This document shows, one piece after another, positions 1 to 64,000 of a stretch of DNA of 64,000 bases (positions within the stretch are counted from its first letter, which is position 1; each line of letters begins with the position of its first letter). The notes beneath the pieces were generated by a model. It made no database searches. It saw nothing but the letters and a program-made list of their open reading frames with translations, and was not told the origin of the DNA. The translations under genes were made by a program, and so were the position numbers. Where the stretch lies: contig NIVC01001087.1 in NCBI GenBank assembly GCA_002269645.1, positions 186,001-250,000 of the forward strand, given 5' to 3'. This DNA is from Macrostomum lignano. Its lineage: Eukaryota.

Positions 1-270
1 CATGACAGTCATCACCTGACCAACTGGGTCATGACAGTCATCACCTGACCAACTGGGTCATGAGAGTCATCACCTGACCAACTGGGTCATGACAGTCATC
101 ACCTGACCAACTGGGTCATGACAGTCATCACCTGACCAACTGGGTCATGAGAGTCATCACCTGACCAACTGGGTCATGGGAGTCATCACCTGACCAACTG
201 GGTCATGAGAGTCATCACCTGACCAACTGGGTCATGAGAGTCATCACCTGACCAACTGGGTCATGAGAGT
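1..270. repeat. 29-bp minisatellite (CATGA(C/G)AGTCATCACCTGACCAACTGGGT), about 9 copies, cut by the window edge
   Basis: Exact 29-bp periodicity is visible from base 1. It lies downstream of the PCYT2 stop. Confidence 0.95.
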
Positions 271-516
271 AGGTCAAGAGTAGGTAAAACTAGGTCAATT
301 GTAAAATTAAAAAATTCTCAATCATGCAAACAAAAAAGCATCTAGCATAAACGAATTGTCGTACAAGAAAAAGCGCTAAAATATGAAAAATTAGAAAGCA
401 ACTAGAAAAAGCAACAAAAATATTAATAATAGTATTAGTAACAAGAGAGATAGTAACTCGGCAGTTATAGCATATACGAGTATACTGACAGAATTCTTAC
501 TATTGATGGGCACACG

Positions 517-9524
<9,008 letters not shown>

Positions 9525-10144
9525 TGTGTTCGTAATTTCTAGAATTTACTATGGTCGTTTATACAAACAACAAGTTTAACTGAAGCTATACAAACAAATT
9601 AGGGTTATATCCAAGTGTAATATTATTATTATTATCAAAGGCTATTATTAAACAGGAATAATGCTTTCAGACGGTAGTGATCTCGAGATAAACTTTAAAA
9701 CTCAACGTGGAACCCACTGCATAAAGACACTGTCAGTGTCAGGACGGATTCGAAATTAACTATTAAGATGTAAAACAGAGGTATACTGATTAGTCCCCAA
9801 TAAACTTAAATAGTGGATGCAGCTTTAAGATACTTTTTTAACTGTCACTCTAAAGATTTCAGGAGCTAATGGGAAGGGAGTTAAGTTTAAGTTTAATAGA
9901 AGTTATCGCAATTTTTAAAATCCGTCGTTCCTGGAAAATGTCTCATTTGAAAATTTAGGGCTGCCGCACCGCCCCGCATCGCACCGAACCGATACACATT
10001 ATAACATTTTTTGTCAATTCAGTACTTTATTGCAAAGAAAACTATTTATTGTAAGAGTTATGGAATAAATAACTTTAGTGAATATTTAAAATATTAATAT
10101 TATTTATATTCTTGTTTTCATTATTAAATTATTTTATTAATATT

Positions 10145-10332
10145 GAGCCTCTTCACGGCAATCGGTTCTAGTACCAGAATAAATTCGAGTTCTAGAACCA
10201 GAACCAGTGTGAAATGAGGAGCTTCGAACCCATTTTATGTTTGACAGTCTTTACAATTTAATTTTGTCGTTTTTTACTTTGTGTCCTCTTGGATACGACA
10301 AAAAAGGAATCTCTACCTATAAAAATCAAAAC

Positions 10333-10365
<33 letters not shown>

Positions 10366-12566
10366 GGACAAATTACTTCGCTATGGACTCCCAAACCGCT
10401 CAACCAAATTACACCAAACTTTACACCCACCCTAAACTTACTACGGAGAATGTCTTAGGCTACCTTTTAATTTCCTAGACTCAAGTCTTCCTACCTAAAA
10501 GTACAAAAAACTGCTCAAAATGCGCGATTTTTTAACTAAATCCTCCATAGCGCCGCTCCACTTCTACCGATTCTCTTCAAATTTGACACAGGCAATTTTC
10601 AACTATTTTGACACAATCGTGTAAAATTTCAAATCTCAAAGTTACTCCTGAAAGCCGCTGTGCAATTTTAAAGTTAGGCTGTTTTTTCAGCGAGGCAGCC
10701 ACCCCAACCTCCGCCCGCCTGCCTCTCTTTCCCGATCTGGGCCCAGATGTGAAAAATGGGTTTAAAATGACTAACTTTCGGCTGCCATAAGTTTGCTCCA
10801 CGTGAAGCGATTGACTTCAAACTTGACACAATTCTTCATTGACTCATTCTCTGTCTAAATGTTAAGTCTTAACTCTGTAACTCAATCAGAACAGAAACTG
10901 TAAGCATGTGAAGTTTGTCTGCTTTTTCTGTTGTTTGTGGCGCTCAACTCACTCATTCCCGCAGTCCAGACGAAGGGTCAGGCGATAGGGCTCAATGTAC
11001 ATAGCGAATGTACAGTGTTTTGGAATAGCTTTATTTATAACCTTCTCTGCACCCCGAGAGTGGAGAGGCTACGTTTAGCCATAACAGTTTAGTGAGAATT
11101 TTAGTATATAGGATTCTAACCACTGCCCTCCCCTCTGTATTGGCAAACTCTGCAGCAGTTTAACACTGGATGGCAATTGGCAAATCGAGGGAATCCAGCA
11201 TGGTTTGTAAAAGCGAAAGATTTATGAAAAGGCGATGCGATGCAATGCAATATAACCCTACTAAATTAGGCACACCATGGAAATTTTAGGTTTCTTTTAA
11301 AGGTACTGTGTAAATTTTAAATGGCCTCCTAAGAAATGCGTATTTCCTTGGTTGTTAGACTGATGCAGACTGCAGTGGAGCTGAAGATACAAAAATTCTT
11401 TTCAGGGCTAGCAAATTGGCAAGAAAGGTGACATGATCAAAGCATGAGAACAGCCATGAGAGTACTACGTCCCACAAACTGGCTTTCTAAGCAGGAATGG
11501 GCAGACTTTTACCTCTAAGTCCAGAAAAGAATCCAGCTTATGGCTGAGGGGCAGTTGAGAGTGGGGAGAAGAAGGAATAGACTATTCGAAAAGAGAGGAG
11601 AGGTGAGAGAGGGAATAAGAGAAAAGATAAAAGATAATAGGAGAGATGAGGGAGTGAGGACGATGAGAGGAGAGAGTAGAGAGGAGAGAGTAGAGGAGCG
11701 AGTAGAGAGGAGAGAGTAGAGGAGCGAGTAGAGAGGAAAGAGTAGAGAGGAGCGAGTAGAGAGGAGAGAGTAGAGTAGCGAGTAGAGAGGAGAGAGTAGA
11801 GAGTAGAGTAGCGAGTGGAGAGGAAAGAGTAGAGAGGAGCGAGTAGAGAGGAGAGAGTAGAAGAGCGAGTAGAGGGGCGAGTAGAGAGGAGAGAGTAGAG
11901 GAGCGAGTAGAGGAGCGAGTAGATAGGAGAGAGTAGACAGTAGAGTAGATAGGAGAGAGTAGACAGTAGAGTAGCGAGTGGAGAGGAGAGTGTAGAGGAG
12001 CGAGTAGAGAGGAGTTAGTAAAGAGGAGAAAGGAGAGATAAGAGAGAGAATGGAAGAGAGAAGAGATAAAGTTGTACAGATGAGAGAGGTGTAAGGAGAG
12101 ATGAGAAATGAGAGATGAGAGATAAAGGAGGAGAGTGGAGAGAGAAGAGACGAGACAAGAGATGGAGAGAGTATATAGAAGAGGGAAGAGAAGAGAAGAG
12201 AAGAAAGGAGAAAGGAAAGTGAGGAGACAAAAGAGGTGAAAGAAAAGAGTACAGAGGACAAAATGAGAGAACATTAAGACAGTAAAGATGACAGATGAAA
12301 GAGGGGGATGAGCTGAGAGCAGAGACGAAAATGAACAGACGAGAGATGGGAGAATAGAGAGAACAGAAGAGAGAGAAGAGAGAAGAGATTACAGAGACGA
12401 GAGGAGAGACAAAGGGAGAGAGAAGTGAGTGAGGCGAGAGGAGAGAAAAGAGGAGAATGGAGGGGAGAGAGTAGAGAGGAGAAGAAAGATGGGAGAGAAG
12501 AGATTACAGAGACTAGAGGAGAGAGGAGAGACAGGGAGAGAGAAGAGGAAATAGGAGAATAAAGAG

Positions 12567-12625
<59 letters not shown>

Positions 12626-13532
12626 CAGAGCAGATAGAAACGAGAAGAGATAAGAGAGAAAAGATAAAAGAAGAGAAAGGAGAGATGAAAGAGCAGACGA
12701 GAGAGAAGAGAGGTGAGGGAAGAGACGGGCGACGAGGGGAGAGAGAAGATATAAAACAAGAAAAGAGATGAGTGGAAAGAGAGAGAGGAAAGATGTGAGG
12801 GGAGAGACGAGAGAAGAGGGGGAGAGAGGAGAGAGGAGAGGAGAGAGAAAACGAAAGAGTAGAGAGGAGAGAGAAGAGCAGAGAGAAAACGAAAAGTAGA
12901 AAGGAGAGAGAAGAGGAGAGAGAAAAGAATAGGGAAGAGAGATGAAACAGAAGAGAGATGAGGGAAGATACAAGAGAAGAGAGGAGAGAAGAGAGAGGAG
13001 AGACGAGGGATGAGAGAGAAGAAAGGAAACAAAGAGACGATAGAAATTTTAAAGGATCCAAGGGACGTAGGGAGAGTCAGGGAGAGACCAGAGTTTAGCA
13101 ATATATGTTTTAGAGTCAGACAGACATTGCCTGACATTCTGCGCAGTACCCCAGCCAACAATATCAACGTTTGCCTCAAACCCTAATTTTACACGAATGT
13201 GCTCCATTTTATGTCTACCTCTATCCTACTATTAATTTGTTAGTGTATGGCCTTAGATTTCAGAATACATGCAAAAGTAGTTCCGGAGATTAGAATTCCC
13301 CGGGTTCAAAATCCGCGGGTTTCAACAGCTTGTAATTATATAACAATAATAAAAAATTGACGATTTCAAATATATTTTACTGTTAAAGTGTATACATGAC
13401 GACGGTTCGAGAAAATTTCTCGAACGATATTCTAGAACCAGAACCATGTTCCGGAACTGATTCCGTTTTTCGAACCATCGATATGAAGAGCGTCGAACCG
13501 CCGTTTTTCGAACCGGCGATATGAAGAGGCTC
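10145..13532. mobile_element. PIF/Harbinger-like MITE (about 365 bp), split by a nested Helitron-like insertion
   Basis: Terminal inverted repeats GAGCCTCTTCA...CGGTTC (10145-10168) and GAACCG...TGAAGAGGCTC (13510-13532). ATT lies on both sides (10142-10144, 13533-13535), a putative 3-bp TSD. Superfamily is inferred from TSD length. Confidence 0.6.
10310..13332 (+). mobile_element. Non-autonomous Helitron-like element, copy 1 (about 3.0 kb)
   Basis: Starts A|TCTCTACCTATAAAAATC followed by (TCTG)n, then a ~1.2-kb conserved body, a ~1.5-kb GA-rich core and a ~300-bp conserved tail. It ends in a GC hairpin (CCCCGGGTTCAAATCCGCGGG) and CAGCTTG|T. No TSD; A|T target. Same structure at 51342 and 54236. 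The 3' end is CTTG rather than canonical CTRR. Confidence 0.75.
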
Positions 13533-14362
13533 ATTAATGATATCACAGGTCTATATTCACCGAATTTTATATTTCAAAGTTATCCCGTTCGGTCAGACTT
13601 AAACTAGATAAACTAAATTTTTTGAGCTAAACGCAATGAGATTTAAAAAGTTTAAAATAATGCCTTCTTTAAAAATTAAAAAAACTAATACGATGCTTTT
13701 TAATGCAACGAAAGAATCCTGCAATTTAAAGTAGTTCCGCAGGTTCAAGAACAAATAAAAAGTAGTAATTGAACTAATTCCTTATTTTTTTAAGTTGCAT
13801 TTGCGATTTGCCTTTTAGCTTGACTAGCGTTAAAGAATTTGCAGGCCTTGTGTAGTGTTGTAATTAGGCAACTCTATAGGCCTACTGTATGTACTGGTTA
13901 GGCATAGGCTAAGGAATCTATTTATTTTTAGATTAGGCCTAGCTAACATCAAATTTATTAACTCTACTAGGCCACACGCACACACTTAGAGGCCTATCCT
14001 TAAATGCTATGGCTATGGGAGTATGGCTATTTTCTTATATGGAATCACAAGATCCCTATCCAGCCTATCCTATCAGTGTCATGTCAGAGCATACATGAAA
14101 AAAGCTAGGTGATAGGTTTACATTTTTAGCAATATGGGAATTAAATGTTTTTAAAATTATAGATTCTAATACTATAGAGTATAGGCCGTTGTTAATTGTC
14201 CAGTGACCAGACAAATAGTGACATGTTTTATGTTTAGGCCTATTTGTCTTGTTACCAGATAAATAGGCCTAGCCATTTTACTATTTGTCCAGTTAAATGG
14301 ATATTAGGCCTACTATTTATATATATATATATATATATATAAATGTGCTCCGTTTATATATA

Positions 14363-14401
<39 letters not shown>

Positions 14402-15445
14402 TTATTTATGAGTATGATAGGCCTAGGCCCCTATTTCTAAATTTTATAGGCTTTTTAGCCTATTCTTAATTATTTTGTTTAGGTCTAATATATTGTTATA
14501 CTAGGCTACTTTATTTCTAGTGTACATCTAGTCTAAACTTAGTTTGAATGCTTCCTATCTTGTACTTGTATCATTCTATGCTCTGTATCATTTTATGAGG
14601 CAAAGTGCAAAGAGGAGAGGAAGCAAGGTATGAAAATTAAACTCAACAATGAGAAGTTTTAATAATCATGTAGTCAGTGTACAAGTGAATTTTAAAGCAA
14701 GTTAATGTATTACTTATATATAGGTATGCTAGGCTTATATTAGTATAACAAAATAATTAAGATAGGAAAAAAGGACGAGTATAACTTTGGCTGTCAACTT
14801 TTCTGTCAACTTTTCCAATAAATTTTCCGTTAACTATTCCATCAACTAATCCGTCAACTTTTCGTGTTAGTAGGATAAATAACTTTATCAGTCAACTTTT
14901 CTGTTAACTATTCCGTCAAGTATTCCGATAAATTTTTCTGTTAACTCTTCCGTCAACATTTCCATTTACTATTCTGTTAACTTTTCTGCCAAATATCTTA
15001 TCACTTTTCCGTTAACTATTTTATCAACAGTTACATACATGCGCAACTTCTGAAATTATGCTGGCCGTGCGACTTAGTTTTCGATAAAAAATGCGACTTA
15101 CCTATGAAAGAGCAAAGCAAAAACTTTAGGTAAACGGCAGGAGTAACTATAACCATATTTTTAAAGCTAAATGCCTCGCCAGCTAATTAGTGCTGCGTGC
15201 AGATTCCGCGTTTTTATAACAGCTAATCAGTGTCATCTAGTGGCGGCATGAAGCAATTAGTAAATTGTCAGTACAGTGTAGTGAGCATACTACAAAAGTC
15301 ATGATTCATGAATGTCCAGAAGTAAGTGAAGTGAATACAGTGTGACCTATAGCTCAAGAACGATTTGCTAGACAATTTGGCATGGAAGATGAGAGCCCTG
15401 ATTCAGATGGCTCATCAGATGCAGAATACGAATCCAGTAGAGATA

Positions 15446-16110
15446 CAAGCTGTGAAAACCCACAGATTTTTAAACCACTGAATTCTAATTCCCGGAACTA
15501 TTTTTGCATAGATTCTAAATTTGAAGTCATGCTCAAACAAAAACTTGTTAACAGTTAGGAAAAAGGCAAAGATAGGAGTAATGCATGTTAAACTAAGATT
15601 TGAGGCCTTTGCAAATTCTCTCCATTCCTCAATCTTCTCATCCTCTTTTTCTTTTCTCTCTCATCCCTTATCCCTTCTCTCTTTCCTCTCCTCTCTCCTC
15701 TCTTTCCTCTCCTCTCTTCTCTCTTTCCTCTCCTCTCCTATCTCTTCTGTCTCCTCTCTACATTCTTATCTCCTCTCGTCTCTCTCCATTCCACTCTACT
15801 CTCTCATCTTATCTTCCCTCTCGTCTCTCTCCACTCTACTCTCTCATCTTATCTCTCTTTTCTACTCTCTCATCTCTCCTCTCTTCACTCTCCTCTCATC
15901 TCCTCTTTATCCTCTCTTCTCTCATCTACTCTCTCCTCTTTCCTCTTTCCTCTCTTCTGATCTCATCCATCATCTTTTCTTTCCTCTTTCCTCTAATCTC
16001 CTCTTCTCTCTCATCTCTTTTTCCTCCCTCAGCTTTTCTCTCCTCTTCTATCTTTTCTCCCATCGCATCGCTCGCCTCCCCTCTGTTTGCTTATCTCTAA
16101 TCTTCTATTC
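15446..16110 (-). mobile_element. Diverged, 5'-truncated Helitron-like fragment inside the MULE-like element
   Basis: Begins CAAGCTGT (reverse complement of the family 3' end), continues with the reversed tail (CCCGGAACTATTTTTGCAT...) and then a CT-rich core. Confidence 0.65.
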
Positions 16111-16369
16111 CCTCTACTTTGAAGTAAGAAAATATGCACATATTTTTGCTGAAGATAAGAGGAGAGAAGAGGGCATTGAGAAGAAAGGGTAGAGAGAAAG
16201 GGGGAGAAAAGAGGAGAGTAAAAATGAGAGGAGAGAGAAGAGGGAAAAGGGGGGAGAGAGAAGAGGGGAGGCAAGGTAGAGAAGAAGAGAGAGATGAGAA
16301 TTGAAGAGACACCAACCTTGCTGGTTAGGAAGTTTCAAAGAACCCGAGGGGCGAGGGCCAGATAGAGGG

Positions 16370-16399
16370 GCTTCGCGAGCCGGAGTTTGCCAACCCCTG
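16370..16399. mobile_element. Isolated hAT-type terminus remnant
   Basis: GCGAGCCGGAGTTTGCCAACCCCTG; the reverse complement CAGGGGTTGGCAAAC resembles Charlie/hAT MITE ends. No partner TIR found. Confidence 0.4.
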
Positions 16400-16554
16400 C
16401 TCCAGAGTTTAAGAAATCAATGGGAAACTGTGGACGCGGGCTTCTGATTTCAAAGATCTTGTCTGTGGTTGAAGGCTTCTATTCTGTTTTTGCTCTCCTG
16501 CCACACTTGCACCTACTACCCCCTGATTGCCTCTGATTGTGACTTACTTCCCTC

Positions 16555-17360
16555 TTATTGCGACTTAGTTGCTTCTTTTTGCGACTTACCTAATCCTTTT
16601 TGCGACTTACCTAATCCTTTTTGCGACTTACCTAATCCTTTTGCGACTTACCTAACCCTTTTGCGACTTACCTAATCCTTTTGCGACTTAGCTGATCCTT
16701 TTGCGACTTACCTGATTCTTTTTGCGACTTACCTAATCCTTTTTGCGACTTACCTAATCCTTTTTGCGACTTACCTAATCCTTTTGCAACTTACCTAACC
16801 CTTTTGCAACTTACCTAATCCTTTTGCGACTTACCTAACCCTTTTGCGACTTACCTAATCCTTTTGCGACTTAGCTGATCCTTTTGCGACTTACCTGATT
16901 CTTTTTGCAACTTACCTAATCCTTTTTGCGACTTACCTAATCCTTTTTGCGACTTACCTAATCCTTTTGCGACTTAGCTGATCCTTTTGCAACTTACCTG
17001 ATTCTTGTTGCAACTTACCTAATCATTTTTGCGACTTACCTAATCCTTTTGCGACTTAGCTGATCCTTTTGCGACTTACCTGATTCTTGTTGCAACTTAC
17101 CTAATCCTTTTTGCGACTTACCTGATCCTTTTTGCGACTTACCTAATCCTTTTTGCGACTTACCTAACCCTTTTGCGACTTACCTGATCCTTTTTGCGAC
17201 TTAGTTTGCTTCTTTTGCAACTTACCTGATTCCTGTTGCGACTTACCTGATCCTTTTTGCGACTTAGTTTGCTTCTTTTGCGACTTACCTGATCCTTTTT
17301 GCGACTTACCTGATCCTTTTTGCGACTTACCTGATTATTTTTACTACTTAGTTTGCTTCT
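16555..17360. repeat. 20-21-bp minisatellite (TTTTGCGACTTACCTAATCC), about 38 copies
   Basis: Direct inspection. It lies inside the MULE-like element, and a single related copy (GCGACTTACCT) sits near 15093. Confidence 0.95.
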
Positions 17361-18693
17361 TTTGCGAATAGTTTTTCTTTTGCTTCACCATTTTCCCTGA
17401 ACTGCACTTTCTTTCGCTTTCCTCTTGCCTTTCTTGGTTCTTGTGTTTTTCTGTTTTTGGTTGACTCAATTTTGCAACTTACCCCTGGTCAGCCATGATT
17501 TATGGTGGCCGGATCGGCCAGGTCGGCCAGCAGTTGCGCATGTATGAACAGTTATGCAAGTCCGTAAAATATATTCTCTCAAATTTTTGTGTACTCTGAA
17601 TGGAAAGTGTTAATTTTTTGCATAAGTGCAGTTTCCTTAGCAATTTTTTATACATGCTTTAAATTTGTTGAGTATACACATGTACATGTATAAATTATAA
17701 ATAAAAAACATATGCAAAAATTTTAAGGGCGACATGTTCTAGAATTTAATTGGTATTGCTGCACTACCTGTACTACAACATCTGCACTTGTTCATCGATT
17801 TCTCTTTGTGAAATAAAGGGCTAGTATTAGGAAAAAAGGAAAAGATGCACGTTGTTACTAACGCAGGCTTGTTTTTCATCGATATATATAATAAGCATGC
17901 AAAGACAATAAATGATCAAAGAGCTACTTGCATGATGATCCTATTTGAGAAAGTCACATATTTTTTTGGAACAACTAATTGTTAACTGAAAATTTGATGG
18001 AATACTGATGGAAAAGTGAACGGAAAAGTGAACGGAAAAGTTAACAGAAAAGTTAACAGAAAAGTTGACAGAAAAGTTGATGGCCAAAGTTATACTCATG
18101 AAAAAAGGTCTTAAAAATCTAGAATATTTATCCATTAGCAAATACTTTGAAGTAAAAAATTGTTGCATATTAGCAATTTGACTAGACAAATAACAAAATG
18201 GCTATTTCACTATTTATTCACTAGTTTATTATTGCTATCTTACTATTAGTATTTGTCTAATCACTGGACAAATAATAACTATCATTCTAATTAAGTTGCT
18301 ATTAAAACCTGCAGATTTTGAGCTTGTTAAATTCCAATTCTAGAAACAAAATTTGTATAGGGGGACCTATATTATTTAAGACAATAAAAATAAGAATAAA
18401 TATAATAATGAGATCAATTTAATTTCTTAAATCATAGCCAACAAATTTGCTATGCTACAATCCTACATATTTTGTATTTAAGCTAGGGGCCCCATGGCCA
18501 TAGTTAAGAAGATAGCCTTTTTTAGAAAATTCTAACACAAAAAGACATTGAATATGCACTGCATTAATATAATATGGCTCAAATCAAGACAAAAAATCTG
18601 CACAATTTAGCACAAGACAAAAACTCCACTGAAAGAATATTTTTCAAATAAAAAATTAGCAATTTTTATTTTCTAGGCTTAGTATATTAATGA

Positions 18694-19190
18694 CAAGCTG
18701 TTGAAACCTGCAGATTTGAACCCGGGAAATTCTAATCCCCGGAACTACTTTTGCATGTATTCTGAAATCTAAGGCCATACAGAAACAAAAACTTGGTAAT
18801 AGTTAGTAAGATAGAGGTAGACAATGGAGCACATTCATGTAAAATTAGGGTTTGAGACATTGTTGGCTGGGGTACTGCGCAGAATGTTAGGCAATGTCTG
18901 TCTGACTCTAAAACATATATTGTTAAACTTTGGTCTCTCCCTGACTCTCCCTACATCCTTGGATCCTTTAAAATTTCTATTGTCTTTTTGTTTCCTCTTA
19001 TCTCTCTCATCCCTCGTCTCTCCTCTCTCCTCTCTTCTTTCTCCCATCTTCTCTCATATCTTCCCTTATCTCTCCTTTCTTTCATCTCTTATCTCATCTT
19101 GTGTCTCTTCTTTCTCTCTCCTCTCCTCTCTCCTCTCTCTTCTTACCCCCTCTTCTCTCTTATCTTCCTTCTCCTTTCTATTCTCTCAGC
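18694..19190 (-). mobile_element. 5'-truncated Helitron-like fragment
   Basis: A|CAAGCTGTTGAAACC...CCCGGG...GGAACTACTTTTGCATGTATTCTGAAATCTAAGGCCATAC is the reverse complement of the tail at 13030-13332. Confidence 0.8.
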
Positions 19191-19370
19191 TGGCTCCTCA
19201 GTATCCTAATTATCTTCTTAGCAGTCTGCAGTTGTCCTCTCAGCTGGCTCCTCAGTATCTTCATTATCTTCTCAGCAGTCTGCAGTTGTCCTCTCAGCTG
19301 GCTCCTCAGTATCCTCATTATCCCATCAGCAGTCTGCAGTTCTCCTCTCAGCCGCTCCTCAGTATCCTCA
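19186..19370. repeat. About 54-bp tandem repeat, 3-4 copies
   Basis: Unit CTCAGCTGGCTCCTCAGTATCC...AGCAGTCTGCAGTTGTCCT. Confidence 0.85.
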
Positions 19371-19965
19371 TAAGGCTACAATTTGTTCAGCATTGTATGG
19401 CTTACTAATCAATTTTCGATTCATATCGGCAGTCTTGCAAAACTTAGCATTTAGCAATACCTTCAGCAGTTTTGCAGAATGGTCTCTATGGTCTTCTATC
19501 CCCCAGATAGAAAGCAACTACCCCCCCCCCAAGATAGCAAGCATACACCCAATTACAACAACAAGCACCCCCCCCCAAATGCAATAGCAAGCATCCCCAA
19601 AATACAATACTAAGCATCCCCCAGATAGCATACCTCAAGATGGCAAGTACCCCCCCCCCTTCCCAAGAGCAAGCCTCTTGCCTCCCCAATATCAAGCATC
19701 CCCCAATCATCTAGTGCAGTTATAATGTCTCATCAAATGCAATAATCTTTTATCCTCTAGAGAAATAATCTGGTTAAATGCATAGCAGTGATAGGCTGCT
19801 CAGTGTGCACAGTTAGTGTGCACAGTTGAGTGAAATCTATAAATGGAAATTATCTATGCACTCCACCACTCAGTCATAATGTACACACGCAGCCGCTGAG
19901 CATTATTTTCATTGCAGTCAGTATTGAGGTCTACACAGTGCAAAGTTGTGGCGCAATCATTTTTG

Positions 19966-20470
19966 GAATTCCGCCAGTCAAGAATTCAACCTGGTATGAC
20001 CTCCCATTAAAAGCATTGTTTTTTTCGAATATTTTATTCCTTTGGAGCATTGGAGCAGATACAGGAAATTTTAACTGTCTTCTTTCCATATAATTACAGA
20101 CCTTTCAGTGAAAACGCGAGCAAATTGGTTTAGGCCTTCAGTCCTCTGTAGATCAAAATGCTTTGGTTACATGTAGCTAAAATTCTCGACGGGTGAAAGG
20201 AGCTATGAATGTACATAATATTGTAAACCCTAAAAAATGTCAATAATCTCAAAGTGCACTGGCTGATATATATCTCTCCAGAGTGCATGCGCAATGCTTG
20301 GCCCACTGCCTCCTCATAAAAAGCGTATCATAAGATGTAATCATGATTGAAATTAGAATTCAGCCTGTCAAGAATTCAACCTCATTTGATCTCCCATCAA
20401 AAGCATTAGGAAAACTTGTTTTTCAAATATTTAATACCTTTAGCATTGAAGCAGATACAATAAATTTTAA
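19966..20470. repeat. Diverged ~110-bp direct repeat (about 19966-20075 and 20358-20470)
   Basis: GTCAAGAATTCAACCT...CTCCCAT(T/C)AAAAGCATT...GCAGATACA...AAATTTTAAC occurs twice; probably a TE relic. Confidence 0.6.
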
Positions 20471-21065
20471 CCATACAATCCTTGGTTGATTTGAAATTAA
20501 GAAGAAGATAGAGAAGATAGAGATAGAGATTAATGCAAAAACATATTAAAATTGTGCTTTTACTTTCAAAATGTCACATAGGAAATACGCCTAGTTTACT
20601 TGTCGTAAACTTATCTTTCAAAATTGTTATCTTATCTATAAACCTATCTATAAACCAAATTTATCACTATGTCTAGCCAAAGCATTATTATCGAAATACT
20701 TTAAAATTCTACCATTTATGTAATATAATTTTGCTATAAATGTTTTTTTTGCTATGTCAAATCATCATTCAGATTGAGTTTTAATGATGTGCTTTTCATT
20801 TACAAAAAAGTAGTACTATATCAGACTAAGACAGCCTTTTTATACAATTACTGCCAGCTTGGTCTTGGTGTGACTGTCAACCATTTCTTGGAATTTATTG
20901 GAAACAATTACAAAGCCACCAGATGCCAGTGTGCTACACCATGGCAACTGGCATAGTAACAGCGCCGACAACAACTGGTTGATAATTTCTGAACTCTTGA
21001 GTTTCTCTTGCTCAACCAATCTTGCTGGTTAAATTCTATTTTGATAAGAAAAAACAATCGCAAAA

Positions 21066-23930
21066 ATGTCTACACCAGCTTCAAAGCCGAATCTGCCGCT
21101 GCGTAAAATAGTACCTCGCGTCATTGCGCCGAGGCCTACCTCGCGTCCGGCACCGCCGCCACCCGTGAAACTGCCTCCAGTTAGTGCTAAGCCTCAGCAG
21201 CAACAGAAGCCTGCTGCGGTACCGCAGCCACAACAGCAGCCATTGCAACATCAGTTTCAATACTCCGCCCCTGTAGCTATAAATGGGGCAGGTATTCATC
21301 ATCAACAGCAGCAGCAGCAGCAATTGTTGCTATCGCATCACAATTCTTTACCGACTTGTCTTGCATTCTCAGCTGCTCCCGGAGGCGGTCAAATCCTCAC
21401 CGCTCTACCAACCGCCCTGTCTGCCAGTCAGTCGCTGATGGCCGCTCCAGTATCTACGGGCGCTAATAGCGCTGCAGTCTTTCCACCGAAGCGTAAACTC
21501 ACTGGCGCCGCTGCCGCTTCTGTTGCGCGTAAACAACAGCAGATGCTCATGCAGCAGCAGCAGCAGCAGCAGTTTATTTATCAACAGACTCAGCAACAGC
21601 AGGTGTTATTTTCGGCTATGCCAGTAGTGTCGTCCAATTCGTTTCACGGTCAGACGTTTTATCAAACAACGCTGACGCATAGCCGATCGGAGGAGTGCTA
21701 TACTACAGTGACAACTAGCTCTGGCGGAGGTGCAACCGGAGGTGCGCAGGATCTGCTAATGCTAGCCTGTCAAGAGGCTGGTCTAGAATTCGACTTCAAC
21801 TTGCAGCAGCAGACAGCGACAATGACAGCGGAAAATGCTAATGGTTCTGATCAGTTGTCTGCTTCAGAACCTTCTGCTGCTTCTGCTTCTCCTGTGCTAG
21901 CTCCCGCTCCGCTATTGCCTAGCAACGCAGATGCTGCCGTTGCCACTTCAGCTGCCTCGTCGGCTGTTTCGGCAATCCCAGCTGACGTAGTCAACGACGA
22001 CGGTGAAGGTCACGAATCGTTTCTCCGGGAACTGGGCCTCTTGGACTTGCCAGACGCTGCTGCTGTATTCGAATGCCCCAACACTGCACTGTTAGACCAG
22101 TCGCAGCAGGAGCAGCAACAACAACAGCAAATTCCAGATACCGCTAGCCAGCAAGAGGAAGAAGCAGCAGAATCGTACATATTAGACGACGCTTTTGCCG
22201 CGTGTATTTTGGACAAGGTTGGACAGCAGCAACAACCGCAACAGGAGCAAGATGTTGTTGAAGATCCCGACACCGAATTACTACTAGAAGAAGCGGCAGC
22301 GGCAGCAGCGGCTGCTATAGCACTTTCGCCTACTTGGCCAGCGGATGTTGGCGACTCTTGTCAATCCTTGCTAGACGAGATGATGTCTTGCGGTCCGCCT
22401 CCTGAGCATCCGACAAGTTCAAATGTAGCGGAGACTGCAGTTGCAAGTTCAGAATTGGCTAGTGCTAGTAACGGTGCAGGTCAACTGGCGGATACAGTTG
22501 GTCAGTCATCAGCAACTACTGAGCCTGTTGGTGCCGAATCAAATGAGGATGCTGCTGCCGGACTTATGCTGCCTACTCTAGCGGAACCTCAGCCAGATAC
22601 TAAGTCAGCGTCTAAGCAAGTTGAATCGACTGCGGAAGTTACAATAAAACCGGCGGAGTTGCCTGCTAACATTGGTGCTGATAGAACTAACAGTGCAACC
22701 GATGAAGTCAGTAATATTGAGGATAAATATCCTAGGGATATTGTCAAAACTGTAAAGCCAACCTCTACCGTTGATCAGGATCTTGAATTGCCCCTAGCAG
22801 TCGAGACAAATTATAAAGACGCATCGCCTAGCAAATCACCGCCAGTGTCGTTGGATACTAAAAAAGCAACAACGCCAACCGGTTCATCAGTGCACAATGG
22901 TGATAATCTTTTCAAACGATTGCGACAAGATTCGACAAGATCTGAAGAGAGTCGCGTTAACTCATTACAGTGCAGTCCTGTCAAGGAGGCTTCACCCTGT
23001 AAAAAGTCTGCTGTTAGTCAACCGGATATTTTCGAATTCAAAAAAGAGGAGCAGCGTTCTCCAGTGGTACTTGCATCGCCAAATTTGAAATCGGAGTCTA
23101 ACGGCCTTAGCAACGGTGCAGACGCTAGCAACGCAGCCGAAACGGTACCTTTATTAACCGGTACACCTTGTGTGGTAACAGACTCAGTTCCATCAGCTGT
23201 TCTTGACGACACTAAACCTGTAGAAAAATTGTTGGTCTCGAAATGCAAAATCGAATCGTCAATATCGCCGCTAAAATCGAAATCGAAACGATCGAAAAAG
23301 CATCGCCGGCATCACGACTCGAATGTTCGACAACAGAACAGCAAGGAGCAGACTGAGCCGGCGGTTGTCGCTTTGGACGAATCGCCGCAGAAATTGCCCA
23401 GTCTAAAGATCACTATCAAGCGACCATTCGCTCAGCAACTACACAATGACGAGGATAAGGAAAAGGATAAACTTCCCATTGAACAGGCGCCACAGCCGCC
23501 AGCCGTTCCCGTCGCAGGTGAAGGTGGCGGCCTGAAGCTGCGCTTGAATTTGAAATCGCTGGGCGTTAATCTGCAGTCTCCGCCGCCTCCTCAGCGCCCG
23601 ATGCCGAGCGAGCATCTTCAACCAACGTCTCCGTCTTCTTTGTCTTCTTCAGCTTCGACTAGCTCGCCGCCTCCACCGCGTTGCTATAGCAACGATTCTG
23701 TTGATCCTCATTCGTCATCGATGAAAAAACGACGTCACAATCACAGCAAGCAGCACCGACATCGACGTGAGAAAACTTCCTCCTCATCTGGGGACACTCC
23801 GCCGCCGCCTTCGGCTCAGTCAACAACAGCCAGTCGGTCTGACGCAACCGCTGAGGCGTCTTCAGTGGAGCCTTCTGTAAAAATTGCCCGTTTAACATTG
23901 CGTCTGCCGCTAAGACAGCCAGCCTCCTGA
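21066..23930 (+). CDS. Intronless 954-aa Q/P/S/A-rich, probably disordered nuclear protein of unknown family
   Basis: Long uninterrupted GC-rich ORF in an AT-rich background, with AAAAATG start context. It has polyQ tracts, basic NLS-like patches (PKRKL, KSKRSKKHRR, KKRRH) and no recognisable globular domain. Confidence 0.85.
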   Translation: MSTPASKPNLPLRKIVPRVIAPRPTSRPAPPPPVKLPPVSAKPQQQQKPAAVPQPQQQPLQHQFQYSAPVAINGAGIHHQQQQQQQLLLSHHNSLPTCLAFSAAPGGGQILTALPTALSASQSLMAAPVSTGANSAAVFPPKRKLTGAAAASVARKQQQMLMQQQQQQQFIYQQTQQQQVLFSAMPVVSSNSFHGQTFYQTTLTHSRSEECYTTVTTSSGGGATGGAQDLLMLACQEAGLEFDFNLQQQTATMTAENANGSDQLSASEPSAASASPVLAPAPLLPSNADAAVATSAASSAVSAIPADVVNDDGEGHESFLRELGLLDLPDAAAVFECPNTALLDQSQQEQQQQQQIPDTASQQEEEAAESYILDDAFAACILDKVGQQQQPQQEQDVVEDPDTELLLEEAAAAAAAAIALSPTWPADVGDSCQSLLDEMMSCGPPPEHPTSSNVAETAVASSELASASNGAGQLADTVGQSSATTEPVGAESNEDAAAGLMLPTLAEPQPDTKSASKQVESTAEVTIKPAELPANIGADRTNSATDEVSNIEDKYPRDIVKTVKPTSTVDQDLELPLAVETNYKDASPSKSPPVSLDTKKATTPTGSSVHNGDNLFKRLRQDSTRSEESRVNSLQCSPVKEASPCKKSAVSQPDIFEFKKEEQRSPVVLASPNLKSESNGLSNGADASNAAETVPLLTGTPCVVTDSVPSAVLDDTKPVEKLLVSKCKIESSISPLKSKSKRSKKHRRHHDSNVRQQNSKEQTEPAVVALDESPQKLPSLKITIKRPFAQQLHNDEDKEKDKLPIEQAPQPPAVPVAGEGGGLKLRLNLKSLGVNLQSPPPPQRPMPSEHLQPTSPSSLSSSASTSSPPPPRCYSNDSVDPHSSSMKKRRHNHSKQHRHRREKTSSSSGDTPPPPSAQSTTASRSDATAEASSVEPSVKIARLTLRLPLRQPAS

Positions 23931-24289
23931 ATCAATTTTTTATTATGGCACGGCATTAACTTGTAGGTTTCAGTTTTTCTGCTTTAAATTGTATGTCGCA
24001 GCTGCATAGTTGAAGCTTCTAAAAAAGCTGAAAGGTATCTATTAATATTGATGGTATAATATTTTATATTAATTACCTTTAATCATTTTTGTACTTTTAA
24101 TCTGTCGCTATCGCACCGCAATGCATATATGGGCGCTTGTGCATCGATATAAATTAATCTGTTTTTTCTCTCTTCTATATAGGCAGCACTCGTTCTCTGT
24201 CTTTTGAATTGCTTCTTGTGTTCTGAACAAATTTGCTTTGTTATTTCTTAGCTTAATGTATCTGTAAGTTTCTTTGTTAGTCCGCTCGC

Positions 24290-24600
24290 TGCCCCATAAA
24301 CTGCTTTGATTGATAAGCCTCCCGCAGCCCTATAAACTGCTTTGATTGATAAGCCTCCCGCAGCCCTAAACTCCTTTGATTGATAAGCCTTTTGTAGCCC
24401 ATAAACTCCTTTGATTGATAAGCCTCCCGCTGCCCTAAACTCCTTTAATTGATAAGCCTCCCGCTGCCCTAAACTCCTTTGATTGATAAGCCTCCCGCTG
24501 CCCTAAACTCCTTTAATTGATAAGCCTCCCGCTGCCCTAAACTCCTTTAATTGATAAGCCTTCTGCAGCCCATAAACTCCTTTGATTGATAAGCCTGCAA
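24290..24600. repeat. 34-36-bp minisatellite, about 9 copies
   Basis: Unit GATAAGCCTCCCGCTGCCCTAAACTCCTTT(A/G)ATT. Confidence 0.92.
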
Positions 24601-25627
24601 GCTGTTTTTGATAAGCGATGTTTTGTATATTTTAAGACAAACCAAAATTGAATGATCTAATAAAAATTGTAGCCTCTGCTATCTTTGTTTGATTGCCTCT
24701 TATGAAATTCGCTTATCTGTTATTTAGCCTGACAATTAATTTTTGTGGTATTTAATTGTAAATTATGCTCCTACTGCCCACCTTGCAACCGTTAATTAGA
24801 AGTTATTTGCTTATTTATTTGTCTCTTTGTCTCTTCATGTTATCGCGCCTAAAGCATTCATGCACTAAAGACACAAACCGGCGTGCAGTTAATATCTGGC
24901 CCAATAATATTTAATCGCCCGAATTTAAATGTGTTTGCTCACAAAATTTGATTTCAATTTTCAAAAAGCTCGATTGATCAGTAATTACCGACTGACTTAC
25001 CACTGTGATGCAATTTTCGTACTTTTTTATTTTGTTAAAATTGTTGCAATTTGAAAGACAACAAACCTTTCCCAAAAACTGCTAGGATATTGCAGTCAGT
25101 ATTTGGCATTCTGTTGTACACCAAACTCCCAAAGTCGAATATGAACACAATGTGTGTTTTTATTCGCTTCAGTTTGTTGCATAAAACATATTTCTATGCT
25201 CTGCTAGAAGTTGAATCAAAATTGTCTTTACTTCTTTGTTATTTAAACATCTGTCTGTTAAAACTGTCCAGTTCTGTGTATATAAATTATTTACTTGCAT
25301 TTTCTAATTTAGTTATGCCTCTATCATAATTGTGTAATCATAATAAAGTTTCCTGTCCGTCTTCTTACGTTTCTTAAATATTTAAATAAAGTTGTTTCAA
25401 CAATTTCGATCAAGCTGCAATACTTTGTGTTCTTTTACCCTACTGTTCAAGTTCGGTTCCGTACTAATTGGTTAACTTATCAGGTTGTGTTACAGGTAAG
25501 TTCTTGCGCTCATTCTGTGCAAATCAAGCATTAGCAAGAGGCAAGAAACATACCAGTATTGCTCTGTGACATTTACTCAACAAATCAGTCACTGAAATGA
25601 GCGCAAAAACTTTAAACCTGACAACAG

Positions 25628-27095
25628 ATGACATGTGTAAACTATCAATATAATCGATTTGTTTAATAGTTTTTTCTCTCAATTTTCTACCCTATCGTTA
25701 CTGCTTCTGACACTTGGACAAGTTTATAGTTCGGTAGCATATCTATATACATTGCTACCTGTTAAATTAAAACTGTTTTTGTAAAACGATAAAATGATTT
25801 CTTATTTGATGCGAAAGAATCTCAATCTGCCTTTTTATAATTAGTTATTATTATGTACTCTGTTTGTTTGTCAGACGCTAGGGCACAAATTTGATTAGAA
25901 ACTGTTTCTAAGTTTGGATTAAAATTTGTAAAAGGAAGCCTACATACTATTAGCAAATAAATTTCCACCAAATTTATTACTAGGCACTTGTTCTGTCTGG
26001 TTCTGTTTCCTAATATATCGGCAGATATTGTGCCTGTTTATGAATATCTTCTGGGCTTGCTGTGGTATGTTCATTTTCTGTTAGAATTGTTTGACAGTTC
26101 GCCATCAACTTGCACTGCATGACCCCATATAGCACCCACTGACCCCATTTAGCACCCACTGACTCCATCTAGCACCCACTGACCCCATCTAGCACCCACT
26201 GACCCCATATAGCACCCCTGACCCCCATCTAGCACCACTGACCCCATCTAGCACCCCTGACCCCATCTAGCACCCCTGACCCCCATCTAGCACCCCTGAC
26301 CCCCATCTAGCACCCCTGAACCCATCTAGCACCCCTGACCCCATCTAGCACCCCTGACCCCATCTAGCACCCCTGACCCTATCTAGCACCCCTGACCCTA
26401 TCTAGCACCCCTGACCCCCATCTAGCACCACTGACCCCATCTAGCACCCCTGACCCCATATAGCACCCCTGACCCCATATAGCACCCCTGACCCCATCTA
26501 GCACCCCTGACCCCCATCTAGCACCCCTGAACCCATCTAGCACCCCTGACCCCATCTAGCACCCCTGACCCTATCTAGCACCCCTGATCCTATTTATAGC
26601 GGCAGCTCTTATTCCAGCACCCAAATTAAGTATGTACAATGTAAGCAAGTGTTTAACAAAGAAAACTGCGGGCAAAGAGGCGGACAAAGATTGCAATTTT
26701 TCAATAATATGATTTTAGGCTGTACACCAAGCGGGCACTGAGTGCTATATACTATTATAAGTTTATTTATTAGCCATGAATGTCATTAATATTACTATTA
26801 AATTTAATAAAATTGATTTTTTCAAATCTCCGTCGTTCACCATGCATATGCAATGCTATAATTAGACAGGAAGTACATTAATAAATATTATTGTTATACA
26901 CATCAACAACACAGACAATATATGTATCTTGCTTGACTGAGTACAGTATTATGTTTTATACATTATACATATCTGTAGGAAACCAAAGAGTATCATTATT
27001 AATATACAATAACTACAGCAGTGCTGAGACTTACCCTTGCGGTAACAAGCAACGAGAGAAGCATCACAGCTGCGGATATTCAAATTATTCGTTAA
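25628..27095 (+). CDS. Putative small-exon gene encoding a ~50-aa peptide with a signal-peptide-like N-terminus (speculative)
   Basis: Candidate exons 25628-25636 (ATGACATGT|gtaaac), 26025-26064 (ggcag|...|gtatgt), 26600-26629 (ttatag|...|gtatgt) and 27019-27095 (tacag|...TAA). They join in phase to MTCILCLFMNIFWACCAAALIPAPKLTVLRLTLAVTSNERSITAADIQIIR*. AATAAA at 27137. No recognised homology. Confidence 0.3.
26120..26590. repeat. 19-20-bp minisatellite (GACCCCATCTAGCACCCCT), about 24 copies
   Basis: Direct inspection. It is bracketed by a GTATGT donor (26065) and a TTTATAG acceptor (ending 26599). Confidence 0.95.
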
Positions 27096-27414
27096 ATTAC
27101 GAATACATGCAAACAGAGTATTGCTGTCAGATACCAAATAAAAATCTGTCTTAGCGTGTACATCATATACTACTGTTATCAAAATCGACAAGTAGAAGCT
27201 ACACTCGGACCGAATAAAGCTTTGTTGCAACATTCAAAATACGCAATAAAGACAAAGAAAGAATAACACGAAAATTTAAACGCTTTGAAATCCATTGACT
27301 TAAGCATAATTTAAGTATTAAAACTCGAAAAGCAATTGACTACTTATTATATTATAGTTATAAATGAGCCAATGATGATTCTTGAACTGCTGAAAATCCA
27401 ACACAAATATTTTG

Positions 27415-27615
27415 ATAAGGATCAACGGGATCTAGATTAGGATAAATGGGATAATTAGGAGCACGATTGGGATAAATGGGATCAGGATTGGGATAATTGG
27501 GAACACGATTGGGATAAATAGGATCAGGATTGGGATAAATGGGAGCAGGATTGGGATAGATGGGAGCAGGATTGGGATAAATGAATGGAATCAGGATTGG
27601 GATGATGGGGATCCA
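27415..27615. repeat. 21-bp minisatellite (GGATTGGGATAAATGGGAGCA) downstream of the STX6 stop
   Basis: Direct inspection; source of the PIYPNPA ORF 27358..27639. Confidence 0.9.
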
Positions 27616-27742
27616 GACTTCTAGATTCGATATCTGCATGTAGAAAGCTTTAACTTAGACCTCAGGATCTGCACTCCTAAAACAACTTTAATTAAAATGA
27701 GAAAACTGCAATTCATCAATCAGCCATCGTTACAAAACCAGT

Positions 27743-29032
27743 TCACAGTACAAACAAAAGCACAATGAGAATTATGAGCACTAGCAGTAACACGCCAATC
27801 ACAGTCCACTGTCGCTTATCGTTAGACATGTGCAGCACTCGGGCCATCTTCTTCATCGTGGTGTCCAGCTTGCTTTCAGTGGTGTCCATCTCTCGCCCGA
27901 ATTCGTCCAATATCACTGCCTGCTCTTCCAGTTCGCTGTTCATGCGGTGCGAGATGTCTTTGAGTGCGCCGATGCCACCGCTGAGTCTAAGGTTTGGTGG
28001 TGAGGGGGATAAGGCGCCTTATTTTACATGCCAGATTGATTGACAGCTCGGCAACACTTCGATTGAATCCATGGCGGATGGTGGTCCAGCAACTGAGGAT
28101 CTGGGAGGCTGGCCCAGCAACTGGGGATCTGGGAGGCTGGCCCAGCAACTGGGGATCTGGGAGACTGGCCCAGCAACTGGGGATCTGGGAGGCTGGCCCA
28201 GCAACTGGAGATCTGGGAGGCTGGCCCAGCAACTGGGGATCTGGGAGGCTGGCCCAGCAACAGAGGATCTGGGAGTCTGGCCCAGCAACTGGGGATCTGG
28301 GAGGCTGGCCCAGCAACTGGGGATCTGGGAGGCTGGCCCAGCAACTGAGGATATGGGAGGCTGGCCCAGCAACTGAGGATCCGAAAGGGTGGGAGCTGAG
28401 CTTTAGAATGCGATGTCTGGTGCGGCAAAAACAATTATGTCTCACCTATCCAAAGTCTCATCCTGTTGCCTTAGCAGCAGCTGCTGAGCAGCCTGAGTCT
28501 CCTCTGCATAGTTTGGCAGGGCCTGCCTGCTAGAAGAGGCGCCACCACTGCCGCCGCCAGCTGCCCCCGGCTGCCGGACGGAGGTAGCAGTGGCCGGGGG
28601 AGTCACGGCTACCGGAGTGTTCGGCTCCAGCCGTTCGATCTTGGCCTTCATCTCTTGAGCTCGTTGACGAGTTTCGCTGACGAATCCGCGACGAGCGGCC
28701 ACTTCGGATTCGTCCAGACGGAATTTCCTCGGATTTCGTTCAACAATACCGATGGTCTCTTCGAGATCGTCCAGATCCCATTCGATGTTGCGTAGGGAGT
28801 TCTGCAACTCGCCAAGGCAATAGTCTAGCTCCTGCCTGCCCACAGGGTTGGAGGCCAGGGTTTTGTACTGGCTCATCAGGATGCTCCACCGATCGAAAAG
28901 TTTCCTGGCCGACTCGACGTTGCGTTCAACATCCGATTTAACGGCAAAGAATGGGTCCTCGATTGAACCGCCGCCGCCGCCTCCGCCAACAAGAGGCTGC
29001 TGCTGATTGGCTGCGGCTGCCGATGACGTCAT
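27743..29032 (-). CDS. STX6: Syntaxin-6 (Qc-SNARE), 2 exons, 276 aa
   Basis: Exon 1 28446-29032 (phase 2, donor gtgag) and exon 2 27743-27986 (ccttag acceptor). N-terminal motifs EDPFFAVK and LRNIEWDLDDLEETIGIVERNPRKF; SNARE motif QQDETLDRLSGGIGALKDISHRMNSELEEQAVILDEF; C-terminal transmembrane helix. Confidence 0.97.
28088..28375. repeat. 28-bp minisatellite family, array B (STX6 intron)
   Basis: Unit CTGGGAGGCTGGCCCAGCAACTG(A/G)GGAT, about 10 copies. Confidence 0.97.
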
Positions 29033-29124
29033 TGCGTTGTTTTACATGAAAAAATCGATATAAAATTAGTTTGCTAAAAATGAATCTGTGGGAACTAGAA
29101 ATCTATATGTATGTGTGTGCTTCC

Positions 29125-29356
29125 ATAAAATAAAAAATGGATTACACCCGCCTTAATGGGCAGATGTGAAACCGACAGGTTGTTCAGTCCAAGGACTGGG
29201 GGGTCGCCACACAAGCCTCAATTACCCCAGCTGATGCTGCCACCCATTTTGCAGCTGGATGAACTGAAGCAATGCAGATAAGTGCCTTCTCAAGGAATCG
29301 AACCCTCGACCTTCAAGTCGTGAGTCTGACGCTCTAACCACTAGGCTACAACCCCC
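29125..29356 (-). mobile_element. tRNA-derived SINE with a CORE-like central block
   Basis: On the minus strand: GGGGGTTGTAGCCTAGTGGTTAGAGC (A box) and GGTTCGATTCC (B box, 29294-29304), then GGCACTTATCTGCATTGCTTCAG...CAGCTGCAAAATGGG, which resembles SINE central cores, and an A/T-rich end. No tRNA acceptor-stem 3' half. Confidence 0.8.
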
Positions 29357-32099
29357 TTCCATTGTGCTTCAATACATAGCCATTTAAGAATTATTAACTA
29401 CAGGTCGACTGTTTGGAAAAAAACATTTCGCAGAAAAGTTCACAAGCCTAAAAAACTCACAAACCTAAGGTAATTTAAGGAACTCAATGAGTAGCGGAAC
29501 TTTACAGAAAATAATAATCCATGCCTGGTATAGTAAGGCTAATTCACACAAATTTCAATCTTGAAGGAAGAAATCGATTTCTAAATCCTGTTTGAAACTT
29601 TCTCTGCTTCCTCTCGGTTTGGGGGGGGGCTGGTCTTAAGAGATTAGAAAAGTTAATTTTCAGCCTCAAGGCAAGACAAGAATGGCTTTGCTGGCTTTTT
29701 CTATCCATCGCGCATGGAGTTCTAAATAAGTAGATCTAGACTATACTAGCGACTAGCGACTTTCCTCTCTGCAGATACCATCAGATCTCAGAACGGCATC
29801 GCAGAAGCAGAGCAAGCTGATCAGAGTGTCAGATCGGAAGCAAAAACACAGACAGATCTGTGAATGCAACAGCATCTTTACAGCTGTAAGCTTAGTCTGC
29901 TGGCTATGTAATTGCACCGGGAAACATGGGTGGCTTGTAGTAGACCTTTAAGCAAGAAAAAATTAGTGATAAGGAGGTATCAATATATGAGCATATTTGA
30001 GCATTAGCTATACAAAAAGCATTGCTTCGGAACACGCGAGAGTTCTATAGCTTGATTGATTGATCGATCGCTTTACTCATAAAATTAAAATGAGAAACTG
30101 GTCCTTATAACTCGAAAAAAACATCTAAAGTACATCGAAAATTTGGTTGAGGAAAAGCATAGAGAAGTTGACTATATATAGGCAAGTATATCTAGGGAAT
30201 ATTTTACCAGTTTAATGCACATCGAAACAAGGTTAAAATACAAGCTTGTCAGGATGTCTATGGCCAAAAGGCTTATGCATAGCAAAATGAGAGTTTCTTT
30301 CTAGTGAATTCAGTTACACATATTTTGGTCATTTCATTCAAAAGTTGTGTGAAAAAACCATTGCAATGCCACTGATAGTCTGTCTTATAGTAAAAGGTGA
30401 AATATATAGCTTAGTCAGTTTTTATAGATCTTGTTTGCAGCACGCAAGTATATGAGCATACACAAAACACCTCTAATGCACAATGAACATTATTTTACTG
30501 TCCACCCCCTTCTGTGTTGAGTTTTTTTATATACTCTGTCACTTGGCAACAAATCTTGACAGTTTTGCACATTGCAAAATTTTGCTTAGTCAAGTGTCAA
30601 GGGTACAAAGACTTGGCTGATTGAATACTCAATATTCTAAAGGATGACAAATGTTTCATAGTTCCAAAGATGGCTAACAGGTGCAGATTCCAAGGTCTAT
30701 GATCCACAATTGCCTGGCAAGCATGAACCTTGTGAAGCTGAGCACTTGCTGAGTCCCAAGGTTTGGCACACTTTCTCCCATGGTCTTTCAACCTGTAGTA
30801 AGTATGTTGCTACAGATGGATACTATGTTGAGAAAGCTGCATTGAAGGTTGATGATGATGATGAATGACTATAATTTGTTTCTTTGAGGACAAAACATTG
30901 CTTTTTATATTTTTAAACTTTTATTGTAAGATTATCAGTGGTATTATGATGGTTTTTCACATATCTTTTGAATGCAATGGCCATAATACATGCAAATAAA
31001 TTCATTGGAAAGAAGATATATACTACTTTAAAATTGTACCCCTTATAATTATCTATATTGTATGCTTTCTTTTTTAACATAGGACTATTTAATCTTGAGA
31101 GATATCAAAATAAAGATTGAACATACTAAGATGCTCAAACAAGCAACTAGAAAGTACTATAATAAAGTAAAGAAAATGTCCCAAGCATATAAAGGTGCCA
31201 AGTGCCAAACTGATATCAAAAGTACAAAGGAAAGAAATAATAATAACAATATAATAATTTTTTACCAAACTTTTTTATTTTCTTAATAAAAGCAACATTC
31301 ATTTTGTTAAACTTGTAGGCTTTTTTAATTTTGAAAAATCTATTTAGTTCTATTACATTTGCTATATATCTATGCATACAAGGTTACACTTAGAATGTGT
31401 GCTAAGAAGACTTGGTTAGGTAACAATGATAGCCACCAACTATGCTATATATATGATATAGTTTTGATCAAAACTATGAAATACAAAAAATCTATTTTAG
31501 CATTGATTAGTAATTAATTGATTTCTTAGACAACATGCAATCATGTTTTGATTTCTTGAGAAATTGAGAAAAAAATTAAATAAAACAAAGGATTTAAAAA
31601 AATGTCTGCCTAACAAAAGGAAAATCAATTATTTTCATTTTTGATTGCAAGTCAATTATTATTAAATTAATGCTTACTTTCTATTTTTGTTTCTAATTCT
31701 AATTTATAATTGAGACATAGAAAAGCAAACTAAGGCAACAAAATGCTGGGCAACAGAAAGCATAGGCATTGAAAAGCATAGATACTGATTACTGATTATT
31801 GATATTGATTAGTGTCAAAATTTAGCCAGTACACAGACAATAAATAAAAACTAAAAAGCCTATGATGCAATCTATTTTAGAATCAGAATTCAATTAGTCA
31901 GTTTTTTCTCTAGCATTCTTACAATGCATTTCAAGTTGAAAGAGCTGCTTGACCTTTGCAAAAAAGCATGTTTTTTGAATATTTAATCCCTTGAGCATTG
32001 AGCAATTTCTTAGCCACATTGCACATGTACTGTCACGGAAAATTTTCTGATTGAACAGTGCAAGTTTGAAGAAAGTTGGTTGAGCCATTTTTGCTAAAA

Positions 32100-32345
32100 T
32101 TGATCGCATACCTAGATAGATAGATAGATACCTACCAATAGACCATTTTTAGTATATAGATTTTAAATCTTTTGGCAAAAACGCGATCAAAATTGGTGAA
32201 GAATTGCAATCTCTAGAGCATTATGACATTCAAGCATACAAACCTTAGAGATTTAGTATATTTAGATAGTGAAGAATTGCTTGCTCTAGAGCATTATGGA
32301 CAAGCATACAAACAAACAAACCTTAGAGATGTAGTATATTTAGAT
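32100..32345. mobile_element. Possible relic of a Helentron/DINE-like terminus with a duplicated end
   Basis: (TAGA)n followed by two copies of GTGAAGAATTGC...CTCTAGAGCATTATG...CAAGCATACAAAC...TAGTATATTTAGAT. The family assignment is by resemblance only. Confidence 0.3.
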
Positions 32346-33773
32346 TATAGAATATAATTCTATAGCCTAATTAACTAAATTTATATTTGGTTTAAGTTAA
32401 TTAGGTTAACCATAAACAAATTTTAAGCTAAAACTTTAAGCTAAAACAAGAAATTGTTAGGGCCTAGCCGAAGATTATATAAGCACCAAATATTAATTTA
32501 AACCATTTAATAAGAGCATTCAAAGATATTTTATAGGCCTATATGGGATAAAGGTCATTATACTAGGTCTAATAAGGCACTTCAATGATAATTAGTTGTT
32601 TTAATAACAAGTTACATCTATGATAAACATAGTTTGCCTTTGGTAAAAAAGGAAACAAATTTTTGGTTAGAGGTCATTTTAGTAATATTATACAATATTA
32701 TAGGCCTAATATTATAGTATATACAATGATAAATGCACAACATAATACTTAGATTAAAAGTCAAAGTTCATGAATTATGATCAGAATTAGATTTACTTTT
32801 TATTTATTGTATTGTATGTGATATCCAACTAGCAAACTAAAACTATACTAAGTCGTTTAATGACTAGAGTGAGTCATAAAATTATAACAGCTAAAAGCTC
32901 AATTTATTTCTTGCATGGACAACACTAAAGATAGCCAAGATAGGCGTAATAATATGCAAAACATAGCATAAACATAACATAACAAAACGACCGAGTGTCA
33001 TCCGTTGATATGTTTGTCGAGCTCATCACAGTCAGTAGCGGTATTACATGCAGATCTCAAGCCTGTGAGACACACGGAACAACTTGGACAAGACAAGAAT
33101 CAGAATGATGTTGAATAACGTTATAAAATCTCGAAATTTCTCGAAAAATCACAATGCATTAGTAAGTCAAATGGCGAGGTGCAACAATACAAGGTTTTAA
33201 ACAAACTGTTATTTAAAAATAAAGGTCTGTATGTCGCTATAACTTTCGTAAAGCAATGTTAGGTCTAAATTTATACTAATGCAATAAGTTCCTCGAAAGT
33301 GAAAAACCGTTGACATATAAAACTAAAAAACAAACTATTTAACTTTATCATATGCACGGCATTTTTTACTTTTGAACAAGCAGCATGTTTAACGCTAGAT
33401 TGATTATTATAAATCTACCTGAGGCGAGGGCCGCAGTCGCATCGAGATCATTGCTTTTCTCAGAAATATTTTTTTAATTTCTATGCTTACCACCGCTATT
33501 TTTTGCTATTCTATGAAGTTTTTAACCTTTCATCCAGAATTCAAACGACACCCCACTCAATAAATTGATTGATGCTGCAAGATTTGCATTCACACCTAGC
33601 TTAGCTAGATTGAAAATTCATACCCCTCTCTACAATTTTCCATGAAACAGCTTAGTGAAAGTAAATTGATTTAGTATTATTATTATTTACCTACTCCTTT
33701 CAATTGATAGGCAGATAGTTATGCCTAGGCCTACGCCTATGGACTATGGTCACTGGTGTTCTGTGTAACTGTG

Positions 33774-33956
33774 CAGTAGTGCAACCAGAAATTTTTTGAG
33801 GGGGGGATTCTTGAGGGTAAAGACCCGGGAGGGGGCGGAGGGGTGGCTCTGTTTTTGGCAAAAATTCGATTGTTTCCCCCTTTGATTTTTTCAGTCTCTG
33901 CCTAAGGGGGTGGCAACCACATGGCACACCCCACCCCCCGCCTGGTTGCGCCACTG
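33774..33956. mobile_element. hAT-like MITE (183 bp)
   Basis: TIRs CAGTAGTGCAACCAG and CTGGTTGCGCCACTG; near-identical 8-bp flanks TAACTGTG (33766-33773) and TTACTGTG (33957-33964). Confidence 0.8.
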
Positions 33957-35219
33957 TTACTGTGTTAGGTGGTAGGCGGCATAGGCCTAGGCCTAACCTA
34001 AGAAAGAATGAGTTGAATACCAATCAATGGCTAGGGCTAGGGCCTAGGCCTATGCTACAAAGTACAAGTACCAAAAATTGTCTAGCAAAGTTTGCTACAT
34101 GCTACTTGCTAGCCATATAGGCCTAACCCTTTTATATAATAATAATAATATATTAATAATTCCAGAGTCCTATAGAGTATAGAGTAGGTTATAGAATGTA
34201 TTGCCAATAATCGGCAATATTATATTTTGTCTAGAGCTGCTATTGAGTTTTTAAGAATTCAATTGAAAATTATATTTAAGATGGTTGTAATATTTTAATA
34301 AGTTATAAAGTTATAATATTTCATTTAGTTAGACTGTCAATAAGTGTCAAATAGATTCTAGATGTTTAGAACCCCCTATATGGCTAGGCCTACAGCTAGG
34401 CCTAGTGCCTAGTAAAATGTAGAATCTGCAATGGGATCAAAATGGAATACTACAGTAAAATTCTAAATCCATAATGAAATGATAAATTATAAAATAAACT
34501 ACAGATCATACTAACTTTAAATAAAATGCAAATGCAAGGCACTATGAACTATAAATGTTATTTATAATAATAAAACTTTGAAAAATTAGACCAAACTGCT
34601 AGAGAAAATTAGGATTATATTTTCAATACCTATCTGCTATCACTTATAATATTCATGAGAGAACTTAAATTTACTACTTTGAGTTTGCCTTAATGCTTTA
34701 TAAAGCTAGTTTTTAGTACAGTTTGCCTTATAGAATCATATTTTAAAATTCTTTATATATTGTTTTATATCTTTATTTCTTTATATATCTTAGCTATTTA
34801 GAATTGATGTATATATTAATATCAATTCAAAAAAATTATAATTTTTTAATTCCCATACTTCTAGCTTTGCTTCAATTCTAAAGACTTGCTTCAATCTACA
34901 AGTCTTTTTGCAATTTATCATTTTGTAGCAGATTCCACATTTTATTGTGCTATTCTATTCCATTTTTACATTTTACTGGTATCAATATAGCTAAGCCTAT
35001 AATAATTTATCTATAGTTTTTATATTTTGTATATATTACATTTTTTCTTCAATTTTTGGCTTATAAAATTGTTGGAATAAAAATTTATTACTTAGTTTTG
35101 CTGCTATCCTGGTTAGTCAATCATTATTCTCTTTCAATTAGATGTCCATACATATAAAATTGCTAACTTTTCTTTATTACATTTAAGTTATCTTTTTCAG
35201 AAGCAACAATCCAAATAAA

Positions 35220-38200
35220 ATGGCATCAGCAGACATTGATCAGTTCATTCAAGAGCAGAAGCAAAGACTTGCTGCCGACAGGCAAAGGATTGGAAACAGT
35301 AGAGAGGCATTTCCACCTGGGCCCAGCACTAATGGTGGCTTGGCCTCGGCTGCTAAGCCTACAGTTTCAACAGGTGTGTAAAATATATTTTCACATTTGT
35401 TTGAAAGATCCCAGAGACTGTAATTTTATTCAAATTTCAAATTTTATCCTTATTTTAAAGTCCATACCCAAAAATATTTTAAACATCATATTATTTTTTG
35501 TTAAAATCCTCATTAGAAAACTAATAAATCTGCTAAACCTCTAATTTTTTCTCTAAAATGTCTTTAATCCCAAATTTCTTTTTGCTTCATTATTTGCCCC
35601 AATATTTCTATTCTTTTAGTCTTTATTGGATTACCCCCAATCCTGCTATTGTTTTAATCTAATTTCTATGAATTGAACAAAACGCAGTTGTTTAAATTAA
35701 TTCGCAACAATACTACTAACTGCTCTTCTATATTTAGTAGTAAGCAGCGCTGTACCTCTTGCAATGCAAATTTATGTTTGAAGTGGTGAGCATATTTTGG
35801 ACGAACATTTGCACACCTTGTGTAAGAGATAGGGATAAGGGACTGAACTCTCTTCTCTCCCCTTTCCCAGTATTGTCTATAGTTGGTGCAGAATTGGGCT
35901 TGCAGTGCAGTGATTCTTTGTGCTCTATAAATTGACCGCCTATGCGTGTGCAGCAGCTCTGAATTGTATTCTGAGTACAGTTGCCATAGCAACCAGCTGT
36001 ATCCCTAACTCTGCCCGCAGCTGCTGTCCCCACAATAGAATTTCCTCGGCCGCAGAGCAACAACAGCAAAGAGGAGAGCAGTGGCGGTCTGTTCTCAAAG
36101 CTGGGCGCTTACGCAGACACGAGGCGAGCGTTTGACGAATCTCGTCGAGAGGATTATTTGAAGCTGCGAAAACCTGTACCAGCAGCTTTCCCGGCTGCTC
36201 AGGATCCGCCAGTTCCAGCTTATCCAGCCAGCATGTCCACCGCTGGCTCAGGGTCTGGCAGCGGCGGTGGCCTGGGCATTGTTGGCGGCCTAAGAGATTC
36301 GACCAGTGCTAGACAAAGGAAAGAACGGCAGCGCAATGCTGAGTACAATGAGTACTTGAGAATGAAGGAACAGGTAAGAAGAATACAAGCTGGGGGTAAA
36401 CGGCGGGAGTAACTATCTATATATTTTTATGTGAAATGCCCTGTCATATAACTAGTAAATTATAGTAGACTAGTTAGCGTTTTAACAGTTTTAAAGTTGA
36501 AAAGGCCTTCGTTACAAGCTAGAAACTTCACAATTTACACTTGTCTTTTTATGCACTGTCTAGTTTATGAACTGTCTAGTTTATGAACTGTCTAGTTTAT
36601 GAACTGTCTAGTTTATGAACTGTCTAGTTTATGAACTGTCTAGTTTATGAACTGTCTAGTTTATGAACTGTCTAGTTTATGAATTGTCTAGTTTATGCAC
36701 TGTCTAGTTTATGAAGTGTCTAGTTAATGAACTGTCTAGTTTATGAACTGTCTAGTTTATGAATTGTCTAGTTTATGAAGTGTCTAGTTTATGAAGTGTC
36801 TAGTTTATGAAGTGTCTAGTTTATGAAGTGTCTAGTTTATGAACTGTGTAGTTTATGAACTGTCTAGTTTATGAACTGTCTAGTTTATGAAGTGTCTAGT
36901 TTATGAACTGTCTAGTTTATGAAGTGTCTAGTTTATGAAGTGTCTAGTTTATGAAGTGTCTAGTTTATGAACTGTGTAGTTTATGAACTGTCTAGTTTAT
37001 GAACTGTCTAGTTTATGAAGTGTCTAGTTTATAAACTGTGTAGTTTATGAACTGTCTAGTTTATGAAGTGTCTAGTTTATAAACTGTGTAGTTTATGAAC
37101 TGTCTAGTTTATGAAGTGTCTAGTTTATAAACTGTCTAGTTTATGAACTGTCTAGTTTATAAACTGTCTAGTTTATGAACTGTCTAGTTTATGAATTATC
37201 TAATTTGCGATTGGTCTTGTAATATAAACTTTCACCTAAAACGCAGGAGCAGCAACGCAAAAGACAGCCGCAGCAGAAGCAGCAGCAACAGCAGTTGCAC
37301 CAGCCACCTCGACAGACGCCATTACCGGAGATTCCGCAGCACCAGCCGACGCCTCCGCCGCCGCCTCAGCAGCAGCCGCAGCCATCGAACCGAGTGGATT
37401 TCACCAGTTTAGACGATCTCGAACGCCGCGTTGCCGAGCTCCGTGGCTTTACCGCTGTCCAGCCTCCGGCAGCTTCATCGCGCTACCCGGGGGGTGCCGC
37501 TCCGACAGCCAACGGTCTTGCCGACGGCTCGAAAGATCCCGTCAGTCGGCTGGAACAGTTGGAGGCCGAATACGAAAATCTTAGAAAAATGCTGCTACGT
37601 CAGAATGCTCAGCAGCAGCAGCAGCCTCAGCCTCAGAAACCTCATCAACCGCCAGCTTCCTCGACTCGTCTAGAAGCTTCATCTTTTGCCACTTCGACGT
37701 CTTCAGCTTCGTCAGCCGCAGTTGCCACTGTCGGCGGGGCCATCGACACCCGTCGACCTGACACGGCCAGCCAGCGCGAGAGAAAGCGCCAGGCATATAA
37801 AGCCGAGCTGGAGCGCCAGTTAGCGGAGCAAAAACAGCAGAAGCAGAGACCGTCGCTTCAGGAGCAATCTGCTACTAGACCTGGAATTGGAGACTTATCG
37901 GTGAGGTTTTGCTTTTTGAAATAAAGTTCCCTAATCCCATCTCAGTTCTCTAATCCCATCTCAGTTCCCTAATCCCATCTCAGTTCTCTAATCCCATCTC
38001 AGTTCCCTAATCCCATCTCAGTTCTCTAATCCCATCTCAGTTTCCTAATCCCATCTCGGGTCTTTAATCCCATCTGTGTTCCACAATTCCATCTCAGTTC
38101 TCTAATCCCATCTCAGTTCCCTAATCCCATCTCAGTTCTCTAATCCCATCTCAGTTCCCTAATCCCATCTCAGTTCTCTAATCCCATCTCAGTTCTCTAA

Positions 38201-41200
38201 TCCCATCTCAGTTCCCTAATCCCATCTCAGTTCCCTAATCCCATCTTAGTTCTCTAATCCCATCTCGGCTAACTAATCCCATCTCAGTTCCCTAATCCCA
38301 TCTCGGGTCTTTAATCCCATCTCAGTTCTCTAATCCCATCTCAGTTCTCTGATCCCATCTCAGTTCTCTAATCCCATCTCAGTTCCCTAATCCCATCTTA
38401 GTTCTCTAATCCCATCTCGGCTGGCTAATCCCATCTCAGTTCTCTAACCCCATCTCAGTTCCCTAATCCCATCTCAGTTCCCTAATCCCATCTCAGTTCT
38501 CTGATCCTATCTCAGTTCTCTAATCCCATCTCAGTTCCCTAATCCCATCTCAGTTCTCTAATCCCATCTCAGTTCCCTAATCCCATCTCAGTTCTCTGAT
38601 CCCATCTAAGTTCTCTAATCCCATCTCAGTTCTCTAATCCCATCTCAGTTCCCTAATCCCATCTCAGTTCTCTAACCCCATCTCAGTTCTCTAATCCCAT
38701 CTCAGTTCTCTAATCCCATCTCAGTTCCCTAATCCCATCTCAGTTCTCTAATCCCATCTCAATTCCCTAATCCCATCTCAGTTCTCTAATCCCATCTCAG
38801 TTCTCTAATCCCATCTCAGTTCCCTAATCCCATCTCAGTTCTCTAATCCCATCTCAGTTCTCTAATCCCATTCTGGTTCTCTGAGATCTCACCTCCCCAT
38901 CTAAGCACAGCCCTAAACTATAAAATTCCCTAAAATTCCAGTCGCTCCAATCGTCCAAGCCTTCGCCGCCAGCCGGTTACCTCGGGCTCGACTTAGACGA
39001 TGGCGGCGGGGGCGGCCTTGGCAGCTACGGCCTGGGCATCTACGAGGGCCTGTCAGCCTCTCAGGCCGCCGCACCGACGTCCAACCGAGGCGTTCGATTC
39101 GTTGAACCTTCGCTGACGACGCAGAAAGAGGATCCGGTTGCGAGCGGCGGCGGCGGCGGCTTGCTGGCGCTGGGCACCAAGCAGGAGCGCAAGGCTCAGG
39201 CCGCGGCCAGGCAGAAAGCCGAGTACGCCAAGGAGTTGGAGCGCCAGATGGCCGAGAAGAGGGCCGCCGAGATTAAACGGAAACGGGAGCGGGAAGAATT
39301 CGAGCGGAAAAAGGAAGCAGAAATTGCCGCCTACGACCCGTTTGGTGGGTTGCTGTGCCCTCTGCTGTGCCCTCTGCTGTGCCCTCTGCTGTGCCCTCTG
39401 CTGCACTCTCTGCTGTGCCCTCTGCTGCACTCCCTGCTGTGCCCTCTGCTGCACCTCCTACTGCACCTTCTGCAACTTTTCCTGCACCCTCCTCACCCTC
39501 TGCTACACCCTCTCCTGCACCTTTTCCTGCACCCTCTGATGCACCTTTTCCTGCACCCTCCTCACCCTCTGCTACACCCTCTCCTGCACCTTTTCCTGCA
39601 CCCTCCTCACCCTCTGCTACACCCTCTCCTGCACCTTTTCCTGCACCCTCCTCACCCTCTGCTACACCCTCTCCTGCACCTTTTCCTGCACACTCCTCAC
39701 CCTCTCCTGCCCTCTCTGCTGCTCTCTACTCCACTATCTACACACTCTCACCCTCTCCATCACGCAGCACTGCTGCATCTCCCTAAACTCGCCAGCTATA
39801 AACGGCTAAAACATTTCCTCAGGCAAAGGCGGCGGCGGCGCGCCAATCAAGGACGCCCAGGGCAACACGCGAGCCAACCTGAAGCAGGTGATGCGCGAGA
39901 CAGACGACGACAGACTGTCCAACAGCGGTCACCGTGCTGCTGCTACTGGCGACGGCTACGACGATTTTCGAGGCCGAGGCGGCGACTTCTCATCGGGAGT
40001 CGCACCGGCAGGTTCAGCCGATCCAGACGACTGGATGCAGCATCTCGACGGATTAAAAGATTTGCAGACTAGATTATCTAAATCGTTTACCGACGATTTT
40101 GGAGGATTTTCCAATGCTACTGCTGCTAATGCTACTAATAGTAGGCAGCAGAAAGATGTTCAGCAACAAGAGAAGCAACAGCAGCAGCAGCCGCAGCACG
40201 CCAGAGGTGGTCACGGGATCTTTGGCAGAGGCCTCTCTGACGAACAGAAGCGTCAACGAGAGCGCTATCAGGAGGAGCTGAGGCAGCAGGTTGGGGCTGG
40301 AATGGATTTTCAAGATTCTAGAAAATATAGATTGGATGCTGAGGTTAAGACATTAGAGCATGGAATCAAGGGAGCTACCACGGGAGAATAAGATAAGAGA
40401 TTAAATACTGTGATGTGATCAAGAGATTATTATACTGGAATCATGAGATTAGACACTGAGATCAAGAGATTAGACACTGATATCAAGAGATTAGACACGG
40501 AGATCAAGAGGCTAGACACAGTGATCAAGAGATTAGACACTGAGATCAAGAGATTAGACACGGAGATCAAGAGGCTAGACACAGTGATCAAGAGATTAGA
40601 CGCTGAGATCAAGAGATTAGACGCTGAGATCAAGAGATTAGACACTGATATCAAGAGATTAGACACGGAGATCAAGAGGCTAGACACAGTGATCAAGAGA
40701 TTAGACACTGAGATCAAGAGATTAGACACGGAGATCAAGAGGCTAGACACAGTGATCAAGAGATTAGACACTGAGATCAAGAGATTAGACGCTGAGATCA
40801 AGAGATTAGACACTGATATCAAGAAATTAGACACGGAGATCAAGAGGCTAGACACAGTGATCAAGAGATTAGACACTGAGATCAAGAGATTAGACACGGA
40901 GATCAAGAGGCTAGACACAGTGATCAAGAGATTAGACACTGAGATCAAGAGATTAGACACGGAGATCAAGAGGCTAGACACAGTGATCAAGAGATTAGAC
41001 GCTGAGATCAAGAGATTAGACGCTGAGATCAAGAGATTAGACACTGATATCAAGAGATTAGACACGGAGATCAAGAGGCTAGACACAGTGATCAAGAGAT
41101 TAGACACTGAGATCAAGAGATTAGACACGGAGATCAAGAGGCTAGACACAGTGATCAAGAGATTAGACACTGAGATCAAGAGATTAGACACTGATATCAT

Positions 41201-42715
41201 GAGATTAGACACAGAGATCATGAGATTAAGGAAAGAGAGTAGACGGAAGAGACTGATCTAGGAACCGAGCCGCCATCTCAACTGTTATCTCTAAAAATCC
41301 CGCACTTCGCCAGGTGGAGGAGCAGCGCCGAGCCAAGGAGGCGGAGCGCAAGCGGCAGGCAGAGGAGGATCTCAAGGAGCAGCGCCGGGCAGAGGAGCAG
41401 CAGCGGCGCATGCAGGCCGAGGCGGAGGCGGAGCGCCGGCGCCAGGCTGAAAAAGAGGCAGCGGCCAGGCAGAGGAACGAGGAGCTGCGGCTGGCCGCCG
41501 AGGAGCAGCGAAAGCAGGCGGCTGCGGCGGCGGCGGCGGCGAGACGTCGACGGGATGTCGGTTCTCCGCCGGCGCAGCCTCCTGCGGCGCAGCATCATCA
41601 TCATCAGCAGCAGCAGCAGCGCTATTCGCCAAGAGCTGCGTCCCCGCCTGTAATTATGGCAGCAACAAAACTTAATTTAGTTCATTTTATTCTCCCCGCG
41701 CCCTATCTACTGTGGGTCTTGTGTGTGATGACTTCAACTAGTCTATCCGTATTGGTGAGATTTTTAATCCTGTCTACTCTTAAATGGGTGAGATTTCTAT
41801 TTATCTCTAATCTAAGGGTGAGATTTCTATCTACCTCTAATATATTAGGGGTGAGATTTTTATCTACCTCTAATATAAAGGGTGAGATTTCTATCTACCT
41901 CTAATATAAAGGGTGAGATTTCTATCTACCTCTAATATAAAGGGTGAGATTTCTATCTACCTCTAATATAAAGGGTGAGATTTCTATCTACCTCTAATAT
42001 AAAGGGGTGAGATATCTATCTATCTCAGATCTAAGGGTTGAGATTTTATCTACGAGCGTATCTCTAATCTAGGGGTAAAATTTCTATCTACCTCTAATCT
42101 ATAAGGGCGGCATTTTTATCTACCTTTAATCTATAAGGGGTGAGATTTGTATCTACCTCTAATCTAAGGGGTCAGATTTCTATCTACCTTTAATCTACAA
42201 GGGGTGAGATTTCTATCTACCTCTAATCTATTAGGGGTGAGATTTTTATCTACCTCTAATCTAAGGCGTCAGATTTCTATCTACCTCTAATCTAAGGAGT
42301 GAGATTTCTGCCTTCCTCTAATATAAGGGGTGAGATTTCTATCTATCTCTAATCTATAAGGGATGAGATTTCTATCTACCTCTAATCTATAAAGGGTGAG
42401 ATTTCTATCTACCTCTAATCTACAAGGGGTGAGATTTCTATCTACCTCTAATCTATAAAGGGTGAGATTTCTATCTACCTCTAATCTACAAGGGGTGAGA
42501 TTTCTATCTACCTCTAATCTATAAAGGGTGAGATTTCTATCTACCTCTAATCTACAAGGGGTGAGATTTCTATCTACCTCAAATCTACAAGGGTGAGATT
42601 TTATCTGTCTCTTATCTAAGGGGGTGATATTTTGTTCTGTTTGACTTTTCCGCAGGTACCAGCAATTCGAACTCAAATGGAGGTGCCGCCGAAACAGCAG
42701 AAGCCGCCCACGCCA

Positions 42716-42746
<31 letters not shown>

Positions 42747-44423
42747 ACCAGCAGCAACAGCAGCATCAGCATCAGTCACTTCAGCGCCAATCAACAGCCG
42801 CATCGGTCGCCTCAGCACCCGAGCCGGAATCCATTGAGCAGCTGGCCAGGTTGAGGAATCAGCTGCGCAGCGAGCGTCGACGAATCGAGGAAGCTCTGGA
42901 CGCTGGCGGAAGCGGCGCCGGAAGCGGAAGCGCCAACGGAAACGGAGCCGGAACCTACCGGGTTAGGGGCTCTTCCGCAGGAAATCAGGTAGATGGATAT
43001 GCGTGGGTTCAATAAAGGAATTGCGTTGATTTGTCGGTTTTTCATTGGTCAGCAGGGTGTCAGATGACTCGTTACCGTTTTGGGTCAGGTTGGATCGACC
43101 CATTAGGCATGGGTCGTTCTAGGTCAGCACATCAGGTTCCTGACCCATCTTGATGATTGGGTCAGCAAATCCCATCCCTGACCCATCTTGATGATTGAGT
43201 CAGCAAATCCCATCCCTGACCCATCTTGATGATTGAGTCAGCAAATCCCATCCCTGACCCATCTTGATGATTGGGTCAGCAAATCCCATCCCTGACCCAT
43301 CTTGATGATTGGATCAGCAAATCCCATCCCTGACCCATCTTGATGATTGAGTCAGCAAATCCCATCCCTGACCCATCTTGATGATTGAGTCAGCAAATCC
43401 CATCCCTGACCCATCTTGATGATTGGATCAGCAAATCCCATCCCTGACCCATCTTGATGATTGAGTCAGCAAATCTAGGTCATCATGATTGGGTCAGAAA
43501 ATCCCATCCCTGACCCATCTTGATGATTGAGTCAGCAAATCCCATCCCTGACCCATCTTGATGATTGAGTCAGCAAATCCCATCCCTGACCCATCTTGAT
43601 GATTGAGTCAGCAAATCCCATCCCTGACCCATCTTGATGATTGAGTCAGCAAATCCCATCCCTGACCCATCTTGATGATTGGGTCAGCAAATCCCATCCC
43701 TGACCCATCTTGATGATTGAGTCAGCAAATCCCATCCCTGACCCATCTTGATGATTGGGTCAGCAAATCCCATCCCTGACCCATCTTGATGATTGGGTCA
43801 GCAAATCCCATTCCTGATCCCAAATCCGATATCGTGACCAATTGGATCTGGATCGGGTCAGATCAAGATGCAGACCCGGCAACCAGCCCCTACCCCGCGA
43901 ATCCCACCAGGTGGACGTCTTCGACATGGCCCGCGACCGCCGCAAGCCGGTGGCCGCCAAGCGCAACATTGCAGCCTCCTCTGGCGGTGCGGCCGCGGCC
44001 GCGGCAGCTGCTGCTGGCAAAACGTCGAGCAACCGTCGCAACTTTGACGACATTGGCGGTCTGGCGCCGTCAGACCTGGGTCTGGGCAGCATCGGTGGTG
44101 GCGGCTACGGCGGCGAAACGTTCGAGTCGATGCAGCTCGACAGCGAGTCGGCTTTTGTCGACATCGACCAGCCGCTGTCGCCTAGCGGATTCGAGCAGCT
44201 TGGAGGCGGCGGCGGAGGCGGCGGCGGCGGCGGTGCCCTCAGCCCAACTGTCAGTCTGGACGTTGACCGAATCGACCGAGCGAACGAGGCCCGATTAAAG
44301 CGACTGCAACGACTGCAAGCCGATGCGGTGTCCTTAAATGACCCCGAGGAAGTGCTGAGCAGATTTATGTCGCGTCAGACTCGGCCAGTCAGCGGCCAGA
44401 CCGGGCATGAAGGCGACGATTAA
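35220..44423 (+). CDS. CSPP1: Centrosome and spindle pole-associated protein 1 (CSPP1)-like, 8 coding exons, about 1070 aa
   Basis: Exons: 35220-35373, 36021-36373 (alternative in-frame acceptor at 36039), 37247-37900, 38942-39344, 39823-40289, 41314-41649, 42656-42988, 43911-44423. All GT-AG and phase-consistent (3213 nt). Motifs recalled from CSPP1: N-terminal DIDQFIQEQKQRLAADR, RNAEYNEYLR, YDPFGKGGGGAPIKD, SPPVPA, VDVFDMAR, LDSESAFV, DVDRIDRANEARLKRL. Confidence 0.92.
35980..35993. promoter_or_regulatory. RFX X-box (GTTGCCATAGCAAC) in CSPP1 intron 1
   Basis: Exact match to the near-palindromic 14-bp RFX consensus, 27 nt upstream of the exon-2 acceptor, in a ciliary/centrosomal gene. Confidence 0.65.
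36555..37195. repeat. 16-bp minisatellite (TGTCTAGTTTATGAA(C/G)), about 40 copies, CSPP1 intron 2
   Basis: Direct inspection. Confidence 0.96.
37930..38870. repeat. 19-bp minisatellite (CTAATCCCATCTCAGTTC(C/T)), CSPP1 intron 3
   Basis: Direct inspection, about 49 copies. Confidence 0.96.
39350..39720. repeat. Compound 12-bp and ~45-bp CT-rich repeat, CSPP1 intron 4
   Basis: CTGTGCCCTCTG repeats grade into TTTTCCTGCACCCTCCTCACCCTCTGCTACACCCTCTCCTGCACC repeats. Confidence 0.9.
40395..41230. repeat. 21-bp minisatellite, CSPP1 intron 5; reads as a heptad ORF (IKRLDTE)n
   Basis: Unit ATCAAGAGATTAGACACTGAG, about 37 copies; open on both strands (40443..41261 + and 40430..41221 -). Confidence 0.96.
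41755..42620. repeat. About 30-33-bp minisatellite (GGGTGAGATTTCTATCTACCTCTAAT...), CSPP1 intron 6
   Basis: Direct inspection. Confidence 0.93.
43130..43830. repeat. 38-bp minisatellite, CSPP1 intron 7
   Basis: Unit GTCAGCAAATCCCATCCCTGACCCATCTTGATGATTG(A/G). Confidence 0.96.
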
Positions 44424-45204
44424 GACATTTTCCGCGAGCAAACTACTTATAGTAGACGTGTATTTTTAGATGGACATTTTCTAAAAGTAAAAAAATTTTC
44501 TGGTTATTTTTGGTTCGAAAGAAACGATTTGTTTAGAAGTTCCTATGCAAGCAAAATCTCGTTTAGAAAACAGTAACAAAAGGAAATGTAAATACAAAAA
44601 TATTTCGTAGGCTGTGTCCATCTATTTTTCTTACGTAATCACATTCCTAAATCACTCTTTAATTGACTTTAAACTACTATGAGTAGACCGACAGCCTTCA
44701 AAGTGTTTTTTACAGAACGCTTTATTTAAATTATAAGCATTAGCATTTTAATTCGCACTTTGACCTTGCTTGTCCGTTCAAGAGTCCGTCCGTGAATCTT
44801 TTATTGCTACAAAATTGTTTAGCCTGCGTGCCATGCACTGTCTACTCTACTACTTGTCCAGGCGTGAGTAGCCTGTAGCGGTTTTTGTTGTCGTTAATTC
44901 ATTCTATTATTTTACTTTTAAAAGCCTGTACTGTAGTCTGTTTACTGATTCTTCTGGAAGAAGAGCCCCGTTATTGGATTGCGTTGTTTCACGTGATCCA
45001 CAATGCTTTATTTTCGGTGATATTTAATTGTGCTCTGCAAAAAAAAAATAATTTACCATTCTGGCAGTGCGTCTTTACTACAATTGTCAATCTGTTTTCT
45101 GCCCGAAAACATTTTTGAGTTTTGAATAGATTTTATTCCCAATTTTTTGCTATTGTGCTTATTCTTTCGATAATTAACAGTTGAGTAAATTCAATTTCAG
45201 CTAA

Positions 45205-46368
45205 TTCAGTTGCTGAGCCAGCCTCCCAGATCCTCAGTTGCTGGGCCAGCCTCCCAAATCCTCAGTTGCTAGGCCAGCCTCCCAGATCCTCAGTTGCTGG
45301 GCCAGCCTCCCAGATCCTCAGTTGCTGGGCCAGCCTCCCAGATCCTCAGTTGCTGGGCCAGCCTCCCAGATCCTCAGTTGCTGGGCCAGCCTCCCAGATC
45401 CTCAGTTGCTGGGCCAGCCTCCCAGATCCTCAGTTGCTGGGTCAGCCTACCAGATCCTCAGTTGCTGGGCCAGCCTCCCAGATCCTCAGTTGCTGGGCCA
45501 GCCTCCCAAATCCCCAGTTGCTGGGCCAGCCTCTCAAATCCTCAGTTGCTGGGCTAGCCTCTCAGAGTGTCAGTTGCTGGGCCAGCCTCCCAGATCCCCA
45601 GTTGCTGGGCCAGCCTCCCAGATCCTCAGTTGCTGGGCCAGCCTCCCAGATCCTCAGTTGCTGGGCCAGCCTCCCAGATCCCCAGTTGCTGGGCCAGCCT
45701 CCCAGATCCCCAGTTGCTGGGCCAGCCTCCCAGATCCTCAGTTGCTGGGCCAGCCTCCCAGAGTGTCAGTTGCTGGGCCAGCCTCCCAGATCCTCAGTTG
45801 CTGGGCCAGCCTCCCAGATCCTCAGTTGCTGGGCCAGCCTCCCAGATCCTCAGTTGCTGGGCCAGCCTCCCAGATCCCCAGTTGCTAGGCCAGCCTCCCA
45901 GATCCCCAGTTGCTGGGCCAGCCTCCCAGATCCTCAGTTGCTGGGCCAGCCTCCCAGATTCTCAGTTGCTGGGCCAGCCCTCCCAGATCCTCAGTTGCTG
46001 GGCCAGCCTCCCAGATCCCCAGTTGCTGGGCCAGCCTCCCAGATCCCCAGTTGCTGGGCCAGCCTCCCAGATCCTCAGTTGCTGGGCCAGCCTCCCAGAT
46101 CCCCAGTTGCTGGGCCAGCCTCCCAGATCCTCAGTTGCTGGGCCAGCCTTCCAGATCCTCAGTTGCTGGGCTAGCCTCTCAGAGTGTCAGTTGCTGGGCC
46201 AGCCTCCCAGAGTGTCAGTTGCTGGGCCAGCCTCCCAGATCCTCAGTTGCTGGGCCAGCCTCCCAGATCCTCAGTTGCTGGGCCAGCCTCCCAGATCCTC
46301 AGTTGCTGGGCTAGCCTCTCAGAGTGTCAGTTGCTGGGCCAGCCTCCCAGATCCCCAGTTGCTGGGCC
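45205..46368. repeat. 28-bp minisatellite family, array C (opposite orientation on the + strand), about 41 copies
   Basis: Unit ATCCTCAGTTGCTGGGCCAGCCTCCCAG, the reverse complement of arrays A, B and D. Confidence 0.97.
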
Positions 46369-46481
46369 ACTTCTACCTGACTATCTGCAGAATTAATAAA
46401 TTATCTCCTTCCTAATAAAAACTGTTTTTATAAATGTATTCTACTAGCTAAGATAAAATGTTTAATGTGAATAACAGTCAC

Positions 46482-49400
46482 TCAGGCAGGACAGGTAAAT
46501 CTTCGCTTTCTAGCTCTTTTATTGTGGCCACCAGTCTGCCGCTGCGCCCTCTCAGGTGCGAGTCCTGCCCGAGCAGCGGTGCTGGACTTCCTTCGACACT
46601 GGCGCAGGTCGGTGACGACATTCTTGTCTGTCAACGTTGATTCCACCTCGACCTTGTTGGCCTCGAGTGGATCAGGTCTCGGGTTTGCGGTTCTGCAGGC
46701 GGCCTGCTGTCGGTAACTTGGCGAGCACTGCATCGACATCAGCCGCATGCAGTGTGACAGGCTGTCTTTGGAAGAATTTCTCAAAGGAGTAAAACGGTCT
46801 TGACTACTTCCGGAAGTTGGCTGCTGTTTCACTTCACTACCGGAAGTTGGTTTTGTTGAACCCGGCTGTGGAACCCTGCGGAATTAATGAACTATAAGTT
46901 AGTGTAGTTTATTCTGTGGTTAAACTATAGGATAGCCCATTCCAATGAAAACTATTCAAATGGTTCAAATTTAATCTATGGTCAAAACACCGTCTATTAT
47001 CTGTGTGGCACTCTGCAGGATCTCAAGGAATGGCGTTCCATGGTGCTGCAGCAGAATCGTGGATCCAGGCGTGCGGATGCTATCACGCGGTTGCTAAGAG
47101 TGCAGCCAAATTTGCTCACACACTTGCTCACGCTTCCTGCTTGATCGCTGTTTGGCCTGTGAAAATATCTCATTTGGTCTGACAGTTGCAAAATCTTTCG
47201 CTTCCTGGGTAACAGGATGCACCATTCTATCTAATATGGTTCTGAGTTTAAAGTCTGAATTCAACGCTCTCCCCAATACACGGTTTTGGCCATAGACAAT
47301 GGTCGAATAGTGGGTTGAATATGGTTGACCGTGTCTTTTGAATTCTCTACTTAAAATGCATTCTCTAACCTTGAAACATTACAACACACAATCATTCGCG
47401 TAAGGTGATCTATCGATATGTGAAGCTGGATTTTAGTTTTCGTTTTAATAATGAAATTATTGTCAACTTTTTTTAGTCTTGCACTCCTGTGCCTATCAAT
47501 TATTGGTAAGTTTGCTGTTTAATCTTAGCTTTTTTGAGAACATCTGATGAAAGCGTCCCTAGCAACCCATACAAACATTCAAGTTTCTGTAGCTTAAAGT
47601 AAACTAGCAAGTATTGTAATTCCTCAAGAGTCCCTAGCAGCCATTGAACACATTCAAAGCGTCCCTAGAAACCAATGCACGCCCTCAAAGCGTCTATAGC
47701 AACAATTCTATACATTCAAGTGACTAGTAGCAACCAACGGACACTCCAAAGCGTCCCTAGCAACCATACTCCACCGAAAAGCGTCCCTAGCAACCAATGG
47801 ATACTCTTAAAGCGTCCCTAGCTAGCAACCATACTCCACCGAAAAGCGTCCCTAGCAACCAATAGATACCCTTAAAGCATCCCTAGCAACCAATGGACAC
47901 CCTTTACGAGTCCTTAGCAACCATTCACCACGTTTAAAGCATCCCTAACAGCCAATGGACACCCTACCCTTAAACCGTCCCTAGCAACCAATTTATACAC
48001 TTAAAGCGTTCCTAACAACCAATGGACACCATTTCCTAAGCCTTAGCAACCATTCGCCACCTTTAAAGCATTCCTAACAACCAATGGTATGGACACCCTA
48101 CCCTAAAAGCGTCCCTAGCAACCAATAAACACCCCAATAAGCAACCAATGGAAACCCCAAAGCTTCCTAGAAACAATTAGAAACCCTCAAGTGACTCTAG
48201 CAACCAATTTGAACCTTCAAAGAGTCCCTAGCAACCCATAGATACAGGCTTCAAGCAACCTAAGCAACGTACCCTTAAAAATCCCAAGACATTATTCAAC
48301 ACTTTAAGAAGCGACACTGGCACTCGACTGCCACCACTACAACAACAAATTATTTGGACTTCGAGTGGACACAGGGCCGGCCATCTGCATTCCCGGACAC
48401 TCTTGCGTCCTGTTGATATATAAAACTGGACAGGTAAACATTTTAATTGGGCTCTGATTGCTTTAATCACACGTGTCTCTAGCCTGTTAGAAAAACTATT
48501 AATTATTCAATGACTGCCCGGCTCTGTTAAAGCTTATACGTGTAGATTAGTTTATAAAAATTTAAGCCCTTCAAGACTTCCTTAAAAATATTTTTAATGA
48601 CACCCCCATCAAATGACATGGCGCCCAATCAAGTGAAATGGCGCCTCCCCCATCAAATGAAATGGCGCCCCATATCAAATGAGATGGCGCCCCATATCAA
48701 ATGAGATGGCGCCCCATATCAAATGAGATGGCGCCCCATATCAAATGAGATGGCGCCCCATATCAAATGAGATGGCGCCCCATATAAAAAAAAATGGCGC
48801 CCCCATGAAATGAAATGGCGCCCCATATCAAAATAAAAAATGGCGCCCCCATCAAATGAAATGGCACCACCCCCATTAAATGAAATGGTGCCCCACATCA
48901 GATAAAAATGGCGCCCCCCATCAAATGAAAATGGCGTCCCCATCAAATTAAAATGGCGCCCCCATCAAATAAAAATGGCGCCCCCCATCAAATGAAATGG
49001 CGTCCCCCATCAAATGAAAATGGCGTCCCCATCAAATGAAAATGGCGCCCCCATCAAATGAAAATGGCGCCCCCCATCAAATGAAAATGGCGCCCCCACA
49101 ATCTAAGATTGACTTTTAAAAGTATTAAGAACTTATTTGGACAACACAGCTAAAAATCGGAGCCATAAACGCCAACAATTGCATACATATAGGAAGGCGG
49201 CATCTGCGGCACCTGCATATACGTGAAAGCCAAGCTAAAAGTTCTGGGCCTGGCCAACGACACCATCATCAAATGCGAAGAGTGCTCGGAAGATTTGTGC
49301 AATATAAAAAAGTTCACAAGCAGAACGGGTGCGTCAAGTGTGCTGACTCTTGCGGCCGGACTTGCGGTGCTGATAACAGTGCCTTGGCTCACGTGACCTA

Positions 49401-49549
49401 CACTGGGCTGTTTGATTTTTTTAGTTGACCCCGGAGGTCAATTATTTTCTTTAAATATACACGCGTGAACACAACATGCGGGACTCTGACGAAAAGTTGC
49501 TTTTCAATCGTACAGTTTTATATTAATTTTCAGACAGACAGACATCCAC

Positions 49550-49600
<51 letters not shown>

Positions 49601-49603
49601 GCC

Positions 49604-49636
<33 letters not shown>

Positions 49637-49787
49637 CACAAACAGACAGACAGCCAGACAGACAGACAGACAGACACACAGGCAGACAGACAGACAGCCA
49701 GACAGACAGACAGCCAGACAGACAGACAGCCAGACAGACAGACAGACACTAAGACACTAAGACAGACAGACAGACAGCCAGCCAGCC

Positions 49788-49844
<57 letters not shown>

Positions 49845-49867
49845 GCCAGACAGACAGACAGCCAGCC

Positions 49868-49940
<73 letters not shown>

Positions 49941-50668
49941 GCCAGACAGACTTACACCTCGGTGGCTCCCAGCGCAGACCGCACAGCCTCTCCGCTTGCC
50001 GCTATGCAGGCGGTCAGGCCAGCGGCATTCCTGGCCGCACCAATCGGCACCCCGAAGGCCGAGTGCCAGCCAAGCAGCTGCTGCACGCAGCGCTGACAGC
50101 CGGCAGCGGCGGCCAGGTGCAGGCAGGTGTCGCCGGCAGAGTCGGCAGCCAGGAGGTTCAGCCGCATCGGCACCGAGTCAGCTGCCAGCATCAAAGCCAA
50201 ATCCTCCGGCCGTCCGAGCGCGCAGGACCAAGCCAGGGGTGTCCGGCCGAACAGGGGATCCGGCCGGCCCAGCGGATCGGCTCCGTGATGGAGCAGCAGG
50301 CGCAGCAGCTTCAGCCGCTTTCGGGTCAGCTGAGCCACCTCAGATTCGCAGCCACCGTCGGGCAGAGTTGCCGCAATCAGCAGGGGTGTCAAGCCATCGA
50401 CAGGATCAACCAGGCTGTCAGTTGGTCGGCAGCCCATCGCGACAATCGAATGCCGACATGCTCGAAGGTCGCAAGCTCGAATCCCAGCTAGTAGGTCTCT
50501 AGCCAGATGAGAATTCGTAGCAGTGACGATGAAGAAGCGTCGGCCACTGTGGTTGCTAGGCAACGGGGCGAGCCAGGGTAGGCCTCGACCCGAGGAAACG
50601 GGAACTCTACCAGGAGACTCTGAGCCGCTGCGATGGCCAACAAAAGCAGCAGTCGCTGTGGGGTACAT
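46482..50668 (-). CDS. Ankyrin-repeat protein of unknown subfamily; 3' end uncertain
   Basis: Exon 1 49956-50668: ATG in caacaATG context, ankyrin repeats (GLTPLLIAA...LLLHHGADP; [12 protein letters not shown]; [21 protein letters not shown]) and a perfect GTAAGT donor (phase 2). Exon 2 47132-47349: ttttaag acceptor, in phase, GTGAGC donor. The terminal exon lies in 46482-46875, but its frame is ambiguous (stop at 46829 or at 46482). Confidence 0.7.
47451..49396 (+). CDS. Ly6/uPAR (three-finger, LU-domain)-type GPI-anchored protein, 3 exons, 127 aa, nested antisense in ankyrin-gene intron 1
   Basis: Exons 47451-47505 (signal peptide [18 protein letters not shown], donor gtaagt), 48309-48433 ([10 protein letters not shown]...C...C..., donor gtaaac) and 49193-49396 (GICGTC...[11 protein letters not shown], then ...[23 protein letters not shown]). 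Phases 1 and 0 are consistent. There are 8 Cys ending in the CN motif and a hydrophobic GPI-type tail. Absent from the ORF track. Confidence 0.88.
47550..48240. repeat. Degenerate ~33-bp array with a conserved CCTAGCAAC core, Ly6 intron 1
   Basis: About 20 units, with eight exact CCTAGCAAC copies and variable spacers. Confidence 0.85.
48600..49100. repeat. About 22-bp minisatellite (ATGGCGCCCCATATCAAATGAG), Ly6 intron 2
   Basis: Direct inspection. Confidence 0.92.
49531..49950. repeat. (GACA)n microsatellite abutting the ankyrin exon-1 donor
   Basis: Direct inspection. Confidence 0.96.
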
Positions 50669-51004
50669 TGTTGCTGGGATGCAATTGTGCACAGCAGGCA
50701 CCACCGCGAGAGGGGGCTGATGACGGACTGGTACTTATCTGTTTAAATACTTGCCTAGCAGTGCTTAAATGTGTTTGGCTTGAGCAAATAGGCACAGGCA
50801 ATGCGAGAGCGATAGGGCCATGCCAGCGTTCTGGACACGCCATGCCGTTTTTAGGCTATCGCGATGCTTTGTAAGCGTTTGTTTTCCACCTAGCTGAGGT
50901 AGAGGTCTTGCGACTCATTTGTCCTGCCGACTTGCTGAGATTAGAACTTGCCGGCGCTGCCGCGATAAAAGTAATCACCTTGAAATGTCTGCTTGTAAAA
51001 CCTG

Positions 51005-51240
51005 GAATCTGGGAGGCTGGCCCAGCAACTGAGGATCTGGAGGCTGGCCCAGCAACTGAGGATCTGGGAGGCTGGCCCAGCAACTGACACTCTGGGAGGC
51101 TGGCCCAGCAACTGACACTCTGGGAGGCTGGCCCAGCAACTGAGGATCTGGGAGGCTGGCCCAGCAACTGAGGATCGGGGAGGCTGGCCCAGCAACTGAG
51201 GATCTGGGAGGCTGGCCCAGCAACTGAGGATCTGGGAGTA
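51005..51240. repeat. 28-bp minisatellite family, array D (upstream of the ankyrin ATG)
   Basis: Same unit as arrays A and B, about 8 copies. On the minus strand it ends in an acceptor-like ...CCCAGATTCCAG| at 51002. Confidence 0.95.
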
Positions 51241-51341
51241 GAATTAGAAAATTAAAAACAGACATTAAAAAATTCAGCTGATTGAGCAACAATGGCTTTG
51301 ATATCAATCACTGTTAAACCTGCAGTCCATCAGTCAGTATA

Positions 51342-53274
51342 TCTCTACATATAAAAATCAAAACTCTGTGTGTGTGTGTGTCTGTCTGTGTGTGGACAAT
51401 TTTGATCACTATGGACTCCCAAACCGCTCAACCAAATGACACCAAATTTTACACCCACCCTAAACTCACTACGGAGAATGTCTTAGGCTACTTTTTAATT
51501 TCCTAAATTTGAGTCTTCCCACCTAAAAGTGCAAAAAACTGCTCAAAATGCGCGATTTTTTTACTAAAGCCTCCTTAGCGCCGCTCCACTTCTACCGATC
51601 CTCTTCAAATTTGACACAATCAATTTTCAACTATTTTGACACAATCGTGTAAAATTTCGAGTCTCAAAGTTAATCCTGAAAGCCGCTGTGCACTTTTAAA
51701 GTTAGGCTGTTTTTTTCAGCGAGGCAGCCACCCCAACCTCCGCCCGCCTGCCTCTCTTTCCCGATCTGGGCAAAGGGTGTGAATAGGTTTTAAAATGACT
51801 AACTTTCGGCTGCCATAAGTTTGCTCCACGTGAAGCGATTGACTTCTAACTTAACACAATTCTTCTTTGATTCATTCTCTGTCTAAATGTAAAGTTTCAA
51901 CTCTCTAACTCAATCAGAACAGAAACTGTAAGCATGTGAAGTTTGTCTGCTTTTTCTGTTGTTTGTGCCACTCACTCACTCATTCCCCCAGAGCCAGACG
52001 AAGGGTCAGGCGATAGGGCTCAATGTACATAGCGAGTGTACAGTGTTTTGGAATAACTTTTTAATAGCCTTCTCTGTACCCCCGCGCGTGGAGAGGCTAC
52101 ATTTAGCCATGACAGTTTAGTGAGAAATTCTAACCACTGTCCTCTGTATTGGCAAACTCTGCAGCAGTTTAACAGTGGATGGCAAATCGAGGGAATCCAG
52201 CATGGTTTGTAAAAGCGAAAGATTTATGAAAAGGCGATGCGATGCAATGCAATACAACCCTACTAAATTAGGCACACTATGGAAATTTTAGGTTTCTTTT
52301 AAAGGTACTGTGTAAATATTAAATGGCCTCCTAAGAAATGCGTATTTCCTTGGTTGTTAGACTGATGCAGACTGCAGTGGAGCTGAAGATACACAAATTC
52401 CTTTCAGGGCTGCAAATTGGCAAGAAAGATGACGTGATCAAAGCATGAGAACAACCATGAGAGTACTACGTCCCACAAACTGGCTTTCCAAGCAGGGATG
52501 GGCAGACTTTTACCTCAAAGACCAGATAAAGAACCAGCTCATAGCTGAGGGGCAGATGAAAGTGGAAAGAAGGAATAGACGATTCGAAGAGAGGAGAGGC
52601 GACAGAGGGGATAAAAGAAAAGATAAAAGATAATAGTAGAGATGAGGGGGTGAGGACGATGAGAGAGAGGGGGAGAAGAGGGGAGAGAGGAAAAGCGAGA
52701 GGAGAGAGGAGAGATGAGAGAGCAGAGAGCTGCAGATGAGAGGAGAGAGGAGACAGCAGAGAGGAGAGCAGAGAGGAAACAGGTGAAAGAAGAGATGAGA
52801 GTAAAGGGAAGAGAGAAGAGATAAAGATACATCTCTACATCTCTAAGGTTGTAGAGATGAGAGAGGTGGAAGGAGAGATGAGAAATGAGAGATAACGGAG
52901 AGAGGAGAGTGGAGTGAGAGAAGAGAGGGAGACAGAGTATAGACAAGGAAAGAGAAGAGAAAAGAAGAAAGGAGAAAGGAAAGTGAGGAGTCAAAAGAGG
53001 GGAAAGAAAAGAGTACAGATGAGAGAGGTGAGAGAACATATAAGACAGAGATGCCAGATTAAAGAGAGGGATGAGAGAGTAGAGACGAGAGTGAACAGAT
53101 AAAAGATGGGAGAGTAGAGAGAACAGAGGAGAGGTTACAGAGACGAGAGGAGAGAGGAGAGACAAGGTAGAGAAGTGAGTGAGGAGAGAGGAGAGGAAAG
53201 AGGAGAATTGAGAGGGGAGAGAGTAGAGAGAGGAGGAGAGATAAGAGAGAAAGACAGAGAGACAGAGAAAGAGA

Positions 53275-53353
<79 letters not shown>

Positions 53354-53363
53354 GAGAGAAAGA

Positions 53364-53441
<78 letters not shown>

Positions 53442-53460
53442 AGAGATAAGAGAGAAAGAC

Positions 53461-53517
<57 letters not shown>

Positions 53518-54235
53518 AGAGATAAGAGAGAAAGACAGAGAAGAGAGAGAGAGGGAGAGAGAGAGAGGGGGGAGCAGAGAGAAATGAGAAGAGATAAGAG
53601 AGAAAAGATAAAAGAAGAGAAAGGAAAGATAAGAGAGCAAAGACGAGAGAGAAAAGAGGTGAGGGAAGAGACGAGAGAAGAGGGGAGAGATGAGAGAGTA
53701 GAGGAGAGAGTTAAGAGAAGAGAGAAAAGGATAAAAAGGAGAAGGAAGATAAGAGAGAAGAGGGGGTGAGAGGAGAGAGGAGAGAGGAGAGGAGAGAGAA
53801 AAGAAGAGACAAGAGAGGAGATAAGAGAGATGAAAGAGAAGAGAGATGAGGGAAGATACGAGAGAAGAGGGGAGAGAGGAGAGACGAGAGACGAGAGACG
53901 AGGGACGAGAGAGATGAGAGGAAACAAAGAGAGTAAGAGACGATAGAAATTTTAAAGGATCCAAGGGACGTAGGGAGAGTCAGGGAGAGACCAGAGTTTA
54001 GCAATATATGTTTTAGAGTCAGACAGACATTGCCTGACATTCTGCGCAGTACCCCAGCCAACAATGTCTCAAACCCAAATTTTACACGAATGTGCTCCAT
54101 TTTATGTCTACCTCTATCCTACTAACTATTAACAAGTTTTTGTTTGTGTATGGCCTTAGATTTCAGAATACATGCAAAAGTAGTTCCGGGTATTGGAATT
54201 CCCCGGGTTCAAAATCCGCGGGTTTCAACAGCTTG
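51342..54235 (+). mobile_element. Non-autonomous Helitron-like element, copy 2 (about 2.9 kb)
   Basis: A|TCTCTACATATAAAAATC start, (TG)n/(TCTG), the same body and tail as copy 1, ending ...CCGCGGGTTTCAACAGCTTG. Confidence 0.8.
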
Positions 54236-57103
54236 TCTCTAACTATAAAAATCAAAACTCTGTGTGTGTGTGTGTGTGTCTGTGTGTGGACAATTTTGAT
54301 CGCTATGGACTCCCAAACCGCTCAACCAAATTACACCAAACTTTACACCCACCCTAAACTTACTACGGAGAATGTCTTAGGCTACCTTTTAATTTCCTAA
54401 ATTTGAGTCTTCCTACCTAAAAGTGCAAAAAACTGCTCAAAATGCGCAATTTTTTCACTAAATCCTCCATAGCGCCGCTCCACTTCTACCGATTCTCTTC
54501 AAATTTGACACAGACAATTTTCAACTATTTTGGCACAATCATGTAAAATATCGAGTCTTAAAGTTAATCCTGAACGGCGCTGTGCACTTTTAAAGTTTGG
54601 CTGTTTTTTTCAGCGAGGCAGCCACCCCAACCTCCGCCCGCCTGCCTCTCTTTCCCGATCTGGGCAAAGGGTGTGAGTAGGTTTTAAAATGCCTAACTTT
54701 CGGCTGCCATAAGTTTTCTCCACGTGAAGCGATTGACTTCAAATTTGACACAATTCTTTATTGACTCATTCTTTGCCTACATGTAAAGTCTCAACTCTGT
54801 ATCTCAATCAGGACAGAAACTGTAAGCATGTGAATTTTGTCTGATTTTTCTGTTGTTTGTGCCTCTCACTCACTCATTCCCCCAGCCCAGACGAAGGGTC
54901 AGGCGATAGGGCTCAATGTACTTAGCGAATGTACAGTGTTTTGGAATAACTTTTTAATAGCCTTCTCGGCACCCCGCGCGCGGAGAGGCGTGGAGAGGAG
55001 AGACAGTTTCAGCGAGAGATTCAAACCACTGTCCTCTGTATAGACAAGTCTGCAGCCGTTTAACAGTGGATGGCAAATCAAGGCGATGTGGGATGGTTTG
55101 TAAAAATAGCGAAAAATTAATGAATAACTGATTAGTAGTGATTACAATGCAATCCTACTAAATTAGTTACACCATGAAAATTTTAACATCAAGATTCGCA
55201 TAATGTAACTTTAAAATTTAAATGGCTCCTAAGAAATACGTATTTCCTTGGTTGCTAGACTGCTGCAGACTGTGGTGGTGGAGCTGGGCTGGAGGGAGAT
55301 ACACAAATTACTCTCAGGGCTGCTAATTGGCCAGAAATATGATGTGATTAAAGCATAACAACTATGAGAGTACTACGTTCCACAAACGCTTTCGAAGCGG
55401 GGATTGACAGACTTTAACCTCAAATGCCAGATAAAGAATCAAACTCATGGCTGATGAGATGAGAGTGAAAAGGAGAAGGAATAGACTATAAGAAGAGAGG
55501 AGAAGCGAGAGAACAGAGAAAAGATAGAAGACAAGAAGAGAGATGATGGGGTAAGGATAAGGAGTGAGCAGATAATATTGGAGTAAGAAGCGAGAGGAGG
55601 GGAGAGAGAAGAGAGAGGAAAGAGTAGAAGTGAGAAGAGGGAGAGAGAAGATGGGAGAGATGCGACAGGATCGATGACAGAGGAGAGCAGAGAAGAGTGA
55701 GAAGAGAGTAGAGATGAGAGATGAAGGAGGAGAGAGCAGAGTGCAGAAAGGCGAGAGAAGAGAATAGAGGGGAGAGAGTATAGAAGAGAGAAGAGAAGAG
55801 GAGTAAGGAAAGAGAGTAATCAGAGGAGGGTAAAGAGAAGAGTACACTGAAGATTGGAGAGTACAGATGGCAGAAAAGAGAGGGGATGAGAGTGAACACG
55901 ATATCTGAGAGGAGAGAGGAGAGAGGAGTCAGATGAGGGGAAAGAGAAGAGTACAGAGGAGAGAGGTGAGAACATACGAGTATACGAGAGTAAAGATGAC
56001 AGATGAGAGAGGGAAGATAAGACTGAGAGAGCAAAGACGAGAGTGAACACACGAGAGATGGGAGAGTAGAGAGAAAAGAGGATAGATAAGAAATAAGAGA
56101 TGAGAGATGAAAGGTGAGACAAAGGAAGAGAGAGACAGAGAAGTGAGTGAGGAAAGAGGAGGGGAGGGGAGAGAATCGAGAGGACAGGGGAAAGAGGGGA
56201 AAGGATGAGAGAGGGGTGAGGAGAGAGAGGGAGAGATAGAGGTAGAGAGCATGCAGAGAGAAATGAGAAGAGATAAGAGAGAAAAGATAAAAGAAGAGAA
56301 AGGAGAGATAGATAAGAGAGCAAAGACGAGAGAGGAGAGGTGAAGGAAGAGACGATAGAAGAGAGGAGAGAAAGACGAGAGAGTACAGAGTACAGAGGAG
56401 GGAGGAGAGGAGAAAGGAGAGAGGAGAAGTGTTCGGAGAGGGTAGAGTAAGGAGTGAGGAGAGGGGAGAGGGAAGAGAGAATAGAGAGTAGAGAGCAGAG
56501 AGAAGATAGTAGAGAGCAGAGAGAAGATAGTGCAGATCGAGCAGAGGGAAGATAGAGTAGAGAGCAGAGAGAAGAGAGAGTAGAGAGCAGAGAGAAAATA
56601 GAGTAGAGAGGAGAGAGTAGAGAGCAGAGAGAAGATAGAATAGAGAGCAGAGAGAAATGGGAAGAGATAAAACAGGAGAAAGGGAGAGATAAGAGAGCAG
56701 AGATGAGAGAGGAGAGGAGAGGAGAGAAAATAATAAGAGGGAATAGACGAGAGAAGAGGGGATAGAGGAGAGAGAGAAGAGACCATAGACCAGAGAAGAG
56801 AGAAAACAGAAGAGAAGGTAGAGATAGAAGTTTCTAAGGATCCAACTTCAAAGGGACACAAGGAGAGGCAGAGGCCATGAGTTTGCCTGACATTCTGTGC
56901 AGCACCCCAACCAACAATATTAATGTTTGCTTCAAATACTAATTGTACATGAATGTACTCTATTTTATGTTTAACTCTATCCTAAATTTCTAACTATTAA
57001 AAAGTTTTTGTTTAAGTATGGGCTCAGATTTCAGAATACATGCAAAAATAGTTCCGGGGGTTGGAATTCCCCGGGTTCAAATTCCGCGGGTTTCAACAGC
57101 TTG
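54236..57103 (+). mobile_element. Non-autonomous Helitron-like element, copy 3, directly head-to-tail after copy 2
   Basis: TCTCTAACTATAAAAATC starts immediately after the CTTG of copy 2; it ends ...CCGCGGGTTTCAACAGCTTG|T at 57103. More diverged than copies 1 and 2. Confidence 0.8.
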
Positions 57104-57469
57104 TTAATTATAATAACCAAATTTATTTTAGAAACAGTCAAAGTCAAACGTCAAAATATGCGTCGCGGGAACAATTAGAAGCAGACAGCACGATAGAAAA
57201 TGCACAGTAGAAATAGGAAATTAACCCTTTTATTTAGATATTTAGATCAGATAGTTAAGATTCAAGATAAAAACTTATCAGCGTGCTATCCGACCAGTCG
57301 ACTAATAACCAAAGTCAAAACAAATCGCAACTGTTGAATTTTTTGTTTAAAGAAAAACACAAAACTTCACTAAGCCAATTTATTTTAAGCTGCCAATGGC
57401 TCATCGTGAAGGAGGACCAGTGAGCTGTCACTCAATCAACTCTCTAAACGCTGACACACCAAAGTCAAT

Positions 57470-58130
57470 CCGATGTCACTGTCATTCCAGTGCCATTCTG
57501 TTGTCACACTTGTACTTTACTATTAGTCAAGTTTCACTCCAACGTCTCTATTGTCACTCTATGGTCACTCCAGTGTCATTCTATGGTCACTCAAGTATCA
57601 CTCTACGGTCACTCCAGTGTCACTCTACGGTCACTCCAGTGTCACTCTACGGTCACTCCAGTATCACTATACGGTCACTCTAGTGTCACTTTATGGTCAC
57701 TCCAGTGCCACTCTATGGTCACTAAAAGTGTCACTCTATGATCACTCAAGTGTCACTCATGGTCAATCTAGTGTCACTCTATGATCACTCAAGTGTCACT
57801 CATGGTCAATCTAGTGTCACTCTATGGTCACTCCAGTGTCAAACAGATGTCATTCCAGTGTCAAACAGATGTCACTCTAGTGTCAAACAGATGTCACTCC
57901 AGTGTCAAACAGATGTCACTCTAGTGTCACTCTATGGTCATTCCAGTGTCACTCTATGGTCACTCCAGTGTCAAACAGATGTCACTCCAGTGTCAAACAG
58001 ATGTCACTCCAGTGTCAAACAGATGTCACTCCAGTGTCACTCTATGGTCATTCCAGTGTCACTCTATGGTCATTCCAGTGTCACTCTATGGTCACTCCAG
58101 TGCCACTCTATGGTCACTCCACTATCACCC
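57470..58130. repeat. 22-bp minisatellite (GTCACTCTATGGTCACTCCAGT / GTCAAACAGATGTCACTCCAGT) in the probable TTC13 3' UTR region
   Basis: Lies between the TTC13 stop (58152) and a minus-strand AATAAA at 57379-57384. Confidence 0.92.
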
Positions 58131-58151
58131 CAGTTTCACTCCCCACATGCA

Positions 58152-61100
58152 TCAGGCAGCCGGGCAGTCGGCAGAGGCGCCCGCCCCGATCATCTCCAGC
58201 ACGGATCGCAGGGTGGGCAGCGCAGCGGTGACGCTCAGGCAGTCGGCACCGGCACCAACAGACTTGGCCAAAGCCACGGGTTTCAGCCACTGCCTGGTGA
58301 CCAGAGCGAAAGCATCCGGCGTGCCGGCCAGCACGGGTTCGAGTTCCAGCGACTTGCCCGGAGGCGGCCGGCCACCAACGCCGATGTTGCTGGCCAACAG
58401 GAGGCCAACGGCGACGGCGAAAGCGGCGGGGCCGCTGCGATGCGACAGCGGCATAGCGTTGGTCAGATAGTACAGCAGGGTGAGCACGCGGCTTACCGCC
58501 TGCTCGCTCACCTGCGGTGCCGGCGGGGGGTTAGTGGAGGGAATGAATGCATGCCTACCCAGCATCCTACAGCATGCCTACCCAGCATCCTACAGCATGC
58601 CTACCCAGCATCCTACAGCATACAGCCCAACATCCTACAGCACACAGCCCAGAATCCTACAGCAACATCCTAAAGCACACAGCCCAGAATCCTACAGCAA
58701 CATCCTAAAGCACACAGCCCAGAATCCTACAGCAACATCCTACAGCACACAGCCCAGAATCCTACAGCAACATCCTACAGCACACAGCCCAGAATCCTAC
58801 AGCAACATCCTACAGCACACAGCCCAGCATCCTACAGCATACAGCCCAACATCCTACAGCACACAGCCCAGCATCCTACAGCATACAGCCCAACATCCTA
58901 CAGCACACAGCCCAGCATCCTACAGCATACAGCCCAACATCCTACAGCACACAGCCCAGAATCCTACAGCAACATCCTACAGCACACAGCCCAGAATCCT
59001 ACAGCAACATCCTACAGCACACAGCCCAGAATCCTACAGCAACATCCTACAGCACACAGCCCAGAATCCTACAGCAACATCCTACAGCACACAGCCCAGA
59101 ATCCTACAGCAACATCCTACAGCACACAGCCCAGAATCCTACAGCAACATCCTAAAGCACACAGCCCAGAATCCTACAGCAACATCCTACAGCACACAGC
59201 CCAGAATCCTACAGCAACATCCTACAGCACACAGCCCAGAATCCTACAGCAACATCCTACAGCACACAGCCCAGCATCCTACAGCATACAGCCCAACATC
59301 CTACAGCACACAGCCCAGCATCCTACAGCATACAGCCCAACATCCTACAGCACACAGCCCAGAATCCTACAGCAACATCCTACAGCACACAGCCCAGAAT
59401 CCTACAGCAACATCCTACAGCACACAGCCCAGAATCCTACAGCAACATCCTACAGCACACAGCCCAGAATCCTACAGCAACATCCTACAGCACACAGCCC
59501 AGAATCCTACAGCAACATCCTACAGCACACAGCCCAGAATCCTACAGCAACATCCTACAGCACACAGCCCAGAATCCTACAGCAACATCCTACAGCACAC
59601 AGCCCAGAATCCTACAGCAACATCCTACAGCACACAGCCCAGAATCCTACAGCAACATCCTACAGCACACAGCCCAGAATCCTACAGCAACATCCTACAG
59701 CACACAGCCCAGAATCCTACAGCAACATCCTACAGCACACAGCCCAGAATCCTACAGCAACATCCTACAGCACACAGCCCAGAATCCTACAGCAACATCC
59801 TACAGCACACAGCCCAGAATCGCACCTGATCAGGCCCTGGATTAGCCAGCCTGCCAGCTCGCATATCCCCTAGCAACTCGCTGAGCAGGTGATCCAATTC
59901 GTCCCTATACGAACGCAGCCGCAACGTTCTCAGCCGAATTCGAACGCCAAGAGAACACGAGCCGCCAACTTTGGCGTCCTCTGTCAGGTAGATGTAGGCG
60001 CCCTCGTGCCGCATTTGGTCGCGATATTTGGTGCTGGGCACCTGGGTGCCAACCACCAGGCCTCTGTCCTCGTCTCGATAGGTCCTGCGGCGCTTGGCGA
60101 TGGCCAGGACCTGCGAGTAGGTGGCGGGGGTTTTATAAAAGTCTACCAAAAAACCTACTTAAGAGTCTACCGAATAGCCTACTTTAGAGTCTACCGAATA
60201 GCCTACTTTAGAGTCTACCGAATAGCCTACTTTAGAGTCTACCGAATAGCCTACTTAAGAGTCTACCGAATAGCCTACTTTAGAGTCTACTGAATAGCCT
60301 ACTTTAGAGTCCACCGAATAGCCTAATTCAGAATAGCCAATCAGAGTTATTACCAAATAACCTATCAGACTCTACCAAAGAAGCTACCAGTTTACTAAAT
60401 AACTTACCACAGACAGACTCTACCAAAGATGCTACTAATCTACCAAATAACCTACCAGAGTCTACCAAATAGCCTACCAGAGTCTACCAAAAAGCCTATT
60501 AGTCTATCAGATAGCCTACCAGACTCTACTAAATAGCCTACCAGAGTCTACCAAACAGCCTACCAATCTATCAGATAGCCTATCAGAGTCTATCAAATAG
60601 CCTACCAGAGACAAGCGGACAACTCACCTGCCCCAGAGTTTGAGCAGTATCAAACTCGCGCTTCTCATCTTGACTACCAGCAGACCCCGGCCCCCTGCTG
60701 TGCTCAGTCATAGTCTTGGCCAACTGAAACACCAAATTAAAGTAGGCTTGCAGCGGCGGATTAGGCACGCCCCTGTGTACAATAGCGTGGTTAAACTGCA
60801 GATCCGGTGCATTGCTATTGGCTGTTGGCGATGGCTCAGATTTTGGCAGCAACGTGTGAACCAACTGTACAGGCTTGGTCAGGTCAGCCAGTTGAATGTA
60901 CTTTGCGGCCAAGTCAATTAAGGACAGCCAGCCAATATTATTGTGATTATAGCGATCGTGAGTTGCATTATACACCAGCTGACCGATATGTACAGCTGCC
61001 AGGCCAAGCGCAAACGTCACCCTCTCATTATTGACAGCTCCGTCTGTGTCTGTGCGAAATGACTGGCCAACTCGTTTAGCTAAGCAGATCAATTCTTGTT

Positions 61101-64000
61101 GGCGAAAGTTATAAGCGGTTAAGTCTGGCACTGTGACATCTCTGTGGGAAATTTCCATAATTAGCAATGTACTTTAGTATCGGTTTCTTCACTATGGAAA
61201 CTTCCATAGACATTAGCAATGTACTTTAGTATCGCTTTCTGAACTGTGGAAACTTCCATAGACATTAGCAATGTACTTTAGTATCGGTTTCTTTACTATG
61301 GAAAATTCCATAGACATTAGCAATGTACTTTAGTACGCTCGTATCGCTTTCTGAACTGTGGAAATTTCCATAGACATTAGCAATGTACTTTAGTATCGGT
61401 TTCTTCACTATGGAAACTTCCATAGACATTAGCAATGTACTTTAGTATCGCTTTCTGAACTGTGGAAACTTCCATAGACATTAGCAATGTATTTTGGTAT
61501 CGGTTTCTTTACTATGGAAACTTCCATAGACATTAGCAATGTACTTTAGTATCAGTTTCTTTACTATGGAAACTTCCATAGACATTAGCAATGTACTTTA
61601 GTATCGCTTTCTGAACTGTGGAAATTTCCATAGACATTCTATTTTACGTTTCTCAATCTTAACAAACAATAAAAAATCAATAAATAAAAACTCACTCTTG
61701 ACTTGGCTGCAGGCCAGACTCTTCTCGATAGACTTTCTAAAAATATTATTCAAAAAGAAATTAAAATTTCTGAGAGCTCTGCAGACAGACTTGAACTGTT
61801 GAATTGAAGTTTTGTACACAGAAAAGATCCTAGGTTCGAATCCCAGAGATATGTAATGAATGAGCTCACCGATTCAAGCAGCGACTTTCCAAGAATCCAT
61901 CTGACCCGAAAATCTTTCTGCAAGTCGGTAGTGAAGTTCAACAATCCCCAGTTGGTGTCCAACCGGCCGCGAAGAAACCTGCCCCATTCGCGCAGGTAGT
62001 GACTGCGCAAGAACTCTGGCGAGGCTGCGGTGGCGGCCAGCGAGCCCTGCACCATGATCGCCGTCGAGGCGCGGATGCTTTCGTAGAATTGGCCCAGATT
62101 GGCGAGGGCGGCGGCGCGCCGGAACAGACAGACGGGGCAGGTGGGGTGAAGCGCCAGGCAGCGATCTGTGTAGTTCAGCGTCTGGCGGCACCGACCCGCC
62201 GAGTAGTGCGACATGGCCGCGAGCTTGCTGGCAGCGTAGGTCTGCGAGGTTGTTGGAGACAGTGAGCACACACAGAGAACTTTAATCCCCCATAGAGAAC
62301 GACAATCCCCCATTGAGAACCTTAATCCCCATTGAGAACCTTAATCCCCCATAGAGAACCTTAATCCCCCATAGAGAACCTTAATCCCCCATAGAGAACC
62401 TTAATCCCCATTGAGAACCTTAATCCCCCATAGAGAACCTTAATCCCTTACATAGAGCCTTAATCCCCCACAGATAACCTTAATCCTCACAGAGAACCTT
62501 AATCCCCATAGAAAACGATAATTCTGCACAGAGAAGCTCAATCCCGTCAAAGAGAATCTTAAAGAGTCAAAGACAGCATGGCCACACCTGATCAGGCCGC
62601 ACCCCGCCAGCACTGTCAGCAGGCGATAGCAGCGGCGTCAGCAGCTGTACAACCCGCTGACCGGCGCCCAGCACCCGATGGCAGTCGGCCATGCGCAGTC
62701 GAGCGTCCACCAGGTCGGGCGCCTCCTCCAGCGCCTCTTTGTAGGTCTCGGCAGCGTTGCGCAGGCGGCCCAATCGGGTGTAGGCCGCGCCCAGCACCAG
62801 CAGCAGGTGAGGGTCGCGGCCGTGCAGACGGACCGCCGATTTTGCGTCCTGGGCGGATGGAGACCGTCCGATTGTTGCTACCGGCTTCATCACTAAACCT
62901 GCACAGCCATCTTTTCCTTTTTTACCTATGCATCTCCTAGGTACAGAATATCTAACCCTAACTTATCAGTTTCAACCTTTCCCATCTCATCCTCTCACCC
63001 TCTCCTTCCCCCAATCTCTCTCACTCTCTCCTTCCCCCACTCTCTCTCACTCTCTCCTTCTCCCACTCTCACTCTCTCCTTCCCCCACTCTCACTCTCTC
63101 CTTCCCCCACTCTCACCCTCTCCTTCCCCCACTCTCACCCTCTCCTTCCCCCACTCTCACTCTCTCCTTCCCCCACTCTCACCCTCTCCTTCCCCCACTC
63201 TCACCCTCTCCTTCCCCCCACTCTCACTCTCTCCTTCCCCCACTCTCTCCTTCCCCCACTCTCTCTCACCCTCTCCTTCCCCACTCTCACCCTCTCCTTC
63301 CCCCACTCTCACTCTCTCCTTCCCCACTCTCTCTCACCCTCTCCTTCCCCCACTCTCACCCTCTCCTTCCTCCACTCTCACCCTCTCCTTCCCCCACTCT
63401 CTCTCACCCTCTCCTTCCCCACTCTCACCCTCTCCTTCCCCCACTCTCACACTCTGCTTCCCCCACTCTCTCCTTCCCCCACTCTCACACTCTCCTTCCC
63501 CCACTCTCTCTCACCCTCTCCTTCCCCCACTCTCTCTCACCCTCTCCTTCCCCCCACTCTCACTCTCTCCTTCCCCCACTCTCTCTCACCCTCTCCTTCC
63601 CCCACTCTCACCCTCTCCTTCCCCCACTCTCACCCTCTCCTTCCCCACTCTCTCTCACCCTCTCCTTCCCCACTCTCACCCTCTCCTTCCCCCACTCTCA
63701 CACTCTGCTTCCCCCACTCTCTCCTTCCCCCACTCTCACACTCTCCTTCCCCCACTCTCTCTCACCCTCTCCTTCCCCCACTCTCTCTCACCCTCTCCTT
63801 CCCCCACTCTCTCTCACTCTCTTCTTCCCCCACTCTCACCCTCTTCTTCCCTCTCTTTCTAAACATCTCCTTCCCTCTCTCCTTCCAAAGGTGCAAGCAT
63901 AAATGAAATACCTGAAAAGCTGCCTCGCTTTCGCCCAGAGCAAAATTAACGAGACACCGCTGCAGAACCAGTTGCCAGGCGGTCCGGTTCATATTAATAG
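58152..64000 (-). CDS. TTC13: Tetratricopeptide repeat protein 13 (TTC13), 3' seven exons; 5' part lies beyond the window
   Basis: Exons (minus strand): 63912-64000 (partial), 62588-62848, 61870-62241, 61696-61736 (41-nt mini-exon), 60628-61141, 59826-60110, 58152-58511. All GT-AG and phase-consistent. TPR motifs plus segments matching TTC13 as I recall it: [10 protein letters not shown]...[27 protein letters not shown]...DV...[23 protein letters not shown], and [10 protein letters not shown]. Confidence 0.92.
58550..59820. repeat. 35-bp minisatellite filling the last TTC13 intron
   Basis: Unit ATCCTACAGCAACATCCTACAGCACACAGCCCAGA; source of the spurious 449-aa ORF. Confidence 0.97.
60150..60600. 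repeat. 24-bp minisatellite (GAGTCTACCGAATAGCCTACTTTA), degenerating rightwards, TTC13 intron
   Basis: Direct inspection. Confidence 0.9.
61142..61635. repeat. 52-bp minisatellite with an internal inverted repeat (ATGGAA-NN-TTCCAT), TTC13 intron
   Basis: About 9 copies; the first unit overlaps the splice acceptor. Confidence 0.93.
62270..62540. repeat. 20-bp minisatellite (AGAGAACCTTAATCCCCCAT), TTC13 intron
   Basis: Direct inspection. Confidence 0.92.
62990..63845. repeat. 20-22-bp CT-only minisatellite (CTCTCACCCTCTCCTTCCCCCA), TTC13 intron
   Basis: Direct inspection; polypyrimidine/polypurine tract. Confidence 0.95.

Follow-up and report, generated by a model that had tools for sequence, protein, structure and literature searches.

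A known three-exon gene of Macrostomum lignano probably encodes a lipid-anchored Ly6/uPAR-like protein and adjoins an unannotated ankyrin-repeat reading frame

The LU (Ly6/uPAR) domain consists of 60-90 residues with the disulfides 1-5, (2-3), 4-6, 7-8, and 9-10, and has at least four cystines (PMC6600238, PMC3812095); in its gene, a phase-1 intron separates the signal exon from the first of two domain exons, and a further intron interrupts the domain where loop 2 has its tip (PMC6600238, PMC4839075). The commonest erosion of the domain is the loss of the 2-3 disulfide with the 1-5, 4-6, 7-8, and 9-10 disulfides kept (PMC6600238). Among platyhelminths, the SmCD59-like (SmLy6) proteins of Schistosoma are three-finger proteins with a signal peptide and a GPI anchor, which have no complement-inhibitory function and whose roles are unassigned, and one member has been reported from Schmidtea (PMC3812095). 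Mammalian single-domain GPI-anchored LU proteins (LYNX1, CD59, and the Ly6 family; SLURP1 is secreted) are encoded by three coding exons, and a scaffold with eight cysteines is that of the elapid short-chain three-finger toxins and the BMPR2/ACVR2 ectodomains. In Drosophila, the GPI-anchored single-LU proteins Sleepless/Quiver, Boudin, and Coiled act as modulators of channels or receptors or form septate junctions.

Here, we describe a gene in a 64-kb window (the whole stretch of 64,000 nucleotides that was analysed; positions 186001-250000 of the scaffold NIVC01001087.1) of the flatworm Macrostomum lignano. An earlier note, made from the sequence alone, had placed three exons with GT-AG borders and a 127-aa product on the plus strand (Table 1). 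This model was exact: both introns are canonical according to the splice sites and the translation, the CDS is 384 nt long, and the product is 100% identical over 127 aa to the annotated proteins PAA72511.1 (Mlig033933.g6) and PAA74788.1 (Mlig033933.g2), the annotated gene span being 1946 nt (window 47451-49396). The third paralogue, PAA89142.1, differs by 3 substitutions, and the name of the product in UniRef is 'UPAR/Ly6 domain-containing protein'. The GenBank annotation of M. lignano was built from StringTie/TACO RNA-seq assemblies and a de novo transcriptome; the pipeline is transcript-based and was reported to be 98% BUSCO-complete, and the GenBank 'core' genes leave out transcripts that overlap repeat annotations (PMC5730564). 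Because the model is exact and its product is identical to transcript-based GenBank proteins, the Ly6-like gene is real and already known; it is found in GenBank, and in UniProt, under a Ly6/uPAR label. In the literature search, no mention of Mlig033933 was found in papers or supplements, and no paper connecting Macrostomum with Ly6 was found.

Table 1. Coordinates of the features in the window (position 1 is the first nucleotide of the window)
Feature	Positions	Strand	Remarks
Candidate ankyrin 'exon 2' of the earlier note	47094-47349	-	85-codon open frame after AG
Ly6-like coding exon 1	47451-47505	+	55 nt; 18 signal-peptide residues and 1 nt, followed by a phase-1 intron
Intron 1	47506-48308	+	Phase 1, GT...AG, donor GTAAGT; largely minisatellite
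Intron-1 minisatellite	47622-48160		Degenerate 31-bp unit, also 62/65/129-bp (Tandem Repeats Finder)
Coding exon 2	48309-48433	+	125 nt; last part of the signal peptide, then the N-terminal half of the cysteine-rich domain with C26, C45, and C51
Intron 2	48434-49192	+	Phase 0; largely minisatellite
Intron-2 minisatellite	48603-49096		22-bp unit (Tandem Repeats Finder)
Coding exon 3	49193-49396	+	204 nt; C-terminal half of the domain with C65, C68, C88, C91, and C96-N97
Probable 3' UTR of the Ly6-like gene	49397-49530	+	AATATA at 49454
(GACA)n / (TGTC)n microsatellite	49531-49951		Between both reading frames; about 105 units (Tandem Repeats Finder)
Ankyrin-repeat ORF, unannotated	49952-50704	-	First ATG at 50668; Pfam Ank repeats

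The hydrophobic termini and the eight cysteines that had been read from the translation were found on measurement. The mean Kyte-Doolittle value was 2.41 for the N-terminal h-region (residues 3-18) and 1.74 for the 20-residue C-terminal tail, which is encoded in exon 3 behind the small residues G106-A107-S108 and is followed by the stop codon TGA at 49394-49396; a candidate signal-peptide cleavage site is T-L-A|L (-3 to +1). All eight cysteines follow the signal peptide and span 71 residues of the roughly 75 that make up the cysteine-rich domain. By rule only, the precursor has the features of a GPI-anchored protein, i.e., a signal peptide, small residues at omega, omega+1, and omega+2, a short spacer, and a hydrophobic end.

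The layout of the gene is that of the LU genes, with three coding exons: exon 1 carries the signal and is followed by a phase-1 intron, the domain is divided between exons 2 and 3, and exon 3 also contains the GPI signal. Exon 2 ends at Q60, in the predicted turn of loop 2, so that intron 2 falls at Q60|E61 between C51 and C65; the mammalian genes likewise have an internal intron in loop 2. The protein also shares with the mammalian proteins the L-x-C start of the mature chain, the DLCN end, and comparable loop lengths; however, it has eight cysteines instead of ten (the 2-3 pair is absent). The cysteine spacing was compared with that of 48 mammalian LU proteins (endogenous proteins only; toxin sequences were left out). 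The Cys1-4, Cys4-5, Cys5-6, and Cys9-10 spacings are 18, 5, 13, and 4 residues (14-21, 5-6, 12-29, and 4 in the mammalian proteins, respectively), the Cys6-7 and Cys7-8 spacings lie 1-2 residues outside the mammalian range, and, taking Cys2/3 as lost, five of the seven spacings are within it. The CCxxxxCN motif was not found: the M. lignano protein reads C88-E-E-C91-SEDL-C96-N97, with C-E-E-C in place of CC, whereas no residue lies between Cys8 and Cys9 in any of the 48 LU members. The asparagine right after the last cysteine (C96-N97) occupies a column that is invariant in the alignment A2. LU membership is therefore supported by architecture, namely, the exon layout, the cysteine spacing, the asparagine after the last cysteine, and the GPI-type tail.

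LU membership is without support from Pfam, profile-profile comparison, or AlphaFold. Neither the precursor nor the mature domain matched Pfam UPAR_LY6 (PF00021), Toxin_TOLIP (PF00087), or QVR (PF17064) at E<=10, in a scan in which the HMMER filters hide matches with a per-model P above about 1e-5; the weak matches to zf-4CXXC_R1 and DUF4667 were under the cut-off and were rejected. A custom LU HMM built from 62 LYNX1, SLURP1, and CD59 sequences scored 10.6 bits with the full protein (E=1.6e-5 at Z=1) and 4.3 bits with the mature domain, a score that was reached by 21-33 of 2000 shuffles; the aligned part was the C-terminal motif of exon 3, with EE scored as an insertion. The comparison with the mammalian LU alignment by hhalign was not significant (12.7% probability, the signal peptide alone being aligned), there is no significant profile similarity to the mammalian proteins, and a MAFFT alignment, in which two cysteines are paired wrongly, puts the identity to them at about 17-28%. 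Our own global profile alignment (z=3.7 over shuffles, 8 Cys-Cys matches) was not counted as evidence, because its path was very gappy and non-canonical. The PDB sequence search with the precursor yielded no LU match, the best match being a chance thioredoxin-like one (E=0.32). The three-finger fold, for which AlphaFold had been suggested as a check, was not supported by AlphaFold2: the mean pLDDT was 45.3 when the sequence was run alone and 45.1 when the LU alignment was supplied (a partly circular run, in which MAFFT mis-paired C51 and C65), and the models were too poor for use, although two low-confidence hairpins, at 35-44 and 51-65 (the latter with strands 51-55 and 61-65), are placed as loops 1 and 2 would be. 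Foldseek matched nothing in PDB.

With phmmer against 1.84 billion representatives, no relative of the 127-aa protein was found beyond M. lignano, so that there is no comparative support for the LU reading; apart from the query protein, the only matches were P0003, which is a chimeric model from M. lignano, and a protein of 1170 aa that is repetitive and aligns with the tail. The SmLy6 family, which is of the same phylum and of the same small three-finger type with a signal peptide and GPI anchor, was not connected to the M. lignano protein by phmmer, and it differs in having ten cysteines and the flatworm-specific two-residue Cys2/3 and Cys4/5 spacing (PMC3812095). The cysteine count fits the eight-cysteine scaffold; however, the M. 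lignano protein has a GPI-type tail, whereas the others are secreted or type-I receptors, and we found no evidence of a toxin function or a venom context for it. The Drosophila proteins exemplify the functional analogy with invertebrate Ly6 proteins drawn in the earlier note, and the QVR family of Pfam had no match to the M. lignano protein. Outside the repeats, two paralogous loci are about 99.9% (L002) and about 99% (L003) identical to the window locus; because they are too similar, a dN/dS comparison for selection was rejected.

Taken with the missing CC doublet and the orphan status of the sequence, the failure of Pfam, hhalign, AlphaFold, and Foldseek to recover an LU domain would be expected of a secreted or membrane cysteine-rich protein of another or a new fold, with only a superficial likeness to LU. 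We regard such a fold as improbable, since several independent hallmarks coincide in one gene (exon layout, intron phase, loop-2 intron, L-x-C mature start, LU-like cysteine spacing, DLCN end, and GPI-type tail) and since a public source, UniRef, labels the protein UPAR/Ly6. As judged from its sequence, the 127-aa product is probably a lipid-anchored three-finger (Ly6/uPAR-like) surface protein, and we consider it likely that 47451-49396 on the plus strand is Mlig033933.g6 and encodes, in three exons, the 127-aa precursor of a GPI-anchored Ly6/uPAR-type protein. In such a protein, the signal peptide would be cleaved after A23 to leave the mature N-terminus LDC, the predicted disulfides would be C26-C51, C45-C65, C68-C88, and C91-C96, and a GPI anchor would replace the hydrophobic tail near G106. 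The mature protein would then be attached to the outer leaflet of the plasma membrane and, by analogy with other single-LU proteins, may bind a membrane receptor, a channel, or a junction component in cis or in trans.

As for the rest of the window, the Rfam and tRNA scans of the 64 kb gave no matches, and Pfam had nothing relevant in the 116-aa minus-strand ORF at 46482-46832. A second LU-like C-terminal motif was absent from every frame of the window; thus, there is no LU gene cluster here. A foldback-type transposon, suggested by inverted 28-bp flanking arrays, was rejected as the main reading because the 28-bp array family occurs at four sites of the window and the three loci share flanking genes. 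Between the stop codon of the Ly6-like gene and the (GACA)n tract, no AATAAA is present, as had been noted, and AATATA is the sole variant.

The (GACA)n tract and, just past it, a minus-strand ankyrin-repeat ORF, both of which had been read by eye, were confirmed. Ankyrin-repeat proteins carry tandem repeats of 33 residues, and Pfam matched the ORF with Ank (E=1.4e-10) and Ank_2 (9.8e-9), with Ank_4 and Ank_3 above their cut-offs, and 183 PDB ankyrin proteins, including designed ankyrin proteins and tankyrase, matched it at E<=0.01. When read straight through, the ORF ends with GATEV-TAA, and the TAA (49954-49952) sits within a donor-like GTAAGT (49955-49950) on the minus strand. The relation of this ORF to the Ly6-like gene depends on how its end is read, and three readings were weighed.

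Possibly, this in-frame stop is the true end of the ankyrin ORF, which would be the last or only coding exon of its gene; the 3' UTR would then enter the (TGTC)n tract, with the two genes lying tail to tail, un-nested. The end of the ORF coincides with the completion of the last ankyrin repeat (the repeat as read by eye), a AATATAAA-like signal is found on the minus strand just beyond the tract, and the search for a second exon gave none that was convincing; the perfect GTAAGT around the stop, however, points to a donor.

Another reading, put forward tentatively, is that of a relic: the ankyrin ORF would be not expressed or in decay, and there would be neither a host gene nor any interplay. 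None of the three paralogous loci has an annotated gene for the ORF, in spite of the transcript-based and nearly complete annotation; no matching protein was found among 5.8 billion, the closest relative being 28% identical over 34% of the query; and satellite and dispersed repeats flank the ORF. The four substitutions among the three copies are all nonsynonymous (4/4); however, the copies differ by less than 1%, and four substitutions are therefore too few to show relaxed constraint. Against decay, all three copies (3/3) retain an intact frame of 238 codons counted from the ATG, and the missing GenBank gene is not proof of absence, because the 'core' genes exclude repeat-overlapping transcripts.

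This exclusion also favours the model of the earlier note, in which the ankyrin ORF is exon 1, is spliced from 49956 to 47349 (or, e.g., to 46875), and holds the Ly6-like gene antisense within its first intron. The GTAAGT lies exactly at the end of the ORF, a TAA between G and GT has a chance of about 1/64 by our own estimate, and an in-frame stop within the donor hexamer is a typical feature of genuine exon ends. Open frames follow the AG at 47349 (85 codons) and that at 46875, an alternative acceptor which opens 131 codons and is pyrimidine-richer (ttccgcag); the distance of the Ly6-like ATG from the proposed host acceptor, given earlier as about 100 nt, was measured to be 102 nt. Nevertheless, the candidate exon 2 (within a stop-to-stop frame at 47378-47094) is not distinctive, because, of 362 AG sites, 10 open a frame of 85 codons or more and its acceptor is one of these, and because 11 stop-to-stop frames with 60 or more codons occur on the minus strand of 46400-49955. 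Its GC3 is 0.42, as against 0.66 in the ankyrin ORF, no Pfam domain was found in it, and it lies in a divergence hot spot, with 10 substitutions in its 256 nt relative to L003, of which 6 are nonsynonymous and 4 synonymous. The in-frame TAA within the donor-like hexamer, the lack of a gene call at three loci and of a matching protein, and the nonsynonymous substitutions in the ORF also tell against this model, which we consider unlikely. What backs nesting is thus the donor-like hexamer and one of many open frames, and nesting inside an intron of an ankyrin gene is unproven; the idea that transcription of the two genes interferes falls short in the same way, since it was built on the nesting. 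It is quite improbable that the ankyrin gene splices from 49956 to or beyond 47349 with a lineage-restricted C-x2-C LU gene nested antisense in it and the expression of the two mutually exclusive.

On present evidence, the Ly6-like gene and the ankyrin ORF are better described as convergent neighbours, with the (GACA)n tract between them, than as nested genes. In a nested pair, an intron of the host transcript contains the complete inner gene; if the ankyrin ORF did splice across the Ly6-like gene, the locus would be an ordinary opposite-strand case of the metazoan intronic nested genes. Opposite-strand intronic genes are common in animals. The overall finding is ordinary, because the nesting depends on an unannotated frame and a proposed splice, and it matters little, because the gene and its label are already public and such arrangements are common. 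A flatworm LU-type protein can, however, be missed by Pfam, by profile-profile comparison, and by AlphaFold, with exon layout and cysteine framework as its sole recognisable marks; the LU repertoires of flatworms may therefore be under-counted. The intact ankyrin-repeat ORF, for its part, is lacking from the deposited annotation at three paralogous loci. Two older UniProt models of the locus, A0A1I8IX11 and A0A1I8JCC5, are chimeric and translate the ankyrin ORF from the wrong strand.

The joined coding exons of the Ly6-like gene (Mlig033933.g6; table below) form a 384-nt reading frame, and the two introns have the donors GTAAGT and GTAAAC and the acceptors ...tttaag and ...catatag, respectively. 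The gene (1946 nt, ATG to stop) matches the annotated gene span exactly, and its 127-aa product is 100% identical over the full length to an annotated Macrostomum lignano protein (PAA72511.1, PAA74788.1; "hypothetical protein BOX15_Mlig033933g6/g2"). All of these agree with the three-exon, plus-strand model that the earlier note had drawn from the sequence. The GenBank annotation was obtained by merging genome-guided RNA-seq assemblies (StringTie, TACO) with a de novo transcriptome and then filtering for coding "core genes" (PMC5730564); therefore, a spliced plus-strand transcript is indirectly supported. The UniRef title (A0A267FLW7; "UPAR/Ly6 domain-containing protein") was taken as a lead. 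It is a real, complete gene whose annotation already carries the same family name. As had also been noted, no AATAAA was found between the stop codon and the (GACA)n tract, where only AATATA (49454) is present. Intron 1 consists mostly of a 31-bp minisatellite family (47622-48160) and intron 2 mostly of 22-bp minisatellite units (about 22 copies, 48603-49096).

Coordinates of features in and around the Ly6-like gene (window positions)
Feature	Position	Strand	Remarks
28-bp minisatellite array	7452-7927	-	
28-bp minisatellite array	28097-28376	-	
Upstream annotated neighbour	37451-44423	+	1067-aa protein gene, ends at 44423
28-bp minisatellite array	45206-46369	+	
Ly6-like coding exon 1	47451-47505	+	splice sites and translation
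Ly6-like coding exon 2	48309-48433	+	splice sites and translation
Ly6-like coding exon 3	49193-49396	+	splice sites and translation
(GACA)n tract	49531-49951		about 105 units
28-bp minisatellite array	51005-51238	-	
Other annotated neighbour	58152-59396+	-	928-aa TPR-repeat gene, 3' end at 58152

Genes of the LU (Ly6/uPAR three-finger domain) family have three exons, one encoding the signal sequence and the others the domain; the flanking introns are in phase 1, and an internal intron interrupts loop 2 at its tip. The domain has ten cysteines, paired 1-5, 2-3, 4-6, 7-8 and 9-10 (the 2-3 bond is frequently missing), and an invariant Asn after the tenth, and the GPI (lipid anchor) signal lies in exon 3 (PMC6600238; PMC4839075). 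The Ly6-like gene agrees with most of this definition. Intron 1 is in phase 1, and intron 2 lies between Q60 and E61, midway along the 13-residue stretch separating C51 and C65 that would form loop 2. A strongly hydrophobic segment of 16 residues (Kyte-Doolittle mean 2.41) is present at the N-terminus, T-L-A precedes the likely cleavage site, and the mature protein would start with LDC. Eight cysteines (26, 45, 51, 65, 68, 88, 91 and 96) are present, with N97 after the last, and G106-A107-S108 is followed by a 20-residue hydrophobic tail (mean 1.74) that extends to the last residue. Cysteine spacing was compared with 48 mammalian LU proteins by numbering the eight cysteines 1, 4, 5, 6, 7, 8, 9 and 10; the intervals (LU range in parentheses) were 18 (14-21) for 1-4, 5 (5-6) for 4-5, 13 (12-29) for 5-6, 2 (3-5) for 6-7, 19 (13-17) for 7-8, 2 (0) for 8-9 and 4 (4) for 9-10. 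The clear deviation is the C-E-E-C that replaces the CC of the family.

Profile, sequence and fold tests did not confirm the LU family. Neither the precursor nor the mature domain matched Pfam UPAR_LY6, Toxin_TOLIP or QVR, even at E<=10; the PDB sequence search gave nothing, and phmmer against 1.84 billion representatives returned nothing beyond M. lignano entries and a single repetitive protein (a tail match). An LU HMM, built from 62 of 103 fetched mammalian LYNX1, SLURP1 and CD59 proteins, gave 10.6 bits (E=1.6e-5, single test) with the full protein and 4.3 bits with the mature domain, the latter reached by 21-33 of 2000 shuffles; both scores were carried by the C-terminal C..C.EDLCN motif and the tail. 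The hhalign probability against LU was 12.7%. AlphaFold2 gave a mean pLDDT of 45, alone and with the LU alignment, and Foldseek with the unbiased, low-confidence model (pLDDT 45) found no match. The Ly6/uPAR identity proposed earlier is therefore supported by gene architecture and cysteine framework but not by profile and fold tests; the protein is probably a divergent LU-type protein, recognisable from the former and not from profiles. An LU fold together with GPI anchoring is, as a joint claim, quite likely. If so, the signal peptide would be cut from the precursor, GPI would be attached near G106, and the domain of about 80 residues would be placed on the outer membrane leaflet, where, by analogy with single-LU proteins elsewhere, it may serve to bind a receptor, a channel or a junction protein. 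The Schistosoma relatives are tegument-associated proteins of unknown function and are not complement inhibitors (PMC3812095).

Window 37451-59396 agrees at every base with NIVC01001087.1:223451-245396 (assembly GCA_002269645.1), which places the window at 186001-250000 of that scaffold. Two more copies of the locus were found, L002 (NIVC01000922.1), of which the product is identical, and L003 (NIVC01000163.1), of which the product (PAA89142.1) has three substitutions; such duplication is consistent with the redundancy that has been described for the assembly (PMC5730564). Minisatellite copy number in the Ly6-like introns varies among the three loci (indel columns of the alignments). The 1067-aa upstream neighbour, which had no Pfam match, is common to all three.

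The ankyrin repeats encoded by the minus-strand ORF at 49952-50704 (first ATG at 50668) are real (Pfam Ank, E=1.4e-10; PDB matches to designed ankyrin proteins and tankyrase). In a 5.8-billion protein collection the ORF had no match, the best hit being a sea-urchin ankyrin protein with 28% identity. Four differences separate the three copies of the ORF, and each is nonsynonymous; the copies are too alike for a real selection test. No gene is annotated over the ORF at any of the three loci, although this absence is weakened because the submitters removed repeat-overlapping transcripts (PMC5730564). Two older UniProt models of the locus, A0A1I8IX11 (260 aa, "Variant-specific surface protein") and A0A1I8JCC5 (558 aa, "HMA domain-containing protein"), fuse a plus-strand piece (about 46458-46640) to Ly6 exon 3 (49193-49393), pass over the stop codon as well as the (GACA)n tract, and continue on the wrong strand of the ankyrin region (49978-50491, +); these chimeric predictions were rejected as evidence for either gene.

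The ORF had been taken as exon 1 of a host gene whose first intron contains the Ly6-like gene, with exon 2 at 47349-47094 (-). Read straight through, the frame ends with GATEV-TAA (49954-49952), and the proposed donor GT/GTAAGT includes this stop. A stop inside GTAAGT is typical of real donors. Provided that the ORF is expressed, this argues for splicing; a plain C-terminus is equally allowed. The proposed exon 2 is not distinctive. It is an 85-codon stretch within a 94-codon open frame, and 46400-49955 holds 11 open frames of 60 codons or more on the minus strand; with this donor, 10 of 362 downstream AG sites give at least 85 codons, including 46875 (a longer frame and a better acceptor than 47349) and sites at 49402-49407 whose frames run antisense to Ly6 exon 3. 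The proposed exon contains no Pfam domain, and its GC3 is lower than that of the ankyrin ORF (0.42 against 0.66). Its 3' two-thirds overlap a hot spot (46953-47244) with 18 substitutions in 292 nt relative to L003, compared with about 1% elsewhere (Fisher p=1e-9) and none in the adjacent 553 nt (46400-46952); either relaxed constraint or gene conversion from another copy may be the cause. Changes in the proposed exon are six nonsynonymous and four synonymous. A tail-to-tail gene pair and an unexpressed ankyrin ORF share most of the probability, and nesting, which is unproven, is unlikely and, even if true, would be unremarkable. The suggested promoter overlap with host exon 2 and transcriptional interference, both of which depend on nesting, therefore fall too.

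Acceptor-like sites are present 14 nt upstream of the Ly6-like ATG (attttag, 47430-47436) and 5 nt upstream of the ankyrin ATG (tcccag, 50673-50683). Judged by sequence, both would suit spliced-leader trans-splicing, which is used by about 39% of M. lignano genes (PMC5730564). A 28-bp minisatellite, TCAGTTGCTGGGCCAGCCTCCCAGATCC, forms arrays at four sites in the window (68 matches against 0 expected) and yields long spurious ORFs; the last two arrays (45206-46369 and 51005-51238), in inverted orientation, bracket the Ly6-like gene and the ankyrin ORF. Three stretches of about 2.6-3 kb (10309-13333, 51342-53964 and 54236-56845) are copies of one purine-rich, low-complexity element (mutual identity, 77-82%). 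Since L002 aligns (98.9%) only to the copy from 54236, the copy at 51.3-54.2 kb appears to be an additional insertion or duplication in the NIVC01001087.1 scaffold.
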